The notes under the pieces: model-generated | Database searches by the model: none | What the model saw: the letters and a program-made list of their open reading frames with translations, nothing else | Told to the model about the DNA's origin: nothing | In this document: positions 1 through 64,000 of the stretch, piece after piece | Position numbering within the stretch: the first letter of the stretch is position 1 | Layout of the letters: every line of letters starts with the position of its first letter | From: a virus | Taxonomy: Duplodnaviria; Heunggongvirae; Uroviricota; Caudoviricetes | Reading direction: 5' to 3' (one strand) | Virus record (IMG/VR): IMGVR_UViG_3300043172_001414 | DNA length: 64,000 nucleotides | Made by a program: the position numbers and the translations under genes

Positions 1-22
1 TAGATATCTGTACGGTGAAGCT

Positions 23-640
23 TTGTTTGCTGACTATATCGCATTCACAGTTTCTGCTGGGGTGTCTGCATATCCTTTAGATGATGATATCGAGGATGCC
101 TACGATATTACTTTTAATAACACTGGTGGTGGATCTCTTTTATTTGATCCATATTGGATGACCCTACAAAACAACTTTAACTTCTACGGCATGGCTGGTA
201 GTGGTGGCGGTGGTGGAATGGGGGGTGGTGGTTCTATAACTGCTCTCGGACAAGGAATGTCTTTAGCTAGTGCTCAAATAGCATTCATGTATCAAAATGA
301 TGCGTATAATATGTTTGGTAAAATGTATGGAGTTAAATACAGAGAAAATAGAAAAGAATTGATAGTGACACCAACACCGGAAGCCGGAGGTGTGGGTCTG
401 GTTAGTGTGTGGAGACGTGAACAATGTGATAAATTATATAATCACATTCTCATCAGACAACTTGCAGTAGCTAAATCAAAAAAGATATGGGCTACAAATC
501 TAAAGAAATATAGTATTACAATGCCAGGTCAGTCTACGGTAAATGGGGATGTCTTATATCAAGACGCTCTAATCGAGGAAGATAAAGCAACTGATGCTAT
601 CTTATCGGAAAGTCAACCACCAGATTTTTATATCGCATAA
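23..640 (+). CDS. Hypothetical protein with a poly-Gly tract, possibly virion-associated; the ORF may begin upstream of the window
   Basis: 205-aa ORF containing a GGGGGMGGGG low-complexity tract. It is convergent with the minus-strand structural module and is followed by hairpins at about 699-753. Confidence 0.35.
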   Translation: MFADYIAFTVSAGVSAYPLDDDIEDAYDITFNNTGGGSLLFDPYWMTLQNNFNFYGMAGSGGGGGMGGGGSITALGQGMSLASAQIAFMYQNDAYNMFGKMYGVKYRENRKELIVTPTPEAGGVGLVSVWRREQCDKLYNHILIRQLAVAKSKKIWATNLKKYSITMPGQSTVNGDVLYQDALIEEDKATDAILSESQPPDFYIA

Positions 641-722
641 CATGTAGGGATTATGGGTTTTATATCAAAAGAACATTATCAACTAAAGTAGCCGTATAAG
701 GGCCCCTAAGGCCCTCTATCAA

Positions 723-753
723 ACTGAAGTATTATCTATCATACTTCAGTTTT
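723..753. terminator. Hairpin ACTGAAGTAT…ATACTTCAGT followed by TTTT, between convergent genes (with a second GC hairpin at 699-715)
   Basis: 10-bp stem with an 8-nt loop. Confidence 0.5.
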
Positions 754-791
754 AAATGCTGTCCAGCCTCTTTAAAATGGCTTTAATCGTA

Positions 792-1595
792 CTACCATCC
801 ACCAAAGGGATCGTCGTTTACCGGAGGGTAAGGATCTGGGTTTATTGGTTCTTCGTTAGCAGCTGATGTATTGAATAGAAACTCTTCTTTTTCTTCATCA
901 ATTTCTTCATTGATTTGGAGAATGTCAGTAGGTTTATCTGTAACTGCAGATATTTCAAGTTCTTTAGCTTTAACTGAAGGTATTGGAGGTTGGAATTCAT
1001 TAACAGAAAAGTGATTATCTCTGAAGATTCTAACAATAAGAGTCCATGCTAATTTAGTTTGAAGCATTGTACCTTCAGAATCTTTCACTTCAATGACTTC
1101 ATAGAATGTATCATTCCACTTGCCTTTGATTATATCGCCTTCACAAGGTTCGTATGGATCATATTCATATACTCCACAGCCTGTATTACTGAGAGTAGAA
1201 GCGACTTCGAAGTGTTGTTTAGCTACGTATATTTTGAAGATATCTTTTACATCGATACCAAATAGAGTCATTAGCTCTTCTTCAGTAGGTAATATAAAGT
1301 ATCCTTGGAATGGGAATTGTCTCTCGATATGTCTATCTCGATCTTCGCCATATAATTTGTCGTAAGATGTGTTATAGTCAACTTTGTAGTAGATGAGTTT
1401 AACGCCCTGTTGGTTCCACATTTCAGTGGCTATGTTGGCAAACATTTTCTTTTCATTATCGTAACACGGGTTAGTTAAATGATTAAAATAGTCTTTCTTA
1501 AAGCAACTACTTGCAAATATAGAACCAGGTATCATAATAACCTGGGGTTGATTTATATTAAATACTGCCGAACATTCAACTGCACTTACATCCAT
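792..1595 (-). CDS. Structural-module protein, paralog A of 16495..17283 (shared central YGEDRDRHI motif and shared C-terminal about 40 aa)
   Basis: 267-aa ORF. The C-terminus FLFNTSAANEEPINPDPYPPVNDDPFGGW is nearly identical to that of the ORF at 16495..17283. It is the last gene of the capsid operon. Confidence 0.55.
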   Translation of the reverse strand: MDVSAVECSAVFNINQPQVIMIPGSIFASSCFKKDYFNHLTNPCYDNEKKMFANIATEMWNQQGVKLIYYKVDYNTSYDKLYGEDRDRHIERQFPFQGYFILPTEEELMTLFGIDVKDIFKIYVAKQHFEVASTLSNTGCGVYEYDPYEPCEGDIIKGKWNDTFYEVIEVKDSEGTMLQTKLAWTLIVRIFRDNHFSVNEFQPPIPSVKAKELEISAVTDKPTDILQINEEIDEEKEEFLFNTSAANEEPINPDPYPPVNDDPFGGW

Positions 1596-1606
1596 GATGA
1601 CTCCGT

Positions 1607-2089
1607 TTAGAATTTACCTTTTGATCTTTTCTTAGCTGCTTTACCTTTAGCTCTAATTCTACCGAATTTTCTCATGACTTTAGCTGCTTTTCTAAGTCGT
1701 CTGAACAACTTTAGTTGTGGAAGGGGTCGTTTTCTAGGTATGAAAATACCAGTAGTCGGTGTTACTTTTTTAAATTCGAATCGTGAAAGAAATTTAGCTC
1801 TGTCTTTTAAGCTTGAATTGTAGAACTTGCCACCAGTTGCTGTTTGAATTGCACTTCTCTTGGCTCTTGCTACTTGTCTTTTTTGCCGTGGTGATCTTTT
1901 GATCTCATTGATTTTATCATCTTCATCATCATCTTCGTCGTCATCGTCTTCAAGTTCTTTTTTTAATTCTTTTTTAACTTCATCGTCCACTTCACCATCT
2001 AGGTTTTTGTCGATGTACACCTGGTCGTCATGGACTACATCGAAATCATCTTCTTCTTTCTCTATAAAATAAAAGGAACCGAATGACAT
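1607..2089 (-). CDS. Highly charged small protein (acidic N-half, Lys/Arg-rich C-half); possible internal head or DNA-binding protein
   Basis: 160-aa ORF directly downstream of the capsid gene; poly-D/E run followed by a KR-rich tail. Confidence 0.4.
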   Translation of the reverse strand: MSFGSFYFIEKEEDDFDVVHDDQVYIDKNLDGEVDDEVKKELKKELEDDDDEDDDEDDKINEIKRSPRQKRQVARAKRSAIQTATGGKFYNSSLKDRAKFLSRFEFKKVTPTTGIFIPRKRPLPQLKLFRRLRKAAKVMRKFGRIRAKGKAAKKRSKGKF

Positions 2090-2110
2090 AGTAATACTCC
2101 ATTTTATTAT

Positions 2111-2118
2111 TATTTATA
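2111..2118 (-). promoter_or_regulatory. T4-type late promoter (TATAAATA on the minus strand)
   Basis: Upstream of the ORF at 1607..2089. Confidence 0.45.
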
Positions 2119-2120
2119 TA

Positions 2121-2153
2121 AACACAAAAAAAGGCAGTGATAATTCACTGCCT
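2121..2153 (-). terminator. Rho-independent terminator after the major capsid gene
   Basis: Stem AGGCAGTGA/TCACTGCCT followed by a U-run on the minus strand. Confidence 0.7.
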
Positions 2154-2180
2154 TTATTATTCGGGGGTATAGATTAACTA

Positions 2181-3500
2181 TTAACCAGGGACAATTGCTG
2201 CCATGTTTTGATAGTTAATTAATCTGTAGTATCTACCAGATCCAAGTAGAGAATCAGTGATTCCATATCTAGACATAACACCTAGTCTTGGACTGAAGTC
2301 TTCTTGAGCTACAGTTCTGTTTGTTACGCCTGTGATATATGGACTAAAGATAATTCCTGAGTCACTGATACCTGGGCCTTTGTAACCGATCAGAGCGTAA
2401 TCGTTAACAGCATATGAATCTCTGTAAACAGTGATTGTACCGTTGATTGTTCCTACTTCTGCAAGAGTAGTAGTTGCGTCAACAAGTGCTGTGTTTCTTG
2501 AGAATTGTGGGCCAGCTGCTTGTAGAGCAGTTGCAACTCTTCCTGAAACGATAACGAAGTTACCTGCGCCACGTCTGGTTGAGATCGCAATGTCATTTGA
2601 CTTCTTGATTATAGAAGTAATAAGTCCTGCATATCTTTCTTGTGACCATCTTCCGTCAAGTGGGTTATTTGCTGTTACGTCAATGTTTGTAACTGCTTCT
2701 CCACCGAAAGAGATAGTAACTGCTGCTGATTTCATTCTTTGTAGAAGCTCTCTGTCAAGCTCAGCCATTATTTCATACTGAAGTACGCTTAACATTTCTC
2801 TTTCAATGTCAACACCGTGCATCGCTTTGATGTCCTGTGCTGATTCTAGAGAGAAGCTTGCTGCCATTTTACGAGTTTTTGCTACAACTGAAGTCTGGTC
2901 AACTCTGAATGATAGTTCAGGCATTTTTTCTGTGCCAGTTCCACCAAATTGGAAAGCCTCACCAGATACTGAAGGAGCGCCAACACCTGTGTCGATAGCT
3001 GATGTAATACCAGATACGTCTAGGCCAGGAGCAGTGTTAGGGTTGTTTACTGATGGTACAGTTCCGTTCTGTGGTTCATTACCAGTGAATCCTGAGAATT
3101 TTGCTACATCGTTAAATGCTGCTTCATTCTGTGGAAAGTCTTTGTATAAGAATCTTAGAGCGTAAGCAAGTCCAACAGGAGTACTCATAGCCTGAACACC
3201 AACTACTTTGTTAGCGAATAGAACTGGGAAAGTTCTTCTAACAAGTGCAAGAGTCATAGGTCTAAATTGTCCACCGTTAGGATCGTTTAGTGTTGCTGTA
3301 CCTAGTGTGTTTGAAGCTTGTGAAGCTTCGTTCAGGGAACCGAATGCGTTTCCATCATTGAATAGTCGAGTAGTTTGGTTTTCAAGAAGTGTTGCCATGT
3401 TTTCTTTGGTATCTCTATCTTCAATATCTGCAATAGAGAGATTGCCAGGAACATTTTCCCACTTTTGAACCAATTTCGCTTTATCAGGTGTACTATACAT
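2181..3500 (-). CDS. 23: Major capsid protein (T4 gp23-like, HK97 fold)
   Basis: 439 aa. The segment RPMTLALVRRTFPVLFANKVVGVQAMSTPVGLAYALRFLY resembles the conserved gp23 core (…MVRRAIPNLIAFDICGVQPMNSPTGQVFALRAVYG, recalled from memory). It follows the scaffold gene and has a late promoter upstream and a terminator downstream. Confidence 0.85.
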   Translation of the reverse strand: MYSTPDKAKLVQKWENVPGNLSIADIEDRDTKENMATLLENQTTRLFNDGNAFGSLNEASQASNTLGTATLNDPNGGQFRPMTLALVRRTFPVLFANKVVGVQAMSTPVGLAYALRFLYKDFPQNEAAFNDVAKFSGFTGNEPQNGTVPSVNNPNTAPGLDVSGITSAIDTGVGAPSVSGEAFQFGGTGTEKMPELSFRVDQTSVVAKTRKMAASFSLESAQDIKAMHGVDIEREMLSVLQYEIMAELDRELLQRMKSAAVTISFGGEAVTNIDVTANNPLDGRWSQERYAGLITSIIKKSNDIAISTRRGAGNFVIVSGRVATALQAAGPQFSRNTALVDATTTLAEVGTINGTITVYRDSYAVNDYALIGYKGPGISDSGIIFSPYITGVTNRTVAQEDFSPRLGVMSRYGITDSLLGSGRYYRLINYQNMAAIVPG

Positions 3501-3537
3501 ATGTATTATCCTCCTAAAGAATTTATATATTTTTTAA

Positions 3538-3545
3538 TATTTATA
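3538..3545 (-). promoter_or_regulatory. T4-type late promoter TATAAATA upstream of the major capsid gene
   Basis: About 40 nt upstream of the gene 23 ATG. Confidence 0.6.
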
Positions 3546-3560
3546 TTTTTGAAAAAAATT

Positions 3561-4397
3561 TTAGATAAATCTGTTAGCTGCGCTATAGATATCTGCTTGT
3601 TGATTAGCTATATCGTCAATGTCTTTATCTTTTTCAGTAAGGTTAATTGTTCGTTCTTCAGCGATATATTCGTCTTCAGATATACTACCTGATTGTTCGC
3701 TTATAACAGTTTTATTAGCTTCTAAACTAGAAGTTGTTTCTTTTGTTTCAGTGATTAACTCTATGAAATTATCAAGTTTACTTTGAGTTTCGTTAAGAGC
3801 TTTACCAGAAAAGAACTCGAACACTGAAGATTTTTCACTTTCAGTCATGTGTTCTGTTTTCTTGGCAATAAGAAGCTTAGAAGCGGCTGTGTCAACTGAT
3901 TCTTCTAGTTCGATTTTATCGGCAATAGATTCAGCAAGTTGATCAGTTAGTTCACTAATTTTCTCTTGATATTTTCTTAGAGACGCATATCCATCACTGT
4001 CTAGAGCTACATGCTGGTGCTCAAATAATGATTGTATACCCATGATGATCGGGCCATATGTTTCATTTACAGCTATCTGTTTTAACGTATCTTCAGAAAT
4101 TTTTGATGTAATTTCCAAGTCAAGAAATTTGTCTAGTTTTTCAACTAAAGTAGATTCTAACGCATCAAGTTTTTGGTCATACTCTTTAATAAGAGTTGTT
4201 GCCACTTTCTTAACACCTTCTTGAATTTTCATATCACAATATTCTTCAGCAAGTCGTTCCACCTTAACTTTTTCAGCGTCTACTCTGATAGAAGCTTTTT
4301 CTTCAATCATTGTTGATACTTCAGTTTGAAAAGATTTAACGTCTTCTTCTGAAAGAACATCTTTTAATTTTTTTAAAATGTTATCCATTTTTGTCAT
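3561..4397 (-). CDS. 22: Prohead scaffold/core protein (gp22-like)
   Basis: 278 aa, acidic, with predicted coiled coil; lies between the protease and the capsid gene as in T4. Confidence 0.5.
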   Translation of the reverse strand: MTKMDNILKKLKDVLSEEDVKSFQTEVSTMIEEKASIRVDAEKVKVERLAEEYCDMKIQEGVKKVATTLIKEYDQKLDALESTLVEKLDKFLDLEITSKISEDTLKQIAVNETYGPIIMGIQSLFEHQHVALDSDGYASLRKYQEKISELTDQLAESIADKIELEESVDTAASKLLIAKKTEHMTESEKSSVFEFFSGKALNETQSKLDNFIELITETKETTSSLEANKTVISEQSGSISEDEYIAEERTINLTEKDKDIDDIANQQADIYSAANRFI

Positions 4398-4432
4398 TTG
4401 AATTCCTCCTAAAAATTTATTTTAGTTATCAA

Positions 4433-4440
4433 TATTTATA
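4433..4440 (-). promoter_or_regulatory. T4-type late promoter TATAAATA upstream of the scaffold gene
   Basis: Exact octamer on the minus strand. Confidence 0.5.
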
Positions 4441-4463
4441 ATTGACTATTGAAAAAAAAGTTA

Positions 4464-4736
4464 TTATAGGTACTTTTCTACATCACCAAACAGTCCAGCG
4501 TCAGCTGATCCTCTTTTTAGAGTTGATTGTTCATCTATTAATAATATCCCTGTAGCTTTTCCGATAATATCAGTATGGTCTTCGCTAATAAGAGTTTTAA
4601 GTTTTTCTTTTTGTTCGGCTTCTTCTGCAAGATATGCTTTCAATCTTACTGCTTTAGCTTCTTCATTCTTTGAGTCTACATCCACATAGTTATCAGTAAT
4701 GTAGTGATTCGCAAAGTCTATTATGTTTTCGTCCAT
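4464..4736 (-). CDS. Hypothetical protein
   Basis: 90-aa ORF between the protease and scaffold genes. Confidence 0.4.
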   Translation of the reverse strand: MDENIIDFANHYITDNYVDVDSKNEEAKAVRLKAYLAEEAEQKEKLKTLISEDHTDIIGKATGILLIDEQSTLKRGSADAGLFGDVEKYL

Positions 4737-4746
4737 AATGTGCTCC

Positions 4747-5403
4747 TTATAAGTTGTTTCTTAATTCAGTTAAAAAATCGTCTAAAGCTTCTTTTATTAT
4801 TGAAGAGCCGTGATTGTCTAAGTTTGTTTTGAGGTTGCTAACAGCAACTTCGATAATGTCGTTGCCCTGGATTATATATTCTTTATTTTCAAGAATACCT
4901 TCAACATATGCTTCTGTGTAACTAGGGTCTCCAACGATATCTACTGTAAGTAGTTTAAAGTCTGGATTAACTGTATTACCTTTCAAGGTTCCGATACCAC
5001 GAGAACTAGTTCCCAGGTTAACACCGGATTCAATTAGTGACTTGGCAATATTTCCCATAGGCGTATCTAATATTTTAGCTACACCAATAACTTTATTGCC
5101 TTCCATTTCCAATGATTCTATTAAGTGGCTTACTCTGTCAAGATTTAATTGAGGAACTGGTGGGTGATCTAATTCTCCCATTGCTCTTTTTTTATCAATC
5201 TTTTCCATAGTAAATCGAGCTACTTCTCGTTCTAATAACTCACGAGGGTAGATACGACCATTTCTATTCTTAATTTCAGCACCCATAAATGGGCCTTTGA
5301 TTTTAAGATTTTTCTTTGTCCCATCTTCAGTAGATTCAGTAAAAACTTCTAATTCATCAAAATCAACATATTCAGTTATGAGCTTCATATTATTGTTTGT
5401 CAT
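4747..5403 (-). CDS. 21: Prohead core protease (gp21-like)
   Basis: 218 aa (T4 gp21 is about 212 aa); position in the 20-67/68-21-22-23 synteny; late promoter upstream. Confidence 0.55.
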   Translation of the reverse strand: MTNNNMKLITEYVDFDELEVFTESTEDGTKKNLKIKGPFMGAEIKNRNGRIYPRELLEREVARFTMEKIDKKRAMGELDHPPVPQLNLDRVSHLIESLEMEGNKVIGVAKILDTPMGNIAKSLIESGVNLGTSSRGIGTLKGNTVNPDFKLLTVDIVGDPSYTEAYVEGILENKEYIIQGNDIIEVAVSNLKTNLDNHGSSIIKEALDDFLTELRNNL

Positions 5404-5434
5404 GATCTAAAAATCTCCTTGTCTGATTTCTAAT

Positions 5435-5442
5435 TATTTATA
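5435..5442 (-). promoter_or_regulatory. T4-type late promoter TATAAATA upstream of the protease gene, embedded in a 9-bp inverted repeat
   Basis: The inverted repeat GTCTGATTT…AAATCAGAC flanks the octamer. Confidence 0.5.
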
Positions 5443-5561
5443 AATCAGACAGAAAATTTTTAACACTTTGGATAGCTATAACAGCTTTTATGCATAGGGA
5501 AACAAGAAAAGCTGAGGTTTTTACGTTCAGCTACTACTTTTTTGACACTTGAAACTATTTT

Positions 5562-5819
5562 TTAATAGGTATCGTCAAGATTTTGAAACGTCATTGAGAT
5601 ATTTTCTTTTTCTGAATCAATTTTTGACACTATTTTTTTAGCAACAACCTTGTCTAGGTCATCTTTTAATGTCGCATAATCTTTATTCATGACTCTACCA
5701 GTTAATGAATCTTGGTCAGCTGCTACTTCCCAATGGTCAATGTCTGATGTGTATCTATCTAAATCGTCGGTTTGAAATCCTGGGAGTTCCCATCCTTTAT
5801 CCAATTCATTATTATCCAT
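5562..5819 (-). CDS. Small acidic prohead core protein (gp67/gp68 position)
   Basis: 85 aa, acidic, between the portal and protease genes. Confidence 0.35.
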   Translation of the reverse strand: MDNNELDKGWELPGFQTDDLDRYTSDIDHWEVAADQDSLTGRVMNKDYATLKDDLDKVVAKKIVSKIDSEKENISMTFQNLDDTY

Positions 5820-5828
5820 GTTTTCTCC

Positions 5829-7469
5829 TTAGGCTTCCGGTACTGCTACATCCGATTTGGGTGCGTCAGGGTTGCCTTCTTCTTCTGTTGGTTCTAATTC
5901 AATTTTCTTTTTAAGCATGTCTGCCTTGAATGCAATTCTAGTTTCTAGAATTTCTTTGCGTTCTTTGTTTTTAAGTTTTTCATTAAGTTCGTACTCATCG
6001 TCCTTCATATTCATCATACTCTTCGCTACGAATTCCCATGAAAATTCACCGTCAGGATTCTCTTCACTAACTATAAAAGTTGATAGAGAGCTAAATACAT
6101 TTAGTTTTAATTCTAATAGTCCTAGCTCTTTATACTCTTTAAAGAAATTTGCTTCTGTAAATTTTATATGATATAATTTTCTATCAACAAGTTTTGGGTC
6201 AAATCCTTTAAGACGAAGTTGTTGCATGAATACATCCAATACAAGTTTCTTAAATCTTTTTTGTAATCTTTGAACAAAATTCCAAAACTTAAGTTCATCT
6301 CTTTCAATAGTTGAACCTGCTTGATATTGGGCGTTCGGTGTGTTGTGTCGATCTTTAGGTATTTTTAATACTGTAAGAAGCTTATCGTTGAAGAACTCCA
6401 AGTCACCAAGTTCACCTAGATTAGATGCGCTTGGAAGAGTTTCAACGTTTGTACCGTTCCCATCTCTCTTTGCAAACCAGAAATCTTCAGATAATGCTTG
6501 AACATTCTGCGAAGCATCTATGGCACCAGTTTTCGGATTGTAATTTATTTGTCTTCGGTATTTATGGATGAGTTTTTTAATATACTCTTCTACTTTACCA
6601 GTAGGCATTCTCCCTACTTCAATATTCCAAACACGTCTTTCTGGTGCTCTTGTAAGCCTGTATACCACCACTGAATCTTCTAATGATCGTAACATATTGT
6701 AGATACGGATAGCTGGCTCTAAGTAGCCTCTAACGTCCGCTCTCGATGTTCCTGGGTATCCACCGTAGTTTGCGTATGCAATTTGTTCTTGTGGGAATAC
6801 AATTTGGTGTTTATCGTCTTTATCTGTATTTGGCGCACCAGTTTGGTTTGTTGCGTTGTGTGATACTGGTAATACTTTTTGAATAAAGTACGCTATCTTA
6901 CTACCGTCATATACGGGGTAAGTAATAAATGCTGGTAATGATCTTAGTCCTATGATACTATCTTTTTTATCATTGAGAACTAATTCCAAGAACACTTCAG
7001 ATTCAACCAGCCACTTCCTAAAGAGATCCCACAATGTTTCTTTAACCACAAAAAGGTCGTTGATAACATAGTCCCACTGTTCTCTTATTTGTCGCTGTTC
7101 AAGTTTAGTTACTTCTCTGTTAATATTAAGGGTTAATATTAATCCATTTTCATCTTCTACGATAGCTTCATCAGATACCATGTCTAACGCATCATTGATT
7201 TCTGGATACCATGCCATCTCACGATATTTAAGGATTCTTATTTTTTTGCTTTGAAAGTATTGGTCAAAATGAATGGGAGCTACGTATACATTGGCGAAAC
7301 CATCGTCGTACCCATTGCCATTTTGTTGACCATATAGGTACTTGTAATAAGCATCTTGGTCATTAATACCTTGAGTGTTTTTATTGATCTGTTTTTCCCG
7401 TACATTTTCAGCACTGGGTCTTCCTCGTAGGAAGAATTTTGAGAAAGGATTAAAATATCCATCTGCCAT
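5829..7469 (-). CDS. 20: Portal vertex protein (gp20-like)
   Basis: 546 aa (T4 gp20 is 524 aa); first gene of the conserved portal-protease-scaffold-capsid block; late promoter at about 7509-7516. Confidence 0.65.
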   Translation of the reverse strand: MADGYFNPFSKFFLRGRPSAENVREKQINKNTQGINDQDAYYKYLYGQQNGNGYDDGFANVYVAPIHFDQYFQSKKIRILKYREMAWYPEINDALDMVSDEAIVEDENGLILTLNINREVTKLEQRQIREQWDYVINDLFVVKETLWDLFRKWLVESEVFLELVLNDKKDSIIGLRSLPAFITYPVYDGSKIAYFIQKVLPVSHNATNQTGAPNTDKDDKHQIVFPQEQIAYANYGGYPGTSRADVRGYLEPAIRIYNMLRSLEDSVVVYRLTRAPERRVWNIEVGRMPTGKVEEYIKKLIHKYRRQINYNPKTGAIDASQNVQALSEDFWFAKRDGNGTNVETLPSASNLGELGDLEFFNDKLLTVLKIPKDRHNTPNAQYQAGSTIERDELKFWNFVQRLQKRFKKLVLDVFMQQLRLKGFDPKLVDRKLYHIKFTEANFFKEYKELGLLELKLNVFSSLSTFIVSEENPDGEFSWEFVAKSMMNMKDDEYELNEKLKNKERKEILETRIAFKADMLKKKIELEPTEEEGNPDAPKSDVAVPEA

Positions 7470-7508
7470 AAAAATAACCTCAATTTATGATTAACGTGTA
7501 ATTAGTTG

Positions 7509-7516
7509 TATTTATA
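7509..7516 (-). promoter_or_regulatory. T4-type late promoter TATAAATA upstream of the portal gene
   Basis: Exact octamer about 40 nt upstream of the portal ATG. Confidence 0.55.
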
Positions 7517-8090
7517 TTTTACGTTTAGTGTGTACTGACGGAATGAAGTCTTTGTAGTTTAATCCGACCTCTGACAGTGTGGCCGAAAAGTACGTCTTGG
7601 ATGCAAAACTCATATAGTCATCGAGTTTATTTGCTGGAACTCTACGTATTTCAAACATCCGATCTCTACGATATTGGCGAATGCCAAATGTTGCTTTTCT
7701 AAAAAGATAAAATAGTTCTTTGTATTGAATCATTTGTTTGATTCGTTCATCATCATTTAATTCATCATCACCAATAAACTTTCTCAATCGTGTCATCCAC
7801 AATCGTCTAGCTCTTACTGGTATGTGATGAAAGTTCAAACCTCTATATATTAACTCGTGATCTTTAGATTTATAAGCATCGTAAATAAAACACAAAGGAA
7901 ACCAATCATAAAACCTAGTCTCTTCAAATGAAGTTCTATCGAAATACGGATTCATATTAAATTTATAATTGTATGTGTAAAAATACCCTGGCTTAACCAG
8001 TGATGTTTTCACCCCTTCCTCTCGTGTATACTTAACGTAGCTGGGGAGTCGTTTTAGACGTTTGTCGTCATTAGATATCGTTCTTGCCAT
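7512..8090 (-). CDS. Hypothetical structural-module protein
   Basis: 192-aa basic ORF upstream of the portal gene. Confidence 0.4.
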   Translation of the reverse strand: MARTISNDDKRLKRLPSYVKYTREEGVKTSLVKPGYFYTYNYKFNMNPYFDRTSFEETRFYDWFPLCFIYDAYKSKDHELIYRGLNFHHIPVRARRLWMTRLRKFIGDDELNDDERIKQMIQYKELFYLFRKATFGIRQYRRDRMFEIRRVPANKLDDYMSFASKTYFSATLSEVGLNYKDFIPSVHTKRKI

Positions 8091-8424
8091 AACTCTCTAT
8101 CAAATCGATACTCTCATTTTTCTTTTTCTTTTTTCTTTTGAAAAGAGGAGTTATCTTTGCAGAGAACGCTCCGCTTTGACCAGGTGCTATGTTGGCTGTG
8201 GTTAATGTATTCGATGGTGCTACAGGAGCTGCACCACCTTCTCCATCTTCATCAATCTTTAACATTCTCTTAAGGATGCCTGTTGTTAACCGATAAAAAT
8301 TATCACCTGAAGACACTCCAAGTTGTTTCTCTGCTGCTGCTTTAGCTTTGTCCCAGAGTTTTTCTACTTCTGATGTAGATTTTCCTGACTTGCTTGCGAA
8401 TGATGATATTAGTCCTGATGGCAT
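8071..8424 (-). CDS. Hypothetical protein with poly-Lys tract
   Basis: 117 aa; overlaps the next gene by 20 nt. Confidence 0.4.
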   Translation of the reverse strand: MPSGLISSFASKSGKSTSEVEKLWDKAKAAAEKQLGVSSGDNFYRLTTGILKRMLKIDEDGEGGAAPVAPSNTLTTANIAPGQSGAFSAKITPLFKRKKKKKNESIDLIESYGKNDI

Positions 8425-8443
8425 ATGATCCTCAACTGAAGTA

Positions 8444-8887
8444 TTATTTAAAATAGTCTTCTTTTATGTAACCGTTATAATCGGTCATCTGTTGTAACTC
8501 TTCATGTAAGACCATTTCAAACATCTCGTCGATGCTCTCTAGTTCGTACTTTTCTGTAAGATTTTCAATGTCTCTCATTAATCTTTTAACTTCAGCTCTT
8601 CTACCAATACCTGCTTGAGGAATTAAATATCGAGTGTAGTCACCACCAAGAGTTTTGACATAAATAAACTTATTAAGGGCGTGTATCTTACCACCCATCA
8701 AACGCTTTAGCTTGAATATTATTTTATCTAAAACAGACAATTCTTTATCATCACCCTTAGCGACACCTTTAGCATCAACCACACCTGTCTTAAAAGCATC
8801 AGTTTGATTGATAGGGGTCAGTAACTTTTTTAGGAGTATAAAGGCAATCGCTGCATCAATTTCTTTTTTTCTTTGTCCTGTTGCCAT
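8444..8887 (-). CDS. Hypothetical protein
   Basis: 147-aa ORF. Confidence 0.4.
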   Translation of the reverse strand: MATGQRKKEIDAAIAFILLKKLLTPINQTDAFKTGVVDAKGVAKGDDKELSVLDKIIFKLKRLMGGKIHALNKFIYVKTLGGDYTRYLIPQAGIGRRAEVKRLMRDIENLTEKYELESIDEMFEMVLHEELQQMTDYNGYIKEDYFK

Positions 8888-8898
8888 TTAGCTACCAC

Positions 8899-9132
8899 TT
8901 AAGTTTGTTGATCTTCTGTTATAGTATGTATATGACCACCAGATTCTTGTATTTCCCAGCCAACTACATTGTGTTGGTGATCATCTGCACCAGCTCTAAT
9001 TGCTACACCGTCACCACTGGCATTAACCTCATAAAAGTGAGCGTGGTCGCTATCAACTGAAGTATAACCATCGTATAGTTTATCCCCAGCCCATTGTTGC
9101 ATTGATTCTGTATAAAATTGTTTAAATGACAT
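8899..9132 (-). CDS. Hypothetical small protein
   Basis: 77-aa ORF. Confidence 0.35.
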   Translation of the reverse strand: MSFKQFYTESMQQWAGDKLYDGYTSVDSDHAHFYEVNASGDGVAIRAGADDHQHNVVGWEIQESGGHIHTITEDQQT

Positions 9133-9258
9133 AGGGTTCCTTTAGGTTATACATTGCATGGTTGTTTACTTATTCCCATGTTGAATTATTTAATTTGCAT
9201 GTTTTATTTTACTAATTTTTATATCATATGGTTAAACTATCTGCTAAAGGGTTATTAA

Positions 9259-12200
9259 TTAAACTGATGGCAATCCTGCATTTATAGTATTTACTTCAGT
9301 CTGAGTTGCCGCACCACAATAATACGATATGTTCCTAATTACAGTATCTATCTGTGTTGTTGTTGTATCTGCATTAAAAGTTACATCATCATCAGATGAT
9401 ATCATCAAAGACATTGGTAACGAGTTTATTTTGGCTCTAGCACCTGTTGCTTTCTGAAGACCATCAAAATACATCCGTGTAGTACCGCTAACCCAATCAT
9501 TTACCAATTGAACATTTATCCAAACGTCTTTTGTTATAGTATCAGGATCACTCCACGAATTAGGAATACCATTAAGTTTATTAGATGTTACTCTAACACC
9601 TGAAGACCACCCATAACCATTAGCTCTATTAATTGCACCAATGAGTCCTGTACTTGTTGTTGTTTGTGATGAAGTTTTAAATTTAACTTGGAATGATAAT
9701 GTCCATGACTCAAAAGGGTTCAAGTGTGTTTTTTCTGAACCAGTTAAAACGCCATAATCAGTAACCGCATTCATGACAATACCATCATTCTCTACTGAAG
9801 GTGTACCGAACAAATCTATATTAAATCCATTCACAGTATCTACAAGTTGATCTCCAACAATAGCATCACATGCCCATGAATTTACAAGTGCGAGTGTAGG
9901 TAATACAGGAGCCGTTGGTGTATAATCAGACTCTTGATAATATTCAAAATCACCGTTAGCAATAAAAGGAAGTTGTTTATCGAAGTACTCTATGCTCCGT
10001 ATCTCTGCGGTACTGAGTGCTCTATCCCATGACGAAACTTTTACAATCTCATCTTTTGTTATACCGTAATTACTTGGCTCAAAATTTGAATTTGCATCTC
10101 GTGTGTGTTCTGCGAATAATAGGAGTGGTGTGTTTTCGCTTGTAACGTCGAAAGACCGGATGCCTCCTATAATCTCAGAGTCAAATAATCTTGAGTGTGA
10201 CATTCTATATTTAGGAGTCCCACCATCCATGTACGCAGAGTAGGTATAAGTTACCAATTCCTTACCATAGAGGATATCGGTATCAACGCTATCATTCATC
10301 CCAATTGCATTTTTAGTTACTGCTCCTGAATTATGTGGGTTTGCTAATTCTAGTATATCACCCTCAGGTGCGTTAATGTTAGCAATCCACATATTACTGC
10401 TGGTTAAGCCTGTGTGATCAACTGATGCTTTACTATACACATCACGTATAAATGTTATAGACACAGTGAATTCATCTGTGTTCCATAGCTTAGAATCGAC
10501 TAAGTCAACAATAGCTATTTCACCAAGTCCTGTACCACCTATAGATTTTATGCCGTTTCCATAATCATTCCTACGTAGTATGTGATCACAGCGTAGATTT
10601 TTTAAATTTGGTATTGATAGATCGGTTCCTTTATTTTCTATATACTCAACTGACTCTGTAGGTTCATCTCGATAAACTATTGTTGTATCATCAATCGCAT
10701 CAAAATATGCATCGGCTGTTAATCTAGGATCTGTATATGTAGGTAGTAAATTTAACCCATCTAAGATACTATCATAAAGATCAGACCACCTTCTACAAAT
10801 TCTATAATATTGGGCAATAGATGGGTGGGAAATGTCCGAAAATCTTTTCCAGTTTTCCCATGATGGAAATCTTGGATCGTCATTAAATGCATCAGCTTGT
10901 GACGCTCCGTTAATATCATTGTAAACCCACCAATGACGTTCATCTAGTGATGAATTCCATATATCATTAATAATTGAAGAGTTATAAGTTGCTTTTATCT
11001 GATCGTCGACAGGCTTCATGTACAGATATGCAGGTGTGGTCAAGTGATCAACACCACCATCTAGAACACCTTGTGGTATTGTACCACTCAATATCATTGG
11101 CACATTAAAGGAATCACATATTGCTTTTTCAGCTGCTAAAGCATCCATATATTCAGAGTAAACTTCTGGGCCTTCGTAGTATTCAGCACCCACCCAATTC
11201 TGTGTAAGTGATCTACTGTATATGTTACATAAACATCTATCTACGACGTGATTAACATTGGAAGTTGAGTGACCTATTGTTTCCCATTCTAATAGGTCTG
11301 GTCGTCCACCTGTTGTATACGCTGGTGCGGTGTAGTCATCTGGTACAGATACATCATAGAAGGTTCTACCACCATAATTAGCTACCATCATAAACACATC
11401 ATCACCATCACCATATCCATAGTATAAGTAGTGGTTATTCAGGTAACGATATACACCACCGCCAGTAGAATCACCACTAAAAGGAATCATGAAAGAGAAG
11501 TAAACATTATAAAAGAAAGCATCTTTATGTTTATTATCAAACATTTTATCGTAGTATCTATCATGATGACAATACCCATTTAGATAATTATCAAAAGTGC
11601 TTGCACCTGTTCTTCGGCAGTGCTTAACTATAGTACTTGTATTGCTTTGTGCACCTGTTACATCAAATGCATCAATCAATACTTCACCGTCAAACCATAC
11701 TGTTATTTCTTTGCTAGTTGAATTGTACTTCAGTGTGATAAAATTGTAAATATCTGCTTCCTGTGTTGCAATAACTCCACAACTAACACCGCCATATACT
11801 AGTGACAATTCACCTGTACCATTCATGTTTATTTCTGTTTCATTTCCAGATCCATTAATACCTTTAGATAGTAGAGTGCCAATTTCTAAAGTTGTTACTC
11901 GATCTGTTAGGTGATAAGTCCAATCTGAACCTGTAGGCATCCAAGCCTCAGAGCCAACTATTTCAATCTTATCGTCAACACCATTAAAAGAAGATTCATA
12001 CCGTATAGCAGGTACGAAGTCGTCACCGTTATTGACCCACCAAGCTCTTTCACGTTGGTACATTGTTTGACCATTATAAAATCGTCTAGACAGTGAACCT
12101 GTGTTTGGCTGATCTGGATCGTATGTAAGTTTATTAGTTCCCGAACCAGTCATTGCGATTGAAACACCGCTCTGAGTATCTTGTTTAGGTGTGACTGTTG

Positions 12201-13284
12201 TATCTGCAATTGATTCATAATGCGGGGAAAATTTAAGGTCTGCAACTAAACCATCGTTTATGCGAAGGTCATCTAATGTGGGTGCTAATTCAGTGTAATC
12301 AATAGAAACTGAAGTAGTTGCGCTTGCACTTGGTTGTGATGGATAGCTATAGCTAAGGTCGAAGTCATATGTTCTATAGTCACCACTTGTAAATATAAAA
12401 GTCTCATCTATTGCAGTAGCATAAGGTGCGCCTACATCTACATCAATTTCTAATCCTGATGTGGCTGTATAACTTGTACCAAATGTTTCAGCATCAATTG
12501 AAGTAAGTCCTACATAATTAAGTGATGGTACTTTAGTTACTAGTTGAGCAAATGAACTTTCTTCATTACCAAAGTCATCAGGGTATGGGCCTACAACTAA
12601 ATTATTATCACCTGGTTGTAGTGATACTGCAGGTTCTGTTGCAGATGTTCCACCAGTCCATTCTAATCCAGCGCTTGTTGTAAATACGCCACCTAAAACA
12701 TAAGTAAGATCTACTTGATATTCCGGGGTTTCAACAGGGTCTGTGACATTTGCATTATTATCAACTGCAACAATATAAATGTCGGGAGTATATCGTAATA
12801 CTATTGTATTATCGGCTGAAAATGTATCTGCATTAGGATCAGTTAATGTATATATTACAGTATTGTCACCTTGAAAATTAATATTGTCTTCTAGGTTAAC
12901 TAAAGTATAGTCTGTATTTATTAGTTGATCTGGAACGTCATCTGACCATGCACCGCCTGATAATGTTGCGGACAGCTCAGGGTTAACTATAAAAGAAAAC
13001 CCTGAAGTTGATATAATATTAAATGTTTCTGCAACATTAATTGTAACATCTCTAGATTGTGCACCAGAGGTTATATTGACATCATTTTGCCCATACGAAT
13101 ATGTAAATGATTGCACTTCGTAACCTATTGATGGGTGTCTATTGCCACTATCATCTATAACAAAATATCTAAGCTCGTAATTTAAGTCCATGGTTGTTCC
13201 TGTATTTAGAACGTACCCACCTACCAATCTTATTCCGGGGACTGTTACACTTCCCCCAAACCAAAAGCCTTTCCATATACTCAT
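9259..13284 (-). CDS. Large virion structural protein (tail fibre or baseplate-associated, 1341 aa)
   Basis: Very long ORF rich in Thr/Ser/Gly/Asn, in the structural module; a late promoter lies upstream at about 13651. Confidence 0.55.
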   Translation of the reverse strand: MSIWKGFWFGGSVTVPGIRLVGGYVLNTGTTMDLNYELRYFVIDDSGNRHPSIGYEVQSFTYSYGQNDVNITSGAQSRDVTINVAETFNIISTSGFSFIVNPELSATLSGGAWSDDVPDQLINTDYTLVNLEDNINFQGDNTVIYTLTDPNADTFSADNTIVLRYTPDIYIVAVDNNANVTDPVETPEYQVDLTYVLGGVFTTSAGLEWTGGTSATEPAVSLQPGDNNLVVGPYPDDFGNEESSFAQLVTKVPSLNYVGLTSIDAETFGTSYTATSGLEIDVDVGAPYATAIDETFIFTSGDYRTYDFDLSYSYPSQPSASATTSVSIDYTELAPTLDDLRINDGLVADLKFSPHYESIADTTVTPKQDTQSGVSIAMTGSGTNKLTYDPDQPNTGSLSRRFYNGQTMYQRERAWWVNNGDDFVPAIRYESSFNGVDDKIEIVGSEAWMPTGSDWTYHLTDRVTTLEIGTLLSKGINGSGNETEINMNGTGELSLVYGGVSCGVIATQEADIYNFITLKYNSTSKEITVWFDGEVLIDAFDVTGAQSNTSTIVKHCRRTGASTFDNYLNGYCHHDRYYDKMFDNKHKDAFFYNVYFSFMIPFSGDSTGGGVYRYLNNHYLYYGYGDGDDVFMMVANYGGRTFYDVSVPDDYTAPAYTTGGRPDLLEWETIGHSTSNVNHVVDRCLCNIYSRSLTQNWVGAEYYEGPEVYSEYMDALAAEKAICDSFNVPMILSGTIPQGVLDGGVDHLTTPAYLYMKPVDDQIKATYNSSIINDIWNSSLDERHWWVYNDINGASQADAFNDDPRFPSWENWKRFSDISHPSIAQYYRICRRWSDLYDSILDGLNLLPTYTDPRLTADAYFDAIDDTTIVYRDEPTESVEYIENKGTDLSIPNLKNLRCDHILRRNDYGNGIKSIGGTGLGEIAIVDLVDSKLWNTDEFTVSITFIRDVYSKASVDHTGLTSSNMWIANINAPEGDILELANPHNSGAVTKNAIGMNDSVDTDILYGKELVTYTYSAYMDGGTPKYRMSHSRLFDSEIIGGIRSFDVTSENTPLLLFAEHTRDANSNFEPSNYGITKDEIVKVSSWDRALSTAEIRSIEYFDKQLPFIANGDFEYYQESDYTPTAPVLPTLALVNSWACDAIVGDQLVDTVNGFNIDLFGTPSVENDGIVMNAVTDYGVLTGSEKTHLNPFESWTLSFQVKFKTSSQTTTSTGLIGAINRANGYGWSSGVRVTSNKLNGIPNSWSDPDTITKDVWINVQLVNDWVSGTTRMYFDGLQKATGARAKINSLPMSLMISSDDDVTFNADTTTTQIDTVIRNISYYCGAATQTEVNTINAGLPSV

Positions 13285-13625
13285 TACGCTCTAATGCCTC
13301 GTAAAATCATCTTAGCTGTGCCAACGTCTACTACCATTCTAATATAAGAACCACCATTTAAAGAGTCTTGTGTGCGTTCTGATACTGAACCTGAAGGCCA
13401 ATCTACACCGTCTGCAGTATCGGCTACAACAGCCGCAGTATCTATAGTTGCTTGTATTTTTGCCTGTGCACCTAGTTCTGGTGCAAGTTCGACTTCAACG
13501 GTTTGAATACCTTCTGGCATTGAATACCAATCAGTTGTTGCAGCACTAGTAACACTAACAAATGCATCTTCTTTAACATTAAAAAGAGTGTGATTATAGT
13601 TTGCTGATAATTCAATAATAGCCAT
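13284..13625 (-). CDS. Hypothetical small structural-module protein
   Basis: 113 aa; its stop overlaps the start of the 1341-aa gene. Confidence 0.4.
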   Translation of the reverse strand: MAIIELSANYNHTLFNVKEDAFVSVTSAATTDWYSMPEGIQTVEVELAPELGAQAKIQATIDTAAVVADTADGVDWPSGSVSERTQDSLNGGSYIRMVVDVGTAKMILRGIRA

Positions 13626-13650
13626 ATTATTCTCCTACTTATTATTGGTA

Positions 13651-13658
13651 GTATTTAT
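13651..13658 (-). promoter_or_regulatory. T4-type late promoter TATAAATA upstream of 13284..13625 and the 1341-aa gene
   Basis: Exact octamer. Confidence 0.5.
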
Positions 13659-13864
13659 ATTATTAGTTTTTCGAATGTTTACTATTCGTAGGCGTTATGA
13701 TCTTTAGCGCCCGACGTTTGTCTAGTTTCTTCAATGTTTTTAAGTATCATGTATAGTTCAATTGATTCACCTAAAGGTTTTTGCTCTAGGTATCTTGCTA
13801 ATGCATTTAATTCATCTTCTGTTATCATAAATTCATTCATACTTTATCCTTTTCATATTTATTT

Positions 13865-16114
13865 TTAAAAATCTAATACTTCACTTACTGCGTCTACTCT
13901 TACATCCATTGTTTGAATTGTACTATTCGCACCTGTTATAATTTGTATTATATGTCCTTCTGTACCGGATCTGCCGTTTATAAATGAATTTAGAGCTGTG
14001 CGCTTATATGACCCGTCTATATTATTTGCTACATCGCCAGCTAAAGCTTGATCTACACTCTTACGACATATGTCTCCATTGCCTGGTGTAAATCCTGCAG
14101 CTGCATAATTCCAACCAGTGGTAGTGTGTTTCAATAAGCCTATATCTAAAGAGCTATTAGCATTACCCTGCCATGTGATTTCCAGACCTGTAATTGTATA
14201 ATCTCGATCTTCAAAATCATCATATTTACTAAAGCCTCTATTAAAAGTAAGGCTGGCGCTAGACGGAGAACCTGAGACTACATATAATTCATAAGTAATG
14301 ACATCGGAAAATTTCTCTAATGTTTCTGCATACATATCTAATGTTAATGATGTTATATCGTCTGTTATGATTGCACTTACACCTGCTGTTTGAGTCCCGG
14401 TTTCACTATCTAAAACACCTGTTACTTTCATCCCTACTTGTCCACCACCAACAACTGAACCTGGTCCACTTGCAACTAAACCAACATGGGCTGCTTTAGC
14501 TATATTTGCTTGACCTATAGTAGTGCTACCACCAATAGCTAATGTAATATTTGTTGTTTCCCATTCATAAAAACCTCCTTTCCAGAAAGTTCCAGCATTG
14601 ACGCCAGTAGAAGTAAAACTATATGCCCCGTTAATAGGTGCTCTAGTTAATCTACTTGATTCAATAAAAAAAGATCCACTAGTTGCGTGACTATCAAGAT
14701 TAACACCCATGTTAATTCGTTGTGTGGGATACTTAGGTATCTCAGTTGTCATATCACCTGATGTACCTAGCCAGACAAGCGAACTGTTGAACCCTGTAGT
14801 ATCAAAATCTCTAACTATACCCCGTTTAGTTACAAGTCCCAATTCATCTATACCGATATCATGAGTTGCCAATCCTAGTATTTGTGCTGATGTAAAAAAG
14901 AATGTTGCATCTGCTAATCCAACCGTTAACACTTTCCTTACTGTATCTTTACCAGATGCAAAACAGGCTTTACCGTTTGCTATCACATTACCACTATTAT
15001 TATATACCAAATAATATTCTTCTTCACCTAATTGAAGTCTAACATCGTTTATACCAGTGTCGGCTACAATTGTTAAAGAACTAGGATCATAAGATAACTG
15101 TCCTTTTATATAAGGTGGAAATATTGTAGTATCTAACTGAAGTTCACCATTTGAACCAATTTTTAAAACTCTTCCAGGAGTTTCATTTCCAATGACTGCT
15201 GATGTTGCAGTTACTGAATCAAAATCTGCTGATGTTGCAGAAACAGAATTGAAAAAAGGCGTGCTTAGATCGATATCATAATCTGACATAGTAATTTCTC
15301 TAGAATTACCACTGGCAATATTTGATGCTTGAAATATTATTTTTTTAGTATTATCATCATTATCAAAAATGTTGAACGTTGCATCATTAAAATCTTTTGG
15401 TGGAATAACTGCATTTATGAGTTTGTTAACATCATTCTCACCAAGTCCACCACCGCCAGGAGTGCCACCCATGTAATCACCATCTTGTACTAATAGCATC
15501 CATTTTTTAGATTTACCATCGTACAAGTAAACAGCTGAGGGAGTCTTACTAGTGTCTCTATAGATATCACCTGGCTTGGGTAATGTTGGAGGTTTATTAT
15601 GTGTCCCACGATACTTTAGTTGTGCACTGTCGCCTTTAGATCCTTTTTTACCTGTAAGCTTTTTTATTTCTGCTTCATTCAAATCATTAAAAGTTAATGA
15701 CGATCCAGGTGGACCTTTAAGTTCATCTTTTTGTTCTTCAGTTAAATCATTAAATGTTAAGGAATCACCTTTCAATAATTCTATTTCCCAATCTTGAAAA
15801 TCTTCAAACTTAAAAGAATCTGCAGATGAAAGTTTATTTATTTTACTAAGTTCTTCATTAACATATTGCTTAATTGTATTGATAAGATTAGTCTGGTTTA
15901 TATCACCATTGGTTCTGCCGACTTTCTGTTCAAAAAACGAGTCGAATGAACCACCTGAAAACAAGTGTGCATTCAACTCGTGAATTATTACATTAAATCT
16001 ATTTTGATCATTTACAGATATAAAAGAACTTGGATTATCATTTAAACTTTGTTCTTTGATAAACTTCTTATAGTAATCAATTGCTTTTTTATCTTCGTTG
16101 TTTAAATGTCCCAT
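13865..16114 (-). CDS. Tail fibre-like protein with collagen-like and tandem SLTFNDL repeats
   Basis: 749 aa. Contains GPPGSS…GKKGSKGDS collagen-like bits, a duplicated GDSLTFNDLTEEQKDELKG / GSSLTFNDLNEAEIKKLTG segment and a Gly-rich linker. Confidence 0.55.
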   Translation of the reverse strand: MGHLNNEDKKAIDYYKKFIKEQSLNDNPSSFISVNDQNRFNVIIHELNAHLFSGGSFDSFFEQKVGRTNGDINQTNLINTIKQYVNEELSKINKLSSADSFKFEDFQDWEIELLKGDSLTFNDLTEEQKDELKGPPGSSLTFNDLNEAEIKKLTGKKGSKGDSAQLKYRGTHNKPPTLPKPGDIYRDTSKTPSAVYLYDGKSKKWMLLVQDGDYMGGTPGGGGLGENDVNKLINAVIPPKDFNDATFNIFDNDDNTKKIIFQASNIASGNSREITMSDYDIDLSTPFFNSVSATSADFDSVTATSAVIGNETPGRVLKIGSNGELQLDTTIFPPYIKGQLSYDPSSLTIVADTGINDVRLQLGEEEYYLVYNNSGNVIANGKACFASGKDTVRKVLTVGLADATFFFTSAQILGLATHDIGIDELGLVTKRGIVRDFDTTGFNSSLVWLGTSGDMTTEIPKYPTQRINMGVNLDSHATSGSFFIESSRLTRAPINGAYSFTSTGVNAGTFWKGGFYEWETTNITLAIGGSTTIGQANIAKAAHVGLVASGPGSVVGGGQVGMKVTGVLDSETGTQTAGVSAIITDDITSLTLDMYAETLEKFSDVITYELYVVSGSPSSASLTFNRGFSKYDDFEDRDYTITGLEITWQGNANSSLDIGLLKHTTTGWNYAAAGFTPGNGDICRKSVDQALAGDVANNIDGSYKRTALNSFINGRSGTEGHIIQIITGANSTIQTMDVRVDAVSEVLDF

Positions 16115-16120
16115 GTTAAC

Positions 16121-16447
16121 CTAATCGTTTAAAATAGTTTTTAGTCTTTCTTTTGCATCTGCAGATTCAAGATAAGTCTTACCAGAAGTTGTGATCGATC
16201 CATCTACTGTTATCATTTTGAACATCTTAAGTTCATCGTAATTTTCAGATTTGACAGATTTATCTTTAAGGTTTAATAGAACTAAATCTATTAAGGACGG
16301 TATAGAAATATCTTCTTGGTTCTCTGAGTATAGCTTGAGCATTTTAATATCTTTTTCGTCGATATTAATAGACTCCATCATACAATCTTTACTTTTGTCT
16401 GATTGTACTTTAGTTTCTTCTGTGTATTTATATTCTGTAAATGACAT
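16121..16447 (-). CDS. Hypothetical protein
   Basis: 108 aa; late promoter upstream at about 16485. Confidence 0.4.
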   Translation of the reverse strand: MSFTEYKYTEETKVQSDKSKDCMMESINIDEKDIKMLKLYSENQEDISIPSLIDLVLLNLKDKSVKSENYDELKMFKMITVDGSITTSGKTYLESADAKERLKTILND

Positions 16448-16484
16448 AGGTTTCTCCTGTTATCAGTGTTATGTTTTATATCTT

Positions 16485-16492
16485 TATTTATA
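16485..16492 (-). promoter_or_regulatory. T4-type late promoter TATAAATA upstream of 16121..16447 and the fibre gene
   Basis: Exact octamer. Confidence 0.5.
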
Positions 16493-16494
16493 AT

Positions 16495-17283
16495 TTACCA
16501 ACCACCAAAAGGGTCGTCGTTTACCGGAGGGTGTGGATCAGGTGTGATTGGTTCTTCGTTTGCAGCTGACGTATTAAATAGGAAATCTAATTTTTCGTCA
16601 TCTATGTCGTCCGATATATCAAATATGTCTTTAGGCTTATCTGTAAATGCAGATAATGGATCTGATGATACCAATGGACTGAGTGTTAGATGGATATCTC
16701 TGAACACTCTCACAACGATTGTATATGAGTGCTGGGTTTGTAAAAATTGATTAGCAGATTTAACAACGTGCATCACTTCATAATACAATCCACTATAATC
16801 AAATTTTATAATGTCACCTTCCTGTGCTATGTATTCATCATAACATGTGCTTCCTTGATCATCAAACCTAGAAGCAAAACTAAAGTGGCTTATATTAGAC
16901 CAGAATGAAAAACTATCCAACCCATCAATACCAAAGTTTGTATAACGTTGTTTCTCTTCTGGGTATGTAGGTATAAATCCTTTAAATGAGAATTTACGTA
17001 ATATATGTCTATCTCTATCTTCACCGTAAATTCTATCGTAATCTACATTCCAGTCAGCAATATAATAAGTCATATCAATACCGAATGAATTCCATGCATC
17101 CATTTCTAATTGATTAAACATCTCTTTCTCACCATCATGACATGGGGTTTCTTTATCCCAGTATGAATTTGGTAAGCTGCTATTACAATTGATTATATTG
17201 TTGCCATCAGCTGTAACCATCGGTGAGCAGATAGTAAAATAACTTTTATTATCTGTTGAACCTGATACCGTAATAGATGCCAT
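16495..17283 (-). CDS. Structural-module protein, paralog B of 792..1595
   Basis: 262 aa. Shares IYGEDRDRHI and a near-identical C-terminal tail with 792..1595, and about 85% nt identity over the 3' about 100 nt. Confidence 0.55.
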   Translation of the reverse strand: MASITVSGSTDNKSYFTICSPMVTADGNNIINCNSSLPNSYWDKETPCHDGEKEMFNQLEMDAWNSFGIDMTYYIADWNVDYDRIYGEDRDRHILRKFSFKGFIPTYPEEKQRYTNFGIDGLDSFSFWSNISHFSFASRFDDQGSTCYDEYIAQEGDIIKFDYSGLYYEVMHVVKSANQFLQTQHSYTIVVRVFRDIHLTLSPLVSSDPLSAFTDKPKDIFDISDDIDDEKLDFLFNTSAANEEPITPDPHPPVNDDPFGGW

Positions 17284-17296
17284 TATAAATCCTACT

Positions 17297-17716
17297 TTAG
17301 TTTAAAGAGAGAATGCCGTTTTCATTCCATGCTATCTTGAAGTCACCTGCCGAGCTTGATTTGAATGCACCAAAATCTATGTAACATATGAGGTTGCCAC
17401 CAGATACTTTATATAGTAACGCACCATCAGAATTTATTGTAGATGTGGAAAAGGTTACATCTAAAGCATCCCAAACACCTCTATCATTTGTATTGTCTGC
17501 TGAGAGTGTCATTCCTGATAGTTCTTGACCACCTGTTGTGTATCCAGTACCTGTAGTTTCAAATGAACTAACATCACTATATTTAGTTTCAACATCTACG
17601 TCAGGAGTATACCCACTCATTAGTGCTAGATTGTATCCACTTGGATCTGCTGCGCTAAGATTGAAAGAACCGCCCATTACTGCAGCTTTAAAATTGTTAT
17701 ATACAACGCTTGCCAT
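17297..17716 (-). CDS. Hypothetical structural protein
   Basis: 139-aa Gly/Ser/Thr-rich ORF. Confidence 0.4.
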   Translation of the reverse strand: MASVVYNNFKAAVMGGSFNLSAADPSGYNLALMSGYTPDVDVETKYSDVSSFETTGTGYTTGGQELSGMTLSADNTNDRGVWDALDVTFSTSTINSDGALLYKVSGGNLICYIDFGAFKSSSAGDFKIAWNENGILSLN

Positions 17717-17743
17717 TTAAGACTCCTTGTAAGTATTTCTTAT

Positions 17744-17751
17744 TATTTATA
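17744..17751 (-). promoter_or_regulatory. T4-type late promoter TATAAATA upstream of 17297..17716
   Basis: Exact octamer. Confidence 0.5.
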
Positions 17752-19264
17752 ATTTGATTTTAATGTTTTTGAACTTGAAGTTCTGTTTAGTGTAATGTCC
17801 TGTTCTCTCAATGAAATGATTGAATAGGTGGTTATTATGAATGATCCCATTCTTACTTTTCCACCTCAAGTCATCTACTATGTCAAACAAATGCATCTTG
17901 TCTTTAGTTTCATGGGTTCTTAGACCACGACCTATAGACTGAAGTACTTTTATCTTAGACTTGTATGAACTACCAAAGATTATATTGTGTAGTCTCTTGA
18001 TATTTATACCAGTAGAAAAGCATTGGAATGTAGATATGATAATAACATTCTCACTGTTCTCTGTCATCATACGTACATGTTCTCGTACTTCAGTTGGTAT
18101 GTCACCATATACGACATACACTTTATACTTGTTATCTAGTGTATTCTTAAAGTATTTCTCCAAATCAAGAACAGTGTTTATCTTATTGACTAATACTAGA
18201 CTGTTTTGTTTATCTCTTATCTTATCGAATATGAATTTGTATATGTTTTTACGTCCAGGGAAGTTGTTGATGTATGCAACCTCCTCTTGGTATGTTGAAT
18301 TCTTACATTCAGCTATAGATTTCTCTGGATATTTCAGTACCATGTTATGAATTGCTATCTGAGCTAGTATACCCCTGTCTATTAATTCCTTTGAATACTG
18401 TTCAAAGATCACTGACCCTAAGAAACCATAGATATTAAACTGATCTACTCTCTCATCAGGTAAAGTTCCGGTAGTACCTATACGGTAATCGGCATTAATA
18501 CAGTTTGCAGCTATACGTTTTAAGCTATCAGAACGATTATAGTGACACTCATCAAAGATAACTGCACCGTAGTCATGGAAGAATGAACCGTGCTTCTTAT
18601 ATACACTCTGCCATGTGGTGATTAGAACGCTCTTTGTGAAGTCTGGTTCTACTTCTGAGTACAGTTTGGATACATTATCGTATATGTCCATCCACCCGTA
18701 CTCTAGAAAATCGGTATATAGCTGAGAAACTAAAGTAGTTGTTGGAACCACTATGAGTATCTTCTTACCCATGTTAAGGAAAATCTTGGTCATTATATAT
18801 GCCATCATAGATTTACCAGAGCCAGTGCTAGATAGAAGTATCCCTCTTTTCTTTTTAACGGCTGCGTGTACCGCCTTCATCTGGTAGTTGTATGGCATTA
18901 AGGGTTTACCGTTCCGGTCTGTAACACCATCGAAAAGCTGTTTACAGCCCTCTACTATCATAGGGGGAGTTATGTTAGTGTTAACTAAAGGTATCTCGTT
19001 TTCTATTATTCGATATTGATACTTAAACTTCTTGCAGAAACTATAGAATGGGGTTAATAGACCTACAGGTAGCATACGATCTTTGAAATTAAAGAATGAT
19101 ATCTTACCATTCCAGATCTTGCATTTAACCTTAGGGTGAAATTTATGATCTTTTATGTAGCACTCAAAGAAAGACTTTAGTTCAAGGCTTTGACCAATGG
19201 TGCAGTCTACATTAAAATAGATCTCATTTACTTTAGTTAGTTGTATTACATCTTCTTCAAACAT
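17747..19264 (-). CDS. uvsW: SF2 DNA helicase, UvsW-like
   Basis: 505 aa with Walker A (STGSGKS) and a DECH box (VIFDECHY); late promoter upstream as for T4 uvsW. Confidence 0.6.
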   Translation of the reverse strand: MFEEDVIQLTKVNEIYFNVDCTIGQSLELKSFFECYIKDHKFHPKVKCKIWNGKISFFNFKDRMLPVGLLTPFYSFCKKFKYQYRIIENEIPLVNTNITPPMIVEGCKQLFDGVTDRNGKPLMPYNYQMKAVHAAVKKKRGILLSSTGSGKSMMAYIMTKIFLNMGKKILIVVPTTTLVSQLYTDFLEYGWMDIYDNVSKLYSEVEPDFTKSVLITTWQSVYKKHGSFFHDYGAVIFDECHYNRSDSLKRIAANCINADYRIGTTGTLPDERVDQFNIYGFLGSVIFEQYSKELIDRGILAQIAIHNMVLKYPEKSIAECKNSTYQEEVAYINNFPGRKNIYKFIFDKIRDKQNSLVLVNKINTVLDLEKYFKNTLDNKYKVYVVYGDIPTEVREHVRMMTENSENVIIISTFQCFSTGINIKRLHNIIFGSSYKSKIKVLQSIGRGLRTHETKDKMHLFDIVDDLRWKSKNGIIHNNHLFNHFIERTGHYTKQNFKFKNIKIKL

Positions 19265-19286
19265 ATTTCAATCCAGATATATTAAT

Positions 19287-19294
19287 TATTTATA
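19287..19294 (-). promoter_or_regulatory. T4-type late promoter TATAAATA upstream of uvsW
   Basis: Exact octamer; T4 uvsW is also a late gene. Confidence 0.5.
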
Positions 19295-19310
19295 TATCCA
19301 GAAAAAGGCA

Positions 19311-19341
19311 CAAAAAAAAGGGTAGTGCGATTACACTACCC
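19311..19341 (-). terminator. Rho-independent terminator after the 605-aa gene
   Basis: Stem GGGTAGTG/CACTACCC followed by a U8 run on the minus strand. Confidence 0.7.
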
Positions 19342-19364
19342 TGAATATTATTAAAGAAGTTTGA

Positions 19365-21182
19365 TTATAGGCTTAGCTCTGCTAATCTTCGTCTTGCTTC
19401 TCTTGTTCTAAGAATCTGTTTTGATGATTCTGTAATTTCATTGAAGGCATTAATATATCCTTTTAATACCATCTCTTTCTTTACGGATTCATCTAACTCA
19501 TCACCTGCTTTTGTTAACAGACCTTTCATAGCTACAAGAACATCATCTGAAGGTAGGCCAACTACTTTTTCTGTAATTGAATCTATTAGAGCTTCTGCTC
19601 TGTCTTCAGCTGATTCTTTTTTACCATTCTTAAGGTTTGCTTTAGCTGCGGCTTCGGCTTCTTTTCCAAATTCAGTAACGTTCTGACTTTCGTCTTTCTC
19701 ATCACCTTCTTTTTCTTTACCTTTGCCTTTCATCTTCTTCTTGAAGTTGAACTCTTTGTCGTCATCTTCAACGTCTTTACCTTCTGGTTCGACAGCTTCT
19801 TTTGGCACAGGAGTGTTAGCTACGGCTTGCTTAGTAGTTGTTGTTTTGGTAGTGCCTTTCTTGAACTTCCCACCAGGCAAAGAAACATCGTCTCTAGAGT
19901 CGATTCCTTCAATCCCTTTAACATTACCAGCATCAAAAACAGCTTCATCTTTCATTTTCTTTCTGATTTTAGCGTTCTTAATTCCATTGATGTCGTTGTC
20001 ATCATTGTCGTAATCACCATGTTTTTCCAATTTAGCATCGATCTTATCTTTGTTTATGATTTTCTTTCCCTGTGCAGGGTTAGAAGATGCTACGTTCGGG
20101 TTTGAAACACCTTTGAATACATCCATAGACTCTTGATCTTTGTATGATTCGGCTTGTTGGCTACCTTGAAGAGCTGCTAAATGCGATGTTCTTTGAGACT
20201 GAAGTGAATCTGCTTCACCTGCAGCTTTTACCATTGCAGCAAAAGAGTCTGAAGTTTTAAGGTCAGCGTCTCTAGATTTTTCACCTGCGTGTTGAGATGA
20301 ATTAAATTTCTCTAACTCTTTAACTCTTGCGTCAGTAAGCTTGTCAGCTTCGTCGCCACCTTTAGTGAATGTTCCAGTACTATTAGTTGATTGAGCATCG
20401 GCAGTTATTTTTTTGCCTTGAACTTGTTTGCTCTTTAGCTTTTCCTGAGTGGCTAATCTCTGAGCCATTACTTTCTCAGAATCAGCAATTCCTGATTTTA
20501 CTTCGCCACCGATAGATGGATCAACATCTGGATTCTTTGAAGATCCAGCCTGTGGTCTTCCTTCAGTAAAAGTAAACTTGTCGATAAAGTCAATAGATTC
20601 TCTTTTATCTACACCATGATGATCTCTTTGTCCCGACATTTCTGTAGAGCCTAATTGAGTATTTTTCTGTGTAGAAAGATCGCCTTGTCTTTTACCTTTA
20701 AGTTTCTTAGTCTCATCTTTTCCATCTTTAATAGCTTTTTCGCTATTAGAACTGTCAAGATCAGATGTGAAAGTTTTAGAACCTTTGTGTTGGAAAGTGC
20801 TTAGTTTATTGAGATCAGCTTGTCTTTGGGCTTGCGCTGTAGACTCGTTGTCTTTATAACCTTCATAATCAGATATGTTTCCTGATTTCTCTATATCACT
20901 TGTATGTGATTTAGAACCACCTTGTTGTGCACTTGCTTGAGTATTGATTGCAGTTTGTCTCTTATTCTGAGTAGTTACCTCATCAGAAATTTGAGATTTG
21001 AAATCTGCAGCTGCCATAGTACCACCAGCATGAGGATCTGCCTCATCTAGATTTGCGGTATCTATATTGCTTTCATACTCTACATCATCTTCAGGATCTG
21101 TTTGAGTAGTAACAACCACTGGTTGTACAACTATCTTATTAGATTCTCTAAGGAATTGTGTTACGTATTTTGCTATAGACAT
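19365..21182 (-). CDS. Low-complexity K/D/E/G/S-rich protein (possible internal virion or ejection protein)
   Basis: 605 aa; late promoter at about 21230; terminator downstream at about 19311-19341. Confidence 0.45.
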   Translation of the reverse strand: MSIAKYVTQFLRESNKIVVQPVVVTTQTDPEDDVEYESNIDTANLDEADPHAGGTMAAADFKSQISDEVTTQNKRQTAINTQASAQQGGSKSHTSDIEKSGNISDYEGYKDNESTAQAQRQADLNKLSTFQHKGSKTFTSDLDSSNSEKAIKDGKDETKKLKGKRQGDLSTQKNTQLGSTEMSGQRDHHGVDKRESIDFIDKFTFTEGRPQAGSSKNPDVDPSIGGEVKSGIADSEKVMAQRLATQEKLKSKQVQGKKITADAQSTNSTGTFTKGGDEADKLTDARVKELEKFNSSQHAGEKSRDADLKTSDSFAAMVKAAGEADSLQSQRTSHLAALQGSQQAESYKDQESMDVFKGVSNPNVASSNPAQGKKIINKDKIDAKLEKHGDYDNDDNDINGIKNAKIRKKMKDEAVFDAGNVKGIEGIDSRDDVSLPGGKFKKGTTKTTTTKQAVANTPVPKEAVEPEGKDVEDDDKEFNFKKKMKGKGKEKEGDEKDESQNVTEFGKEAEAAAKANLKNGKKESAEDRAEALIDSITEKVVGLPSDDVLVAMKGLLTKAGDELDESVKKEMVLKGYINAFNEITESSKQILRTREARRRLAELSL

Positions 21183-21229
21183 TGTATTCTCCTAAAATAT
21201 AAAACAAAAATTGGGGTGTAATTTTAAAT

Positions 21230-21237
21230 TATTTATA
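21230..21237 (-). promoter_or_regulatory. T4-type late promoter TATAAATA upstream of the 605-aa gene
   Basis: Exact octamer. Confidence 0.5.
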
Positions 21238-21271
21238 AATTCTACGATTTTTTTTGAATTTTTTTGGTTTC

Positions 21272-21709
21272 TTATTTAATCATGCCATTTTTGAATAGCT
21301 TGATGTCGTGATACTGGCGCAATGAATAGCTCATGGTCTGGATGTTCTTTACACAACTATCAAGAAATTCAACTTTAAGTTGTAGGAATTCCAATTCTCG
21401 AACGACTTTAAGATAGTCTTCATCGCCTTCAGCTTGAATTTTTAGTTCTGTCTGATTTGACCACTCACATGGAGCATCGAACTTGTAGTAATTGTAGATT
21501 TTTTTGTATACTCTACTCTTCTCTTCCTCATAATGGCTGTAGGTTCTTCTCTCATTTAGACATGCGTTTGTGTAAAACTGAAGTAGTCTCGGTATCTCAA
21601 TTGTCTTCATATGGTAGTTTTCATCTGTAAAACTGATGTCTTCTTTAGCCCTATTCTTTATTTTTACGAATTCATTCAATGTCATGCTTCTAGGTATTGT
21701 CATATGCAC
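21272..21709 (-). CDS. Hypothetical protein
   Basis: 145-aa ORF divergent from the plus-strand gene. Confidence 0.4.
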   Translation of the reverse strand: MHMTIPRSMTLNEFVKIKNRAKEDISFTDENYHMKTIEIPRLLQFYTNACLNERRTYSHYEEEKSRVYKKIYNYYKFDAPCEWSNQTELKIQAEGDEDYLKVVRELEFLQLKVEFLDSCVKNIQTMSYSLRQYHDIKLFKNGMIK

Positions 21710-21764
21710 TCCTGTTACTATTATATATTAATTGAGTAAAAGAGTCCCTAAAATATATTAAGTC

Positions 21765-21793
21765 TTGAATATTCTGTTAATATAATGTATAAT
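21765..21793 (+). promoter_or_regulatory. Sigma70-type early promoter TTGAAT-17-TATAAT
   Basis: Exact 17-nt spacer; upstream of the D5-like NTPase gene. Confidence 0.55.
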
Positions 21794-21840
21794 ACAAAAA
21801 TGTGATATACTTTAGTTGAACTCTGCCCTCAAGGATCTTT

Positions 21841-23979
21841 ATGGAAAATATTAATTTTATTGTTACTCAACCGGACGGGTTGATCGATCCAGACAACGCA
21901 AATGAAAAACTACAATGGTATCAAATAGTCGAAAAACTAAAGTGTCGCAATGCAACTGAGATTCTGCTAAGCTTCGGTACTAAGCTTGATAATATTAAGC
22001 ACTACGACTTTAGGACTATGGATGTTCTGATGATTGTCTTTAATAAACAGGTTAAGGATAGATTGGTTACATTCTTCCATGAATATAATTTTATGGTCTT
22101 TGAGGGTAATGATAACATTAATTATAATATGCTTGTTCCTTTAGATAGACCTTTGTCTAGTTCCATTATATTTAACTCGTTAAATGATATACTGATGGAT
22201 GGTTTTGGGGATGAGGACATAAGGCTTGATACTTATTTCGAACACCCTATGAAAGATGACTTCTATGTGCAGGAGAATAAGGGTAGGTTCTTGAACCCTA
22301 TAGCATTTATGAAGATTAACTATAAGAAAAAGCTAAGCTATGTAGTACCTATGGGCTTTGATATGGATAAAAAAGAGTACCTATTCTATTCAAAGACTAA
22401 GAATTCATTTGTAGGTATACCATTCGAGAGGGTTAATAAGAACATGCTTAAGGTATTGTGTTCCCAGAATGACTTTTGGGAGTACTACTACCCCAGTTCA
22501 GACCCTAAACAGATCATCGACTGGGAGTTTGCGTGTGATGAACTACGGAATATATGTGATAGCAAGGGCAAGATAGATATATCTAATGGTAAAAGAAACG
22601 GTATATGGGAAGATAATGGTAAATTGGTAGTACACTTAGGTGATAAATTACTGGTGGATGGTGAAGAAAAAGAGATATATGAGTATAGGGGTGAACACTT
22701 CTATGACTTTGACCATAAAATATCATGGGAAGGTGACTCTATAACCCCTGAAGAAGTAGACAAAATGGAAACATACTTCGATATGTTTAACTTTAAGACT
22801 AATAAAGATAAGATGATAGTGATGGGTACAATAATTCCTGCGTTTCTCACTGGTATATTGAGTTGGAGACCATACCTACACATAGGTGGGGTTAATGGTT
22901 CTGGTAAATCTACGGTTGCTAACAACATGCTACGTCCTTTATTCAATGTTTTCAAGAATAAGGTGGCATTGAATGCTACATCAGCTGCAGGTATACAGCA
23001 AGAATATAAGAATAGGGCTAATGTATTACTGTTCGATGAGTTCAAATCGACTGGTGAACATGGTCGTAGTAAGATTGATGGTATACTAGAGCTTGCAAGG
23101 GCAGCTGCATCGGGTAAAGATGGTGTTATTATCAAGGGTACTAGTGGTGGGAAGGCTAATAAAATATCATTAGACTGCTTTTTCATCACCAATGCTACCA
23201 TGTTCCCTGCTAAAGATGTACAGGATAAGGATAGATTCAACATAGTGGAGTTAGAGAAGCTTGAAAACGAGAACTCTAAGATAGAAAGTACCCTACTTGA
23301 TCACTTTACTCCCAAGTTAGGTCTTAAAATCATGAAGAGAGCCGCAAAGATACATAAGGAATTCCTTGAATCTGCAGCTATACTAGAGGAAGCCTTTAGA
23401 AAACTGTTCCCAGATGTTACTTCACGTAATGCACGCAAACTTATGTTACCACTATCCGGCCTATACCACCTACGCCATGATGATATTATTACCCCCCAGA
23501 GTGCGGAAGAGTTGATAGGTACTATAGATTTTACTACTGATACACAGAAAACAATAGAAGAAATAGATTGCTTTGCTGATACTATGCAGAAATTCATGGA
23601 TCACCCATTGAATATACGAGGTAATGAGTCTTCTATCAGGGGGTGGCTATATAAACTCATCACCAATGAGACAGGATCTAGTGTAGATGGTAATATGATT
23701 AAAGATACATTACTAACGAATGGTTTAATGTATAAGGATAACTTCCTATGGTTTAGAATTAACAACCAATCATTGCATAATATCTTTTCCATCTATGGGT
23801 ACGAGTCACACAGACCTATTATTTCACGCTTAGAGGGGTTTGTAACAGGTAAACCTATACTGGTTGATGGTAAGACTCAGAGGTTTGATGGCATACCATA
23901 CGTGTTAGAAGAGGGGCAAGTAGAGCCATCTTTAGAAAGAGATGTTGTATTCGAAGATCACAGTATAGACTTCTCTTGA
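21841..23979 (+). CDS. Putative D5/SF3-type NTPase (primase-helicase-like)
   Basis: 712 aa with Walker A (HIGGVNGSGKST, about aa 347), Walker B (LLFDEF) and an SF3 motif-C-like segment (FFITNAT). Confidence 0.5.
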   Translation: MENINFIVTQPDGLIDPDNANEKLQWYQIVEKLKCRNATEILLSFGTKLDNIKHYDFRTMDVLMIVFNKQVKDRLVTFFHEYNFMVFEGNDNINYNMLVPLDRPLSSSIIFNSLNDILMDGFGDEDIRLDTYFEHPMKDDFYVQENKGRFLNPIAFMKINYKKKLSYVVPMGFDMDKKEYLFYSKTKNSFVGIPFERVNKNMLKVLCSQNDFWEYYYPSSDPKQIIDWEFACDELRNICDSKGKIDISNGKRNGIWEDNGKLVVHLGDKLLVDGEEKEIYEYRGEHFYDFDHKISWEGDSITPEEVDKMETYFDMFNFKTNKDKMIVMGTIIPAFLTGILSWRPYLHIGGVNGSGKSTVANNMLRPLFNVFKNKVALNATSAAGIQQEYKNRANVLLFDEFKSTGEHGRSKIDGILELARAAASGKDGVIIKGTSGGKANKISLDCFFITNATMFPAKDVQDKDRFNIVELEKLENENSKIESTLLDHFTPKLGLKIMKRAAKIHKEFLESAAILEEAFRKLFPDVTSRNARKLMLPLSGLYHLRHDDIITPQSAEELIGTIDFTTDTQKTIEEIDCFADTMQKFMDHPLNIRGNESSIRGWLYKLITNETGSSVDGNMIKDTLLTNGLMYKDNFLWFRINNQSLHNIFSIYGYESHRPIISRLEGFVTGKPILVDGKTQRFDGIPYVLEEGQVEPSLERDVVFEDHSIDFS

Positions 23980-24016
23980 TGTAGTAGGGTAGTAATTATA
24001 ATTTCAACTAAAGTAA

Positions 24017-24050
24017 AAGCAGATTCGATTGAGTCTGCTTTTACTTTTTT
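24017..24050 (+). terminator. Rho-independent terminator after the D5-like NTPase gene
   Basis: Stem AAGCAGA/TCTGCTT followed by a T-rich run. Confidence 0.6.
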
Positions 24051-24054
24051 CTTT

Positions 24055-24330
24055 TTAAATATAAAAATCTTCCGACCATATTGGAGTCTGCTCACCTACG
24101 TATGATCCTTCGACATTGAAATCAAAGTATTCTATGGCCTCCTCGGTGTCCATACCGCCCTCTTTTAAGATGGCAAGGCACTTGGTCACTGAATAGATAA
24201 GTCTCGCTGGTGAGCCTGTATGGACTCCTATGATAGCATCGTCGAACCCGTCCGCAAATAACAGCTCTCCGTATACTTCAGTTAATATTTTTCTCATTCT
24301 TAGTTTCCCCGTTTTAATTATCGTGTACAT
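24055..24330 (-). CDS. Hypothetical small protein
   Basis: 91-aa ORF. Confidence 0.35.
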   Translation of the reverse strand: MYTIIKTGKLRMRKILTEVYGELLFADGFDDAIIGVHTGSPARLIYSVTKCLAILKEGGMDTEEAIEYFDFNVEGSYVGEQTPIWSEDFYI

Positions 24331-25011
24331 TTAATATAATATCTTTTCCTCCCTGCCACCCCTTTTTAATATAATTTATATACTCTCTTATATCTACTTG
24401 TGTTTTTTGAGCCGAAGGCTTAAAATCGAAGATTACAAATTGTAATGTAATATTTTTATTTTTGTAATATGATTTGTAATGCTTAAATCCCTTATAGAAT
24501 ATAGTATAGATTATATATTATATTATATATTACAATATTACTTATTATATATTATATACTTACTATAGAGAGGTAGATAATTAAGAGATAATAGGTATAC
24601 TGATATATGGCTATAGGTGCGGAATTACATGTAATATTGTAATATATGAAAAATATCGCCCCTAGCCCAATAGGAATAACGGTTCATGATATTACACCTA
24701 CTCATGAGATCTGGAATATGATGTGTAATAATTACATCGGTACATAAATTTTATGTATTTTATCCATACACATTGACTTTTACATAAATTTTATGTATAA
24801 TTAATAAATGATTAAGCACTTGTGGTGCTACTGTTCATATCCAAAACTGACCATATCTTTTTTGCGCAAGTAGAAAACGACAATATGACTTTAGAGGAGC
24901 GACTTTAGTTTCACAAGATTTCTTCAAGGACAGACTATTGGTGTCGTGTTCACTAGTTGAATCAATCTGAGCGAAGAGCTTGGATTCGGTAAATCAACAT
25001 TCGGACGAGTC
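24331..25011. repeat. 680-nt AT-rich non-coding region with TTGTAAT iterons and TATATATTATAT low-complexity repeats
   Basis: No ORF; four or more TTGTAAT copies at about 24420-24500 and 24630-24650; (TATATATTATAT)n-like tract at about 24500-24560; an embedded early promoter. Confidence 0.55.
24773..24801 (+). promoter_or_regulatory. Sigma70-type early promoter TTGACT-17-TATAAT
   Basis: Perfect spacing; lies in the AT-rich non-coding region upstream of gp46 and contains a TACATAAATTTTATGTA palindrome. Confidence 0.6.
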
Positions 25012-26808
25012 TTGGAAATAGCAGCAATCGTTAAATCAGAAATCAAAGTTGTGAGTGTTATGTTTGTAGATTTTCTAAATTTGAAGTTTAAGAATATTCT
25101 CAGTTATGGGAAGAATGAGACCGTTATAGATTTTACCTCAGGGTTGAATCAGATTGTCGGTATGAATGGGCAAGGTAAGAGTTCAATACTTGATGCCCTG
25201 TCCTTTTGTTTGTTCGGTCAAACTTATCGTAAAATTAAACTCGATGAGCTAATCAACCGTAAAAATAAGAAGAATCTACTTACTGAAGTCACATTTGTAG
25301 CTAACGGTGATGAGTATCGTATCGTCAGAGGACTTAAACCCAAAGTCTTAAAAGTTTATAAGAACACGGTTGAGCAAGATGAATTACCTTCCACTGCCAA
25401 GACACAGATCGAGATAGATAATATCCTGGGCATTGACTTCGCTTTATTCAAAGAAGTAATTTGTTTAGCAATAAATTATAATGAACCCTTTCTTATCCTA
25501 CCTAAAAACAAAAAACGGGATTTGGTAGAAAACATATTCCAGATCGGCATCGTCTCCAAGATTTTGGCCGAAATTAAGAACAGGCAAAAAGGTGTAGAGG
25601 TTGATCATAAGCTAAACAAATCTTCTTTTCTCTCAGCTGAGTCCGGTATTGAAAGCACCAAGAAGTATATTCATCAGCTTGAAACTCTAGAAGAGAACTT
25701 CGATAAGAATCAAGAGCGCAACCTAAAGGAAATTCAGGCAGAGATAGACCTGTGTGAAGCGCAAATACTTAACTGTACCAATGGTCGGAATAAAGGAGAA
25801 GAGCTTCTGAGCACCCTTATCCTGGCCGGAAAAGACACCCTGATAAACGATAAAGCTAAAGCATCAGCAAAGATTTCAGAATATCAAAACTCTATTAATA
25901 AAAACAATAGGGACATTGCGCTACTTGATGATAATAGCACCTGCCCTCACTGTCAGTCAGAGATAGATGAAGACCATAAACTCAAACATAAAGAAGAGTT
26001 TGAAGTTAATAACATCACTTTTGGATGTGAGATTGAGATACTAAAAACCCTTATCGTTAAATTATCATCCGATATAAACACTGAAACCGATAAAGAAAAC
26101 AAGAAACGAAAGATAGAGACCCGTTTGCTTCAGATTGATTCTGATCTAAAGCATAATACAGAAAAACTAAAGTCTGCCCAGGATCGATATAAAACCATTG
26201 GAAAAGATAAATTTGACACAGATATCGAATCCTTCCGAAAAGACTTCAGTTTAAAAGAGCAAGAAAGAGATAACCTGAAAGAAATAAATACAGACCTGTT
26301 AAAGAAAATTGAAATAAATACAAAATCGATAGAAGTACTATCTGACAATGGAATAAAATCATATCTATACAAAAAGTTCCTCCCAAATTTAAACGCTAAG
26401 ATCAATGAGTACATTAATCTGTTTGCCTTGCCCGTATCACTTAAGTTTGATGATATGATGGTAGAGAGCATCGAGAACATGATTAATCGTAAACCTATCA
26501 GCTACATGTCATTTAGTGCAGGTGAGCAGAAGAGAATAGACCTTAGTATTATGTTTAGCTTTATCCAGATCATGAAAGATATAGCAAATTGGAGATGTAA
26601 CATTTTATTCCTTGATGAAGTCCTGGACTCTTCTACAGATAATGATGGACTACAAAAAATATTAGAATCTTTACAGAATCTGATATACAGCAATCCGAGC
26701 TTATGCATCTATGTGATTTCACACAGACTCCATAGTAAAGACTTGTTTGCTAAAAAATTGAGAATAGAGAAAGAGAATGGCTTCTCCACTGTGAGAACTG
26801 ACATTTAA
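25012..26808 (+). CDS. 46: Recombination endonuclease subunit gp46 (Rad50/SbcC-like ABC ATPase); the true start is probably the ATG at 25060
   Basis: Walker A (GMNGQGKSS), ABC signature (SFSAGEQKRIDLS), Walker B (ILFLDEV) and long coiled coils. Confidence 0.8.
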   Translation: MEIAAIVKSEIKVVSVMFVDFLNLKFKNILSYGKNETVIDFTSGLNQIVGMNGQGKSSILDALSFCLFGQTYRKIKLDELINRKNKKNLLTEVTFVANGDEYRIVRGLKPKVLKVYKNTVEQDELPSTAKTQIEIDNILGIDFALFKEVICLAINYNEPFLILPKNKKRDLVENIFQIGIVSKILAEIKNRQKGVEVDHKLNKSSFLSAESGIESTKKYIHQLETLEENFDKNQERNLKEIQAEIDLCEAQILNCTNGRNKGEELLSTLILAGKDTLINDKAKASAKISEYQNSINKNNRDIALLDDNSTCPHCQSEIDEDHKLKHKEEFEVNNITFGCEIEILKTLIVKLSSDINTETDKENKKRKIETRLLQIDSDLKHNTEKLKSAQDRYKTIGKDKFDTDIESFRKDFSLKEQERDNLKEINTDLLKKIEINTKSIEVLSDNGIKSYLYKKFLPNLNAKINEYINLFALPVSLKFDDMMVESIENMINRKPISYMSFSAGEQKRIDLSIMFSFIQIMKDIANWRCNILFLDEVLDSSTDNDGLQKILESLQNLIYSNPSLCIYVISHRLHSKDLFAKKLRIEKENGFSTVRTDI

Positions 26809-26823
26809 TTTCCTGGGAGCTAT

Positions 26824-27378
26824 ATGGCTAAAGAGAAAAAACAACCTAAAAAAGGATACATAGATAATGCAACCTTCCTAGAAATGCTAAAAGAATATCA
26901 AATTCTTAACTATGATACCACCGACTGGTTCAGTAAAAAGAAAGCTAAAGACGATACGCAGAAGAAATTTCTTGAAAGAAGAAAAAAACTTCACAAAAGA
27001 CGAATCAAATTAGTTGCAGATGAGACACCTGAACAGCAAGATATGAGAATTAAGAAACTCGACATACTTAAAAATAAGCTAGGTAGATTTTTTCTACTTA
27101 TCTGTGATGGTATTCTGAAGAAACCCAACTTCATTAATTATGACCCACTCAGAAAAGATACAATGGTCAGTGATGGAGTATACTTCATGTGCATTTACAT
27201 TGACAGATATGATACAGACAGAAGCAACCCTTTCGCATACTTCACTCAGATAGCCTTTAATGCATTCTTACAGAACATTAATAAGAACAACAAGAATATG
27301 AGCACTTTTACATCACTGTTCTACATAGAGAACCTTGACAGATCTGATAACATTATAATGTTGGACGACTGGGAATGA
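26824..27378 (+). CDS. 55: Late-transcription sigma factor gp55
   Basis: 184 aa (T4 gp55 is 185 aa). NPFAYFTQIAFNAFLQNI resembles T4 NPHAYITQACFNAFVQRI (recalled from memory). Confidence 0.75.
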   Translation: MAKEKKQPKKGYIDNATFLEMLKEYQILNYDTTDWFSKKKAKDDTQKKFLERRKKLHKRRIKLVADETPEQQDMRIKKLDILKNKLGRFFLLICDGILKKPNFINYDPLRKDTMVSDGVYFMCIYIDRYDTDRSNPFAYFTQIAFNAFLQNINKNNKNMSTFTSLFYIENLDRSDNIIMLDDWE

Positions 27379-27475
27379 TTAGGTGCTTGCTATTCATTCT
27401 TACGGCACTACTCCTGGGTCTTACATACCCAGGATACCGTTTGTTGTTTGAAGATATAATGGAACTATTGAAATA

Positions 27476-27949
27476 ATGGAAGATTTTAAAACATATTCGT
27501 TGAAGCCAGGAGGCGTAATGATACTTAACTCAAGTATGTTATACCTCAATTGTCCGTACTGCGAAAAAACCAGTGATGTAGAAAGACGACCTGGCGTAGA
27601 ACAAAATCCAGAGCATCATCATGTAGAGTTCCATATTCAACAACCATGCCCCCTTTGTCATTTCATTATTGAACTTGACTTGTCGTACATAGAAAATGAA
27701 TATGGCATGTACGTAACTTCACACTACACCAATCAAGTTATAACATCTATAGATGAAGGCAAAACACTTACCTTCTATCATAAACACAATCTTGACAAAG
27801 GTCATTATGCAATATGGACAGATTTTTTATTGAATAAATTAATCATATCTAATGCAGATGCGCTACTCCACTCTAAACACGAGTCTAAAAAAGTCCGTGA
27901 TTATTGTTGGGCCTTCCTCAAGAGTGACAAGGAGAGAAAATGTATTTAG
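27476..27949 (+). CDS. Small zinc-ribbon protein, member 1 of a tandem paralog family
   Basis: CPYCEK…CPLCHF. The C-terminal motif KKVRDYCWAFLKSDKERK is shared with the next two ORFs. Confidence 0.5.
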   Translation: MEDFKTYSLKPGGVMILNSSMLYLNCPYCEKTSDVERRPGVEQNPEHHHVEFHIQQPCPLCHFIIELDLSYIENEYGMYVTSHYTNQVITSIDEGKTLTFYHKHNLDKGHYAIWTDFLLNKLIISNADALLHSKHESKKVRDYCWAFLKSDKERKCI

Positions 27950-28071
27950 AATATGCAATCAGCGGATTGATAAAAATGTTTTTCGTGTGCCTATGCTTCG
28001 TACCGTTCGGCATATGGAAAATTGTAGAAATAATTATATGGTTATTTTCTCACGTTAAAATAGAATAAGGT

Positions 28072-28497
28072 ATGCTAGTAGTAAATAAATCCAAACACAC
28101 CGTAAGCTCTGCATGTATATATTGCAAAAAGAAGATTAGATATAAAATAGAATCTATATCATCAATGAGAGGAAGACCGCTGCATTCACACTATATTAGC
28201 CACCACGAATGTACAGATTGTGGATTTGTATGTACTTATAACAAATCATTTGAATCTGAAAATAAGATACACTTTGAGGCTGATGACTTATCTAAAAGAA
28301 TGAGTGATCGAATTAGAAATGCAAGATACTTCAGTGACTTCAATGATATCAATTTTGATAACAGACCCGAAGGAAGATGGGCAAACTTTATAGCGAAGAG
28401 ATTTATTACTACTAACTCAGTAGCAATATTAAATGTTAGAAACAAAAGCAAAAACATAAGCGAGTTTTGCTGGAACTATCTTAAAAAGGAAAGATAA
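28072..28497 (+). CDS. Small zinc-ribbon protein, member 2 of the tandem paralog family
   Basis: CIYCKK…HECTDCGF; C-terminus KNISEFCWNYLKKER. Confidence 0.5.
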   Translation: MLVVNKSKHTVSSACIYCKKKIRYKIESISSMRGRPLHSHYISHHECTDCGFVCTYNKSFESENKIHFEADDLSKRMSDRIRNARYFSDFNDINFDNRPEGRWANFIAKRFITTNSVAILNVRNKSKNISEFCWNYLKKER

Positions 28498-28498
28498 T

Positions 28499-28831
28499 AT
28501 GGGAATGTATGACTATGTGACTTACAAATCTAAGTGTCCGGTATGTGAAACCGACATTCATGAATTTCAATCTAAAGATGGAGATTGTTTATTAGAAGTA
28601 ATTGATATCAGTACGGTTGAAAATTTCTATACAATTTGTGATAATCCTATGTGCGAATCTTGGATTGAATATAAAAACAGTAAGAAAGGTATTGCCATGA
28701 TATCCCCTTCTAAACGCGAACTAAAGAAGATGAGTGAGATCGTATCATATGGCGATGCCATTAACCACTCACGTAGTAAGTCAGAGGTCGTTGCTAAGTA
28801 CTGCATGTTCTTTTTGAGGAAAAAAAGATGA
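28499..28831 (+). CDS. Small zinc-ribbon protein, member 3 of the tandem paralog family
   Basis: CPVCET…CDNPMCESW; C-terminus SEVVAKYCMFFLRKKR. Confidence 0.5.
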   Translation: MGMYDYVTYKSKCPVCETDIHEFQSKDGDCLLEVIDISTVENFYTICDNPMCESWIEYKNSKKGIAMISPSKRELKKMSEIVSYGDAINHSRSKSEVVAKYCMFFLRKKR

Positions 28832-29046
28832 AAAAGAAATATCGAGATATAGTTGTTGAAGACATCAAGTATGCCTATAAGGTTAACCCAGGATGTACAT
28901 GCTGCAATATCTCCATGGGTTTAACCTTATGGAAAGATAATAAAATAATCCTAAATCTTACTCAATCTTATGAAGCATGGGGAACTGAAGTAATTACCCC
29001 AAAGACGGTTGAAGAAACTATAAGAAAATTTATACTACAGGAGTAG
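28828..29046 (+). CDS. Hypothetical small protein
   Basis: 72-aa ORF. Confidence 0.35.
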   Translation: MKKKYRDIVVEDIKYAYKVNPGCTCCNISMGLTLWKDNKIILNLTQSYEAWGTEVITPKTVEETIRKFILQE

Positions 29047-29048
29047 TC

Positions 29049-30104
29049 ATGGCTAAAGTAGCACTAATAACAGATACACACTTTGGAGTTCATGGCAACT
29101 CAGATGTATTTTTAAAGTCCCAACTAAAGTTCTTCAAAAAAGAATTTGTTCCTTATCTAAAGAAACATAACATTACTCGTATATTTCATTTGGGTGATTT
29201 CTGGGACAACAGATCTACTATCAACATTAGATTGAAGAACATTATCATGGAGTTGTTTGATAACGAACTAAAAGATTTTAAGATCACTATGTTAATCGGG
29301 AACCATGACTCATACTTTAAGAACAATATTGAGACACATTCACTTAAGTTTTTAGACAAGTATCCTAACGTCGATGTAATTGAAGATATTAAACTCCTAT
29401 CTATCGCTAACCGTAAGGTATTACTTGTCCCATGGCAGTGTGACGAAGATCAATTCAAGAACCGTATAGCGAACAATAATATCTTCTGTGATGTTATGCT
29501 TGGTCATCTACCAATTATGGGTTTTAAGCTTAATAATAAAAGAGTCAATGAGCACGGGTTGGACACAGAGATACTATTTAATAATTATAACTTAGTATTT
29601 TCAGGTCACTTCCACACCAGAAGTAATATGCAGCGAGCAGAACGTAAGATAGAATATATCGGCAATCCATACCAACTTACGTTTTCTGACGAAGGTGATG
29701 AACGAGGGTTCTGTATTCTCGATCTAGATACCCTTGATTACGAATTTATAAATAACAATACATCTTTAAAGTTTAAAACAGTAGTTTATCCTGAACCCTT
29801 ATACAAGAAAGATATAAGAGGGAACGTAATAAAACTCGAAGTCAACTATGATCAAGAGTTTAGTGAAGAAGAAATTGAAAAGTATATTGATACTTGCGAA
29901 GGATTCAAACCTGCCATTCTCCCTATTACAATCGATCGAAAGTCTAACATACAAGGAACTAGTGAAGACTATAAAGCCGTTGACCTCTTAGAGCTTATTG
30001 ATGAATACCTCGATGAGATCAAAATGGTAGGCAAGAAAGATGTGTATGAAAACATAGAAAATGTATATAGCAACTTACACAATGAGAAGGACATCTGTTT
30101 ATGA
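29049..30104 (+). CDS. 47: Recombination nuclease subunit gp47 (Mre11/SbcD-like calcineurin-type phosphoesterase)
   Basis: Motifs D-T-H-F (ITDTHFG), GDFWD, GNHD and GHFH. Confidence 0.85.
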   Translation: MAKVALITDTHFGVHGNSDVFLKSQLKFFKKEFVPYLKKHNITRIFHLGDFWDNRSTINIRLKNIIMELFDNELKDFKITMLIGNHDSYFKNNIETHSLKFLDKYPNVDVIEDIKLLSIANRKVLLVPWQCDEDQFKNRIANNNIFCDVMLGHLPIMGFKLNNKRVNEHGLDTEILFNNYNLVFSGHFHTRSNMQRAERKIEYIGNPYQLTFSDEGDERGFCILDLDTLDYEFINNNTSLKFKTVVYPEPLYKKDIRGNVIKLEVNYDQEFSEEEIEKYIDTCEGFKPAILPITIDRKSNIQGTSEDYKAVDLLELIDEYLDEIKMVGKKDVYENIENVYSNLHNEKDICL

Positions 30105-31315
30105 GTAAAAAAACCAGCAACCTAGACGAGTTTCAAAAGCAACTACAAGCAGCTACAATAGCTACCCCACCAACAACAGCAAGTGAAGAACTTCCACCAG
30201 GTGTTGTTAAAGTAAAAAAGAATTTAGTTTTATCATTCCTAAGCGATTCTAGCGGTTGTGGGCATATTAGAAACATCTTCTGGATGACTTATCTCAACTC
30301 GGTATTTGGTAAGTCTGGTCGGATGAGCATGCTACTTGCCCCATCGTTCGTATATCAAAACGATATACTTTCAAGAACACGCTCAATTTTTTTCCAACGT
30401 CAAATGACCCCCGATCATCTTACAGTTATAAAGCAGTACAAAGAGAATCAACCTAAGTTCAAATATAAAATGATATGGGAGATGGACGATCACATCCATG
30501 GGTTCAACGAAAACCAAGGCGGTACTACTGATGAAGGCGTACCATCATACAACTTCGGCAGTAAAGGCATCACCAAAGAAATTAAAACAGCATCAGTTGA
30601 AATCATGAAGCTCATGGATCTTGTTACCGTTTCCACACCATTTCTAAAAAATTATTATGAGAAAGAACTCGGCATTAAGACAAAGATCCAGGTTATACCC
30701 AACTGCGTCCCTCAGTACTTCTGGGGACACGAAAGAAAATCTGACATAACTGAAGTCATTAAAAAACCTAAAGTCATCTACACAGGCTCTCCTACTCATT
30801 ATCATAATGGTGAAAAGAGACTTGGGGACTGGGATAACGCATGGAAAGATTGGGTAATTAAATCAGTCAATAATGATGAAATAGATTTTACCGTGTTTGG
30901 TGGCCTCCCGTGGTTCATGGATGAGATTAAAGATAAGATCAAGGTACATGGATGGGTAAATTCTTACCAGTATCCAAACCTAGTTAAAAGCGAAAAAGCA
31001 GACTTTGGTATCATGCCTCTCGTAAGAAATCAATTTAACAGTGCAAAGAGCGATCTAAAGTTCCTCGAACATTCAGCAGATGGTGTATTAGCTATCGGAA
31101 GTACATTTACAGATGGTTCATCATCCCCATATGACCATAATTTTCTTACAATGCCGGAAGATTGTACAGTCGAAGATATCGACTCCATGATTAAAAAGTA
31201 CTCAGAGCCTAAGAACTTTAACAGAATTCGAAGACTGCAGTATGAAAAAATGGAGAATGAAGGTCGTTACCTCGAATCTCGACAATATATTGAGCGTTTA
31301 GTTAATATATTTTAA
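30101..31315 (+). CDS. Putative GT-B glycosyltransferase resembling T4 alpha-glucosyltransferase (agt)
   Basis: 404 aa (T4 agt is 400 aa). DSSGCGHIRNIF resembles GLEGCGVTKF in T4 agt; the gene sits in the 55/47/46 neighbourhood where agt lies in T4. Confidence 0.4.
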   Translation: MSKKTSNLDEFQKQLQAATIATPPTTASEELPPGVVKVKKNLVLSFLSDSSGCGHIRNIFWMTYLNSVFGKSGRMSMLLAPSFVYQNDILSRTRSIFFQRQMTPDHLTVIKQYKENQPKFKYKMIWEMDDHIHGFNENQGGTTDEGVPSYNFGSKGITKEIKTASVEIMKLMDLVTVSTPFLKNYYEKELGIKTKIQVIPNCVPQYFWGHERKSDITEVIKKPKVIYTGSPTHYHNGEKRLGDWDNAWKDWVIKSVNNDEIDFTVFGGLPWFMDEIKDKIKVHGWVNSYQYPNLVKSEKADFGIMPLVRNQFNSAKSDLKFLEHSADGVLAIGSTFTDGSSSPYDHNFLTMPEDCTVEDIDSMIKKYSEPKNFNRIRRLQYEKMENEGRYLESRQYIERLVNIF

Positions 31316-31322
31316 TAACTAC

Positions 31323-31351
31323 TTGACTCTAGTTAATATATTTGATATACT
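31323..31351 (+). promoter_or_regulatory. Sigma70-type early promoter TTGACT-17-TATACT followed by the AGTACATAAAA motif
   Basis: Upstream of the SPFH/DHH operon. Confidence 0.6.
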
Positions 31352-31384
31352 ATTAGTACATAAAATATATTAATTGGAGTTAAT

Positions 31385-32641
31385 ATGAAAGATAGATCAT
31401 CTGATGATCAGAGAAGTTTTCTTGATAAGTACAAAGGCAGGATAATTTTACTCGCAATACTAGCAGTCGTCACCCTAATATCAACTACAGTACTTTATTC
31501 ACAAATATGGGAAACAAACTTCTCAGGTTATTATAAAGTAAAGCAAACAGCATATTGGGGAACAATGTCAGTCGTCAATAACACTGGAACATTTACTAAA
31601 GCATTTGGAACTGTCCACCCATATCAAGTTTCTGATATGTACTACTTCTCTACATCAGATGAAGAAGGAGGATCAGGAAAAGAAGCAGACCCTATTTCAA
31701 TTAGGTTTAATGGTGGTAGTACAGCCTTTATTTCAGGCTCAATCAAGTACAGACTTTCTCGTGTAGATAGCACTCAATTACTACTCCATGAAGACTTTAA
31801 AAGCTACGCTGCAGTTAAGCAAGATCTCATTAGGCAAACCGTAGCTGAAGCACTTAAACAAACCGCAACACTAATGAAAGCCGAAGAATCATACTCGTCT
31901 AGAAGATCTGAGTTTACAACCGTAGCTGAAGGGCAAGTACGAAACGGTATATACATGACCGAGAAACATGTGTATAAGTATAAAGATGCTCAAGATCAAG
32001 AGTTCATTAAGAGAGAAGTTAAAATCAAACTAGACTCCAATAAACAACCAGTCGTCATGAAGGGATCACCATTTAAAACATACGATATAGAGATACTTCA
32101 GTTTGTTATTAAAGATATTGATTATGATCCTACCATCGACAGTTTGATTGCTGAGAAAAAAGAGATTGAGCAGAATAAAGCAGTATCTAAATCAAAAGCT
32201 GAAACCGCTAAACAAAATGCCATCACCAAAGAAATGCAAGGTACGGCACTTATCGCTGAGGCTAAAGCTCTAGAAGAAGTGAAGAAAATTCAAGCCGTTA
32301 CAGAGGCTCTTAAAGAGAAAGAAGTTGCAATTCTTAAAGCTGAAAAGAATTATAAGATAGCTCAACTCGGAGCCAGAGAAGCAATCGAGAAAGCTAAGAA
32401 GATTATTGCAGAAGGTCGAGCTGAAGCAACCGCAAATAAACTAAAGGTAGCTGCAGGTCTTTCCCCTCAAGAAAAAGCTTCATGGAAATATAAAACTGAA
32501 GTAGGCATAGCCAATGCACTGAAAGACATTAACGTTCCAGGTATCGTTATAGTTGGTGGTAAACAATCTAGTGGTGCAAACCCACTCGACATGATTGGCA
32601 TTAATATGGCACTCGATATCCAGAAGAAAATGAAAAAATAA
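31385..32641 (+). CDS. SPFH/band-7 (stomatin/prohibitin/HflKC-like) membrane protein
   Basis: N-terminal transmembrane helix (ILLAILAVVTLISTTVLY), a central band-7-like region and an Ala/Glu/Lys-rich C-terminal coiled coil (AEAKALEEVKKIQAVTEALKEKE…). Confidence 0.6.
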   Translation: MKDRSSDDQRSFLDKYKGRIILLAILAVVTLISTTVLYSQIWETNFSGYYKVKQTAYWGTMSVVNNTGTFTKAFGTVHPYQVSDMYYFSTSDEEGGSGKEADPISIRFNGGSTAFISGSIKYRLSRVDSTQLLLHEDFKSYAAVKQDLIRQTVAEALKQTATLMKAEESYSSRRSEFTTVAEGQVRNGIYMTEKHVYKYKDAQDQEFIKREVKIKLDSNKQPVVMKGSPFKTYDIEILQFVIKDIDYDPTIDSLIAEKKEIEQNKAVSKSKAETAKQNAITKEMQGTALIAEAKALEEVKKIQAVTEALKEKEVAILKAEKNYKIAQLGAREAIEKAKKIIAEGRAEATANKLKVAAGLSPQEKASWKYKTEVGIANALKDINVPGIVIVGGKQSSGANPLDMIGINMALDIQKKMKK

Positions 32642-32661
32642 ACCAATCACTGTAGGTCGAT

Positions 32662-33606
32662 ATGAAACATAACTCTATCTACAGTGGCTTTAGATTATTA
32701 CAAAGTCAGAGAGTACTTAGCATCTCTGATGGGGATATGGATGGGTCAGCATGTCAACTAATATTAGGTAATGTATTTCCTCGGAGTCACATTACCTATG
32801 TTACAGCATCTGGTATGACCATTGATAAAATCTTAGACACTGTTAAATTTAATAATTATGACGTTGTGTATATAACTGATATTACACCAAGTCCAGATAA
32901 CATAGCATATCAGTTAAACTACGATAAGATAATCCTTATAGATCATCATGATACCGCAATTGAAATGAATGACCCTGAATATGGTAAGGTAGTTAACTCT
33001 GATCACTGTAGTTCATACATATTAAAAGAACATATGAAGAAGTGGTACGATGTAGATTTATCTTATCTCGATAGCTTCATTACTTTAGTTGAAGACTATG
33101 ATCTATGGACTGAAGTAAATCCTAGAAGCAAATATCTTGCACGATTATTTCATCACTACAAACCTATTCAGTTTAAGAAAAGATTCTTTCAAGGCGTGGT
33201 TGACTTCAATAAAGATGAATTAAAAGTAATCAATGATGATAAAAAGAAGTTACAAGTTGAATTAGACGCTACTAATCATTCTTTTAATTGTCAGGATTAC
33301 ACTCATGTTAATGGTATACTTCTAAGACTTAATAACTTCTCAAATGAAATATGTAACATTAAATTGACCAAAGGATACAATATTGTATTCTCATCCAACA
33401 GCTTTAACAATGTATCAATTCGTAGCAAATTAGATTGTATACATATTGGTAAGGTATTAAAGGAAAGAGGAATTGGTGGTGGTCATCAGCATGCTGCAGG
33501 ATTTTCAGCTAAATCTTATATTGACGTTCGGGAAACAGTTAGAAGCATAGCATCAGAACTATATGATAACTTCCCAGAAATTCGTAAAAAACACTCTCAA
33601 CTCTAA
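32662..33606 (+). CDS. DHH-DHHA1 family phosphoesterase (NrnA/RecJ-core/GdpP-like)
   Basis: Motif I (SDGDMDG), the DHH motif (LIDHHDT) and the DHHA1 GGGH motif (GIGGGHQHAAGF); 314 aa, the size of NrnA. Confidence 0.7.
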   Translation: MKHNSIYSGFRLLQSQRVLSISDGDMDGSACQLILGNVFPRSHITYVTASGMTIDKILDTVKFNNYDVVYITDITPSPDNIAYQLNYDKIILIDHHDTAIEMNDPEYGKVVNSDHCSSYILKEHMKKWYDVDLSYLDSFITLVEDYDLWTEVNPRSKYLARLFHHYKPIQFKKRFFQGVVDFNKDELKVINDDKKKLQVELDATNHSFNCQDYTHVNGILLRLNNFSNEICNIKLTKGYNIVFSSNSFNNVSIRSKLDCIHIGKVLKERGIGGGHQHAAGFSAKSYIDVRETVRSIASELYDNFPEIRKKHSQL

Positions 33607-33618
33607 ATAAAATAACAT

Positions 33619-36210
33619 ATGTTTAAAAATATTTATGTAGACAATAAAACTAAACAAGTCCATATATGGGAATGTTTTAACGGTAAAACTGTAAAGCTTA
33701 CAGAAGACCTAAATTCTTATTTCTACGTTGAAGATCGCAGCGGTGCAACAGTTCATACTGACATTTATGGAACTCCTGTAATCAAAAAATATACTCGCAA
33801 TAAATATATGGATGTTAAGAAATACAAAAAACTCCAACTTAAAATTTGTGAATCTGACATTAGTGAAGATATTAAATACCTTCAAGAACGATACCAGGAT
33901 GTTGATATTAAGACAGACATGAATAATATTCATACTGCATATATTGATATTGAAGTAGCTGGTGAAAAGGAATTTCCAGAACCAGATTTAGCATTATATC
34001 CTATAAATCTAATTACTGTTAAAAGCTCAACAACAAAAAAACTATACACCTTCGGAACATCACCAATGACTCGAAAATGTTTAGGAGTTGAAAAATATGC
34101 ATACATAGAGAATGAACTTGATATGCTCACATCATTTGTTACTTGGTGGTCAAATATGAAATTTGATATTGTAACAGGATGGAACTCTACTGGTTTTGAT
34201 ATGAAATATATCATCAATAGAATTAAAAACCTTACAACCAATGGAATTGAAAAAAAACTATCACCACTTGGTATTGTAGAACTCGTTGAGAAAAAAACAC
34301 GGAAACAAGACGGCAAGATAGAAATTAAGAACGTGTATAAAATAGCAGGTCTATCGCAACTGGATTACCTTGAACTATATAAGAAGTTCACATTTGAAAC
34401 ACAACCTTCATATACTTTAGATAACATTGGTATTGCTGAAGTCCAAGAAGGCAAGATCGGCCTTGAAGGAACCATCAATACAATATACAAAACAAATTGG
34501 GATAAATTTGTAGAATATAACATTCAGGATGTACTCTTAGTTGAAAAAATAGATAACAAACTAAAGTTTATTGAACTAGTAGTATCACTTTGTTACCAGA
34601 CATTAATACCATTTGAAAAAGTATTTAGTTCTATATCCGTACTTGAAGGCTTTATTCTTCGTGACCTCCACAAAAGAAAAATGGTAATGCCGGATAGAAA
34701 AATAATTACCCGTGATTGGTGGTTGGAAGAAGGATATTACAAAGTAAACGGTGAACTTCAAAATGTAAAAACTGACGACAAAAAGAATAAAAATAACAAA
34801 ACGTTTGAACCATTTTATATCAAGGGTGGGTATGTATATGCAGAGCCTGGGTTTTATGAAGACTGCCTATCATTCGACGTAGAGTCTGAATACCCCAAAG
34901 AGATTGTGATCTATAATATCTCCCCTGAAACTAAAGTAATCAAACCCTCCCCTGAACGAGCCAAACATTTAATAAAATCTGAAATCAACGGGGTATACTA
35001 CAAAAAAGATGTACAAGGTATATTCCCATCCATAGTTGAAAGAATTTTTGATGAGAGAAAATACTTTAAAGATCTAATGAGCGAATGTGAAAAAAAAGGT
35101 GACAAGCAAGGAGAACAGTTTAATTACTCAATGCAACTAATCAGAAAAATTATGATTAATAGTTTATACGGTGTTATGGGTTCAGAATACTTTCACTTTT
35201 ACGATGTTGATAATGCTAGAGCAGTAACAAGAGGTGGTAGAGTTCTTATCAAATTTTTAGGAGCGGAGACTAATAAATATTTTAAAAATTATTGGCATAA
35301 AGTATATACTTGTTATTTTCCTGAAATTGAGAATCCACCCCAACTTAAAAATGATCTAGTATTTGTTATTGATACCGACTCTAACTATATCAATCTAAAT
35401 GAAATTAAGAAGAACTACGCTCCTGACATGGACTACATGGAGTTTGCCACCATAATGGATGAAAAAGTACTAGAACCTTTCTTTGTTAAGATATTAGATA
35501 TTTATCATGCAAAACGTGGAGTTAAAAACCTAATAAGATATAAACGTGAAGGAATTATAACTAAACAATTTGTACTTGCCAAGAAAAAATACATAGTGGA
35601 ACTATTAGCTCACGAAGACAAAGTATATGATAAACCAACAATTAAATATAAAGGTGTTGAAGTTGTCAGAAGTGATACCCCTATGTTTAGCCGGAAAACA
35701 ATCAAAGATGTTATTCAGGAATTATTTGATAATCTCGATAAAGAAATGACTATTAAAACATTGAGAAAATCTAAAAAGGCATTTAAGACAGAAGATATAG
35801 AAAATATCAGTTCAGTGTCCGGTATAAACGGATATGAAAAATATTCATTTCCACATGAATATTATATCGAGAAAGGATTAGTGTTTAAGAAATCTACCCC
35901 CATACATAATAGAGCATGTATATGTTACAATTATCTAATAAAAAAGTATGAATATCCATATATGGAAGTGGCTAATGGTAGCAAAATAAAATACGTATAT
36001 ATAAAAGACGAGAACATAATCAATAGTAATGTTATCGCTTACATTGGAAATTACCCAAAAGAGTTCAACCAGTTATTTAAAATAGATTACGACACTCAAT
36101 TTGAAAAGACCTTCATGAATGTTATTCAGAGAATGTTTACAGTATTGGGATGGGGAAAAATAAATCTTCGTGGAAATCAGTTGGGTAAATTTCTGAAAAA
36201 GAAAAAATAA
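33619..36210 (+). CDS. 43: Family B DNA polymerase (gp43)
   Basis: 863 aa; exonuclease motif DIEV, polymerase motif A (SLYGVMG) and motif C (IDTDS). Confidence 0.9.
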   Translation: MFKNIYVDNKTKQVHIWECFNGKTVKLTEDLNSYFYVEDRSGATVHTDIYGTPVIKKYTRNKYMDVKKYKKLQLKICESDISEDIKYLQERYQDVDIKTDMNNIHTAYIDIEVAGEKEFPEPDLALYPINLITVKSSTTKKLYTFGTSPMTRKCLGVEKYAYIENELDMLTSFVTWWSNMKFDIVTGWNSTGFDMKYIINRIKNLTTNGIEKKLSPLGIVELVEKKTRKQDGKIEIKNVYKIAGLSQLDYLELYKKFTFETQPSYTLDNIGIAEVQEGKIGLEGTINTIYKTNWDKFVEYNIQDVLLVEKIDNKLKFIELVVSLCYQTLIPFEKVFSSISVLEGFILRDLHKRKMVMPDRKIITRDWWLEEGYYKVNGELQNVKTDDKKNKNNKTFEPFYIKGGYVYAEPGFYEDCLSFDVESEYPKEIVIYNISPETKVIKPSPERAKHLIKSEINGVYYKKDVQGIFPSIVERIFDERKYFKDLMSECEKKGDKQGEQFNYSMQLIRKIMINSLYGVMGSEYFHFYDVDNARAVTRGGRVLIKFLGAETNKYFKNYWHKVYTCYFPEIENPPQLKNDLVFVIDTDSNYINLNEIKKNYAPDMDYMEFATIMDEKVLEPFFVKILDIYHAKRGVKNLIRYKREGIITKQFVLAKKKYIVELLAHEDKVYDKPTIKYKGVEVVRSDTPMFSRKTIKDVIQELFDNLDKEMTIKTLRKSKKAFKTEDIENISSVSGINGYEKYSFPHEYYIEKGLVFKKSTPIHNRACICYNYLIKKYEYPYMEVANGSKIKYVYIKDENIINSNVIAYIGNYPKEFNQLFKIDYDTQFEKTFMNVIQRMFTVLGWGKINLRGNQLGKFLKKKK

Positions 36211-36221
36211 TAGGAGAAGAT

Positions 36222-37280
36222 ATGAGCATATATAAAAAATTAATGGGAAATAAAGACCTGCTAGATAAAATGATGGAAGATGATTACCAACCAGAATACC
36301 TCTCATCCGGTGTTATAGTTATGAACCTGTTACACAAAGGTAAAGTAGATAAGGCTGTAAAAATTGGTTGTATTGAACAAATAAGTGCAGACTCTTCATT
36401 TGGCAAATCATTTATTGCATGTAACATCCTTAAGAACGCACAAAGACATGGAATGGAATGTGTAGTGATTGATACAGAGAGAGCTTTTAACAAAGACCTT
36501 GCTGGAAGTATTGGAGTTGATCTTGACAAACTTCCAATACTACAAACCGCTAACATGCATAAAATCACTCAAGCACTCGCTCTTATGACAGAAGGTAAGA
36601 CAAGAAAAGAACGAAGAAACGTCTTTGTACTTATCGACTCATGGGGAACACTCGTTGACGAAGCTACAATGGTTAAAGCAGCTGACGGTAACTCTACTCA
36701 AAACATGAGACTACCACAAGAGAAAAATAAACTCGCAAACTACATGAATGAAACCGATATGACATACTACGTTGTGAACGGTGTATACAAAAATACTGGT
36801 GGATTTGGAGACCCTTATCAAATCGGTGGTGGTGGTAGACTAAAGTTTAACAGTGAATCAATTGTACTTGCAACATCAAAAGCAAAAGAAAAAGACTCAT
36901 CTGGAAAAGTTATCGGTGCTATCATAACGTGTGAATCTCACAAAGGCAGAAGTGCTATTGAAAAATCAACTAAACTTCAGTTTAGAATCAAGCACGATGG
37001 TGGGTTAGATATTTATTTTGGACTACTTCCAGACGCTCTTCTTCATGGCTGTATTACTAAACCTAAAAACGGCTGGTATCATAGACCAGAGTTTGACGAA
37101 GAAGGAAAAAATTGGAGAGAATCAAAACTTTATTGTAAAGAATTCTGGGAAGACCTATTAAGAAAAACTGATTTTAAAGAATTTCTAGAATCGAAATATA
37201 GCTACGAAGATCGAGAAATAGATGTAGCTGAAAATGATGCAACAGATTTCTTTGATGATAATCTAATGGAAGAGGGATAG
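36222..37280 (+). CDS. uvsX: RecA-like recombinase UvsX
   Basis: Walker A (SSFGKSF). The C-terminal region FGLLPDALLHGCITKPKNGWYHRPEFDEEG resembles T4 UvsX YSGLLDMALELGFVVKPKNGWYAREFLDEETG. Confidence 0.85.
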   Translation: MSIYKKLMGNKDLLDKMMEDDYQPEYLSSGVIVMNLLHKGKVDKAVKIGCIEQISADSSFGKSFIACNILKNAQRHGMECVVIDTERAFNKDLAGSIGVDLDKLPILQTANMHKITQALALMTEGKTRKERRNVFVLIDSWGTLVDEATMVKAADGNSTQNMRLPQEKNKLANYMNETDMTYYVVNGVYKNTGGFGDPYQIGGGGRLKFNSESIVLATSKAKEKDSSGKVIGAIITCESHKGRSAIEKSTKLQFRIKHDGGLDIYFGLLPDALLHGCITKPKNGWYHRPEFDEEGKNWRESKLYCKEFWEDLLRKTDFKEFLESKYSYEDREIDVAENDATDFFDDNLMEEG

Positions 37281-38639
37281 ATGGACGAATTGGATTTTGA
37301 AAACATAATAGTTCATTCAATATTAAGAAGTAAGGTAATCAGAGAAAAGCTATATCCTTTTCTCTCTACCATACCTTTGTTTAAAATATTTGACAACCCA
37401 TCAAATCAACAAATAATACGGAAGTACTTTAATTATAAAGAAGAATATAACGAGTTCCCAAATATAAAAAATCTAGAACTCTACGTTAAAAATGATGAGA
37501 TCTTATCTAATGTTAAAAAGATTCTAGAAATAGACATGAAAGAATATCAGAAAGATCAAATTATGGACGAGATTGAAAAGTTCTTCCAGGAAAAATTATT
37601 ATGGTACAACATTCTTACCGTAAAAGACGCTCTTGAAGAAAGAAAACTCGACACCATCAATGATGTTGCTGATAACATTAGAGAAGCCTTAACGTTCTCA
37701 TTTAACACCAATGTAGGTCTTGACATATCGAACGATACCGACCGCATGTACACATATATTCATAATAAAGAAAAAGCTGTATCTACTGGTATTGATAAAC
37801 TTGATGAACAACTCGACGGAGGTTTTCATGAGAAATCTCTGATCCTATTCCTAGGGTCTACCAATATTGGCAAGACCCTAGTACAGTGTGCTTTCGCTTC
37901 TAACTGCCTTAGAGACAATCAAAATGTTCTCTATGTCTCACTAGAAGAATCGGAAGATAAGCTCTCTAAGAGGTTCCTAGCCAACATGTTTGATGTAGAA
38001 ATCAATGAATTGAAAAATCTTTCAAAGAAAGAATTCTATCGCAAACATGAGAAACTAAAGAAACAAACAGAACGACTTATTGTTAAAGAATACCCAGGAG
38101 GAACAATCAATGCTAACCACCTTAGAAACCTCCTAAAAGAACTTGAAGTGAAAAAAGGATTTAAACCAAAAATAATGTTTATCGATTACTTAGGCTGCAT
38201 GATGCCTAATAAAAATGTGGTAGGCAATTCTAATGAAGTCCTTAAAGCAATAACAGAAGAAGTGAGAGCAATATCCCAGGAATACGGCTTCCCGATAGTC
38301 TCTGGACTTCAAACTAATAGAGGTGGGTTTGGTAATGTTAACGTTGAGCTAACCGACACTGCAGAATCTATTGGTGCTACATTCAAGGCTGATGCCATTT
38401 ATGGTATAGTTCAGAACGAAGAACTAGCAGCAGCTAACGTTTACCTTTTAAAATTACTGAAGAGCCGTTTTGGCGATAACTTCGGGAAGGTTAAAGTTAA
38501 GGTAAGTAAACCGAAAATGAGATTATACAACTTTGAACCAGAGGAAGAAGAAGAACAATTTTACGATGAATTCGCATCACAGGATCACGCTATCTTAAAG
38601 AAAGATAATACTAGCCCTGCAGAATTGGACTTCAGTTAG
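37281..38639 (+). CDS. 41: Replicative DnaB-family helicase gp41
   Basis: 452 aa; Walker A (GSTNIGKT); RecA-like C-terminal domain; adjacent to the primase gene. Confidence 0.8.
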   Translation: MDELDFENIIVHSILRSKVIREKLYPFLSTIPLFKIFDNPSNQQIIRKYFNYKEEYNEFPNIKNLELYVKNDEILSNVKKILEIDMKEYQKDQIMDEIEKFFQEKLLWYNILTVKDALEERKLDTINDVADNIREALTFSFNTNVGLDISNDTDRMYTYIHNKEKAVSTGIDKLDEQLDGGFHEKSLILFLGSTNIGKTLVQCAFASNCLRDNQNVLYVSLEESEDKLSKRFLANMFDVEINELKNLSKKEFYRKHEKLKKQTERLIVKEYPGGTINANHLRNLLKELEVKKGFKPKIMFIDYLGCMMPNKNVVGNSNEVLKAITEEVRAISQEYGFPIVSGLQTNRGGFGNVNVELTDTAESIGATFKADAIYGIVQNEELAAANVYLLKLLKSRFGDNFGKVKVKVSKPKMRLYNFEPEEEEEQFYDEFASQDHAILKKDNTSPAELDFS

Positions 38640-38647
38640 GAGGGTTT

Positions 38648-39040
38648 ATGATAGAAGACAACACACCTAAATTACCAGACAATTTGAAAGATAAGGACGT
38701 TGAAGCTGAGATTTATAAAACTATAAATAAAAAGAAGTTCTTTGAAATTATGAATATGAATAGTATTGATTTTGAGAAAGTAATTCTAAAAAAGAAATCC
38801 TACAATAAGGACTTCCATAAATTTAATTACTTGATTAAGAAGCTAGTTAATGAAACAGATATCACATTTATTGAATGTGCCATATATCTTCACACTGATT
38901 TCTTTAAGGAAAAAGCCGTCTTTGATTGCTTTAACGAGGAGAATTATCACGAGCTTCGAGCGGAGTTTGCTGAGAAGTATGATTTTAATATGGACTCCAA
39001 TATACTGAAGAATTTTATCAAGTGGACTAAAAAGAAATAA
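38648..39040 (+). CDS. Hypothetical protein (in the position of the T4 gene 59 neighbourhood)
   Basis: 130-aa ORF between gp41 and gp32. Confidence 0.3.
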   Translation: MIEDNTPKLPDNLKDKDVEAEIYKTINKKKFFEIMNMNSIDFEKVILKKKSYNKDFHKFNYLIKKLVNETDITFIECAIYLHTDFFKEKAVFDCFNEENYHELRAEFAEKYDFNMDSNILKNFIKWTKKK

Positions 39041-39063
39041 TTACTAAAATATATGCACTGCTA

Positions 39064-39092
39064 TTGACTTTTGCCCTTTTTAAGGGTATAAT
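39064..39092 (+). promoter_or_regulatory. Sigma70-type promoter TTGACT-17-TATAAT upstream of gene 32
   Basis: Perfect hexamers; the spacer contains the CCCTTTTTAAGGG palindrome. Confidence 0.6.
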
Positions 39093-39112
39093 GTAATGAT
39101 ATATACATACAT

Positions 39113-39190
39113 CTATGTGCAGTTAATATTTTTTATTAACTGTCACTACAAAAAAAAGTAATATGAAAAAAAAACAATATGAGGAAAAAT
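39113..39190 (+). promoter_or_regulatory. Gene 32 leader: 9-bp hairpin (CAGTTAATA…TATTAACTG) followed by a long A/U-rich unstructured tract; candidate translational operator
   Basis: By analogy with T4 gp32 autoregulation, which uses a structured element plus an AU-rich gp32 binding region; A-runs precede the ribosome-binding site GAGGAAAA. Confidence 0.4.
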
Positions 39191-39191
39191 A

Positions 39192-40157
39192 ATGTACAAA
39201 AAACGAGAATTCGATCTGAACGGAATGTTAGGAAAAATAATAGATAATGAGACCAAGAAAACATACAACAATGATGACGAGAATCTTTACAAGCCAAATG
39301 CGAAAGCTAATGGTGGTAACTATTCATCAATCATCAGATTCTTACCCCCTACAGAAGGTGAGCCACTTCCATTCGTAAAACGCTTTTCACACGGCTGGGA
39401 AGATGTTGGTGGATGGTTTATTAACAACTGTCCTTCTACCCTTGGTGAAGACTGTCCTGTTTGTAAGGAAAACGGAAGAATTTGGAAATCTCAGGAATCA
39501 ATCGCTAGACCTAGATCTAGAAAAGCATCTTTTTACACCAATATCTTAGTGATAAAAGACAAGCAGAATCCTGAACTTGAAGGTAAAGTATTAAAATATC
39601 GTTACGGTGTTAAGATCCATGAGAAAATCATGGCTAAACTTAATCCTGAAGATGAGGACTTCGAGCCAAAAGTAATAGTGTTTGACTATGAGACAGGTGC
39701 TAATTTCAAATTAATCATCAAAACCATAGATTCAAGTGGAAAGAAATTTCTTAACTATGACTCTTCTGAGTTCGCTACACCTGGCCCAATAGGTGAAGGT
39801 AAAACTCCTTATACTGATGAACAAATCGGTGAAGTAGATTCGAGATTATTTCCTCTACAACCACTCATTGCTAAATCAGAGTTCAAATCATATGAGTTCC
39901 TTGCAAATGAATTCATTAAAAGAACTGGGATCGTAATTGGAACTGATCCTTCAGCTTTGCCGCAAGCAAAAACAGCTGAAGCACCAGTAGCCCCAAAGGT
40001 AGAACAGGTTGTAGTCAGTGATGACATCAGCTTCGACAACACATCATCAGATGTAGATCTGTCCTCTGAGAAAGCCCCTGCCCAGGCAGCTGCAACAACA
40101 GAGTCAGAAACTGCAAAGTCTGATGCTGCGGACAAAGACTACTTCGACGACATGTAA
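39192..40157 (+). CDS. 32: ssDNA-binding protein gp32
   Basis: Zinc site (HGWEDVGGWFINNCPSTLGEDCPVCK); IIRFLPP resembles T4 VIRFLPS; acidic C-terminus (DKDYFDDM). Confidence 0.85.
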   Translation: MYKKREFDLNGMLGKIIDNETKKTYNNDDENLYKPNAKANGGNYSSIIRFLPPTEGEPLPFVKRFSHGWEDVGGWFINNCPSTLGEDCPVCKENGRIWKSQESIARPRSRKASFYTNILVIKDKQNPELEGKVLKYRYGVKIHEKIMAKLNPEDEDFEPKVIVFDYETGANFKLIIKTIDSSGKKFLNYDSSEFATPGPIGEGKTPYTDEQIGEVDSRLFPLQPLIAKSEFKSYEFLANEFIKRTGIVIGTDPSALPQAKTAEAPVAPKVEQVVVSDDISFDNTSSDVDLSSEKAPAQAAATTESETAKSDAADKDYFDDM

Positions 40158-40163
40158 TATTAA

Positions 40164-40191
40164 AGGGCTGTGGTTAGCTACAGCCCTTTTT
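40164..40191 (+). terminator. Rho-independent terminator after gene 32
   Basis: Stem AGGGCTGT/ACAGCCCT followed by TTTT. Confidence 0.7.
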
Positions 40192-40201
40192 AAGGTTTAA
40201 G

Positions 40202-41212
40202 ATGAATAAGAAACTTGAAGCACAAATTTTAGAAAAATTCTTAAAACTTACTGTAGGTCGATTTGATCAAGCTATTATTAAAGATGGTGAAATCCAGATC
40301 AACTGCAATATCTGTGGAGACTCAGAAAAAAAGAATAAATTAAGAGGACACTTAAAGCGTGGTGAATCCGAAGATTTTTGGTTTTACAAATGTTTTAATG
40401 CAGGTTGCTCAGCTTCTGACGTATGGTCAGCAAGAAGATGGTTGAAAGAAACCGACATCTCTAATTACAAACTCTACTGTAAAGAGAGCTTGGAATATAA
40501 TAATATTAAAAGAAAACACGTAGGGTCAACTGAAGTAACCCCTGCTAATATAGCTCCTATCAAAAAAGAACCAGATGCTTATTCCTATATGAAAGACTTC
40601 AGACCGATGAATCATTCTAACGAACTTATCTTTAGAAAAGCAATTCATCAATGTCAACAACGTCAAATACCAGAACACATCTATAGTAAGTTCATGGTTG
40701 CCGTTGACGGCCCTTACTATGATAGAATGATTATTCCATTCTACGATCATAAGGATAAGTTCTACTACTTTCAGGCTCGCACACTATCTAATAAAGAACC
40801 TAAGTACCTTAACATGAAAGGCCGCAAAGAGTCTGCAATATATAACCTATATAATATTGATCATAGTAAACCAGTCATTGTTACGGAAGGCCCCATAGAT
40901 TCAATGTTCGTCGATAATGCCATTGCATCTCTTGGTTTAGATATGTCTAAGAGTATGAAAAAGACATTGAACAAATTAGACTGCTACTACTTATTCGATA
41001 ACGATAAAGCAGGTAAGGCTCAAGCTAAGAAGTACTACCACAACGGTCATAAGGTTTTTATCTGGGAAAAGTTTAAACACTATAACCATAAGCATAAAGA
41101 CATTAACGATATAATATTAAACTGTGACACGAAACACTTTAGTTTTGAAGATCTTGCGAGCTGCTTTGACAACTCCTATAGCGACTACCGCTATTACCTG
41201 GGGAAATACTAA
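40202..41212 (+). CDS. 61: DNA primase gp61 (zinc finger plus TOPRIM)
   Basis: CNICGD…CFNAGC zinc ribbon; TOPRIM motifs IVTEGPIDSMF and YYLFDNDKAG; 336 aa. Confidence 0.8.
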   Translation: MNKKLEAQILEKFLKLTVGRFDQAIIKDGEIQINCNICGDSEKKNKLRGHLKRGESEDFWFYKCFNAGCSASDVWSARRWLKETDISNYKLYCKESLEYNNIKRKHVGSTEVTPANIAPIKKEPDAYSYMKDFRPMNHSNELIFRKAIHQCQQRQIPEHIYSKFMVAVDGPYYDRMIIPFYDHKDKFYYFQARTLSNKEPKYLNMKGRKESAIYNLYNIDHSKPVIVTEGPIDSMFVDNAIASLGLDMSKSMKKTLNKLDCYYLFDNDKAGKAQAKKYYHNGHKVFIWEKFKHYNHKHKDINDIILNCDTKHFSFEDLASCFDNSYSDYRYYLGKY

Positions 41213-41637
41213 TGAATCTTGAGAAGCACGAAAATAACGAACTAATCAAAAGCATAAGAGTTGAGATGTCAGTAAAGAATGGTGTCACTGCAAGTGTGAT
41301 GTTTGATTATTATGATAAAGAATTTATGGTGTTTGAGATTTACCATCTAAAGATCGCTGACATTGATAATGTTAGAAGCTTATGTGACAACAAAGGCATG
41401 GCTGTAATTCATATGCAGAATGATAAACTTAAAAATCTGAGCTTATTTAAAATTAAGAATTTTCCCAACAAATCTATTCCTGTTGTTGACAGGCTATCTG
41501 AAGAAGACTACTACTCGTATTCGCCAAAAACTAATATTTCAAACGCTGTATGGACTAGTTCTCACGGAGTTCATGCACCAATTTCAAATACACACCCACA
41601 AGCACCTATCCCTCCTCCAAAGCGTAAGACTAAATGA
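41212..41637 (+). CDS. Hypothetical protein
   Basis: 141-aa ORF. Confidence 0.35.
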   Translation: MNLEKHENNELIKSIRVEMSVKNGVTASVMFDYYDKEFMVFEIYHLKIADIDNVRSLCDNKGMAVIHMQNDKLKNLSLFKIKNFPNKSIPVVDRLSEEDYYSYSPKTNISNAVWTSSHGVHAPISNTHPQAPIPPPKRKTK

Positions 41638-42059
41638 ACAATTGGACATACAAAAAGAAAGAATTTACATCAGAAATGATCAAAGAAAACTTTGGCTTCA
41701 TCTATCTGATCACTAATATAACTACAGGGAAACTGTACATAGGTAAAAAACAGTTTCATAGCTATCGTAAAATAAAACAAAAAGGTAAAAAGAACAGAAA
41801 GCTAGTCATAAAAGAATCTGACTGGAAGAAATATCACGGATCTAGCAAACATCTTCGTGAAGACCTTGATAAAGATGGATTAGATAAGTTTGATCGAACC
41901 ATGATAAAAATATGTAAGACTAAATGGGAACTAACTTACTATGAAGCTGCAGAACAATTTAAAAGACAAGTACTCCTAAAGAAAGATAAAAAAGGTGAAC
42001 GTGTTTATTACAATGAAAACATATTGAATAAATTCTTCCCACCGAGGAAGCAGGTATAA
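41634..42059 (+). CDS. Free-standing GIY-YIG nuclease domain protein (seg-like)
   Basis: FGFIYLITNITTGKLYIGKK, with downstream R…H…E…N residues. Confidence 0.6.
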   Translation: MNNWTYKKKEFTSEMIKENFGFIYLITNITTGKLYIGKKQFHSYRKIKQKGKKNRKLVIKESDWKKYHGSSKHLREDLDKDGLDKFDRTMIKICKTKWELTYYEAAEQFKRQVLLKKDKKGERVYYNENILNKFFPPRKQV

Positions 42060-42060
42060 A

Positions 42061-42903
42061 ATGCTAAAAGACATGCTTATTATTGACAGTCATAACCTCC
42101 TATTCAGAAAGGTTTTTTCTGCTAATAGAGATAAACCATTAGATATGAAGTATGAGTTATTCAAGACCCTTATAATGCGTGAGACCTTCTACTCTATTAA
42201 GAAGTTTAAACCTACACGCCTTGTGTTTGCTATTGACTCTAAGCATAACTGGCGTAAGGCTATATATCCAGACTACAAACATAAGAGAGCAAAAGCAAGA
42301 CAAAAAAGCACAGTTGACTTTGATAAATTCTTTCCTATTGCGGAAGAGTTTTATGCTGATTTCAAGAAGACATTTACAAACTTCATGTTCCTTGATGTTG
42401 ATAAATGTGAAGGCGATGATATCATCGGAGTACTTACTAAAAAACTTAAGGATAACATTATTGCGATATCATCTGATAAGGATATGAATCAATTAAACGA
42501 ACATCCTCACTATCGTCAATACAATCCTATGAAAAGAGAAATGGTTGAATCTCTTAATCCAAAATTCGACTTACAAATTAAAATACTGGTGGGTGACAAG
42601 AATGACAATATCCCAGCAGTCAAGTCTAGATTTGGAATAGTTTCTGCAACTGCAGCTATGGCAGATCTGACAAAGTTTCTTGACGACAATAATCTTAACG
42701 ATGAGTATGAAAGAAATAAAACTCTCATAGATCTTAATCTGATACCAGAGGAATACAAAATCAAGATCATGAATGAATACAATAATTATGATGTTAAACC
42801 ACCTAAGTCTCGTGACATAATTTCGTTTTTTACGAAACATGGCCTTGGAGTTATGTTTGATGAAATGCAAGAGATCTGGGGAACACTCGATAACATAGGA
42901 TGA
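42061..42903 (+). CDS. rnh: RNase H / FEN-family 5'-3' exonuclease (T4 rnh-like)
   Basis: 280 aa; acidic metal-binding clusters (IIDSHN…, CEGDDIIG, SSDKD) typical of the flap endonuclease fold. Confidence 0.7.
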   Translation: MLKDMLIIDSHNLLFRKVFSANRDKPLDMKYELFKTLIMRETFYSIKKFKPTRLVFAIDSKHNWRKAIYPDYKHKRAKARQKSTVDFDKFFPIAEEFYADFKKTFTNFMFLDVDKCEGDDIIGVLTKKLKDNIIAISSDKDMNQLNEHPHYRQYNPMKREMVESLNPKFDLQIKILVGDKNDNIPAVKSRFGIVSATAAMADLTKFLDDNNLNDEYERNKTLIDLNLIPEEYKIKIMNEYNNYDVKPPKSRDIISFFTKHGLGVMFDEMQEIWGTLDNIG

Positions 42904-42936
42904 TAAATAGTTGCATGTCTTTAACACGTAATTATT

Positions 42937-43389
42937 ATGGCAGGTAAATGGTATCAAGGCGTTTATGACGTTCAGAATAAGAAGAAATATATGGGCAACA
43001 GTGCACCAATCTATAGGTCAAGTTGGGAAAAGAGAGCAATGTGGTGGTTGGATAATAACGAAAATATTATTCGATGGGGCAGTGAGATAATCACAATCCC
43101 TTACTTCTACACTGTAGACAACAAAGTCCACAAGTACATAGTAGATTTTTATGCTGAAGCAAAATCTAAAGGTAATAAAATTATTAAGATACTGATTGAA
43201 GTTAAACCTTCAGACCAGTGTGAATACCCTAAGATGCCCAAAAAGAGGACTCAGAAGTCATTGAAGAACTACAGGAACCGTTACTTAATGGTAGAAAAAA
43301 ATAAGTGTAAGTGGACTGCAGCAGAGCAGTATTGCAAGCACAACGGGTATGAGTTTAAAATTATAACGGAACACGAATTATTTTCATAG
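42937..43389 (+). CDS. Hypothetical protein, possibly PD-(D/E)xK-like
   Basis: IVDFYAE…ILIEVK pattern; 150 aa. Confidence 0.3.
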   Translation: MAGKWYQGVYDVQNKKKYMGNSAPIYRSSWEKRAMWWLDNNENIIRWGSEIITIPYFYTVDNKVHKYIVDFYAEAKSKGNKIIKILIEVKPSDQCEYPKMPKKRTQKSLKNYRNRYLMVEKNKCKWTAAEQYCKHNGYEFKIITEHELFS

Positions 43390-43397
43390 GAGTATGC

Positions 43398-46300
43398 ATG
43401 AGCATAAAGGAATTATCAGAATTTACACGTATATCAAAGTATTCAAGATACTTACCAGAGAAACAGAGAAGGGAATCCTGGAAAGAACAGGTTGATCGAA
43501 TGATGGATATGCACAAGACGCATTTAGAGAGCTTGGAAGTTTTCGAAAATGTTAAAGATGAGTGGGCATTTGCTAAAGATATGCTTATGAAAAAACGAGT
43601 ACTTGGCTCGCAACGAGCACTTCAGTTTGGTGGTGATGCGACACTGAAACACAATGCACGTATATACAACTGCTTCAGGATCGATACTGAATTCATAACA
43701 ATAAATGGTGTAAAATCATTTTATGATTTTAGTCATGGTGATAAAACAAAAGTATTAACACATACAGGTGAATGGAAAAATGCCATAGTTAAAAGCTACG
43801 GTAAACAAAACATAAATCAAATAACCTTAAAAAATGGAAGAGGTTCTAAACGAGTATACGCTACTGAAAATCATACATGGATACTAAATGATGGCAGTAG
43901 GACAGAAAATTTGAAAATAGAAGATAAGTTATATAAACGGCCAAATATTTTTAATGACTGGAATTATGACGATGCAACACCAGATGAGAGACTATATTGG
44001 TCATATGGCTTTATATACGGTGATGGTACAACACTAAAAAATAAAGATGGCAACCACACTTATTCAATGGTAAGACTATGTGCAGAAAAAATAAAATACA
44101 AATATCGGTTTGAAGAATTAAACTTTAAAACTAGCACTAGCAATAGCTTGAATGGTGACTATATGGCATACACAGGAACATACTTAAAAACACTGCCAGA
44201 TCCTAATATTGATGACATAAATATTTTAAGAGCGTTTGTTAGAGGGTTTTTAGATGCTGACGGTGAAAAGAATAGAAATTATTCTAAAGACGGCACTGGA
44301 TCTATATTCAAGACCATACAAAATTCCGATGATAAAGCTCAAGAATTTATTAGAAAAGTTTTCCCTGTTGTTGGCGTATATATAAACTCAGAATCTGACA
44401 TCATAAAAGACACTAATTACGGCAAATTATATGCTAAAAAATTCAGCATAAATACTGATATTAATAAATTTTCACCTTCATGGTCAGTGACAGATATTGA
44501 GGAAAATATTTGCTCTGAAACAGTATGGTGCCTGGAAGTCGATGATAATAAATCTTTTGTTATGCCAAACGGTATAGTCACTGGAAATTGTGCATTTCAT
44601 TATGCAGATAGAATAAGAACATTCCAAGAAACCATGTATATGGCTTTATGTGGTTGTGGTGTTGGTTATAGCGTACAGAAACATCACATTAAAAAATTAC
44701 CGAAGATTCAACATGAAAGAAAAGGCGAGAACATAACATATACCATTCCAGACTCTATCGAAGGGTGGGCAGATGCAATTGGTGTATTAGTAGAATCTTT
44801 CTTCGTGTGCAAATCAGAATGGTCAGGATACAATGTTTTATTTGATTACTCAGACATAAGACCTGCCGGAGCCATTATAAAATCAAGCGGATCAAAAGCA
44901 CCAGGCCCAGACGGTCTCAGACGAACTATAGACCATATTAAAAAGATATTTTATACAGCTCTTAATGATGGAAGTAAAAAACTATCAACGCTCCAAGTTC
45001 ATGATATTATTTGTCACATTGCAGACGCTGTAGTTTCAGGTGGAATTAGAAGAGCAGCACTTATCAGCTTATTCTCAAAAGATGACATGGAAATGAGAAA
45101 CTGTAAAACTGGCAAATGGTTTATCGAGAACCCACAAAGAGGTAGAGCCAACAACTCAGTCTTATTAATCAGAGATGAAACGACAGAAGAAGAATTTAGA
45201 GAAATAATTACTTCAGTTAAAGAATATGGTGAACCCGGATTTATATTCAGCGACTCTACTGAGATTGGGTACAATCCTTGCGCTGAAATTGGCTTATACC
45301 CTGTAGACGTTGAATCTGGTAAGTCAGGTGTTGAGTTTTGCAACCTATCTGAGATCAACGCAAAAAAATGTAAAACTCTTGAAGACTTCATGGATTCAGC
45401 TAAAGCAGCAGCCATATTAGGTACGTTCCAGGCATCTTACTCATCCTTCCCATACCTTGGCGAGATCACCGAAAAGATCGTTGCTAAGGAGGCTCTATTA
45501 GGTGTATCTATCACAGGCATGCAAGACAACCCTGATATTGTTTTAGACCCTACAAATCAGCGTCTCGCTGCTCAGGTAGTTAAGAATACTAATAAAGAGA
45601 TCGCAGCTAAGATCGGTATCAATCAAGCAGCAAGAACAACCACTGTTAAACCATCTGGCACATCTTCTATTATCCTATCTACTGGTGCATCTGGTATTCA
45701 CCCAAACCATGCCAAGAGATATATTAGAAGGGTTCAATGTAATAACCAGGAAGAGCCACTTCAGTTTTTCAAGAAGTATAACCCCAGGGCTATAGAAAAG
45801 TCTGTTTGGGATACTAACGGAGTAACCGATGTAATCTCATTCCTATGTGAAGTTCCATCTCAGGCAAGAACCAAGAACGATATTAACGCTCTTAGCCTAT
45901 TAGAAAATGTCAAATCAACTTGGGTTAACTGGGTAGATGAAGGGAAGAACCAAGAGCTATGTGCTCATCCGTCTCTTTCTCACAATGTATCTAATACAAT
46001 CAATATTCTCGAAGGTGAATGGGAAACGGTAGCTGAATACATCTACTACAACCGTAAGTTTTTTGCAGGTATTTCTCTTCTTCCTCAGGAAGGGGATAAG
46101 ATTTATCCTCAAGCTCCTTTCCAAACCGTATACACTCCTAAAGAACTCGTAGACATGTACGGTGATGCTTCGGTATTTGCATCAGGATTAATTATCCATG
46201 CACAGAACGCATTTGATAAAAACTTATATGCAGCCTGTGACTCGTATCTCGGTATCGGTGAGAAACTAGAAATCCCCGACATTCAAAACAGTGAGATTCC

Positions 46301-46565
46301 TGATTCTATCGATAAACTAACCAAGATACTTGAAAAACAAATGTGGGTTAAGAGAGCCGACAAGTTTGCTAACAACTATTTCAATGGTGACAAAAGACAA
46401 ATGACATTTTGCTTAAAAGATGTAGATGCCTGGAAAACCTGGTGTGACGTTGGTAGAGAATATGTTGAAGTCCCATGGGATGAGTTCAATGAAGATAAAG
46501 ATAACACAAAAATTAGTGAAGATGTAGCTTGCTCCGGTGGATCATGTACATTGACACATATTTAA
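43398..46565 (+). CDS. Ribonucleotide reductase large chain containing an in-frame intein (extein about 749 aa; class not assignable by eye, possibly monomeric class II)
   Basis: Active-site motifs NPCAEIGL and CNLSEIN; a 306-aa insertion with intein and LAGLIDADG features. Confidence 0.8.
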   Translation: MSIKELSEFTRISKYSRYLPEKQRRESWKEQVDRMMDMHKTHLESLEVFENVKDEWAFAKDMLMKKRVLGSQRALQFGGDATLKHNARIYNCFRIDTEFITINGVKSFYDFSHGDKTKVLTHTGEWKNAIVKSYGKQNINQITLKNGRGSKRVYATENHTWILNDGSRTENLKIEDKLYKRPNIFNDWNYDDATPDERLYWSYGFIYGDGTTLKNKDGNHTYSMVRLCAEKIKYKYRFEELNFKTSTSNSLNGDYMAYTGTYLKTLPDPNIDDINILRAFVRGFLDADGEKNRNYSKDGTGSIFKTIQNSDDKAQEFIRKVFPVVGVYINSESDIIKDTNYGKLYAKKFSINTDINKFSPSWSVTDIEENICSETVWCLEVDDNKSFVMPNGIVTGNCAFHYADRIRTFQETMYMALCGCGVGYSVQKHHIKKLPKIQHERKGENITYTIPDSIEGWADAIGVLVESFFVCKSEWSGYNVLFDYSDIRPAGAIIKSSGSKAPGPDGLRRTIDHIKKIFYTALNDGSKKLSTLQVHDIICHIADAVVSGGIRRAALISLFSKDDMEMRNCKTGKWFIENPQRGRANNSVLLIRDETTEEEFREIITSVKEYGEPGFIFSDSTEIGYNPCAEIGLYPVDVESGKSGVEFCNLSEINAKKCKTLEDFMDSAKAAAILGTFQASYSSFPYLGEITEKIVAKEALLGVSITGMQDNPDIVLDPTNQRLAAQVVKNTNKEIAAKIGINQAARTTTVKPSGTSSIILSTGASGIHPNHAKRYIRRVQCNNQEEPLQFFKKYNPRAIEKSVWDTNGVTDVISFLCEVPSQARTKNDINALSLLENVKSTWVNWVDEGKNQELCAHPSLSHNVSNTINILEGEWETVAEYIYYNRKFFAGISLLPQEGDKIYPQAPFQTVYTPKELVDMYGDASVFASGLIIHAQNAFDKNLYAACDSYLGIGEKLEIPDIQNSEIPDSIDKLTKILEKQMWVKRADKFANNYFNGDKRQMTFCLKDVDAWKTWCDVGREYVEVPWDEFNEDKDNTKISEDVACSGGSCTLTHI
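43671..44588 (+). mobile_element. Intein with a LAGLIDADG homing endonuclease domain inside the RNR gene
   Basis: Begins with Cys (N|CFRIDTEF); two LAGLIDADG motifs (LYWSYGFIYGDGT, LRAFVRGFLDADGE); C-terminal block FVMPNGIVTGN followed by +1 Cys (CAFHY); 918 nt, in frame. Confidence 0.75.
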
Positions 46566-46572
46566 AAAAAGG

Positions 46573-46899
46573 TTGACTATGAATGAAAATTATGATACAA
46601 TATTGTTTAGAGCAGAAGACTCCGTGTTAATACGAATAAGAGTCAAGGATAATAAACTCACAGACGATATACAACCATTCTTAAATACTCAACTATTCAA
46701 TAGTCTAACAGATTCGACCCTAGTAATAGGGTCTTATTCTGATGGCTCACCATTTAAAGAATTTGCAAGATTAGAACTGAAAACACCTAAAGAAAATAAA
46801 ATAACAATATACAAGAAAGAAAACGTACACGAATATATTAATAGCATTTTGGAGAATATACACAATGAACAGCATCGAGATACACGAAGAACTAAATAA
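46573..46899 (+). CDS. Hypothetical protein
   Basis: 108-aa ORF. Confidence 0.35.
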   Translation: MTMNENYDTILFRAEDSVLIRIRVKDNKLTDDIQPFLNTQLFNSLTDSTLVIGSYSDGSPFKEFARLELKTPKENKITIYKKENVHEYINSILENIHNEQHRDTRRTK

Positions 46900-47671
46900 A
46901 TTTAATGATATAAAATTTTTTGACGAAGGACACAAGTACGTCCTCAAAGATGGAAATCACGCTTCGTCAGTTACAACTCTCTTTAAAGAATTTGAACCTC
47001 CATTCAATAAGAAATTCTGGGCTGAAAAGAAAGCCAAACAACAAGGTGTTTCACCACAAGAAATCATCAATTTATGGGAAGCCAATGGTAAGTTCTCACG
47101 AGAGAAAGGAACACTCTTTCATGCATATGCAGAGAACTACATTGCCAACAGAGTATTCGAACGCCCAATAGGTCTTGATGACAAAATGAACTTCGCTCTC
47201 GATAGACTCGAAGTACTCTTCCATGCATTCTACGAGAAGACAAAAAACTCTCTTATTCCTATCGCTTCAGAACTCGTTATCGGTGATGAAGAGTCAAGAA
47301 CCTGCGGAATGCTGGATCAACTTTACTTCAACAAAAAACATAATGAGTTCCAGATATTTGATTGGAAAACCAACAAACAGATACGTACAGAGCCATTTAA
47401 TAACCAAAAATTATTAACTGAGCTTAACCACTTGGATAACTGCGAGTTAGTAAAATACAGTCTACAGCTATCATGCTACAAGTACATAATCGAAAAGATG
47501 ACCAATATCAAGATTGGAAGCTGCTTCGTTCTGTGGTTTCATGAGAAAAATGAGACTTTTAAGCACTATAAGGTACATGATCTATCTGAAGATGTTGACA
47601 AGCTGTTCAAAAAACGTATACTTACTGTTGAGAGTTCTATGGTAAAAGAACACGAAATGGAATTTATTTAA
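46865..47671 (+). CDS. Putative PD-(D/E)xK family nuclease
   Basis: GMLDQLYF…EFQIFDWKTNK (D…D/E-x-K arrangement); 268 aa. Confidence 0.4.
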   Translation: MNSIEIHEELNKFNDIKFFDEGHKYVLKDGNHASSVTTLFKEFEPPFNKKFWAEKKAKQQGVSPQEIINLWEANGKFSREKGTLFHAYAENYIANRVFERPIGLDDKMNFALDRLEVLFHAFYEKTKNSLIPIASELVIGDEESRTCGMLDQLYFNKKHNEFQIFDWKTNKQIRTEPFNNQKLLTELNHLDNCELVKYSLQLSCYKYIIEKMTNIKIGSCFVLWFHEKNETFKHYKVHDLSEDVDKLFKKRILTVESSMVKEHEMEFI

Positions 47672-47702
47672 TAATAAATATATACTTCAGTTAATATTTA
47701 AC

Positions 47703-47731
47703 TTGACTTTATCGCTATAAATTAATATACT
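47703..47731 (+). promoter_or_regulatory. Sigma70-type early promoter TTGACT-17-TATACT followed by AGTACATAAAAAAT
   Basis: Upstream of the ORF at 47770. Confidence 0.6.
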
Positions 47732-47769
47732 AATGATAGTAGTACATAAAAAATATTAACTGAGGTATC

Positions 47770-48309
47770 ATGAATCAGATTATTGCAAGTTTTGATAAAG
47801 ATTTCATAATAGATCAAATTTCAAAAGCAGATTCTGGTCTGCAAGCATTCTCCGCTTATCTCATAGATCCGATGACTAACAGAGTACTTAAAGATGTTAG
47901 AAAAGCGAAAACTATAGTAGCAAAGGACTTGGATATATTCGATAAGTTTATATCAAACAGAAACCAGACCAACCCATATTACATCATAAATATTCAGAAG
48001 ATTAAGATCAGCGACTCGCTAACTAAAGTGTTCCCAGTCAGATCTGGTATGAAGTATATTTACATGTGGTCTACGGGTAATCAAATATTCAATACCTTCA
48101 ATTACAATACTCTGAAAGAAAACAAAGACTTTAGTTATCTCCTATACAATAATAAGAACTTCCATGCATTCATAAATGAAGCTAACAAGTTCTATGTAGA
48201 TAACAAACTTAACTTTTCTACTATCCCGTTTAGTACTGGTAAAGCCATAGCAAAAGGATCGGTATACGAGTTGAACCTTAAGTTCAGAAAACCAAAGCAG
48301 GTAGAATAA
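47770..48309 (+). CDS. Hypothetical protein
   Basis: 179-aa ORF downstream of an early promoter at about 47703. Confidence 0.4.
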   Translation: MNQIIASFDKDFIIDQISKADSGLQAFSAYLIDPMTNRVLKDVRKAKTIVAKDLDIFDKFISNRNQTNPYYIINIQKIKISDSLTKVFPVRSGMKYIYMWSTGNQIFNTFNYNTLKENKDFSYLLYNNKNFHAFINEANKFYVDNKLNFSTIPFSTGKAIAKGSVYELNLKFRKPKQVE

Positions 48310-48614
48310 TGGGGGCGTTAATGGAAGGAAACCCAGAAGATAAACAACCAAATCTCAATGTAGAGAATTATATCGTTGAGCAGGTTAACATGGCAGTCAG
48401 TAGAGTTGAAGATGATCTCACTGAAAGCCTTATAGATTTTCTAGACGAACACCTCGACACACAAATCAACGAACTCGTTGAAACTAAAGTTATCGAGAAG
48501 TGTCTTGCCATTAACGACAATGTTTCTGCAGTACTAAATTCAAGAGATGAAGAAGAAATTGTACGTAAATTTTGTCAAAAGTTTATGTCGAAAGCTAAAA
48601 AAAACAAAACGTGA
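48309..48614 (+). CDS. Hypothetical acidic protein
   Basis: 101-aa ORF. Confidence 0.3.
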   Translation: MGALMEGNPEDKQPNLNVENYIVEQVNMAVSRVEDDLTESLIDFLDEHLDTQINELVETKVIEKCLAINDNVSAVLNSRDEEEIVRKFCQKFMSKAKKNKT

Positions 48615-48636
48615 TGGATCGCATCAGGAGTGTGTA

Positions 48637-49350
48637 ATGGAAAAACTAGAATATAATAAGGATACTCTAGACATAATCAAAAGTTTATCTTGCTTAAGTA
48701 AAGCAATCATATTCGAAAAGGCAGAAGAAGGTAAAAAGATTTTAGTGAACTCAGGGGATCTATCTGCAATGATAGTCTATCGCCTTGAAGCGCCACTCAG
48801 TCATTTTGGATTCAACGGTGAACAATGTGCGTTCTACGAATTCCCTGACTTTCATGATTTAATGTCTATCCTTGAAGACTGCGATATCTTTCAGAAAGGT
48901 GATATACTTACTTTAGTTTCGGGTAATACGAAGATCAAATACCTAACATCCGAACCTGAGTTAATCACAGGCGATGGTGATAATGAATTTGATGGGGTTG
49001 AATGGAGCGAGACCGTTGGGTCTTTTACTATTGGCTTTGACGACCTTAAAAAGATTAACAAACTAAAGTCTTCAATCAAAGCTAACTCTATCACTATTGA
49101 TATTGTTAAGAACGACATCAAGTTTACTTTCTTTAATAAAGAGAGTGAAAACACTTGTGAAGATTCGTTCGCTAATGACACTGAAAATATCGATGCTTAC
49201 ACTTTCTTAATCTCTACTGAGATCTTTGATAGAATCCCCCTAGCTAACTATACCATCGAGTTCGATGAGAACGGCCTTGTTAGATTTAAAATGTTATCTG
49301 AAGGTATCAGTCTTGATATCTACACTGGTCAAATGGAAGAGGATATCTAA
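48637..49350 (+). CDS. 45: Sliding clamp gp45 (start taken at the internal Met of the tracked ORF 48547..49350)
   Basis: 237 aa; N-terminus MEKLEYNKDTLDIIKSLSCLSKAIIF parallels T4 gp45 MKLSKDTTALLKNFATINSGIML; AGGAG ribosome-binding site upstream; adjacent to gp44. Confidence 0.6.
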   Translation: MEKLEYNKDTLDIIKSLSCLSKAIIFEKAEEGKKILVNSGDLSAMIVYRLEAPLSHFGFNGEQCAFYEFPDFHDLMSILEDCDIFQKGDILTLVSGNTKIKYLTSEPELITGDGDNEFDGVEWSETVGSFTIGFDDLKKINKLKSSIKANSITIDIVKNDIKFTFFNKESENTCEDSFANDTENIDAYTFLISTEIFDRIPLANYTIEFDENGLVRFKMLSEGISLDIYTGQMEEDI

Positions 49351-49751
49351 TGGAGAAAGAAGAATACGATTTACCAGAAGTCGAAGAGGTCTATTTTGAT
49401 ACTAAGAGTCATGACCTCGTTGACAGCGATCAGATCACCAGTGCATACGAACAGACACCAGAGACACCATTCGAAAGAATTAAACACTCCGCTGCTTCGT
49501 ATGACCTTAAGATTCTAGATCCTAAGCCTAATTGCAGAAAATGTAATGGGCGTGGGTATCTTGGAATCAGAGTTGATCCTGTAACCAATAAAGCAACTGA
49601 AATACCAGTACCATGTCCATGTATCTACCCTAAACCTACAACTGTAGATGAGAAGATTCAGCGAGACTCGGCACAACACATCCAAAGTATTAAATACATG
49701 AATAGAAAACAGAGACGTGAAAAAGAAAAACTAATGAAAAAGAAAGGTTGA
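49350..49751 (+). CDS. Hypothetical zinc-ribbon protein
   Basis: CRKCNGRG…PCPC; 133 aa between gp45 and gp44. Confidence 0.35.
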   Translation: MEKEEYDLPEVEEVYFDTKSHDLVDSDQITSAYEQTPETPFERIKHSAASYDLKILDPKPNCRKCNGRGYLGIRVDPVTNKATEIPVPCPCIYPKPTTVDEKIQRDSAQHIQSIKYMNRKQRREKEKLMKKKG

Positions 49752-50713
49752 TAATGAGTGTAGAAGAGAATACCAGTAAAAAGTTAAATAATTATCTGAT
49801 GACTGAGAAATATCGGCCACCTTCAGTTAGAAGTATGATACTGCCAGAAGCCTACAGAACATATTTCAATAAGATTGTGGATACAAAGAACATCCCAAAC
49901 TTACTGTTGTACAGCTCTAATCCAGGATCTGGTAAAACATCTATCGCTAAAGCTCTTTGTAAAGACATTAATGCTCGGTTCTTGTACATTAATATCTCTA
50001 CCGATAGTGGTATTAATACATTAAGAACAACAATCGAACGATTTGCTACCAACAAATCTATTGATGGTAGACAAAAGGTAATCATCCTGGATGAATTTGA
50101 TGGGGCATCCTATCAACTTCAGAAAGGCATGAAAGGTTTTGTTGAACAATTCCACAAGAACTGTAGATTTGTATTCACTACTAACTTCATAAACAAGATT
50201 ATTGAGCCTTTAAGAGAGGGTAGAACTCAGTTATTTAACTTCGACATGATGAAGGAAGAATATTCTAAAGAGATGAAGCCAAAGATTAAAGACCGTCTTC
50301 TAGCAATACTCGATAAAGAAGAGATTGATTATGAAGACCGTATTGTTAATAAGTTAATAGATAATTGTTATCCTAATATCAGAAAGATGATTAGCTCTAT
50401 TCAAAAGTGCAATAATATGTACGGTAAGCTGAACGAATCAGTCCTGACTAATGACACCAAGGATGAAGATTTCATTAACCTTATCTTATCTAAAAAGATA
50501 AATCAGTCCAGGAAGTATTTTCTTGAGAACGGCTATAGCTTTGATGAGATATATGTTCGCCTCTATAAAGAACTCGTACCAATGTTGGAGCCTAAATACC
50601 AAGCTGAAGCAATTATATTGATCGCTGAGTATATGGATAGGCATACACGAGCAATTGATCCAGAAATAACCTTTATGGCTCTATTAGCTGAAATAATGAT
50701 GATGGTAAAGTAA
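49748..50713 (+). CDS. 44: Clamp loader large subunit gp44 (AAA+), TTG start
   Basis: Walker A (SNPGSGKTS), DEFD Walker B, 321 aa. Confidence 0.8.
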   Translation: MIMSVEENTSKKLNNYLMTEKYRPPSVRSMILPEAYRTYFNKIVDTKNIPNLLLYSSNPGSGKTSIAKALCKDINARFLYINISTDSGINTLRTTIERFATNKSIDGRQKVIILDEFDGASYQLQKGMKGFVEQFHKNCRFVFTTNFINKIIEPLREGRTQLFNFDMMKEEYSKEMKPKIKDRLLAILDKEEIDYEDRIVNKLIDNCYPNIRKMISSIQKCNNMYGKLNESVLTNDTKDEDFINLILSKKINQSRKYFLENGYSFDEIYVRLYKELVPMLEPKYQAEAIILIAEYMDRHTRAIDPEITFMALLAEIMMMVK

Positions 50714-51024
50714 TGATGTATTCTAGAGATGAGTTTGTAGAGTTCGAAACTTTACACGGGATGTTTGTTTTCATTTATGAGAGCAAATGTCCTTTATGTA
50801 AAATGCACATACAGTCACTATACAATCACAATATATTAGACTTTTGCATCATTTACCTGGAAACAGATGAAGAAGTTGAATGGCTAGAGAAAAGATTTGA
50901 TATCCAAGGTGTTCCACACACTGCAGTATACAAACATAATAAACTTATCTGGCATAAGAACAATCTGTTCTTTAACAGACAAATTAAAGAACTTAATATA
51001 CAATTGGATATACTTAATGAATAG
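50713..51024 (+). CDS. Thioredoxin/glutaredoxin-like small protein (CPLC motif)
   Basis: FVFIYESKCPLCKMH; 103 aa; an RNR is present nearby. Confidence 0.4.
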   Translation: MMYSRDEFVEFETLHGMFVFIYESKCPLCKMHIQSLYNHNILDFCIIYLETDEEVEWLEKRFDIQGVPHTAVYKHNKLIWHKNNLFFNRQIKELNIQLDILNE

Positions 51025-51811
51025 ACTATTCTTCATAGTACCTACAGTAGACTTCATAGATCACGAGTTTGACACATATCTCGCCCCATCTTTACTGCCT
51101 AGATGGAAAAAGAATACATATTGCATGGACAATTCAGAAGGTGAATCCATATATGAGAAGTATAACAACGGTATCCAGAAACTCATAAGAAAAAGAAAAC
51201 TTACCGATGATGATATAATTGTATTTGCTCACTCGGACATAACCATATTAGACCAAAGCCTGGAAGACAAATTACGTCTAACCTTCGAGTATAAAACTGA
51301 AGTAGGTATAATTGGTGTATATGGCACAACACAATTTAATGAACAATTTGGATGGTGGTTAAATGATAGAGAAAAATACGCTAGGGGACATATTCAACAA
51401 GGTCTGGACGGCAGCACTTACCATATGTCAGACAGAATCGGTTTTTTTGATAATATGGTGGTCGTGGATGGTTGTTTCATGGCTATTAGAGGATCATTAG
51501 CTAAGTCACTTCAGTTTAGAACTAATATGGATGGTTATCATCAGTACGAGAACTCCTACTGTATCGATACACTCCTTAGAACTGAGTTTAAGGTAGCTGT
51601 GGTTGACATTTTTATACAACATGAGTCAGAGGGGCCTCTGTCAGAAGATTGGTTTAACAGTGGTCAGAAGCTCTTAAAAGAGTATACAGGGATGGGGTTG
51701 GAATTCCCTTTAACATCAGAAAACTTAAACAGACATAGAACTTTGCGTAATTTAAACAGTTACTTTCCAGAACCGAAAACCGACACAAAATCACCAGGAG
51801 TTTCGGCATAA
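51017..51811 (+). CDS. GT2-family (GT-A fold) glycosyltransferase (start taken at an internal Met)
   Basis: FFIVPT N-terminus, a DxD-like LTDDDIIVFAHSD segment and a DGCFMAIRGSLAKSLQF motif typical of GT2 enzymes. Confidence 0.55.
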   Translation: MNRLFFIVPTVDFIDHEFDTYLAPSLLPRWKKNTYCMDNSEGESIYEKYNNGIQKLIRKRKLTDDDIIVFAHSDITILDQSLEDKLRLTFEYKTEVGIIGVYGTTQFNEQFGWWLNDREKYARGHIQQGLDGSTYHMSDRIGFFDNMVVVDGCFMAIRGSLAKSLQFRTNMDGYHQYENSYCIDTLLRTEFKVAVVDIFIQHESEGPLSEDWFNSGQKLLKEYTGMGLEFPLTSENLNRHRTLRNLNSYFPEPKTDTKSPGVSA

Positions 51812-51812
51812 T

Positions 51813-51820
51813 TATAAATA
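51813..51820 (+). promoter_or_regulatory. T4-type late promoter TATAAATA upstream of the M15 peptidase gene
   Basis: Exact octamer about 30 nt upstream of the ATG. Confidence 0.5.
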
Positions 51821-51848
51821 ATATTAAGAGTACTTTTAGGATGTAATT

Positions 51849-52283
51849 ATGCCTCGATTCGGAAGAAGATCAAACAAAGAAAAAGAAACTCTACACGCAG
51901 ATTGGCAAGACATTCTTGACACTGCCATACAGTACGTTGATTTTAGTGTCATTCAAGGTGCTCGTGGTGAAGAAGAACAGAATAAGTACTTCGATCTGGG
52001 AAAGTCCAAACTAAAGTATCCCTATTCAAAACACAATACCTACCCATCATTGGCAGTGGACATAGCTCCCTGGGTTTCCGGTATTGGAATAGATTGGAAT
52101 AATATGGATAGATTTCTTAAAGTAGTCTTCTTTATTAAAGGCATAGCATACGCAAAAGGTATTATTATTAGGACTGGTGCTGATTGGGATGGTGATTTTT
52201 ATAGCAAAGATCATACATTTATAGACGTGCCACACTTAGAACTTGAAAGTAGACTAATCGATAACCGATGGGTTAAATATTAA
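51849..52283 (+). CDS. Peptidase M15 (L-Ala-D-Glu endopeptidase-like), candidate endolysin
   Basis: Zn-ligand pattern SKHNTYPSLAVDIAP … DWDGDFYSKDHTF; 144 aa, similar in size to the T5 endolysin; late promoter TATAAATA at about 51813. Confidence 0.55.
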   Translation: MPRFGRRSNKEKETLHADWQDILDTAIQYVDFSVIQGARGEEEQNKYFDLGKSKLKYPYSKHNTYPSLAVDIAPWVSGIGIDWNNMDRFLKVVFFIKGIAYAKGIIIRTGADWDGDFYSKDHTFIDVPHLELESRLIDNRWVKY

Positions 52284-52291
52284 GGAATAAC

Positions 52292-52696
52292 ATGAATAAG
52301 AAGAAAAAGTCACCATTTGAATATATTAAAGATTTAACGGTTAACAAAAAGAAATACCCTGATGTATCAGAAGACTATCTAAAGGACTATGAACCCGTTG
52401 TAATCAATAAGATTTTATCAATGAACTTTCGAACATATCCTCAGTTAATGAAGATAAACAAGATGTCATGTGCAAGTATGCCAAAAGAAATGCACTATAG
52501 GTATCTACATTCAGCGTTAAAAAAGCAGTACTATAAAATTGATTATGTTAAAGGTAAGAAGAACGTTAATGCAGATAATGTCAAATTTGTATCGGAGTAT
52601 TACAGTTGTAGCAATAGAGAAGCCCTGTCGCATATGGAAATACTTACTAAAGATCAAATTAAAACAATAAAGGCGCTATACAAAACAAGAATTTAA
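52292..52696 (+). CDS. Hypothetical basic protein
   Basis: 134-aa ORF. Confidence 0.35.
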   Translation: MNKKKKSPFEYIKDLTVNKKKYPDVSEDYLKDYEPVVINKILSMNFRTYPQLMKINKMSCASMPKEMHYRYLHSALKKQYYKIDYVKGKKNVNADNVKFVSEYYSCSNREALSHMEILTKDQIKTIKALYKTRI

Positions 52697-52697
52697 T

Positions 52698-53258
52698 ATG
52701 AACAAAGCAATCTACATACCACCAACAGATGAGAACGGGAAGTTTTACTGGGTTCCCGTAGTAATTAAAAACAAAGATTATCTATTAGGTTTTCTTACAG
52801 GTATGGAATCAGCAATGATTGCTTTGCAAATATACGAAGAACTCAACCCATCCCTTGGATCAGAACGATTCAACGACATATTACCGGATGGTAGAAGAAT
52901 TGGCAACATGTCGAGGAGTGAGTTTAAAGACCACGTTAAAACCTCGATATTAGATGAGCAAGAAAGTCTTCTTGTTCGAGAGAACCATCCAGACCACAAC
53001 CCCGATGTACTAGACTATTTTTTCCACGTTAGCTGCTACTGTGGCAACTTTTATGGATTCCATGAGCCAGAAGACATCCCCGAAGAAAACTTACACTGTG
53101 ACTGGTGTGATAAGATATTATTCCACTATACTAATAAAGATGATACAGACTTTCAATATGACGGGTCTGAAAATGACACCGCCAATGTTATCAAAGCAGT
53201 CAAACAGGAACTAGGAATAGTCGATGATGACGATGACGATGAAGACGAATTTTACTAA
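52698..53258 (+). CDS. Hypothetical protein with an acidic tail
   Basis: 186 aa; Cys/His cluster; poly-Asp C-terminus. Confidence 0.35.
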   Translation: MNKAIYIPPTDENGKFYWVPVVIKNKDYLLGFLTGMESAMIALQIYEELNPSLGSERFNDILPDGRRIGNMSRSEFKDHVKTSILDEQESLLVRENHPDHNPDVLDYFFHVSCYCGNFYGFHEPEDIPEENLHCDWCDKILFHYTNKDDTDFQYDGSENDTANVIKAVKQELGIVDDDDDDEDEFY

Positions 53259-53401
53259 ATAATCATTTTTTTCAAAATAGGACAACGTTTTTTCAATTTA
53301 ATACACCATTTCGTTTTATAATGACTCGATTTGGGGCCTGTAATTTGGCACCCTTTTAATAAATACTTTTAGAAATCACAACCTAAAGGAACACAAATTA
53401 C

Positions 53402-53761
53402 ATGTCATATTACCATACTTTAATGGATGAACTATTTAACCATACCTTTAACCAAACATTTGAACGATTCAATCCATCCCCTGAATTTACCATACCAACG
53501 GAGGTCACTAAAGACGAAGCTGGGTATCACGTACATCTACAATTACCTGGCATCACAAAAGATCAAGTAAAAGTCCAATTAGAAAAGGATCAGATTACAG
53601 TTACCGTTTCAGATAAAAAGGAGACCGTTAAATCTATAGGTATCACACCTACTATTGATTCACCCAAAATCACCTGCTCTATGGACTTAGGAATACTGAT
53701 AATAGATCTTCCCTTCAAAGAAGAACATGTCATCAGGAAACGTACAATTGAAATCAAATAG
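53402..53761 (+). CDS. Small heat-shock protein (Hsp20/alpha-crystallin domain)
   Basis: EVTKDEAGYHVHLQLPGITKDQVKVQLEKDQITVT matches the ACD consensus; followed by a terminator. Confidence 0.65.
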   Translation: MSYYHTLMDELFNHTFNQTFERFNPSPEFTIPTEVTKDEAGYHVHLQLPGITKDQVKVQLEKDQITVTVSDKKETVKSIGITPTIDSPKITCSMDLGILIIDLPFKEEHVIRKRTIEIK

Positions 53762-53775
53762 GGAGATAATTTATT

Positions 53776-53805
53776 AAAAAGGGAGCAGTAACTCCCTTTT
53801 TTTTT
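53776..53805. terminator. Bidirectional terminator after the Hsp20 gene
   Basis: A-tract, then stem GGGAG/CTCCC, then a T9 run. Confidence 0.7.
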
Positions 53806-53884
53806 CATTATTATATATATACTATAAGAGAAAACGAGTTTATTAATTTTATTAACTTTATTTTCACTTTTATTAACTTTTCTA

Positions 53885-53919
53885 TTGACATCAGTACATA
53901 TTTATTGTATACTTTAGTT
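53885..53919 (+). promoter_or_regulatory. Sigma70-type promoter TTGACA-17-TATACT followed by TTAGTT, at the head of the tRNA island
   Basis: The spacer contains CAGTACATA; candidate tRNA-cluster promoter. Confidence 0.55.
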
Positions 53920-54185
53920 ATTAGTTTAGACGGTACAACATACTAAAAGATTAGGACACATTTTGGCACAGATAAATTTTATTAAATGCATGACCAACGA
54001 TCAATTTGATCACGGCTCGTACTATGCCAAGAATCTAATCACAGAAGTTATACCTACTTAGATCTACCAGTCCCCATTGTGCGACTCGGTGATCACCGGA
54101 GTTGCACACAAGCATCTCCACAAAATCAAAAAAATGAATATTCGTCTAGAACGATTATTGCTATTTGACAAGGTTGGAAAAAATA

Positions 54186-54258
54186 CGCTACCGTAGCTCA
54201 GTTGGCAGAGCGCCATATTTGTATTATGGATGTCACGGGTTCGATGCCTGTCGGTAGC
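54186..54258 (+). tRNA. tRNA-Thr (anticodon TGT)
   Basis: Hand-folded cloverleaf: acceptor GCTACCG/CGGTAGC, D-loop AGTTGGCA, anticodon loop TTTGTAT, T-arm ACGGGTTCGATGCCTGT. Confidence 0.8.
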
Positions 54259-54318
54259 TTAATATCAGTTCGATAGCAATCTGTTGCTTTTATAAATACT
54301 CATAAATAAGAGATATTT

Positions 54319-54960
54319 ATGAAAACAGATTGCACTAAAACTGATGGGTGGAAAGCCGCTCAAATAAAAACTAAAGTAACTTGCAAAGAAAAAACAAGAT
54401 TATTTAAATTAAATTATTTGGAGACTCCCAATTTATGTAAACAGTGTAGTTGTAAACTACCATTCGAAAAGAGATCCAATAAATTTTGCTCTCATAGTTG
54501 TTCAGCGTCATTTAATAATAAGGGCGTTAGAAGGCATGGGTATGAAAATATATTGGAATTCTGTCTACACTGCAATACAAAATTGACAACCCAAAAAAAG
54601 TTTTGTGATATTGATTGTAAAAATGATTATTATCACCAACAGTTTTTATTACAATGGAAATGTGGAAATCATAACGGGCTTAGAGGTGAATATAATCTAT
54701 CTGCCCATATAAGAAGATACATATTTGAAAAATATGATAGTAAATGCTGTCAATGTGGATGGGATGAAAAACACCCTTCTGATGGAAAAATACCATTAGA
54801 TATAGATCATATTGACGGTGATTATAATAATAATAATGAAGATAATTTAAGATTATTATGCCCTAATTGTCATTCATTAACACTAACATATAAATCCAGA
54901 AATAAAAACGGTAGAAAACAAAGAAAAAAATATTATAAAAAATGTGCGTTGCAATTGTGA
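54319..54960 (+). CDS. HNH homing endonuclease
   Basis: CQCGW…DIDHIDGDYNNNNEDNLRLLCPNCH. Confidence 0.75.
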   Translation: MKTDCTKTDGWKAAQIKTKVTCKEKTRLFKLNYLETPNLCKQCSCKLPFEKRSNKFCSHSCSASFNNKGVRRHGYENILEFCLHCNTKLTTQKKFCDIDCKNDYYHQQFLLQWKCGNHNGLRGEYNLSAHIRRYIFEKYDSKCCQCGWDEKHPSDGKIPLDIDHIDGDYNNNNEDNLRLLCPNCHSLTLTYKSRNKNGRKQRKKYYKKCALQL

Positions 54961-55260
54961 CTTACTTCGTTTTTCATTAACATGAAAGAAATCAAGGTTC
55001 AATTCCTTGTTTCCCCACCTGGTAGATTCTGTCTATCCGGTGGGGAAATAGCCCAATTGGTAGAGGCAATTCAAATTCAGTTATGATGATTTTTACCATA
55101 TTTTTTATTTTAAACATTTTTAAAAATGTGTGTTGCAAATTTGACTTACTTCGGATAAAAAAAACAATTCTAATGTTAATATCTTGGTTCAAATCCAGGA
55201 ACCGCCACTAAGTGGATAATGTCTATTTGGTGGCGGTTTAAAATAAATCAGTCATGTTAC
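54937..55260 (+). repeat. Tandem duplicated about 100-nt module: 33-nt direct repeat, T-arm-like hairpin and a 9-10 bp stem-loop (possible small stable RNAs)
   Basis: Direct repeat aaaaatgtgYgttgcaaWttgtgacttacttcg at about 54937 and 55122. Hairpins at about 55010-55048 and 55200-55238, each preceded by GGTTCAA(T/A)TCC, with loops sharing TGTCTAT. Confidence 0.5.
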
Positions 55261-55283
55261 CCTTTACCACATTTTTAATTATT

Positions 55284-55355
55284 GGTCGTATCGTCCAGTG
55301 GTTAGGACAGCAGCTTTTCAAGCTGAAAACCGGAGTTCAATTCTCCGTACGACTA
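55284..55355 (+). tRNA. tRNA-Glu (anticodon TTC)
   Basis: Acceptor GGTCGTA/TACGACT, D-stem GTCC/GGAC, anticodon loop TTTTCAA, T-arm CGGAGTTCAATTCTCCG. Confidence 0.7.
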
Positions 55356-55358
55356 TTA

Positions 55359-55431
55359 TGCGAGGAAGAGCAGTCCGGTCGCTTGCTGGCCTCATAAGCC
55401 AGAGTCCGTAGGTTCAAATCCTACCCTCCGC
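55359..55431 (+). tRNA. tRNA with CAT anticodon (Met or Ile2), imperfect acceptor and D stems
   Basis: Anticodon arm CTGGC-CTCATAA-GCCAG and T-arm GTAGGTTCAAATCCTAC; two A-C mismatches in the acceptor stem. Confidence 0.5.
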
Positions 55432-55450
55432 TATTATATTAATAAAACTT

Positions 55451-55525
55451 TGCAGGATCGAACAGTCTGGACGTTCAAATGGCTCATAACCATTATAGAC
55501 GGTGGTTCAAATCCACCTCCTGCTA
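55451..55525 (+). tRNA. tRNA with CAT anticodon (initiator-like, unpaired 1:72)
   Basis: Anticodon arm AATGG-CTCATAA-CCATT, D-stem GAAC/GTTC, T-arm GGTGGTTCAAATCCACC; T1-T72 mismatch. Confidence 0.6.
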
Positions 55526-55534
55526 TTTTTTTAT

Positions 55535-55607
55535 TGGCGTGTAGCACAACTGGAAGTGCACCACCCTTTGACGGTGAAGGTTGTCAGTTCGAGTCTGACC
55601 ACGCCAT
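55535..55607 (+). tRNA. tRNA-Gln (anticodon TTG)
   Basis: Acceptor TGGCGTG/CACGCCA (U1:A72 as in bacterial tRNA-Gln), D-stem GCAC/GTGC, anticodon loop CTTTGAC, T-arm GTCAGTTCGAGTCTGAC. Confidence 0.8.
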
Positions 55608-55610
55608 TCT

Positions 55611-55695
55611 GGAAGGTACTGACCAATGGTGGTCAAGCAGTTTTGAACGCTGTGGCGTGGGTGAAACCACGGGGGTTCGATTCCTCTACTTTCCT
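55611..55695 (+). tRNA. tRNA-Ser (anticodon TGA), type II
   Basis: Acceptor GGAAGGT/ACTTTCC, D-stem TGAC/GTCA, anticodon loop TTTGAAC, long variable arm CGTGG-GTGAAA-CCACG, T-loop TTCGATT. Confidence 0.65.
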
Positions 55696-55745
55696 TACAG
55701 ATGTACAAGAATAAGACCCCTCATCTATAAAAATTGGGGTCACGA

Positions 55746-55822
55746 GCCGGATTAGCTCAGCCTGGTTAGAGCGGAACCTTCATACGGTTTGTCTGTCACT
55801 GGTTCAAATCCAGTATCCGGTA
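55746..55822 (+). tRNA. tRNA with CAT anticodon (third copy)
   Basis: Acceptor GCCGGAT/ATCCGGT, D-arm GCTC-AGCCTGGTTA-GAGC, anticodon loop TTCATAC, T-arm ACTGGTTCAAATCCAGT. Confidence 0.7.
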
Positions 55823-55827
55823 CTATA

Positions 55828-55901
55828 GGGGTCATAGCTTAGTTGGCTAAAGCACTTGCCTGTCACGCAAGAGATCGTCGGTTCGAGTCCGTCTGTCCTC
55901 G
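55828..55901 (+). tRNA. tRNA-Asp (anticodon GTC)
   Basis: D-arm GCTT-AGTTGGCTA-AAGC, anticodon arm CTTGC-CTGTCAC-GCAAG, T-loop TTCGAGT, discriminator G. Confidence 0.7.
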
Positions 55902-55916
55902 TTTTAAAGGAACAAC

Positions 55917-56192
55917 ATGAGAGAGTACAATATTTTATTATCGCAGACCCAGCAGAGAGCGTATGAAAATATAAAATCTGCTAAAAAAGTAATATGGTAT
56001 GTAGCAGAACATAAAGCTTTTTTACATAAATCTAAAACTGAAGTAAACATGAATACATTTATGTCACTCCTTATAATAGGATTACTAAAATGGAACAGAA
56101 CAGTTAGTCATCATTATGATATGGAAGAATATATCATAGATGAAAATACAGAAAAATTATTAACTAAATACTTGACTATAACTGAAAAATAG
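55917..56192 (+). CDS. Hypothetical protein
   Basis: 91-aa ORF within the tRNA island. Confidence 0.35.
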   Translation: MREYNILLSQTQQRAYENIKSAKKVIWYVAEHKAFLHKSKTEVNMNTFMSLLIIGLLKWNRTVSHHYDMEEYIIDENTEKLLTKYLTITEK

Positions 56193-56229
56193 TATATAAT
56201 ATTTATATACTATCAAACGGAATAATATT

Positions 56230-56598
56230 ATGAACGAACATACAATTTACTATCATTTTAGATACGCAGGGCCTTTTGGAAAACTAGCGGTTGGTGCTAA
56301 TAAGCTCGAACCTGTACTTCAGTTTACACCTATAAAAAACCCACACAGTAATGGTGGAGTTACAATCGCTGTAAGAGAGAGTGGAGATAATCTATTCTTT
56401 GGTGTTGCTAAATGCGCTCTATCAGATACTTATAGCAAAAGTTATGGAAGAGTACGAGCTGAAGGTATCAGTAGAAGTGCAAAATCTCTCAGAACCGAGA
56501 AGATGGATAAAGACGACATCACCAAAACTGCAGTTGAATTAGCTCAGTTGGTAGGTAGCAGATTCAGCCTTGAAGACGCTGTTTCACAATTAGCTTAA
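56230..56598 (+). CDS. Hypothetical protein
   Basis: 122-aa ORF. Confidence 0.4.
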   Translation: MNEHTIYYHFRYAGPFGKLAVGANKLEPVLQFTPIKNPHSNGGVTIAVRESGDNLFFGVAKCALSDTYSKSYGRVRAEGISRSAKSLRTEKMDKDDITKTAVELAQLVGSRFSLEDAVSQLA

Positions 56599-56765
56599 GG
56601 TACTCACAGTACCTATCCTCCAAAAAGTTACTCATATTACTTTTCAAAAAATTGAGTGGATGAGATTACAAGCCTCTCCATTATAAAAAACTTGTTCTCC
56701 TTTCGTTATAAATGATGGTCAGTTGCTGCTTGCAGTAACTGACCTTTTTAATAAAGGAAAATCAA

Positions 56766-56850
56766 TGGCGAATATCCGAGTTGGTAGCAGGAGGCGCACT
56801 GTTAATGCGTTGGAGAAATCCCACCGTAGGTTCGAGTCCTACTTTGCCAG
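56766..56850 (+). tRNA. Type-II-shaped tRNA with GTT (Asn) anticodon and discriminator G
   Basis: Acceptor TGGCGAA/TTTGCCA, 3-bp D-stem, anticodon arm GCGCA-CTGTTAA-TGCGT, 15-nt variable region, T-arm GTAGGTTCGAGTCCTAC. Confidence 0.5.
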
Positions 56851-56896
56851 TTTTTAACATTTATACATACTCATATAGTTTATTGGTAACATTGAT

Positions 56897-57508
56897 ATGA
56901 GTAAAATTAACAAAGAATTAAGCATAGCAGATAGACAAGCCTTAGGTGCTAGATGCACAAAGGAACATATTATAAATGCTTTCGGAAATTGTTGCACTGT
57001 ATGTGGATATAATAAAAGTCCTGCGGTTTTAGCGTTTCACCATATCAATCCTGGTGAAAAAGAAACCTCATTTGCATCAAAATTAATGACAAAAAAAATA
57101 TGGCCTCGCCTGGTTAAAGAATTAAGAAAATGTATTTTAGTTTGTCATAACTGCCACGCTGAGATACATCAAGGGATAACTAAAGTACCAAGGAACGCTA
57201 TCCAGTTTGATGAACTATATTCTTTGTATTGGGTTGAAGATAAACATTCCGATAAATGCGTTTGTGGAAATAAAAAAGAAATATGGAAACAAACATGTTC
57301 TGAAAAATGTACTAGAGTTATTAGAGGCATAAAAATATCGCACAGCAAAACTAATTTAAAATGGAAAGACATTGATTTGATTAATGAACTAAAAACTCAA
57401 ACCATATCTGAGTTATCCCGTTCACTGGGCTGTGGATGGGATACAGTAAAAAGAAATTATGACAAACAAAAAGAGGTTTGCAATGTCAATGAAGTTAGAC
57501 ACATTTAG
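56897..57508 (+). CDS. HNH homing endonuclease
   Basis: CTVCGY…AFHHINP…LVCHNCH. Confidence 0.75.
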   Translation: MSKINKELSIADRQALGARCTKEHIINAFGNCCTVCGYNKSPAVLAFHHINPGEKETSFASKLMTKKIWPRLVKELRKCILVCHNCHAEIHQGITKVPRNAIQFDELYSLYWVEDKHSDKCVCGNKKEIWKQTCSEKCTRVIRGIKISHSKTNLKWKDIDLINELKTQTISELSRSLGCGWDTVKRNYDKQKEVCNVNEVRHI

Positions 57509-57734
57509 AAATCTAAGCGAACGATTATTTGACGAACGGCTTAGACTAGAGTTTTATTATAACGAAATTAAAGATTGCAATCGAGTAATATCAATTGGTC
57601 TTCGTGAATATAACATCACTCTTAAAGATGGAAGAAAACTAACAAACAAAGATTTTATGAACTCTTTAGATTTCAATGTTAAATTTAAATGTGAGATGGA
57701 TCTTAGATATGTACTGGACAGGAGAATTTACTAA
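57459..57734 (+). CDS. Hypothetical protein
   Basis: 91-aa ORF overlapping the HNH gene's 3' end. Confidence 0.3.
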   Translation: MTNKKRFAMSMKLDTFRNLSERLFDERLRLEFYYNEIKDCNRVISIGLREYNITLKDGRKLTNKDFMNSLDFNVKFKCEMDLRYVLDRRIY

Positions 57735-58045
57735 TGAAATATTTGCATTGTAGGATAGCAGACTGGGGAGAATTAGTAGACTGGTTTGAGATTGATTATA
57801 ATGATGATGACAGCATTAACGCAGAAGAAGTAAGAAAGAAATTGAGCGCCATTATTCTAGAGACTACTGGCAACCCATCTGAAGTAACAAAATTTCAGAT
57901 AGGCCAACTTCGTAAGTATGTTAAAGCAATAGCTAAAGCAGACACGAGTTACCCTAGACCAATATGGATAGGGCTATCTAAAATAAAAGATGATTATACA
58001 TTTATTCAATTTCTTAGTACACTATTGGAGCATTTATGGGTGTAG
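57734..58045 (+). CDS. Hypothetical protein
   Basis: 103-aa ORF. Confidence 0.35.
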   Translation: MKYLHCRIADWGELVDWFEIDYNDDDSINAEEVRKKLSAIILETTGNPSEVTKFQIGQLRKYVKAIAKADTSYPRPIWIGLSKIKDDYTFIQFLSTLLEHLWV

Positions 58046-58242
58046 AGGATTACATATCTTTAACAGATAAACAAATAAAATTAATTGATGACTGGACTAA
58101 TCATCACATTTGTATATCAGCTGATAATAATAAACCGATATGGTTTAACAAAACATCCGATGTAGATGTCGGAAAAACTTTAAAAATTAAATGTGGTTTC
58201 TGTGATACTGAATATGATATTACAGATATCGACACATGGTAG
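58036..58242 (+). CDS. Hypothetical small protein
   Basis: 68-aa ORF. Confidence 0.3.
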   Translation: MGVEDYISLTDKQIKLIDDWTNHHICISADNNKPIWFNKTSDVDVGKTLKIKCGFCDTEYDITDIDTW

Positions 58243-58323
58243 GAATATGTCTGAAATAATAATAATAATATTTTTTATTGTATATAGCCTCTATGTGGAA
58301 TACAATAAATACAAGTAAAGCAC

Positions 58324-58410
58324 GGGTATGTGCGCACTGTTGGTAAGTGTAGCGAGGCTGTAACCCTCGTGGCTTAATCTCCTACGGGGGTTCGAATCCC
58401 TTCATGCCCA
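58324..58410 (+). tRNA. tRNA-Tyr (anticodon GTA), type II; D-region irregular
   Basis: Acceptor GGGTATG/CATGCCC, anticodon arm CGAGG-CTGTAAC-CCTCG, long variable arm, T-loop TTCGAAT, followed by a T-run. Confidence 0.6.
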
Positions 58411-58418
58411 TTTTTTAA

Positions 58419-58910
58419 TTGAGGAATAGTATGACATTTTTTGTTAGCGGTCATAGAGATATAACCACAAAAGAATTTGAAGAACATTATATTCCAACAC
58501 TCGATATGATAATCGAAAACAACGAACATGTTGTTGTAGGTGATTGTCCTGGCGTTGACGAAATGACCCTTAACTATTTATGGGAAAAAGGTCATCGAAA
58601 AGCGACAGTATATTATATCGGGTTGCGACCAATGAACAACCCTGGCTTTGCCGGAGTTAACTATTGGTTCGACTCAGATGAAAATAAACATATTAGCAAT
58701 ACTTTTATTTTAGATTCTGATACAAGACGAGATTTCGTAATGACCATGAATTCAGATCAAGACATTGCCTGGCTAAGAGAAGGTAATGAAAGATCTGGAA
58801 CAGGAATGAATGTTTTAAGACGAGAATGGCTGATTGAAGAAGATGCTGACCTCACTTACGATTCACTCTATGAAAAATGGGAAATTAATGAAGCTAATCA
58901 ATACATTTAA
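58419..58910 (+). CDS. Putative LOG/SLOG (DprA/YpsA-like Rossmann) domain protein
   Basis: FFVSGHR … GDCPGVDEMTLNYL resembles the LOG-family PGGxGTxxE motif; 163 aa. Confidence 0.35.
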   Translation: MRNSMTFFVSGHRDITTKEFEEHYIPTLDMIIENNEHVVVGDCPGVDEMTLNYLWEKGHRKATVYYIGLRPMNNPGFAGVNYWFDSDENKHISNTFILDSDTRRDFVMTMNSDQDIAWLREGNERSGTGMNVLRREWLIEEDADLTYDSLYEKWEINEANQYI

Positions 58911-58911
58911 T

Positions 58912-58983
58912 GGGTTGTGCTCAGGGTAAGCGGAAAATCTTTGCAAGATTTTTGCCTGATCGGTTCGATTCCGATACGATCCA
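58912..58983 (+). tRNA. tRNA-Ala-like (anticodon TGC), D-arm not resolved
   Basis: Acceptor GGGTTGT/ACGATCC (two G-U pairs), anticodon arm AAATC-TTTGCAA-GATTT, T-arm ATCGGTTCGATTCCGAT. Confidence 0.5.
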
Positions 58984-59090
58984 CTTTTAACAGCCGTAGT
59001 TGCAAAAGACTGTTACACCCAAAGCTTATTGTGAACCTGAAGGAACATTACTGTTTTAATTGGGAACCGCTTTGTAAGAAGACTATGCCA

Positions 59091-59165
59091 GCACCAGTAA
59101 CTCAGTCCGGTCAGAGTCCCTGATTTCCAATCAGGTGGTCGGGAGTTCGAATCTCCCCTGGTGCT
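59091..59165 (+). tRNA. tRNA-Gly (anticodon TCC)
   Basis: Acceptor GCACCAG/CTGGTGC, D-stem ACTC/GAGT, anticodon arm CCTGA-TTTCCAA-TCAGG, T-arm GGGAGTTCGAATCTCCC. Confidence 0.8.
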
Positions 59166-59201
59166 TTATTCCGTTAATAATAAATTGAAAAAGGAAAATA
59201 T

Positions 59202-59879
59202 ATGACAAGACCAAATTTTACCGAAATAATAGCAATCATTGATAGATCAGGATCTATGCAGTCGCTAACACCAGAAACTATTTCTGGATACAACTCATTT
59301 CTTAAAGAACAAAAAGAAATCGAAGATGAAACAAATATATCCTTAGTTCTATTTAACCATACTCATGAATACATTTATGATAATGTACCAATTAAGAAAG
59401 TTAAAAAACTAAAGAAACAAATCTATATGGCTCATGGTATGACAGCTATGAACGATGCCATTGGTACTGCAATCACAACAGCTGGTGCTCGTCTAGCAAA
59501 GATGGAAGAACATGAAAGACCAAGCAAGGTAATAGTTCTCATCATCACTGACGGTCAAGAAAACAGCTCAAGAGAATACAGAACATCTCAAATCAAAGAG
59601 ATGATTGATAAGCAACAAAATACTTACTCGTGGGAATTCATATTCCTTGGAGCTAATATAGATGTGGATCAATATGCTGCAGACTATGGTTTCAAAGCAG
59701 GTAAATTTGCCATGTACGATCAATCAAGCAAAGGCACTACCGCAGTATTTGATTCTATGTCAACCGCTGTAACCAATGAAAGAGGCTTTAGTATTGATGA
59801 CTCTGGTGAACGGACAAGATCTGCAGGAACTGTAAATTATAGCATGGACACCATATACACAAAATCGATGAATAAATAA
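59202..59879 (+). CDS. von Willebrand factor type A (vWA) domain protein
   Basis: MIDAS motif (IIDRSGSM), TDGQEN; 225 aa. Confidence 0.65.
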   Translation: MTRPNFTEIIAIIDRSGSMQSLTPETISGYNSFLKEQKEIEDETNISLVLFNHTHEYIYDNVPIKKVKKLKKQIYMAHGMTAMNDAIGTAITTAGARLAKMEEHERPSKVIVLIITDGQENSSREYRTSQIKEMIDKQQNTYSWEFIFLGANIDVDQYAADYGFKAGKFAMYDQSSKGTTAVFDSMSTAVTNERGFSIDDSGERTRSAGTVNYSMDTIYTKSMNK

Positions 59880-59881
59880 TC

Positions 59882-59923
59882 AACTAAAGTATAGCAGTTG
59901 TCAATAAATGTTATACTTTAGTT
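59882..59923. repeat. 12-bp perfect inverted repeat AACTAAAGTATA / TATACTTTAGTT with an 18-nt spacer
   Basis: Lies between the vWA gene and tRNA-His; the arms are copies of a recurrent genome motif. Confidence 0.55.
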
Positions 59924-59929
59924 TTCGCC

Positions 59930-60002
59930 CCCGTGATAGTTCAACTGGTTAGAACCTCGGCCTGTGAAGCCGGTAATCTCGGCTCGATTCCGAGTCACTG
60001 GA
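59930..60002 (+). tRNA. tRNA-His (anticodon GTG), one acceptor mismatch
   Basis: D-arm GTTC-AACTGGTTA-GAAC, anticodon arm TCGGC-CTGTGAA-GCCGG, T-arm CTCGGCTCGATTCCGAG. Confidence 0.6.
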
Positions 60003-60015
60003 CTTTGGAGGATTT

Positions 60016-60246
60016 ATGAGTAGAAGTTTTAAATACAGACCGTTCTATAGTAAACACAATGATTTCAAAGAACTGAAACACGTCAATAAGTCATACCGTT
60101 TACACATGAAAAATCTCATCGTGTCAGAACGAATAGATCTAATTCACAAGGAATACCATAAACATAAAAGTGATTGGATGTGGGGATATGGTGGCTCATA
60201 TATAAGTCACCTTAGTGATGATTACGATAAAGCAATGAGGAAGTAA
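60016..60246 (+). CDS. Hypothetical small basic protein
   Basis: 76-aa ORF. Confidence 0.35.
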   Translation: MSRSFKYRPFYSKHNDFKELKHVNKSYRLHMKNLIVSERIDLIHKEYHKHKSDWMWGYGGSYISHLSDDYDKAMRK

Positions 60247-60247
60247 T

Positions 60248-60478
60248 ATGTTTTGGCCCTTTATGAAATCAAAAAAGAAAGAAGTGGAAGAGAATCCGTC
60301 ATACTCTATAGTACTATCATCTGAACAAGCAATAAAAGTATTGATCTGGAAAGGACAACACGATTGTACTTCAGTTAATGTATCTAAAAGAAAGATTTGG
60401 ATGAGACAAGATAAAATTGGAAAAAAGAAAGTAACAACAATAAAATGTGATATGTGCTCAAAGGTACATGTACTATAG
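60248..60478 (+). CDS. Hypothetical small protein
   Basis: 76-aa ORF. Confidence 0.35.
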   Translation: MFWPFMKSKKKEVEENPSYSIVLSSEQAIKVLIWKGQHDCTSVNVSKRKIWMRQDKIGKKKVTTIKCDMCSKVHVL

Positions 60479-60550
60479 GTGTGTGGCCCAGTTGGTTGGG
60501 GCAATACTCTGATAAGGTAAAGGACGCTGGTTCGATCCCAGCCACACCTA
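60477..60550 (+). tRNA. tRNA-Ile (anticodon GAT)
   Basis: Acceptor AGGTGTG/CACACCT (A1:U72 as in bacterial tRNA-Ile), D-arm GCCC-AGTTGGTTG-GGGC, anticodon loop CTGATAA, T-arm GCTGGTTCGATCCCAGC. Confidence 0.7.
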
Positions 60551-60574
60551 CTTATTATAAAAGAAGGACGAGAG

Positions 60575-61138
60575 ATGGAAGAGATAAAAGGAAATGATGT
60601 AAAATTTAAAGATAGTTTGAAGATTAATTTTTTAGGTGTGGCAATACTCAAACAAGACTTTGTATTCGAACACACTTATAAGACCGAGTGGAAAGGCAAG
60701 AGCACTATTGAGACCAACTATAATGACACCATATACACACACAATCATACTATCAAACATAAGGTCGTCCAATGTTCAGACCTTCCAGCTGATGAAACAC
60801 ATTACAGACGATTCGCAGAAAAACCTAAATATCATTGCTACCTTTTACTCGACATTGGAAGCATCTTATCTCAACCCATTATATTCTGGTCAATGGAATA
60901 TAAGACAGAACGGTCAGTACGAGAAATGATTGAACTTTGTAACAATACAGCTAAAGCAGTTATGAAGAAAAGAACTGCAAAGAAAACTACAGTGATGGCA
61001 AATGTAATTGCAGATTTTAAACTAAAGTATGGCAAAGAAAAAATACCCATCAGAATGATTACTGCAGACTTTGCAGTTAAGAAACATCTTCCTGGAATAG
61101 CAAGGGAAGCACATAGAAATCAGAAACAATTTATTTAA
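60575..61138 (+). CDS. Hypothetical protein
   Basis: 187-aa ORF. Confidence 0.4.
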   Translation: MEEIKGNDVKFKDSLKINFLGVAILKQDFVFEHTYKTEWKGKSTIETNYNDTIYTHNHTIKHKVVQCSDLPADETHYRRFAEKPKYHCYLLLDIGSILSQPIIFWSMEYKTERSVREMIELCNNTAKAVMKKRTAKKTTVMANVIADFKLKYGKEKIPIRMITADFAVKKHLPGIAREAHRNQKQFI

Positions 61139-61177
61139 TACTTTAGTTTAAATATACAATTCAATATACTTTAGTTT

Positions 61178-61310
61178 GCTATATTGGTCTGAAGCAGGAT
61201 GGAGGATACAGAAATGTATCGGTTACTCTGGGGACGGAGTTTCATGCTTTCGGCAAGACATATCTTCGGTAATACAAGGTAGGACATGGGTTCGACTCCC
61301 ATATATAGCT
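61178..61310 (+). ncRNA. 133-nt tRNA-like RNA: perfect 7-bp acceptor pairing plus canonical T-arm, but about 60 extra internal nucleotides
   Basis: 5' GCTATAT pairs with 3' ATATAGC; T-arm ATGGGTTCGACTCCCAT; internal GATAC/GTATC hairpin; no canonical cloverleaf fits. Confidence 0.4.
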
Positions 61311-61314
61311 TAAC

Positions 61315-61388
61315 GGGTTTCTAGCTCAATTGGTTAGAGCAGCAGTCTCATAATCTGCAGGTACTGGGTTCGATCCCCAGGAAGCCCA
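61315..61388 (+). tRNA. tRNA with CAT anticodon (fourth copy; Met or Ile2)
   Basis: Acceptor GGGTTTC/GAAGCCC, D-arm GCTC-AATTGGTTA-GAGC, anticodon loop CTCATAA, T-arm CTGGGTTCGATCCCCAG. Confidence 0.7.
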
Positions 61389-61400
61389 TAATATAATCAC

Positions 61401-61475
61401 AGCCGTGTAGCTCAGTTGGTCTAGAGCAGCACTCTTACAAAGTGAAGGTCGGGAGTTCGACTCTCCCCTCGGCTA
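61401..61475 (+). tRNA. tRNA-Val (anticodon TAC)
   Basis: D-arm GCTC-AGTTGGTCTA-GAGC, anticodon arm GCACT-CTTACAA-AGTGA, T-arm GGGAGTTCGACTCTCCC; one acceptor mismatch. Confidence 0.7.
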
Positions 61476-61490
61476 TTAACAAGGAATAAC

Positions 61491-61700
61491 ATGCACCCAT
61501 TAAAAGAAGCTTACAATGCCAGTAATGAAGGCATAAAAGACATGAAAGAAGTCATAGCGGAACATGAGAAAAATAAAAATGAAACACCGTCAATGATCAA
61601 ATTCTATGATGAACAAATTGAAAAGTATAACAAAATAATTCAATCTCTCGAAAACATAAACAGAGAGATTGAAAAACATGATAAGTTTCATGCATGGTAA
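61491..61700 (+). CDS. Hypothetical small protein
   Basis: 69-aa ORF between tRNAs. Confidence 0.35.
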   Translation: MHPLKEAYNASNEGIKDMKEVIAEHEKNKNETPSMIKFYDEQIEKYNKIIQSLENINREIEKHDKFHAW

Positions 61701-61706
61701 ATTATT

Positions 61707-61779
61707 GCAGCCGTAGCTCAGCAGGTAGAGCAGGAAACTGAAAATTTCTGTGTCACTGGTTCAATTCCGGTCGGTTGCA
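61707..61779 (+). tRNA. tRNA-Phe (anticodon GAA)
   Basis: Acceptor GCAGCCG/CGGTTGC, D-arm GCTC-AGCAGGTA-GAGC, anticodon arm GGAAA-CTGAAAA-TTTCT, T-loop TTCAATT. Confidence 0.8.
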
Positions 61780-61798
61780 TTTATATTGAGGAGGGCTT

Positions 61799-62065
61799 AT
61801 GCCACAACTAAGAAGAATCCCTGACGGGATAGGCGACTCAGGAGCACGCTCTGAAGCCATCAAATGGAATGCTGACGGCACGCTTGATGAGATTGTAGGG
61901 CGTAGACCAGTCGTTGGTTGTTCGATGCTTGTAGGCTCTCTCACAGCCCGTAGTTACAGCGGTCAAGATTACTGGTTAACTACCGTAGTAACTGAAGTAC
62001 TTGAAGAAAGGGAAGATTATGTCAAGTTTAAAACTGAGAATTCCATCTACGAATGGATAATTTAA
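61799..62065 (+). CDS. Hypothetical protein
   Basis: 88-aa ORF, relatively GC-rich. Confidence 0.35.
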   Translation: MPQLRRIPDGIGDSGARSEAIKWNADGTLDEIVGRRPVVGCSMLVGSLTARSYSGQDYWLTTVVTEVLEEREDYVKFKTENSIYEWII

Positions 62066-62150
62066 TAACAATCGTAAAATGTGATTAACATCACTGCCTA
62101 TATAATATTAATTTGTATCTTATATTATATAAATTAAATATGGTTTTATT

Positions 62151-62927
62151 ATGAAATTACAATTTTTAGGTTCTGGAAACGCTTTCACATTACTAAACTA
62201 TCAGTCTGCAGCAATGTTAACTCATAATGATAAGAACTTTCTTATTGATTGTGGTAGTGATACACGATTCAGCGCTGATAAGTGTGGCTTTACATTCTCT
62301 GATATTGATGCGGTTTATGTATCTCACCTTCACGGTGATCATATAGGTGGACTTGAATGGTTAGGATTTACTACCTATTTCACACCAAATGTTGATAGAC
62401 CAAAACTCTTTATTGAGAAGGCATTAATATCAGACTTGTGGTTATCTCTTAAAGGTGGAATGGAAAGCCTACAAGGTAAGATAGCTACACTTGATACATA
62501 CTTTGAAGTTATGCCCATCGAAGTCAACCATCCATTTAATTGGAATGGTATCAGCTTTGATGCAGTACAAACACTGCACATAACAAACAAGTATAAGCAT
62601 GTACCAAGCTATGGTTTAATGTGGTCAACCGAAGAAGACAAACGAGCTTACTTTACAACTGATTGTCAGTACGCTCCCGAATCTTCAATGATGGCATTCT
62701 ACAAAGAAGCTGATTATATCTTCCATGACTGTGAAACTGCACCATATGAATCTGGTGTTCACGCTCATTATAATCAGCTAAAGCAATTACCGGAAGAAGT
62801 TAAAAATAAAATGCACTTGTATCATTATCAAGATAATATTATCGAAGATTTTGAGAACAAAAGCAAAGAAGCAAATTGTGATGGCTTCATGGGATTTGTC
62901 CGCAAGGGAGCTATCATAACATTATAA
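62151..62927 (+). CDS. Metallo-beta-lactamase-fold hydrolase (RNase Z/ElaC-like or cyclic-nucleotide-hydrolase-like)
   Basis: HxHxDH motif (VSHLHGDHIGG) and downstream His/Asp ligands; 258 aa; embedded in the tRNA island. Confidence 0.7.
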   Translation: MKLQFLGSGNAFTLLNYQSAAMLTHNDKNFLIDCGSDTRFSADKCGFTFSDIDAVYVSHLHGDHIGGLEWLGFTTYFTPNVDRPKLFIEKALISDLWLSLKGGMESLQGKIATLDTYFEVMPIEVNHPFNWNGISFDAVQTLHITNKYKHVPSYGLMWSTEEDKRAYFTTDCQYAPESSMMAFYKEADYIFHDCETAPYESGVHAHYNQLKQLPEEVKNKMHLYHYQDNIIEDFENKSKEANCDGFMGFVRKGAIITL

Positions 62928-62932
62928 ACAAT

Positions 62933-63005
62933 GGGTGTGTAACTCAGTTGGTAGAGTACTAAACTTTTAATTTAGGAGCCGTGTGTTCAATCCTCACCAC
63001 ACCCA
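62933..63005 (+). tRNA. tRNA-Lys (anticodon TTT)
   Basis: Acceptor GGGTGTG/CACACCC, D-stem ACTC/GAGT, anticodon arm CTAAA-CTTTTAA-TTTAG, T-loop TTCAATC. Confidence 0.75.
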
Positions 63006-63094
63006 TTTTTTTATAATAAATAATCATCCAGCCTTATAATCATCAACTAAAGATTAGTCCTCATCAACTAAAGTTTAGTCAATCCGTCCCATAG

Positions 63095-63158
63095 CCAAGT
63101 CCGGCTAAGGCAACTGTTTGCAACGCAGTCATCGTGAGTTCGAATCCCACTGGGACGT
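63095..63158 (+). tRNA. tRNA-Cys (anticodon GCA)
   Basis: Acceptor CGTCCCA/TGGGACG, anticodon arm ACTGT-TTGCAAC-GCAGT, T-loop TTCGAAT. Confidence 0.6.
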
Positions 63159-63174
63159 TTTAAAAGGATATATT

Positions 63175-63396
63175 ATGAAAAATTTTTTAATCAAAGTGGG
63201 GAACCACGCAATAAGAGTAGAAGATAATACATCACTCAATTACACTAAATTAGATATTGATGAGGTATTTATTAAATCCATCGAAAAGTCTATATTAAAC
63301 GGCTTGGATAATGGTTGTATTACACTCATGCTACGAGATGATAATGATTTCTCGCATACAGATAGAGGAAAAATGTATTGGGAAATACATACATAA
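63175..63396 (+). CDS. Hypothetical small protein (internal start chosen to avoid overlap with the tRNA)
   Basis: 73 aa from MKNFLIKVG…; ribosome-binding site AAAGGA upstream. Confidence 0.4.
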   Translation: MKNFLIKVGNHAIRVEDNTSLNYTKLDIDEVFIKSIEKSILNGLDNGCITLMLRDDNDFSHTDRGKMYWEIHT

Positions 63397-63496
63397 AATT
63401 TATTTACTACAGTACATAAAATCTATTGACACCTGTATATAAAGTAATTACTTTAGTTAATACCTTATATTCACTTCAACAGGTACGGAGGTTATT

Positions 63497-64000
63497 ATGT
63501 TACTCAGTAAAGAAGAGACAATCGAAATAAAAGGTATAGGTGTTATCATTGGGAGATTCCAGGTCAAGGATCTTACTCAAGGACACCGTGATATAATTGA
63601 AACAGTTATTGGCCGTCATGAAAAAGTCATTTGTGTTCTAGGTGCTGCACCAGTGTCGGGAGGATCTGAAAACCCTCTAGATATTGAGAGCAGACGACAA
63701 ATGATATCTCAAGCTTATCCAGATATTCAAATTCTATATAATGATGATCAACCTACTAACAAAGGTTGGTCAAAGAAATTAGATAGTTTGATTAAGTATA
63801 ACACACCACCGTTAGCAGAAGTAACTCTCTATGGAAGTAGAGAATCTTTTAAACCTTACTATTTGGGATTATTCCCAGTGGTAGAGCTAATACAGGAGTC
63901 TTATACATCCGGTACGAGTGAAAGAAGAAACGCATCCTATAAAGTCATTAACTCTTCAGATTGGAGAGCTGGTGCTATATGGAATGCCAACAACAGATTC
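63497..64000 (+). CDS. Nicotinamide-nucleotide adenylyltransferase (NatV/NadM-like), 3'-truncated by the window end
   Basis: Cytidylyltransferase (H/T)xGH motif (IIGRFQVKDLTQGHRDII); ribosome-binding site GGAGG upstream; the ORF runs to the window edge. Confidence 0.55.
   Translation, partial: MLLSKEETIEIKGIGVIIGRFQVKDLTQGHRDIIETVIGRHEKVICVLGAAPVSGGSENPLDIESRRQMISQAYPDIQILYNDDQPTNKGWSKKLDSLIKYNTPPLAEVTLYGSRESFKPYYLGLFPVVELIQESYTSGTSERRNASYKVINSSDWRAGAIWNANNRF

Follow-up and report, generated by a model that had tools for sequence, protein, structure and literature searches.

The question raised by this locus is whether two adjacent genes of a T4-like phage, coding for an SPFH/Band-7 membrane protein and a DHH-DHHA1 phosphoesterase, work together. 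A reading made from the sequence alone had described them as a two-gene module under an early promoter, foreign to the T4 core, that could degrade host or defence nucleotide signals. The window (the whole 64-kb stretch of DNA that was analysed) belongs to an uncultured T4-like phage of ~249 kb, and the region represents the first two genes of its early/middle replication operon. Both genes are real and were assigned correctly, yet they do not form a functional pair.

The gene coordinates were confirmed. The SPFH gene occupies positions 31385-32641 (+ strand, 418 aa) and the DHH gene positions 32662-33606 (+ strand, 314 aa). They are separated by a 20-nt spacer (32642-32661, + strand) with a weak AGG ribosome-binding site. 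The upstream gene, GT404 (30101-31315, + strand), is a conserved glycosyltransferase-like gene of ~400 aa (PHROG glycosyltransferase, 1.9e-15; Pfam Glyco_trans_1_2, 2.5e-4, below the cutoff). The promoter (31323-31351, + strand) starts 8 nt past the GT404 stop and was found as described, with TTGACT at 31323-31328, a 17-nt spacer and TATACT at 31346-31351. Next comes a 5'UTR (31352-31384, + strand), delimited from the sequence and by DNA alignment with the closest relative (locus L014), which carries a GGAG Shine-Dalgarno ribosome-binding site at 31376-31379, 5 nt ahead of the SPFH ATG. The next gene of the transcription unit, beginning 12 nt after the DHH gene, encodes a gp43-like family-B DNA polymerase, PolB (33619-36210, + strand; Pfam DNA_pol_B and DNA_pol_B_exo1; PHROG 8e-178). 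The UvsX recombinase and the gp41 helicase come next (36222-38639, + strand; PHROGs). Primase, RNase H (T4-type RNase H/FEN) and ribonucleotide reductase are also encoded in the window, and the T4-like setting was confirmed. No antisense ORF >59 aa was found in the SPFH-DHH region and no Rfam family over the 28-40 kb part of the window.

The promoter was classified as sigma70-type, early/middle, from consensus counts and from its orthology to that of L014. The TTGACW-N16-18-TATAMT motif occurs seven times in the window for 0.54 occurrences expected, so that the promoter is more than a chance match; none of 100 shuffled sequences reached seven. All seven sites are on the + strand, mostly immediately 5' of genes (gp46, SPFH, gp32 and others). 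T4-type late promoters (TATAAATA) are grouped before the minus-strand structural genes of the window and none was found in the SPFH-DHH region, where the promoter is of a non-late type. No terminator-like site was detected on the + strand between 31323 and 39064, and the next promoter after gp41 lies at 39064-39092. The host-type sigma70 promoter at 31323 drives SPFH, DHH, PolB, UvsX and gp41.

The SPFH protein was identified with Pfam (Band_7, PF01145, 38.6 bits for a cutoff of 23.6), with phrog_11908 (1e-41) and from its AlphaFold (AF2) model. The model contains a single TM helix (residues ~19-41), an SPFH domain (~52-247), a helix of ~108 residues (249-356) and C-terminal helices. Charged residues counted by eye for the positive-inside rule (~+2 N-terminal of the helix, +1 C-terminal of it) gave a difference too weak to orient the protein. 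In Foldseek searches, which confirmed the folds of both the SPFH and the DHH proteins, HflK/C ranked on top, followed by erlin, flotillin, stomatin and prohibitin (probability 1.0). No PDB relative was found at the sequence level. Its family is frequent among large phages and in Spirochaetota genomes: the protein is 45-62% identical to the family members of Spirochaetota genomes and large viral contigs, and 27-34% identical to the SPFH proteins of cultured phages. The gene would come from bacteria or from another phage. In a neighbour-joining tree phage and bacterial sequences were interleaved and no donor was singled out. The GC3 of the SPFH gene (0.28) is within the range of the neighbouring genes, and base composition therefore does not point to recent transfer.

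A role as FtsH modulator was considered, since FtsH is adjacent to the SPFH gene in Thiospirochaeta perfilievii, and rejected: this adjacency was observed in only three of 20 bacterial loci and is confined to Thiospirochaeta-like genomes. The other Spirochaete loci share a different context (DUF401, CoA-binding protein, SDF symporter). Neither neighbour of the SPFH gene in the window matches NfeD in Pfam, so that this is not an SPFH-NfeD operon. A 130-aa ORF that recurs downstream of SPFH genes in other phages had no Pfam match. The SPFH protein is proposed to act on its own, oligomerising into a cage or scaffold at the membrane.

Conservation of the locus was analysed in three sets of loci. 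The GT404-anchored set comprised 80 T4-like metagenomic loci, of which 66 were assessable; the DHH-anchored set comprised 33 loci, obtained by scanning IMG/VR with an alignment (a single-protein scan gave no matches); the SPFH-anchored set comprised 35 viral loci. The SPFH gene was present in none of the 33 DHH-anchored and none of the 80 GT404-anchored loci. Conversely, no DHH gene was found near SPFH in the 35 viral SPFH-anchored loci, and the DHH and SPFH sets share no contig. A 292-aa gene following SPFH in a phage-like contig (L012) was considered as a candidate DHH gene and proved unrelated to DHH. The co-occurrence expected of a module was therefore not seen in any independent phage locus searched, an outcome that the sequence-only reading had itself named as counting against its proposal.

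Comparison with L014 explains how the two genes came to be adjacent. In L014, the orthologous promoter and 5'UTR lead directly into the DHH gene, and the DNA alignment extends to the start codon. The SPFH gene therefore represents an insertion that separated the DHH-PolB operon from its ancestral promoter. In a three-way alignment, the 20-nt SPFH-DHH spacer could not be aligned with the GT404-DHH intergenic region of L014. The insertion is confined to this lineage; it sits exactly at the junction of the ancestral promoter/5'UTR with the DHH start codon and created the 20-nt spacer. The same promoter motif is found 3' of GT404 in L004 and L005, and 12 of 57 distinct loci have it after GT404, where 0.016 occurrences would be expected per 230 nt. 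The promoter is ancestral to the long DHH-PolB-UvsX-gp41 operon, with orthologues in L014, L004 and L005, and is not specific to the pair. The 5'UTR at 31352-31384 served the DHH gene in relatives. In the ancestral arrangement, the promoter and the DHH gene had GT404 as their upstream neighbour.

These data bear on the idea of a membrane-tethered pair peculiar to this phage, in which SPFH would act as a scaffold that brings the phosphodiesterase to the membrane. The two genes adjoin with a 20-nt gap, are co-transcribed and have been kept together in five near-identical metagenomic copies, and an archaeal membrane-associated DHH-DHHA1 nuclease offers an analogue. However, the arrangement was seen nowhere else in the three sets, the insertion junction identifies adjacency as a chance consequence of the SPFH insertion site, no TM segment or extra domain was seen in the DHH protein, and the SPFH neighbour in L012 is unrelated to DHH. 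We consider such a pair very improbable.

The DHH gene, for its part, is an ancestral and, in this clade, nearly universal component of the block gp46-gp55-gp47-GT-DHH-PolB-UvsX-gp41-gp32. The usual order gp46-gp55-gp47-glycosyltransferase-DHH-PolB-UvsX-gp41 was observed in 59 of the 66 assessable GT404-anchored loci, of which 57 had GT-DHH-PolB and two GT-DHH; the remaining seven had GT-PolB with no DHH between them. PolB was downstream of DHH in the 57 loci, mostly directly adjacent. GT404 is colinear with gp47 and DHH/PolB in the 66 loci, and the replication block is colinear in the 33 DHH-anchored loci. In two of the seven GT-PolB loci, the DHH gene is elsewhere on the contig, ~2.2 kb 5' of the clamp loader gene gp44. 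The other five have no DHH gene at this site, which suggests that it may be dispensable. GT404-DHH was considered as a unit conserved even after relocation (L017), and this was discarded because the gene upstream of DHH there is not GT404.

Metagenomic contigs of the clade number in the dozens, and one of 249 kb carries this very SPFH gene. The clade is diverse (PolB of syntenic relatives is only 35-54% identical to that of the window) and distant from cultured phages, any of which has a PolB only ~31-33% identical. Blastn of the region against GenBank phages gave no match. Tblastn of the DHH protein against 50 697 GenBank phages gave only two distant matches; classical T4 phages lack the gene, which had rightly been placed outside the T4 core. 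The DHH protein diverges faster than its neighbours: it is 49% identical to that of L014 (protein P0003), for 75-80% in the case of gp47, GT404, PolB and UvsX. A closer DHH protein (P0002, 86% identical) is on a contig that ends short of the upstream region. DHH calls of 263 and 267 aa in L008 and L009 were considered as N-terminal truncations; the DNA is identical, indicating a gene-calling artefact.

The assignment of the 314-aa protein to a stand-alone DHH-DHHA1 phosphodiesterase was supported by alignment, AF2 model, Foldseek, synteny and PHROG (DHH phosphoesterase, 1e-17). Pfam DHHA1 scored 23.9 bits, just below the cutoff of 25.9, and homologues are annotated with PF01368 and PF02272. 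The two-metal motifs I-IV (DxD, D, DHH, D) correspond to D25/D27, D73, D94-H95-H96 and D147. The C-terminal DHHA1 domain (fold match probability 1.0) has S252xR254 and the GGGH motif G272-G273-G274-H275. D27 is conserved in 65 of 66 distinct relatives, and D73, DHH94-96, D147, G274 and H275 in all 66. With metal-binding and GGGH residues essentially invariant, the enzyme is predicted to be active. The AF2 model (pLDDT 91) consists only of the two core domains and a helical linker. The N-terminus has a 12-residue extension relative to the family; it is short, unstructured in the model and, by eye, without a hydrophobic helix. The N-terminal TM helices of GdpP/MAD-type proteins, and the PAS and GGDEF domains of GdpP, are absent (Pfam, AF2, inspection by eye).

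The best PDB match was 6mtz, an uncharacterised Helicobacter pylori protein (hmmsearch 2e-11, Foldseek 4e-17), followed by stand-alone nanoRNases and phosphodiesterases (mycobacterial NrnA, PggH, TM1595, Rv2837c, DhhP). The best viral match in BFVD was the 'oligoribonuclease NrnB' of Bacillus phage AR9 (E 1.4e-19, TM 0.74-0.78). In the JGI annotation, many homologues, including the 50%-identical P0003 protein, are named COG2404/NrnB; the window's own protein (P0001, a truncated gene call) is named nanoRNase/pAp phosphatase, NrnA-type. Foldseek scored nanoRNases, RecJ cores and archaeal GAN alike (all ~1e-10 to 1e-8). The NCBIfam NrnB model did not match the protein, which shares only 12-19% identity with characterised NrnA/NrnB enzymes.

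We tentatively favour, at somewhat less than even confidence, an NrnB/NrnA-type exonuclease encoded in the replication operon, next to an independent, inserted SPFH gene. NrnB is defined as COG2404 with a DHH domain and GGGH, having 3'-5' exonuclease activity on short RNA (PMC12709177). NrnB enzymes degrade 2-4-mers in this direction, and that of Bacillus subtilis degrades RNA and a DNA 5-mer at equal speed (PMC12709177, PMC10570053). From its motifs and relatives, the phage protein is predicted, as the most likely function, to degrade short oligonucleotides during replication, recombination and nucleotide salvage. It would turn short oligoribo- and oligodeoxyribonucleotides into mononucleotides. 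Substrates would include pentamer primer remnants freed by RNase H and the end-products left when gp46/47 and other nucleases digest nucleic acid of the host or the phage. The mononucleotides would feed the phage ribonucleotide reductase and polymerase, and build-up of nanoRNA would be prevented. The phage protein would in this respect resemble E. coli Orn or T4 DexA. A DexA/Orn-like enzyme may be encoded elsewhere in the ~249-kb genome, of which 64 kb were inspected. The rapid divergence of DHH counts against the nanoRNase reading, being also what an arms-race gene would show. The low identity to characterised enzymes, the like Foldseek scores of nanoRNases, RecJ cores and GAN, the NrnA-type JGI name and the five loci with no DHH at the site count against it as well.

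The main and serious rival, although unlikely, is a RecJ/GAN-like 5'-3' ssDNA exonuclease acting together with gp46/47 (Mre11/Rad50) in end resection, or at the fork alongside polymerase and helicase. The DHH gene forms one block with gp46, gp47, UvsX, gp41 and PolB in ~60 loci, and the DHH gene of an independent Moorella phage lies 1.2 kb upstream of SbcD/SbcC. RecJ cores and GAN were among the Foldseek matches (~1e-9), and the N-terminal part weakly matched NCBIfam RecJ_archaeal (4e-7) and the Pyrococcus furiosus RecJ and RecJ-Cdc45 structures of the PDB. This RecJ_archaeal match, however, covers residues 13-102 only and scores 29.2 bits for a cutoff of 360; the protein has only 314 residues, without OB-fold, RecJ C-terminal domains or archaeal CID insertion; stand-alone proteins of nanoRNase type match it best in both sequence and fold; and a T4-type RNase H/FEN is already encoded. 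A more specialised version, a dedicated replisome/recombination nuclease that would be an active viral counterpart of GAN/RecJ-Cdc45, co-transcribed with and physically coupled to PolB or gp46/47, seems improbable. If true, it would mean that the clade handles primer removal or 5' resection otherwise than T4.

An anti-defence phosphodiesterase destroying c-di-AMP, CBASS cyclic nucleotides or type III CRISPR cOA early in infection, as the sequence-only reading had envisaged and as already proposed for jumbo-phage DHH proteins by Iyer et al. (PMC7824862), is possible but disfavoured, with a low probability. Expression from a host-type promoter and evolution faster than that of neighbouring genes fit it; some DHH-DHHA1 enzymes cleave c-di-AMP or cA4, and GdpP, Rv2837c and DhhP were among the fold matches. 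It is not favoured because synteny with core replication genes is fixed, across relatives whose PolB has diverged as far as noted above, and because NrnB, the nearest characterised subfamily, did not cleave c-di-AMP (PMC12709177). PADLOC, whose models cover defence systems and not anti-defence genes, gave no match for DHH, SPFH or GT404, and no phage DHH enzyme with cyclic-nucleotide anti-defence activity was found in the literature searched. Counter-defence genes are expected in variable accessory regions. Activity on a small phosphate ester (pAp, polyphosphate/pyrophosphate, or 2',3'- or 3',5'-cyclic mononucleotides) appears less probable still. A PAP phosphatase (8a8k) was among the top fold matches, related phage proteins are at times annotated 'exopolyphosphatase', and the Nachito DHH gene overlaps that of a triphosphate tunnel metalloenzyme, but the C-terminal domain is DHHA1 (GGGH and SxRS), not the DHHA2 of pyrophosphatases and exopolyphosphatases, and B. 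subtilis NrnB released no phosphate in a pAp-phosphatase assay (PMC10570053).

With these results, a tempting anti-defence 'module' drops off the candidate list. What stands instead is a large uncultured T4-like clade that retains a stand-alone DHH nuclease, catalytically intact as judged from its motifs, directly 5' of the DNA polymerase gene. No biochemically characterised phage DHH enzyme was found in the literature searched, and the family of this clade, with its fixed replication context, is a good first target for the function of viral DHH enzymes. Jumbo phages and giant viruses repeatedly carry DHH genes. The SPFH insertion clearly exemplifies how a gene can take over the position next to the promoter in an essential operon, and it extends the scattered, unexplained set of phage-borne SPFH proteins.

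Among known systems, the SPFH protein has the TM helix, SPFH domain and long helix of cage-forming SPFH proteins; its closest counterparts are HflK/HflC, the crAss001 'SPFH-domain/band7-family protein', the Vibrio phage pVp-1 group and phrog_11908. HflK and HflC are tandem paralogues forming a hetero-oligomer around FtsH, whereas the window has a single SPFH gene, between GT404 and DHH, and no such tandem.

Stand-alone NrnB/NrnA-type DHH proteins are already annotated in AR9/PBS1, other large phages and giant viruses. NrnB (COG2404) and the phage NrnB-like proteins (AR9/PBS1 g157, SP-15, Herelleviridae) likewise combine DHH and DHHA1 in ~300 aa. The window protein resembles NrnB in all catalytic motifs and in its two-helix linker, but is only ~18-27% identical to these proteins and is without the long, basic extension at the C-terminus of NrnB-A. 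An enzyme of the NrnB-B clade exists in H. pylori, and 6mtz is not necessarily that enzyme. The position fixed in a T4-like replication operon directly upstream of PolB was unseen in the cultured phages examined: the homologous gene is flanked in AR9 by those of an SF2 helicase and a DnaQ exonuclease, adjoins the triphosphate tunnel metalloenzyme gene in Nachito and a NUDIX gene in LysYB1, and precedes SbcD/SbcC in Moorella phage MTATph1.

NrnA and its relatives (Rv2837c/CnpB, TM1595, PggH, Borrelia DhhP) have the same two-domain fold and size (Foldseek E ~1e-10), but their sequence scores (E 1e-3 to 0.1) are far weaker than that of 6mtz, and the linker of the window protein is longer and helical. 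RecJ and GAN/RecJ-Cdc45 share the DHH-DHHA1 core and the genomic association with recombination or replication genes; the window protein is about half their size. It does not have the bacterial RecJ architecture (core, OB-fold and C-terminal domain, ~550-700 aa), RecJ matches cover the core only (TM normalised to target 0.27-0.30), and no full-length match to an archaeal RecJ/GAN/RecJ-Cdc45 model including the CID insertion was obtained. T4 DexA and E. coli Orn carry out the final breakdown of nucleic acid to mononucleotides during phage DNA synthesis. The DHH protein would share with them this last step, but their DnaQ-like DEDD fold is unrelated to DHH, so that it would be an analogue and not a homologue.

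The most useful outcome of this analysis is a clearly delimited family of DHH nucleases, near-universal (59/66 loci) in an uncultured T4-like clade. Within the clade the family is fixed upstream of its polymerase, and it would be a good first target for viral DHH biochemistry.

The window belongs to a T4-like phage. In its first 21 kb, structural genes, the portal gene among them, lie on the minus strand. Just upstream of these genes, between 2111 and 21237, the same strand has twelve exact copies of the T4-type late promoter motif TATAAATA, which fits with the gp55 late sigma factor encoded in the window (26824-27378, +). The plus strand also carries gp46/SbcC (25012-26808), gp47/SbcD (29049-30104), a glycosyltransferase-like gene of about 400 aa named GT404 (30101-31315) and, after the DHH gene, PolB/gp43 (33619-36210). 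Beyond PolB come UvsX, gp41 helicase, gp32, gp61 primase, T4-type RNase H, ribonucleotide reductase and the gp44 clamp loader. No DNA-level match to the region was found among GenBank phages, and the best cultured relatives of PolB (cyanomyoviruses and Pelagibacter phage HTVC008M) were just 31-33% identical to it. The source is probably a jumbo phage, since an identical SPFH protein is carried by a 248,963-bp contig on record.

Other features of the window were recorded. A 712-aa protein (21841-23979) with a PHROG 'DNA primase' match (5.9e-57) is present in addition to the gp61-type primase (40202-41212). Eighteen tRNA genes, three of them tRNA-Met, are clustered on the plus strand at 54187-63158 with small ORFs in between. 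The RNase H gene is flanked by a SegE-type GIY-YIG homing endonuclease (41634-42059) and a TnsA-like endonuclease (42937-43389). In relatives, GIY-YIG, HNH or NUMOD3 endonuclease genes and intein signatures are dispersed across the same replication block, for example in the GT404-DHH and DHH-PolB gaps. The PHROG match of the 1055-aa ribonucleotide reductase ORF (43398-46565) is split into two stretches, which may reflect an insertion or an intein.

The SPFH (31385-32641) and DHH (32662-33606) ORFs, their 20-nt spacer and the TTGACT-17-TATACT promoter (31323-31351) were confirmed exactly as the sequence-only reading had described them. Seven TTGACW-N16-18-TATAMT sites were counted in the window versus 0.54 expected from shuffles, all on the plus strand and most of them immediately preceding early or middle genes. 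Of 57 distinct loci, 12 have a strong promoter after GT404, where chance predicts 0.016 per 230 nt, and the related loci L004 and L005 carry TTGACT-17-TATATT at that place. Because no plus-strand terminator-like site was found from 31323 to the next promoter (39064), the transcription unit is SPFH-DHH-PolB-UvsX-gp41, not a two-gene cassette. DHH is transcribed with PolB from a host-type promoter.

Co-occurrence of the pair, which had been read as a module, was searched separately with DHH, GT404 and SPFH as anchor genes. A colinear gp46-gp55-gp47-GT404-DHH-PolB-UvsX-gp41-gp32 block was present in nearly all DHH-anchored loci; SPFH was found in none of them (33 IMG/VR loci and three other contigs). 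The GT404-anchored set comprised 80 loci selected regardless of DHH, and SPFH was absent from all 80. Among the 66 T4-like loci that could be assessed, the order was GT404-DHH-PolB in 57, GT404-DHH in 2 and GT404-PolB without DHH in 7. The contigs of two of these seven loci do carry DHH, at another site about 2.2 kb ahead of the clamp-loader gene. Around SPFH, none of 35 viral loci had DHH, PolB or gp47 within 6 kb, and the SPFH-anchored and DHH sets had no contig in common. The pair therefore does not recur in the three separately anchored sets of loci, an outcome that the sequence-only reading had named as refuting it. The domains and promoter of the earlier interpretation stand and its two-gene module falls; both genes belong to already known protein kinds. 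In the lineage where DHH has gone from the GT404-PolB site (L017/L020, 7992-8858, upstream of gp44), its start codon overlaps the stop codon of a preceding run of sugar-modifying genes (GFO/IDH/MocA oxidoreductase, GT1, ADH).

The origin of the adjacency was examined in the closest relative, L014. Identity between L014 and the window is 75% for gp47, 75-78% for GT404, 76% for PolB and 81% for UvsX. The L014 intergenic region after GT404 matches window 31316-31384 base for base, covering TTGACT, spacer, -10 box and ribosome-binding site, and leads straight to the DHH start codon, at the position where the SPFH ORF starts in the window. SPFH was thus inserted between the ancestral promoter/5'UTR and DHH. 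By our reading of the sequence and alignments, family homology restarts only about 15 codons into the window DHH gene, hence its 12-residue N-terminal extension in the 14-sequence alignment A1. The GC3 of the SPFH gene is unremarkable, so the insertion is not very recent or the donor was of similar composition. Identity of the DHH proteins (L014, 8001-8903) is 49%, uniform along the gene, versus 75-80% for the flanking gp47, GT404, PolB and UvsX, and identity changes sharply at the gene borders. The cause is either fast evolution or gene replacement; in the latter case, recombination with a third phage could have brought in a new DHH along with SPFH.

The SPFH assignment was upheld by a Pfam Band_7 match over the cutoff and by an AF2 model with a TM helix, an SPFH domain and a helix of about 108 residues, whose best Foldseek matches were HflK/C, erlin, flotillin, stomatin and prohibitin. 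This architecture predicts an oligomeric membrane cage. No HflC-type partner or NfeD was found beside the gene with Pfam, nor any match in the defence library; that the protein modulates a host membrane protease or stabilizes the membrane is a guess. The family is well conserved (>500 homologues, the best 120 at 45-62% identity). Sixteen of 19 genome matches were Spirochaetota MAGs, in which SPFH has a stable chromosomal context (DUF401, CoA-binding protein, SDF symporter); in Thiospirochaeta-like genomes it directly follows FtsH. It is also frequent on large viral contigs, amid small early-type ORFs and HD_4, PRPP synthetase, NAMPT, AAA, ClpP and DUF2201 genes, and it has more distant members among the annotated genes of crAss001-like, Vibrio pVp-1-like and Aeromonas phages. 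A Spirochaetota host is only a lead, because phage and bacterial sequences are interleaved in the neighbour-joining tree; the window protein groups with one bacterial-looking and one phage-looking contig. On IMG/VR contigs of 60-200 kb (L068-L085), SPFH lies near a NAD salvage set (HD_4, PRPP synthetase, NAMPT) and near AAA, ClpP-like and DUF2201 genes, with an unannotated ORF of about 130 aa immediately downstream in 7 loci. LNEN01000305.1 (146,658 bp, 'Cytophagales bacterium' MAG; L060/L078) is identical in sequence to a viral contig of IMG/VR and is probably a phage contig mis-binned into the MAG.

GT404 is a GT-B-like glycosyltransferase kept between gp47 and DHH/PolB clade-wide (about 80 loci, L103-L178); very large viral contigs of a second group (up to 424 kb) have it too, in a different context. 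GT404 may be a DNA glycosyltransferase, since its position next to genes 47 and 55 recalls that of T4 alpha-glucosyltransferase.

The DHH assignment was borne out by PHROG ('DHH phosphoesterase', 1e-17), by the presence of all catalytic motifs and by Foldseek, in which the pLDDT-91 model matched stand-alone DHH-DHHA1 enzymes. The protein has 314 aa in two domains and no additional ones. D27 is kept in 65 of 66 distinct clade sequences, and D73, D94-H95-H96, D147, G274 and H275 in all 66; with metal-site and GGGH residues near-invariant, it is predicted to be catalytically active rather than a degenerate scaffold of the Cdc45 type. Residue 23 (32728-32730), preceding motif I, is His in 63 of the 66 and Asp in the window and one other (P0003, from the L014 contig, in A1), a lineage-specific change adjoining the metal site. 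JGI calls for L008 and L009 (3378-4181) start at an internal Met (263/267 aa, motif I lost); since their DNA does not differ from that of the window, it is gene calling that shortens database entries such as P0001. The architecture does not fit membership of RecJ, GAN, GdpP or MAD.

By far the closest solved structure by sequence is 6mtz, an uncharacterized H. pylori protein (2e-11), followed by P. furiosus RecJ, TM1595, RecJ-Cdc45, SH1221 and GdpP (1e-4 to 2e-3). Foldseek also ranked 6mtz first (4e-17), before the NrnA/PggH/TM1595/Rv2837c/DhhP group, RecJ cores and GAN (1e-10 to 1e-8). The best viral-model match was Bacillus phage AR9 'oligoribonuclease NrnB' (1.4e-19, TM 0.74-0.78), with DHH proteins of many jumbo phages and giant viruses ranking lower. 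Most homologues are labelled COG2404 (NrnB) by JGI, the criterion defining the NrnB family in Myers et al. 2025 (PMC12709177). By these comparisons the nearest relatives are nanoRNase-type enzymes. Characterized NrnB enzymes degrade 2-4-mers as 3'-5' exonucleases, and the B. subtilis enzyme is as good at cutting a DNA 5-mer as at cutting RNA (PMC12709177, PMC10570053); c-di-AMP was cleaved by none of three NrnB enzymes assayed (PMC12709177).

The DHH gene is fixed inside a replication-recombination-nucleotide block, and homologues in cultured phages retain nucleic-acid-processing neighbours: an SF2 helicase and a DnaQ exonuclease in AR9, a triphosphate tunnel metalloenzyme in Nachito, NUDIX in LysYB1 and SbcD/SbcC in a Moorella phage. 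Its own neighbours favour a RecJ/GAN-like nuclease, but the protein is minimal in architecture and the phage already has RNase H, which makes such a role rather unlikely. An anti-defence enzyme, as already proposed for jumbo-phage DHH proteins (PMC7824862), would be compatible with early expression and with fast divergence (49% to L014 vs 75-80% in the flanks); it agrees poorly with a gene order so strictly kept in a core operon over deep divergence and with known NrnB behaviour, and we regard it as improbable. Of these readings the likeliest, at somewhat below even odds, is that the enzyme breaks short oligoribo- and oligodeoxyribonucleotides down to mononucleotides. Its substrates would be primer pieces set free by RNase H, together with limit products left by gp46/47 and other nucleases; their removal would support dNTP supply and avoid nanoRNA accumulation. 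The proposed role would equal that of Orn or T4 DexA.

Follow-up and report, generated by a model that had tools for sequence, protein, structure and literature searches.

A tandem pair of probable YrlA-class Y RNA genes in the tRNA cluster of a T4-like phage

Two tandem modules between an HNH-like ORF and tRNA-Glu

The window analysed here is the whole 64,000-nt stretch of IMG/VR record IMGVR_UViG_3300043172_001414, and the site of interest lies in the tRNA cluster of a T4-like phage. Two tandem, mutually homologous modules of about 165-175 nt each, M1 (54935-55108) and M2 (55120-55278), are found just upstream of a tRNA-Glu that starts at 55283. Both begin with a common 5' box and further contain a T-arm and a loop-capped acceptor-like stem; a D-arm is present in M1 only. 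On the other side lies an HNH-like ORF, whose match to Pfam HNH_3 (E = 2.5e-4, 21.1 bits) falls under the 24.8-bit cut-off. An earlier note on this DNA had derived the repeated sequence of the modules from this ORF. That derivation does not hold: the last 26 nt of the ORF merely overlap the 5' stalk of M1. The features are as follows (AS, acceptor-like stem-loop; R1, the covariance model described below).

53885..53913, + strand, promoter-like site TTGACA-17-TATACT, 11/12 consensus, just past a terminator-like hairpin at 53776-53801
54319..54960, + strand, HNH-like ORF of 213 aa from the ORF list; context, outside the RNA
54935..54946, + strand, M1 P1 5' strand AUAAAAAAUGUG, in the last codons of the HNH-like ORF; MFE pairing with 55097-55108
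54947..54953, + strand, M1 5' junction motif CGUUGCA; aligns to GUGCA of R1
54954..54962, + strand, M1 P2 5' strand AUUGUGACU; pairs with 55079-55087
54962..54969, + strand, M1 UUACUUCG, exact in both modules; UUAC at 54962-54965
54970..54992, + strand, M1 V region with hairpin UUUUUCAU/AUGAAAGA; MFE fold and sequence inspection
54993..55009, + strand, M1 T-arm CAAGG UUCAAUU CCUUG; fold and R1 alignment
55010..55048, + strand, M1 AS, TTTCCCCACC/GGTGGGGAAA, 10 bp with a 19-nt loop
55049..55067, + strand, M1 U8-A9 equivalent and D-arm TAGCCCAATTGGTAGAGGC; aligned to the R1 D-arm
55079..55087, + strand, M1 P2 3' strand AGUUAUGAU; MFE fold, descriptor and R1 alignment
55088..55096, + strand, M1 3' junction motif GAUUUUUAC; kept in relatives
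55097..55108, + strand, M1 P1 3' strand CAUAUUUUUUAU; MFE fold and duplex energies
55120..55153, + strand, M2 5' stalk: P1 5' 55120-55130, UGUUGCA 55131-55137, P2 5' 55138-55146, UUACUUCG 55146-55153
55183..55199, + strand, M2 T-arm CUUGG UUCAAAU CCAGG; fold and R1 alignment
55200..55238, + strand, M2 AS, AACCGCCAC/GTGGCGGTT, 9 bp with a 21-nt loop
55250..55278, + strand, M2 3' stalk: P2 3' 55250-55258, junction ACCCUUUAC 55259-55267, P1 3' 55268-55278

The 32-nt box, AAAAATGTG[C/T]GTTGCAA[T/A]T[G/T]TGACTTACTTCG, has its two copies at 54938-54969 and 55122-55153. They are spaced by 184 nt and differ by three substitutions, which bears out the repeat noted earlier at about 185 nt downstream; 100 dinucleotide shuffles yielded no match. 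At 86% identity, the repeat can be followed over 42 nt (direct-repeat family D12), and M1 and M2 are homologous along their entire length, beyond the box, with 77% column identity. MFE folding gives closed multi-helix structures with z-scores of -5.3 for M1 and -5.8 for M2 (0/200 shuffles as good), and both modules adopt the same closed stalk-plus-head structure. What is the role of the box in this structure? It forms the 5' strand of the stalk, comprising helix P1, the GUUGCA motif, helix P2 and UUAC, and its partner is the conserved 3' tail. Since the pairing of box and tail had been missed, the interval reported earlier (54937-55260), although real, was too short: the true unit covers 54935-55278. 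The closing stalk and the link to Ro60 discussed below were both absent from the earlier note.

The head elements described there, namely T-arm hairpins, stems of 9-10 bp with loops of 19-21 nt and TGTCTAT in both loops, were all located in the sequence, as was the D-arm-like segment after the first copy (55049-55067). Both T-arms have a 5-bp stem, a UUCAAUU or UUCAAAU loop and the equivalent of G53-C61. The acceptor-like stem of M1 consists of 7 bp (UUUCCCC/GGGGAAA) followed by A-C-C (55017-55019) paired to GGU, and its loop pairs internally. That of M2, also 7 bp (AACCGCC/GGCGGUU), is followed by A-C and runs on as a 17-bp hairpin. The M1 D-arm proper (55051-55067) has a 4-bp stem, GCCC/G(A)GGC, with one bulged A, and its loop AAUUGGUA contains G18-G19; it falls into direct-repeat family D17 together with true tRNA D-arms. 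The nucleotides of the tRNA tertiary pairs are present (U8/A14, A15/U48, G18-G19 and the T-loop UUCAAUU), and the last base of the V region, a U, could make an A15:U48 Levitt-type pair. The 3' junction reads GAYUUUUAC in the modules of loci L001 and L003 and CGAyUUnUUCC in the wider family.

No D-arm follows the acceptor-like stem of M2, where 16 model positions are deleted in the R1 alignment, and M2 was therefore filed as a reduced, YrlB-like paralogue. Other pattern-matched loci have D-arm-less forms in their arrays as well (e.g. L219 3872-3999), Ro60-linked arrays included. A MAFFT alignment of M2, L001 and L003 c-f set the M2 hairpin loop opposite the D-arm. The alternative M2 fold implied by this alignment, with a 4-bp acceptor-like stem and a G-U-rich D-arm, was rejected, as the substitutions between M2 and L001 favour the long hairpin; in the L001 orthologue this hairpin is kept by four compensatory changes (A-U>C-G, C-G>U-A, G-C>C-G and U-A>C-G).

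Relation to YrlA RNAs and linkage to Ro60 genes

Y RNAs of the YrlA type are small RNAs whose middle mimics a tRNA and whose ends are paired, and they normally dock the Ro60 protein. The YrlA class (RF02553) has been described in Salmonella Typhimurium, Mycobacterium smegmatis and more than 250 bacteria and phages (Chen et al. 2014, PMC4201824). YrlA RNAs display a circularly permuted tRNA-like architecture, with YUAY at the start of the V region and a putative Ro60-contact motif, GNCGAAN0-1G (PMC4201824). The permuted order recognised earlier in the modules, T-arm, 3' acceptor strand, loop, 5' acceptor strand and D-arm, is this published architecture. Like M1/M2, YrlA combines a 5'/3' stalk carrying a conserved motif in its 5' strand with YUAY and the succession V region, T-arm, AS, D-arm, and M. 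smegmatis YrlA shares the 7-bp acceptor-like stem and an encoded C after the discriminator base. CGUUGCA of M1 occupies the position of the putative contact motif. The UUAC of M1 corresponds to the conserved YUAY, in a stretch (UUACUUCG, columns 27-34 of alignment A2) that is fixed by the search pattern; M2 has UUAC at 55146-55149. In contrast to YrlA, the motif of M1/M2 is (C/U)GUUGCAA, their acceptor-like hairpin is longer (17-19 bp), the D-arm is missing from M2, no Ro60 gene is nearby and the Rfam model detects neither module. The literal GNCGAAN0-1G is absent from both, M1 reading CGUUGCAA and M2 UGUUGCAA; the accepted RNAs of Caulobacter phage CcrColossus read GGCGUAG.

Do M1 and M2 have relatives beyond this phage? 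Megablast of the M1/M2 region against GenBank phages gave no match, and a descriptor scan of the window for more stalk units found none beyond M1 and M2. Used on its own against viral contigs, a 14-base box pattern yielded about 120 stretches, nearly all of them chance matches, the real ones being L001-L003 only; box plus TTTTTACC tail matched only L003 and three chance stretches. A family pattern taken from the box, TGCA-N8-TTACTTCG-N10-40-GGTTCNANNCC, retrieved 32 viral and at least 120 metagenomic stretches, more than 150 loci altogether. A TROVE plus vWA_Ro60 gene is present in 94 of 149 pattern-matched loci, on the same strand as the RNA in 94/94 and downstream of it in 91/94, with a median gap of about 280 nt. 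Across these 149 loci the 5' motif position reads NNUGCA(G/A/U). Variants linked to Ro60 include AUUGCAA and AGUGCAA, and GUUGCAA is one substitution away. With the RHph_TM30 Ro60 protein (see below) as query for relatives in viral contigs, no locus was confirmed.

R1, a covariance model for Ro60-linked Y RNAs, was built from 80 of the pattern-matched RNAs, with the window and its relative excluded. R1 matches M1 (54936-55111) over its full length with 70.1 bits (E 1.5e-17). M2 (55120-55282) scores 30.5 bits (E 1e-6), a large share of which comes from positions fixed by the pattern that M2 itself helped define; a chance pattern match used as control scores 19.3 bits. The family structure has 95.9% of its cells paired, compared to 67.4% after shuffling, and a covariation score of 0.77, compared to 0.22 for shuffled alignments and at most 0.19 when partners are slid by 1-3 columns. 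Cognate P1 duplexes are more stable than non-cognate ones both in the wide family (-9.9 vs -3.7 kcal/mol, p = 2e-35) and in the T4-like group (-8.3 vs -1.7 kcal/mol). P1 and P2 covary in both sets; the family P2 helix shows compensatory changes at all of its 8 pairs, and the consensus AS of 7 bp shows them at 7/7 pairs.

A T4-like relative, IMGVR_UViG_3300043172_001415, carries at least 8 modules with the same stalk. Four of these match Rfam YrlA RF02553 (25-38 bits, E 1.8e-6 to 0.01) in the order T-AS-D. Among reference phages, R1 detects an array directly upstream of the TROVE gene of CcrColossus, with 7 matches at E<=0.1. Five of these exceed 50 bits, the strong ones ranging from 51 to 91 bits (top score 90.9). 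A CcrColossus "tRNA-Gln" annotation sits within the 91-bit Y RNA match. An array likewise lies directly upstream of TROVE in the T4-like Rhizobium phage RHph_TM30 (Kleczkowskaviridae), at 27-83 bits. Thermus phage phiLo and Vibrio phage phiTY18 gave no match to R1. For phiLo, a Ro60-Yrl-PNPase complex with Yrl1/Yrl2 has been reported (PMC12135203). The arrays of CcrColossus, RHph_TM30 and phiLo resemble M1/M2 in consisting of tandem units, full and reduced ones mixed, often in tRNA clusters. They end directly at the TROVE gene, whereas the array of the window ends at tRNA-Glu, which occupies the slot right after the RNAs that is usually held by Ro60.

Rfam YrlA RF02553 returned no match in 54850-55300, even at E<=10, and neither ARAGORN nor Rfam tRNA called M1 or M2 at threshold. 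Could the Rfam threshold be too strict for this branch? The gathering score of RF02553 is 69 bits, yet the RNAs of CcrColossus and RHph_TM30 reach just 30-42 bits, and none of 20 further loci (18 pattern-matched, plus L001 and L003) was matched at that threshold. Because accepted phage RNAs and the 20 scanned loci fall below it, the threshold under-calls this YrlA branch. YrlA-type Y RNAs are common in phage tRNA clusters, yet lie under the Rfam threshold, and may be mis-called as tRNAs. The box-plus-T-loop signature combined with R1 recovers the more than 150 loci, and Ro60 adjoins the RNA in about two thirds.

Taken together, M1 and M2 are probably two tandem YrlA-class Y RNA genes, which a distant T4-like phage carries in its tRNA cluster. 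Judged by sequence, M1 represents a complete YrlA-type RNA and M2 a reduced paralogue that lacks the D-arm. The two genes were previously unannotated; the RNA class itself is already known. The only unusual features are their locally orphan status and the 7-bp acceptor-like stem with encoded ACC. What had been a "permuted tRNA" puzzle becomes an annotated Y RNA gene pair.

Competing explanations

Are the modules tRNA genes, or what is left of them? M1 and M2 lie in a tRNA cluster next to an HNH-like ORF, and they could represent tRNA relics, either truncated through homing-endonuclease activity, as had been suggested earlier, or composed of the T-arm of one tRNA beside the D-arm of the next. 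Tandem tRNAs indeed give partial R1 matches over positions 30-117 (e.g. 61264-61350 of the window, 36.9 bits). M1 and M2, however, fit the model end to end including the stalk, and their acceptor strands are complementary to each other and continue into ACC/GGU. In addition, compensatory changes have maintained the AS, T and P2 helices in the L001 orthologue, and box and tail covary, so that we regard decayed tRNA genes as very unlikely. Permuted tRNA genes of the red alga Cyanidioschyzon merolae encode the 3' half first and yield real, anticodon-armed tRNAs via a circular intermediate. The modules share the gene order 3' half, linker, 5' half. Unlike the algal genes they have no anticodon stem-loop; a stalk of about 20 bp with a conserved internal loop, formed by the ends, replaces the anticodon arm. 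Moreover, M2 lacks a D-arm and homologues adjoin Ro60 genes, which leaves circularisation into a working tRNA hardly credible. The T4 stable RNAs rnaC and rnaD (species 1 and 2), proposed before as analogues, are small RNAs of unassigned function at the end of a tRNA cluster, beside the homing endonuclease gene segB. The analogy goes no further than a bare T-arm: on T4 70.7-71.4 kb with filters off, R1 finds just the T-arm of rnaC (12.2 bits), and both RNAs are without the stalk motif and the permuted order.

A two-piece (circularly permuted) tmRNA gene or gene pair would also place T-arm and 3' acceptor before the 5' acceptor with a loop between, and would be split into two pieces by RNase P and 3' processing. 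The two-piece tmRNA model RF04321 gives local matches from T-arm to 5' acceptor (17.7 and 16.2 bits, E 0.14 and 0.29), but these are far under the gathering score of 47 and cover 60 of 213 model positions. ARAGORN, a program that recognises permuted tmRNAs, found none. G3:U70 is absent (M1 has G3-C70, M2 C3-G70), as are pseudoknots, and the roughly 45 nt after the acceptor strand of M2 leave no room for a tag frame. A candidate tag after the M1 D-arm, GCA AUU CAA AUU CAG UUA UGA UGA, was rejected, having no M2 counterpart, no accompanying G3:U70 and no ARAGORN or Rfam call. We attach next to no probability to a tmRNA. It is highly improbable, too, that the box is a DNA signal (a phage promoter, or a homing or recombination site) and the hairpins are terminators. 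The M2 box does contain a weak sigma-70-like TTGACT-16-AACAAT (9/12), but promoter-like sites are at shuffle expectation (10 vs 9.9) and the acceptor-like hairpins are not followed by a U-tract. About 100 nt downstream lies a segment with which the variable box 8-mer covaries, and the flank upstream of the box does so with the 3' flank; such covariation makes sense only in a transcript.

A Ro60 partner and the proposed mode of action

With which protein would M1 and M2 assemble? A six-frame translation of the 64-kb window gave no match to the Ro60 HMM at E<=10, while the same HMM returned 91 positive-control matches. No Ro60 lies within 4 kb of M1/M2, nor was one found in the roughly 80 kb examined, although proximity within about 4 kb on the same strand was a search criterion of the 2014 survey rather than a property of the RNA. 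Likewise, the Pfam hits of genes called in L276 and L284, which together cover 6.5 kb beyond the window on its 3' side and 10 kb on its 5' side, include no TROVE. A vWA ORF at 59202-59879 was considered as a Ro60 remnant and dismissed, as it matches generic and TerF-like VWA domains and not the Ro60 HMM.

By the reading that we prefer, a YrlA-class pair, M1 and M2 would share a transcript with the tRNAs on either side and be excised from this precursor; the site at 53885..53913 may drive such a polycistronic tRNA and Y RNA transcript. In each RNA the ends pair into the stalk (P1, an internal loop with GUUGCA on the 5' side and GAUUUUUAC on the 3' side, and P2). The stalk presents a permuted tRNA-like head of UUAC, V region, T-arm, looped acceptor-like stem and, in M1, D-arm. 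The stalk motif would dock a Ro60 (Rsr) ring protein, which might come from the host or from a gene at another place in the phage genome, and the head would recruit tRNA-handling enzymes or an effector such as PNPase, like the Ro60-Y RNA-PNPase machines of Deinococcus, Salmonella and phiLo. [quoted passage not shown] The same paper gives the precedent for Ro60 binding and for modification or processing of such RNAs by TruB, DusA, RNase P and the CCA-adding enzyme. The 7-bp acceptor-like stem and the A-C(-C) in both modules make RNase P cleavage and CCA completion likely here. By analogy, cuts are predicted at 55041/55042 in M1 and 55231/55232 in M2; after CCA completion, a two-piece RNA would be held together by its helices. 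The earlier proposal of stable small RNAs that engage RNase P or the CCA enzyme agrees with this mycobacterial precedent.

Alternatively, the same RNAs may act independently of Ro60, the stalk being kept only as a processing and stability scaffold and the heads acting alone. The heads might, for instance, be decoys or sponges, with RNase P, the CCA-adding enzyme, tRNA-modifying enzymes or defence nucleases of the host that target tRNA as their objects. We consider this rather unlikely. Besides the missing Ro60 gene, it would accommodate the 7-module array of the relative, which is followed by TerD-like genes and not Ro60, and about 10 other family loci with at least 2 kb of downstream sequence without Ro60. 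Several of these are tRNA-rich, among them L128 with 31 tRNAs and an 88-bit RNA. Furthermore, the acceptor end of M1/M2 is more tRNA-like than that of typical members (7 bp plus ACC or AC), and the stalks of L003 bear very different heads. Against this, the T4-like clade has conserved the 5' motif and both junction strands, and these do not go beyond the variants that adjoin Ro60 genes, which argues for continued recognition of a Ro60-type partner. The phage genome at hand is also incomplete, and the host may provide a Ro60. A further version, in which the T4-like lineage has uncoupled the stalk from Ro60, turned it into a modular scaffold for heads that are permuted, unpermuted, acceptor-less or absent, the state of the 7-unit array in the relative, and made M1/M2 two-piece mimics via RNase P and CCA, seems unlikely to us. 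If so uncoupled, these Y RNAs would be made together with the phage tRNAs and would serve as decoys, drawing off anti-phage tRNA nucleases or enzymes of the host that act on tRNA. In the M1/M2 pair and the array of the relative, the RNA is kept without a nearby Ro60 gene, which offers a system for testing whether phage Y RNAs rely on host Ro60 and PNPase or do without Ro60.

Two minor observations remain. The internal loop of the stalk bears a likeness to loop B of the hairpin ribozyme (7 x 9 nt, GAUUUUUAC vs GUAUAUUAC); we put this down to coincidence, since loop A and a substrate motif are both missing and a Y RNA stalk already accounts for the element. In crAss001, the neighbours of the Ro60 gene include an HNH gene and tRNAs.

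Fold and element order of the two modules

Two homologous hairpin modules, M1 (54935-55108) and M2 (55120-55278), lie in tandem inside a plus-strand tRNA cluster and share 77% column identity over their full length. The elements described in the earlier note are present: the box repeat, 32 nt long (54938-54969 and 55122-55153; 0 chance matches expected), both T-arms, the perfect stems (10 bp with a 19-nt loop and 9 bp with a 21-nt loop, TGTCTAT being common to both loops) and the D-arm-like segment after copy 1. That note overlooked the 3' tail, which in both modules pairs with the 5' box. Each module adopts a closed multi-helix fold (z = -5.3 and -5.8), in which stalk helix P1 pairs AAAAAUGUG with CAYAUUUUU and stalk helix P2 pairs UGACU with AGUYA.

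Elements of M1 (plus strand)
54935-46 with 55097-108: stalk helix P1
54947-53: CGUUGCA
54954-62 with 55079-87: stalk helix P2
54962-65: UUAC
Between UUAC and the T-arm: V hairpin
54993-55009: T-arm
55010-48: acceptor-like stem-loop (AS)
55051-67: D-arm, 4-bp stem with one bulged A
55088-96: GAUUUUUAC

In bacterial and phage Y RNAs of the YrlA type, the two stalk strands enclose YUAY, a V region, a T-arm, an AS and a D-arm, in that sequence (PMC4201824). The modules have this architecture, and we identify them as YrlA-type Y RNAs. M1 is a complete YrlA-type RNA, with all tRNA elbow and core nucleotides in place (U8/A14, A15/U48, G18-G19, T-loop UUCAAUU). M2 keeps the stalk, T-arm and AS hairpin and lacks the D-arm; reduced units resembling it also occur in arrays at other pattern-matched loci, and are reminiscent of the YrlB partner RNAs known from bacteria (PMC4201824). 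In both modules the AS comprises 7 bp, then A-C-C (M1) or A-C (M2), then a longer hairpin. The long loops of these hairpins, at 55020-55041 (GUAGAUUCUGUCUAUCCGGUGG) and 55209-55231 (GUGGAUAAUGUCUAUUUGGUGG), resemble a degenerate 5' acceptor strand plus D-arm, and MAFFT sets the M2 loop against the D-arm of other units; the resemblance may be the trace of an internal duplication that made the extended hairpin. A perfect 14-nt palindrome, CATTTTTAAAAATG, sits at the M1/M2 junction (55115-55128) and overlaps the start of the M2 P1 helix.

Membership in a Ro60-linked family

Do M1 and M2 belong to a wider family? Public collections were scanned with TGCA-N8-TTACTTCG-N10-40-GGTTCNANNCC, which returned 32 viral and at least 120 metagenomic stretches, far above chance, nearly all with the full architecture. 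An orthologue of the ring protein Ro60 (TROVE plus vWA_Ro60 domains) adjoins 94 of 149 pattern-matched loci, always on the same strand (94/94) and downstream in 91, at a median gap of about 280 nt. This association marks the box as a signature of Ro60-linked Y RNAs. The 5' motif of M1 and M2 is GUUGCAA, the published one GNCGAAN0-1G (PMC4201824); variants beside Ro60 genes include AGUGCAG, GGUGCAG, AUUGCAG, AUUGCAA and AGUGCAA, and GUUGCAA appears to be within this variation. At locus L244, two tandem Y RNA units starting at ~1710 and ~1915 are preceded, at a distance of about 30 nt, by a type III hammerhead ribozyme (1625-1681; 53.9 bits, over the gathering threshold).

A covariance model, R1, was built from an alignment of 80 non-redundant family members, none from the window or its relative. 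The consensus has 8 bp in P2, 5 in T, 7 in AS and 4 in D, with compensatory changes at 21 of 24 pairs. Paired cells amount to 95.9% (67.4% when shuffled), and the covariation score of 0.77 drops to 0.22 on shuffling and to no more than 0.19 when pairing partners are shifted by 1-3 columns.

R1 scores (L001 and L003 are loci of the relative IMGVR_UViG_3300043172_001415)
L003 units c-f: 93-115 bits
M1: 70.1 bits, E 1.5e-17, full length
L003 units a and b: 35 bits
M2: 30.5 bits, E 1e-6, D-arm deleted
L003 unit g: 23.7 bits
L001: 23.3 bits
L134, a chance pattern match in coding DNA (control): 19.3 bits

The Rfam YrlA model does not match M1 or M2. On L003 it finds four units in YrlA element order (25-38 bits, E 1.8e-6 to 0.01). 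R1 arrays also stand directly upstream of TROVE genes in Caulobacter phage CcrColossus, named as a carrier of Y RNA-like RNAs (PMC12135203), and in the T4-like Rhizobium phage RHph_TM30; since the Rfam model gives only 30-42 bits even there, missing M1 and M2 does not disqualify them. We conclude that M1 and M2 form a tandem pair of Y RNAs of the YrlA class that had escaped annotation. The pair is of interest because no neighbouring Ro60 gene was found and because its acceptor end strongly resembles that of a tRNA.

More generally, about 42 bits is the most that RF02553 (YrlA, gathering score 69) attains on the large Ro60-linked branch, and a scan of 20 loci (L001, L003 and 18 that fit the pattern) gave no match at gathering. 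In effect, Rfam 15 leaves this branch unannotated. In CcrColossus (JX100810.1), the tRNA-Gln at 109217-109284 (2047-2114 of the retrieved stretch) falls inside a 90.9-bit R1 match (2038-2216), one of an array of seven just upstream of the TROVE gene gp139. This tRNA call is probably a mis-annotated tRNA-like head of a Y RNA.

Conservation in relatives and other readings

An exact-pattern scan for relatives returned a 6-kb contig identical to the window and the 104-kb T4-like contig IMGVR_UViG_3300043172_001415. Its locus L001 is syntenic with the window, carrying an M2 orthologue followed by tRNA-Glu, Met and Gln; L003 holds seven further units in a tandem array. Every unit is built to the same plan: the P1 5' strand comes first, then UGUUGCA, an 8-mer of variable sequence (P2 5' strand), UUACUUCG, the head, a complement to that 8-mer (P2 3' strand), GAYUUUUAC and finally the P1 3' strand. 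The conserved unit is thus the stalk. Between units, the sequences of P1 and P2 vary and complementarity is retained: in the window and its relative, the P1 duplex energy is -8.3 kcal/mol with cognate and -1.7 kcal/mol with non-cognate strands, and the P2 energy is -4.1 and -0.4 kcal/mol, respectively. Between M2 and its L001 orthologue, four double changes preserve AS pairing, with one more each in P2 and the T stem. Given the compensatory pairing kept in P1, P2, AS and the T stem, M1 and M2 are RNA structures under selection, not DNA signals or decaying tRNA fragments.

Several other readings are rejected. Remnants of disrupted tRNA genes, an origin entertained in the earlier note, do not account for the modules: R1 matches to tRNA relics or tandem-tRNA artefacts are confined to model positions 30-117, while M1 and M2 fit the model over its whole length and show covariation. 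The analogy once drawn with the stable T4 RNAs rnaC and rnaD also fails, only a T-arm matching, and the repeat is not derived from the HNH gene, whose ORF simply extends 26 nt into the stalk of M1. Permuted tRNA genes would require an anticodon arm, which is missing. A two-piece tmRNA is contradicted by scores of 16-18 bits where gathering requires 47, by the lack of a G3:U70 pair and of a tag frame in M2, and by ARAGORN, which calls no tmRNA. Nor are the modules promoter or terminator repeats: promoter-like sites are about as numerous as in shuffled DNA, and covariation links the box to sequence far from it.

The L003 array (173-1321) carries very different heads on the same stalk. Unit a (173-270) is almost headless. 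A whole cloverleaf in unpermuted order sits inside unit b (275-421; ARAGORN tRNA-Ser(GCU); Rfam tRNA, 45 bits); it has A33 and mismatched G1-A72. The heads of units c-f are of the permuted YrlA type, and unit g (1171-1321) has a D-arm, CAU anticodon arm, long variable arm and T-arm in normal order, the stalk replacing the acceptor stem. One scaffold thus bears both tRNA topologies.

Missing Ro60 gene, proposed mechanism and genomic setting

Where is the Ro60 gene? A Ro60 HMM found no match in the window. None was found in the 6.5 kb beyond its 3' end, which encode Apyc1-like, NUDIX, NAMPT and dUTPase proteins, or in the 10 kb beyond its 5' end, which encode T4 structural genes, or among the TerD-like 3' neighbours of the L003 array. 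Of the family loci whose sequence continues for 2 kb or more downstream, about ten real ones also lack Ro60, several of them tRNA-rich, so a Y RNA without an adjacent Ro60 is a recurrent minority arrangement, not a unique one. The sequence covers only part of the phage genome, and M1 and M2 could still use a Ro60 encoded elsewhere, in the rest of that genome or in the host.

Homology to Ro60-linked Y RNAs, conserved structure and tandem placement in a tRNA cluster are observed; the mechanism that follows is a proposal. The modules would be co-transcribed from a promoter-like site at 53885-53913 (TTGACA-17-TATACT), which comes after a terminator-like hairpin. By analogy, a Ro60-type ring would dock on the stalk motif and the head might recruit an effector, for instance PNPase, or tRNA enzymes; head recruitment has precedents in Deinococcus and Salmonella (PMC4201824) and in Thermus phage phiLo (PMC12135203). 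YrlA of M. smegmatis is cut and given CCA in vivo owing to its 7-bp stem (Chen et al., PMC4201824). Because M1 and M2 have such a stem, RNase P cleavage at 55041/55042 and 55231/55232, then CCA completion, is predicted.

The surrounding cluster comprises 18 tRNAs at 54187-63158 by ARAGORN and 16 by Rfam; one at 55360-55432, between tRNA-Glu and tRNA-Met, is an Rfam call (46 bits) missed by ARAGORN. Directly 3' of tRNA-Asn lies a second cysteine-rich HNH-like ORF (56897-57508, 203 aa, no Pfam match), which together with that at 54319-54960 suggests repeated homing-endonuclease insertion in the cluster. The cluster also encodes a stand-alone vWA protein (59202-59879) with generic and TerF-like VWA matches; by HMM, this protein is unrelated to the Ro60 vWA domain. 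In translation, the ORFs 3' of the L003 array (1447-3135) look TerD-like, and a Ter-type module may be linked to the tRNA/Y RNA region. An Apyc1-like (anti-Pycsar) metallo-beta-lactamase-fold protein is encoded within the cluster at 62151-62927, and past the window (L276, 4986-7334) NUDIX and NAMPT/NAPRTase genes follow the Apyc1-like gene as a NAD-salvage or counter-defence block.

Pfam matches to gp23, gp20 portal, gp43-type polymerase, UvsX, UvsW, gp32, gp41, primase and RNR identify the genome as that of a distant T4-like phage; its polymerase is only about 31% identical to those of cultured relatives. The class II ribonucleotide reductase ORF (43398-46565, 1055 aa) has an intein splicing domain match at residues 130-396 (23.3 bits, below the Pfam cut-off).

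Follow-up and report, generated by a model that had tools for sequence, protein, structure and literature searches.

A probable tRNA-derived, non-decoding RNA gene with a structured D-loop insertion in the tRNA array of a large T4-like phage

Identification of the element

The tRNA gene array of a large T4-like phage was found to house a 133-nt element on the same strand as the tRNAs, and this element probably encodes a small structured RNA that derives from a tRNA and does not decode, an analogue of T4 rnaC. Its RNA is tRNA-shaped, and the gene in full, 132 nt and a discriminator U, lies at 61178..61310 of the window, by which we mean the entire 64,000-nt stretch of DNA analysed here; all coordinates given for the window are on the + strand. 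A perfect 7-bp acceptor stem is stacked on a canonical T-arm at 61178-61310, and the strongest evidence that the element is more than a chance arrangement is that a syntenic homologue keeps every helix with compensatory changes. Of the three options offered in a preliminary description of this DNA (a tRNA with a variable-region insertion, an intron-containing tRNA, or a novel tRNA-like small RNA), the last gives the best fit.

Default ARAGORN placed 18 tRNAs between 54187 and 63158 of the window, every one of them on the + strand, and made no tRNA call at 61178-61310. Rfam searches at gathering thresholds likewise gave no match there, and no standard tRNA was predicted by software in another register, in agreement with the preliminary description. 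Both strands of the 64-kb window were also scanned for a 5-bp T-arm with an NTCRANN loop whose next 7 nt are perfectly paired to a 7-mer 95-200 nt upstream, and the 133-nt element was the sole match. The chance of seven Watson-Crick pairs arising within the scanned distance can be estimated at about 0.25^7 x 126 = 0.008.

Predicted secondary structure

The tRNA-like ends pointed out previously (GCTATAT, 61178-61184; ATGGG-TTCGACT-CCCAT, 61286-61302; ATATAGC, 61303-61309) are real. In the RNA, the acceptor 5' strand GCUAUAU (61178..61184) pairs with 61303-61309 through 7/7 Watson-Crick pairs, and the acceptor 3' strand AUAUAGC is followed by the discriminator U (61303..61310; T at 61310 in the DNA). 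CCA is encoded neither by the element nor by any tRNA of the window. The T-arm AUGGG-UUCGACU-CCCAU (61286..61302) differs at two loop bases only in the homologue, which is carried by a related phage, L008.

The earlier view that no cloverleaf could be formed between these ends has to be abandoned, as RNAalifold and covariance-model alignment to tRNAs both revealed a D-stem, an arm in the anticodon position and a 4-nt variable loop; RNAalifold on both copies independently gave the same cloverleaf-plus-insertion fold. The 4-bp D-stem is formed by GUCU (61187..61190) and AGAC (61256..61259), and was obtained both with RNAalifold and by model alignment to real D-stems. The 3' part of the D-loop, UUCGGCA (61249..61255; GUUGGAAA in L008), provides analogues of G18, G19 and A21, and was aligned by cmsearch to UUGG..A in the D-loops of real tRNAs. 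Owing to the insertion described below the D-loop totals 65 nt, against about 7-11 nt in a canonical tRNA; the D-stem and GG..A nevertheless align to those of real tRNAs. Two further parts serving tRNA shape or processing, U8 and purine 26, are also kept, and position 14 is a G where canonical tRNA has an A. The arm in the anticodon position, UAUCUU/CGGUAAUAC/AAGGUA (61261..61281), consists of 6 bp and a 9-nt loop without U33, and in the same register the L008 copy forms UGGCU and AGUCA around an 8-nt loop, AACGGGCC. The variable loop, GGAC (61282..61285; AGAU in L008), is 4 nt long and ends in a pyrimidine at the Y48 position.

The extra length, ascribed previously to the variable region, sits instead in the D-loop, where a 56-nt insertion (61193..61248) is predicted to fold as a Y composed of stem A, hairpin 1 and hairpin 2. 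Stem A, of 4 bp, is the base of the Y and pairs AGCA (61193-61196) with UGCU (61245-61248). Hairpin 1, GAUACA-GAAA-UGUAUC (61205..61220), has 6 bp closed by a GNRA tetraloop, so that the GATAC-N6-GTATC of the preliminary description is in fact a 6-bp hairpin with a GAAA tetraloop; its suggested role as an anticodon-like arm fails, the hairpin being part of the insertion. Hairpin 2, ACUCUG-GGGA-CGGAGU (61225..61240), also carries a GNRA tetraloop, and its inner 4 bp are conserved as pairs. The insertion is located at the tRNA variable alpha region; approximately 57 nt were placed at this site in the model alignment, where ordinary tRNAs have 0-1 nt. It was single-copy in all sequence searched, and a mobile-element origin was rejected on this ground.

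A syntenic homologue and conservation of pairing

The homologue was found in a related uncultured phage at L008 11257-11386 (identical to the L013 copy) and is about 72% identical to the element. A flanking protein is 71% identical between the window phage and the L008 phage, and a tRNA-Met lies 7 nt 3' of the homologue. All 35 of the 35 pairs form in both copies, with seven changed on both sides, one changed on one side and none broken. In L008, acceptor pair 6 is G-C in place of A-U and pair 7 is G.U in place of U-A, both sides being changed in each, and two pairs of the anticodon-position arm have likewise changed on both sides. Within the insertion, the second pair of hairpin 1 is A-U in the window and U-A in L008, and hairpin 2 has two pairs changed on both sides and one on one side; the loop of hairpin 1 and the GGGA loop of hairpin 2 are identical in the two copies. 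The D-stem, stem A and the T-stem are invariant, and hence yield no covariation evidence. A 16-nt stretch, UGGUCUGAAGCAGGAU, is also invariant in sequence, as are both tetraloops.

Controls with slid partners gave 31-46% pairing and 0-1 compensatory pairs, and 3 of 500 shuffles reached the observed values; as just two distinct sequences were compared, these covariation statistics are weak. The MFE z-scores were only -1.79 (window copy) and -2.31 (L008), and the thermodynamic fold of the L008 copy prefers another hairpin in the anticodon position, UGGCU-AACG-GGCCA.

The family appears to be very small. A search of IMG/VR with an exact 28-mer and three degenerate patterns recovered only the L008-type copy (L013) and a normal tRNA-Cys. 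A JGI metagenome scan gave 14 matches, each of them a 12-mer occurring by chance upstream of an ordinary tRNA or within a gene, and a GTDB genome scan gave 3 chance matches and no homologue. When 61100-61400 was compared to INPHARED by blastn, ordinary tRNA genes alone were matched, over the end of the T-arm and the adjacent tRNA-Met. The 187-aa protein encoded upstream has 5 relatives only. Relatives of Apyc1 (41-59% identity) are present in the L002-L007 and L035-L037 loci, where neither default ARAGORN (L002-L007) nor a covariance model built from the two copies, R1 (L002-L007 and L035-L037), found a tRNA or the element. A third related lineage (L010, L011) is without the element, which is therefore dispensable.

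The small family, the lineage that lacks it and the degenerate anticodon loop could all be accommodated if the element were a decaying, functionless tRNA pseudogene that had acquired an insertion, and oversized tRNA-like genes are often marked 'Pseudo' in phage annotations. We consider such decay unlikely, since at approximately 28% divergence 15 stem positions have changed with no pair broken, pairs of the insertion included, and since both GNRA loops, the GG..A motif and the T-loop have been kept. The identity of the element, about 72%, also equals that of orthologous tRNAs (65-91%), among them the adjacent functional ones, and of flanking coding DNA (73-74%), and its insertion, being single-copy, is neither a repeat nor a mobile element.

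Genomic setting and a candidate promoter

The element is followed by tRNA-Met(CAU) (61315-61388) and tRNA-Val(UAC) (61401-61475), which together span 61315..61475, begin 4 nt 3' of it and are likely co-transcribed with it. Upstream lie two copies of an over-represented motif, ATACTTTAG, a candidate phage promoter -10-like element. The first is at 61138..61146; the second, which includes TATACT, is at 61166..61174, its end 4 nt from where the RNA begins. With 11 occurrences in the window the motif exceeds the expected 1.03, and 0 of 100 shuffles reached this count. Several ATG starts have it 22-34 nt upstream, and TTGACA-17-TATACT, at 53885-53913, contains it. The motif also occurs 5 nt upstream of the L008 homologue, so that the promoter-like motif is common to both phages. 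The copy at 61166..61174 may be a promoter with a transcription start at or near 61178.

This position, directly 3' of a promoter-like motif and heading a series of tRNAs and small ORFs, would suit a leader or 'punctuation' element acting only in cis, by directing RNase P/Z cleavage or by stabilising the transcript that carries tRNA-Met, tRNA-Val and the small ORFs, and tRNA-shape determinants and helices would suffice for such a role. A purely cis-acting function is nonetheless improbable in our judgement, as the array already has an ordinary tRNA, and with it a processing site, every few hundred bases, and as such a function leaves unexplained the invariance of UGGUCUGAAGCAGGAU, of both tetraloops and, apart from one swapped pair, of hairpin 1.

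Comparison with canonical and intron-containing tRNAs

As in a canonical tRNA, the 7-bp acceptor stem of the element runs straight into a 5-bp T-stem closed by a 7-nt T-loop (UUCRANY), and the element has a counterpart for each of these tRNA features: acceptor, D-stem, G18G19/A21, purine 26, 4-nt variable loop, T-arm and U73. It departs from a canonical tRNA in its 56-nt structured D-loop insertion, in its 8-9-nt anticodon loop and in the lack of U33; the standard anticodon arm, whose 5-bp stem carries a 7-nt loop that includes U33 and purine 37, is not found. Neither copy has a 5-bp/7-nt anticodon arm in a conserved position, as determined by brute-force search with or without an intron allowed. 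With the element alone as query, Rfam RF00005 gave no match even at E<=10, and the remaining Rfam families, ribozymes and riboswitches included, gave nothing beyond the T-arm at E<=10, and no intron family.

R1 scores 151 bits on the window copy and 148 bits on L008 by construction, and matches ordinary tRNAs end to end once the insertion of approximately 57 nt is skipped, with UUGGaaA of the model set against UUGG..A of the tRNA D-loop. Its best match among ordinary tRNAs was a phage tRNA-Cys(GCA) (L032 4702-4773, 41 bits), whose acceptor and T-arm are nearly identical to those of the element and which also has U73. When the insertion was removed in silico, default ARAGORN called the L008 copy a cloverleaf. 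These three results, the end-to-end match, tRNA-Cys(GCA) as the best match and the call on the deletion construct, are the grounds on which we assign the element a tRNA ancestry.

A decoding tRNA whose D-loop insertion is tolerated or removed, and whose 8-9-nt loop reads unusual codons such as quadruplets or frameshift sites, or which supplies Arg or Trp, must also be considered. Without the insertion the remainder is near-canonical, and the L008 construct was called by default ARAGORN with an 8-nt loop and a 4-base anticodon, 'cggg'; the nucleotides of the tertiary core are kept, the shell resembles tRNA-Cys in its U73 and 4-nt variable loop, and the array stretches read (window, L012 and L008) contain no tRNA-Arg or tRNA-Trp. 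Against decoding, the loops CGGUAAUAC (9 nt) and AACGGGCC (8 nt) differ in length, are unrelated in sequence, and have neither U33 nor a conserved purine 37. Inspection of the RNAalifold fold revealed no bulge-helix-bulge around the D-loop insertion, and group I introns are far larger than its 56 nt. The hairpins of the insertion are moreover under selection for pairing, which would not be expected of a passive intron. Taken together, these observations make a decoding role very unlikely.

The preliminary description had also raised an intron-containing tRNA, and with introns allowed ARAGORN did call a 'tRNA-Cys(ACA)' with a 50-nt intron at 37/38. This call appeared only at the 80% threshold (-ps80), its geometry was not reproduced in the homologue, and it requires an implausible 18-nt unpaired variable arm; the intron model was rejected.

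Comparison with tmRNA and coding potential

The 22-codon ORF reported previously (MYRLLWGRSFMLSARHIFGNTR*, 61214-61282) is present in the window copy and is not conserved, for the homologue reads AUG-UAA and the alignment of the two copies contains 1-nt, frame-breaking indels. Because the ORF is lost in L008, the indels break the frame and no 7-nt anticodon loop is conserved, we regard the element as non-coding as well as non-decoding.

The earlier judgement that the element is not a tmRNA is borne out. The T-arm of the element matches that of the tmRNA model, and the Rfam scores reflect this T-arm-level similarity only (tmRNA 11.2 and permuted tmRNA 12.4 bits, both against a gathering threshold of 47); pair 3:70 is U-A rather than G.U, and ARAGORN in tmRNA mode found nothing, even at a relaxed threshold. 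A miniature tmRNA-like or peptide-encoding RNA using the internal ORF, which might be suggested by the GGAGG Shine-Dalgarno-like sequence 8 nt upstream of the ORF and by the local T-arm match, is effectively refuted by the sequence of the homologue, with its AUG-UAA, its lack of GGAGG and a U-A pair at 3:70 as in the window copy, and we give it almost no credence.

The element resembles the tRNA-like domain of tmRNA, and the bacterial Y-RNA-like YrlA, in being non-decoding and in keeping the acceptor, T-arm and elbow while the other arms are replaced. It differs from tmRNA in having no G3.U70, tag ORF or pseudoknots. The match to YrlA (RF02553) scored 22.3 bits against a gathering threshold of 69, and was made up of the T-arm of the element and the D-arm of the next tRNA. 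Three other resemblances were judged to be due to chance: GUAAUA in the third loop and the 1095 loop of 23S rRNA (absent from L008), CUGAnnCnGGAU and the tmRNA 5' region (not in an equivalent position in tmRNA), and a kissing interaction of the anticodon-position loop with the junction between hairpins 1 and 2, J2 (absent from L008).

Comparison with T4 rnaC and other oversized tRNA-like genes

The closest architectural parallel is T4 species 1 RNA (rnaC), which the T4 genome annotation lists as a small stable RNA and whose function is unknown according to reviews from 2010 to 2025 (PMC3014915, PMC9697503, PMC12685909). It is stable and approximately 139 nt long, and its gene lies in a T4-type phage among clustered tRNA genes, as does that of the 133-nt element. 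Both have a 7-bp acceptor stem stacked on a canonical T-arm and an anticodon-position hairpin without a 7-nt anticodon loop, and in rnaC too a short D-stem (AGG/CCU) encloses a large insertion, with GG just before the D-stem 3' strand. In the rnaC family 19 of 46 pairs covary.

The two RNAs differ in several respects. The insertion of rnaC is one long hairpin of variable sequence, whereas that of the element is a conserved Y with two GNRA hairpins; the conserved part of rnaC is the anticodon-position hairpin (loop CGUCAA), whereas in the element this arm is the variable part; and the rnaC acceptor has two conserved U.U mismatches, whereas that of the element is fully paired. R1 gave only a partial match to T4 rnaC (17.9 bits, E 0.064), and the conserved AGCGUCAACU hairpin motif of rnaC is absent from the element. 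Homology to rnaC was therefore rejected, the architecture being common to both with no sequence or profile similarity detected.

Oversized tRNA-like genes of 110-143 nt are annotated in all four of the other phage tRNA arrays that were fetched: 'tRNA-Ser AGA' of Sphingomonas phage PAU (143 nt), a gene of Aeromonas phage Ahp1 (114 nt), 'Pseudo-GCA' of Synechococcus phage B3 (110 nt) and 'tRNA-Asp' of Klebsiella phage FBKp34 (114 nt). Like the element, they have a tRNA body that carries a large insertion, and they are located within a large-phage array or at its edge. They are unrelated to it in sequence, and differ from it in having canonical D-arms, with the insertion in the anticodon/variable region instead of the D-loop, and in passing the Rfam tRNA gathering score (31-51 bits). 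The Ahp1, B3 and FBKp34 trio aligned poorly when analysed with MAFFT/RNAalifold. A literature search for a described class of such RNAs found nothing specific. In engineered 'tRNA scaffold' RNAs, a foreign RNA is carried in a tRNA body for stable expression, with the insert replacing the anticodon arm; the chassis and payload logic is the same, but the scaffolds are man-made, while the element is natural and uses the D-loop.

A broader proposal is that the element belongs to a widespread, unrecognised class of phage 'tRNA-chassis' RNAs which includes rnaC and the PAU, Ahp1, B3 and FBKp34 pseudo-tRNAs, and that its Y-module inhibits or hijacks a host tRNA-recognising factor. We put this forward tentatively, as a doubtful though possible extension. 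In such a class the body would supply processing, stability, CCA addition, perhaps aminoacylation, and access to tRNA-binding proteins, and each lineage would display a payload of its own at the D-, anticodon- or variable-position; in the present element this would be the double-GNRA Y-module at the elbow, and the factor could be, for example, a tRNA-targeting immune nuclease.

Proposed mode of action and significance

For the preferred reading, a tRNA-derived, non-decoding RNA, the following mode of action can be suggested. The element would be transcribed along with the tRNA array, possibly from the ATACTTTAG copy 4 nt upstream, and the RNA would be released and stabilised by host tRNA maturation, that is by RNase P if a leader exists, 3' trimming and CCA addition. 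It would fold as an L-shape with the Y-module projecting from the elbow, the tRNA body serving as chassis and the Y-module as functional payload. By analogy with T4 rnaC, it might then act on a factor able to recognise the shape of a tRNA, by binding, titrating or redirecting it. More speculatively, we would place this target among the host immune nucleases that attack tRNA or the enzymes that process or modify tRNA.

If the preferred reading is correct, the element is a second tRNA-bodied RNA besides rnaC, without detectable sequence similarity to it, in a very distant T4-like jumbo phage. Genes of this kind are missed by tRNA finders or mislabelled as pseudogenes or intron-containing tRNAs. 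Together with the oversized genes of other arrays, the element suggests a design, 'tRNA body plus payload', that recurs among phages, which would argue against a T4 oddity or an annotation artefact and would open the old question of rnaC to comparative analysis. If the Y-module were to bind a host factor of tRNA-directed defence or of tRNA processing, the phage-host conflict over tRNA would gain an RNA-based player.

Structure of the tRNA-like RNA gene

The RNA gene at 61178-61310 (+) has tRNA-like ends, as the preliminary description had proposed: its acceptor strands, GCUAUAU and AUAUAGC, form seven Watson-Crick pairs, and a T-arm (AUGGG-UUCGACU-CCCAU) immediately abuts the 3' acceptor strand. 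The element carries a discriminator U. In a purpose-written scan for T-arms whose acceptor pairs perfectly and closes 95-200 nt, it was the sole locus of the window to match. Default ARAGORN did not call the intact element and Rfam gave no match at gathering thresholds, so that the standard tRNA which such software might have predicted in another register was not found.

No canonical cloverleaf had been recognized in the interior, but the MFE fold, a manual model and an RNAalifold consensus from both known copies agree on the arms of one. With element position 1 at 61178, the acceptor stem (positions 1-7/126-132) is followed by the linker U8 G9 (positions 8-9) and the D-stem GUCU/AGAC (positions 10-13/79-82). 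After G14 and A15, stem A (AGCA/UGCU, positions 16-19/68-71) bears hairpin 1, GAUACA-GAAA-UGUAUC (positions 28-43), and hairpin 2, ACUCUG-GGGA-CGGAGU (positions 48-63), and the remainder of the D-loop reads UUCGGCA (positions 72-78). An A at position 83 corresponds to tRNA position 26, and is followed by an anticodon-position arm (positions 84-89/99-104) with the 9-nt loop CGGUAAUAC, a variable loop GGAC (positions 105-108) and the T-arm (positions 109-125). The surplus length is therefore not the variable-region insertion suggested earlier, but a 56-nt Y-shaped module in the D-loop; the GAUAC..GUAUC hairpin, once read as an anticodon-like arm, is present as hairpin 1 of this module, capped by a GNRA tetraloop.

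Conservation in a related phage

A 187-aa ORF upstream of the element has only five relatives in a collection of 5.8 billion proteins. One contig of a related uncultured phage, L008, bears a 71%-identical relative of this ORF and a 130-nt homologue of the element (11257-11386), located in the same place, 3' of paralogous ORFs and 7 nt before a tRNA-Met. In the homologue region L008 is identical to the IMG/VR locus L013. The two RNA genes share about 72% identity, a level similar to that of orthologous tRNAs (65-91%) and flanking coding DNA (73-74%).

All 35 proposed pairs are formed in both copies, with one pair changed on one side, none broken, and seven changed on both sides (two in the acceptor stem, one in hairpin 1, two in hairpin 2 and two in the anticodon-position arm). 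Sliding the 3' partners by 1-3 columns reduced pairing to 31-46% with 0-1 compensatory pairs, and only 3 of 500 column shuffles attained the observed values. Covariation is neutral on the D-stem, stem A and T-stem, which do not vary between the copies. The tetraloops GAAA and GGGA, the 16-nt stretch UGGUCUGAAGCAGGAU and the D-loop GG..A are identical or equivalent in both. Covariation across related phages had been proposed as a check on the element; the two-sided changes come from a comparison of two sequences, and their support for the fold is suggestive rather than conclusive. Since no disruptive stem substitution is seen at 28% divergence, the comparison also argues against neutral decay of the element. 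The thermodynamic optimum of the L008 copy has a different anticodon-position hairpin from the one proposed. The element is absent from a third related lineage (L010, L011), and no further homologues were found in scans of IMG/VR, JGI metagenomes and GTDB genomes, or by BLASTN against INPHARED phage genomes.

Relationship to tRNAs

The two copies were used to build a covariance model (R1), which aligns end to end with ordinary tRNAs once about 57 nt are skipped. In this alignment the D-stem of the element falls on tRNA D-stems, and its UUGGaaA on the D-loop UUGG..A, corresponding to G18 G19 ... A21; this puts the insertion at a point of the D-loop, the variable alpha region, that spans 0-1 nt in real tRNAs. 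This region is solvent-exposed, at the tRNA elbow. The best tRNA match to R1, at 41 bits, is a phage tRNA-Cys(GCA) at locus L032 (4702-4773), which was also picked up independently by a pattern scan and is all but identical to the element in its acceptor, T-arm and U73. After in silico removal of the insertion, the L008 construct was recognized by default ARAGORN as a tRNA whose anticodon loop has 8 nt. As judged from these alignments, the element is tRNA-derived.

It is most likely not a decoding tRNA. The anticodon-position loops, 9 nt in the window (CGGUAAUAC) versus 8 nt in L008 (AACGGGCC), have no common sequence and no shared U33, and no 5-bp/7-nt arm in a conserved position is common to the two copies. 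An intron-containing tRNA, another early suggestion, was called by ARAGORN only at an 80% threshold with introns allowed, as a Cys(ACA) tRNA interrupted by a 50-nt intron, its 18-nt variable arm unpaired; L008 does not reproduce this call, no bulge-helix-bulge motif lies beside the insertion, and 56 nt is far below group I intron size. The 22-codon ORF noted earlier does exist in the window copy, but it is not kept in L008, which reads AUG-UAA and is without the GGAGG of the window copy, and the alignment contains 1-nt indels, so that the element is not a coding sequence. The early dismissal of tmRNA holds, as in a search of the element alone against Rfam at E<=10 the tmRNA models matched no more than the T-arm, with 11-12 bits versus a gathering score of 47. 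A YrlA match of 22 bits versus 69 straddled two genes.

The phage and its tRNA array

The source of the window is a large uncultured phage; a protein identical to its P0006 was found on a contig of 248,963 bp. Among its genes of the T4 replication type are those for a gp43-like family-B DNA polymerase with 31-33% identity to those of cyanomyoviruses and pelagiphage HTVC008M, a clamp-loader carrying a Gp44 lid domain, a DnaB-like helicase and a primase, listed together with ribonucleotide reductase and portal protein genes. Its tRNA array (54187-63158) contains 18 tRNAs by default ARAGORN, all on the + strand, and the element sits within it, 4 nt upstream of a tRNA-Met(CAU). Small ORFs, two HNH homing-endonuclease genes (54319-54960 and 56897-57508, both +) and one Apyc1-family hydrolase gene are scattered among the tRNA genes, the HNH ORFs recalling segB in the T4 tRNA cluster. 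None of the array tRNAs encodes CCA, so maturation would have to proceed by 3' trimming and the addition of CCA.

Several other features of the array were observed. A further tRNA at 55360-55432 (+), missed by default ARAGORN, matches Rfam at 46 bits and has an anticodon loop reading CAU; with the three tRNA-Met(CAU) called by ARAGORN this gives four CAU tRNAs, presumably initiator, elongator and Ile2 types and one spare. No tRNA-Arg or tRNA-Trp was seen within the array stretches read. The tRNA-Asn(GUU) at 56766-56850 (+) is 85 nt long, with G73 and a class II-like long variable arm (3-bp stem), while its L008 orthologue is a normal 72-nt tRNA-Asn. Bacterial tRNAs with long variable arms are those for Leu, Ser and Tyr, so this one may have the body of a Tyr or Ser tRNA with an Asn anticodon. 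The hydrolase, an MBL-fold protein of the Apyc1 (anti-Pycsar) family (258 aa, 62151-62927, +), matches PDB Apyc1 chains over its full length (E 3e-29) and RNase Z in an N-terminal motif only (E about 1e-4), and its relatives carry the JGI label 'ribonuclease BN (tRNA processing enzyme)'; with no CCA encoded in any array tRNA, the identity of its real substrate deserves a test. Directly downstream of the array in this phage group are NUDIX hydrolase and NAMPT/NAPRTase (NAD salvage) genes (3357-5705 in the related contig L012; 14631-16990 in L008), with a tRNA-Pro and two tRNA-Leu genes farther downstream, past the window end. On another related contig (L036, 5051-6256), an IS605-family OrfB/TnpB (Cas12f-like) gene adjoins a ParB_N-domain gene near the Apyc1 gene.

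The 9-mer ATACTTTAG, which includes TATACT, occurs 11 times in the window versus 1.03 expected. Two tandem copies precede the element (61138-61174), the second ending 4 nt ahead of G1, and a single copy in L008 ends 5 nt before the homologue. It is also found a few nt before tRNA-His in the window and tRNA-Phe in L008, and in four related contigs it lies 22-34 nt ahead of several ATG codons. At 53885-53913, right after a terminator-like hairpin and before the first tRNA, it forms TTGACA-17-TATACT. The extended motif (T)ATACTTTAG(TT) has nine window sites besides 61138-61174 (e.g. 21807, 53909 and 59913) and is conserved in the related contigs L008, L009, L010 and L012; it often has TTGACA or TTGTCA nearby at variable spacing, or occurs as an inverted repeat (59884-/59913+). 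Its probable role is that of a phage promoter element or regulator-binding site, and as a promoter it would start transcription at or within a few nt of the 5' end of the element.

Comparison with other oversized tRNA-like genes

Four other phage tRNA arrays were sampled, chosen solely because one tRNA in each resembled a window tRNA, and all four contained an oversized tRNA-like gene. These are a two-piece 'tRNA-Ser AGA' of 143 nt in Sphingomonas phage PAU (L040 1761-1903), a tRNA-Pseudo of 114 nt in the T4-like Aeromonas phage Ahp1 (L041 11731-11844), a Pseudo-GCA of 110 nt in the T4-like cyanophage Synechococcus phage B3 (L042 14589-14698) and a tRNA-Asp of 114 nt in Klebsiella phage FBKp34 (L043 7605-7718). 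In the PAU gene a UAUA tetraloop closes the anticodon arm and about 67 additional nt precede the T-arm; this gene is likely a non-decoding tRNA-bodied RNA rather than an intron-containing tRNA. Common to the other three is UAGCUCAAUGGUAGAGCAACGUAAAAU, followed by a covarying hairpin and ..CUGCAAU.., and they look like a conserved family with anticodon-region insertions; after CUGCAAU each has a small hairpin with a 7-nt loop and a differing 'anticodon' (GUU, UCG, GUC). Unlike the element, all four genes have canonical D-arms and score above the Rfam tRNA threshold. Such genes are listed in genome papers merely as tRNAscan 'Pseudo' (PMC1524935).

The T4 tRNA cluster holds rnaC (species 1 RNA, 139 nt) and rnaD, whose roles were stated to be unknown in papers of 2010, 2022 and 2025 (PMC3014915, PMC9697503, PMC12685909). 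Alignment of rnaC with four diverged relatives gave a consensus of 46 pairs, 19 with compensatory changes. In it, two U.U mismatches are conserved in the acceptor stem, and a 3-bp D-stem (AGG/CCU), its 3' strand directly preceded by GG, surrounds a long hairpin whose sequence varies. The anticodon position is taken by a 10-bp hairpin, with CGUCAA as its conserved loop, and the T-arm is canonical. The element has the same ground plan with the conservation pattern reversed, and no sequence or profile similarity between the two was detected by the R1 search or by BLASTN against phage genomes; it is therefore an analogue of the rnaC kind and not a member of the rnaC family.

Judged from its sequence, the element is a genuine and conserved RNA gene that derives from a tRNA, most likely does not decode, and resembles T4 rnaC in kind, its D-loop carrying a structured insertion. 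By analogy, the tRNA body may serve as a chassis and the inserted module as its payload, with a host immune nuclease that attacks tRNAs, or an enzyme of tRNA processing or modification, as a speculative target. As a tRNA-bodied RNA, the element adds a variant to a kind already known from T4 rnaC.
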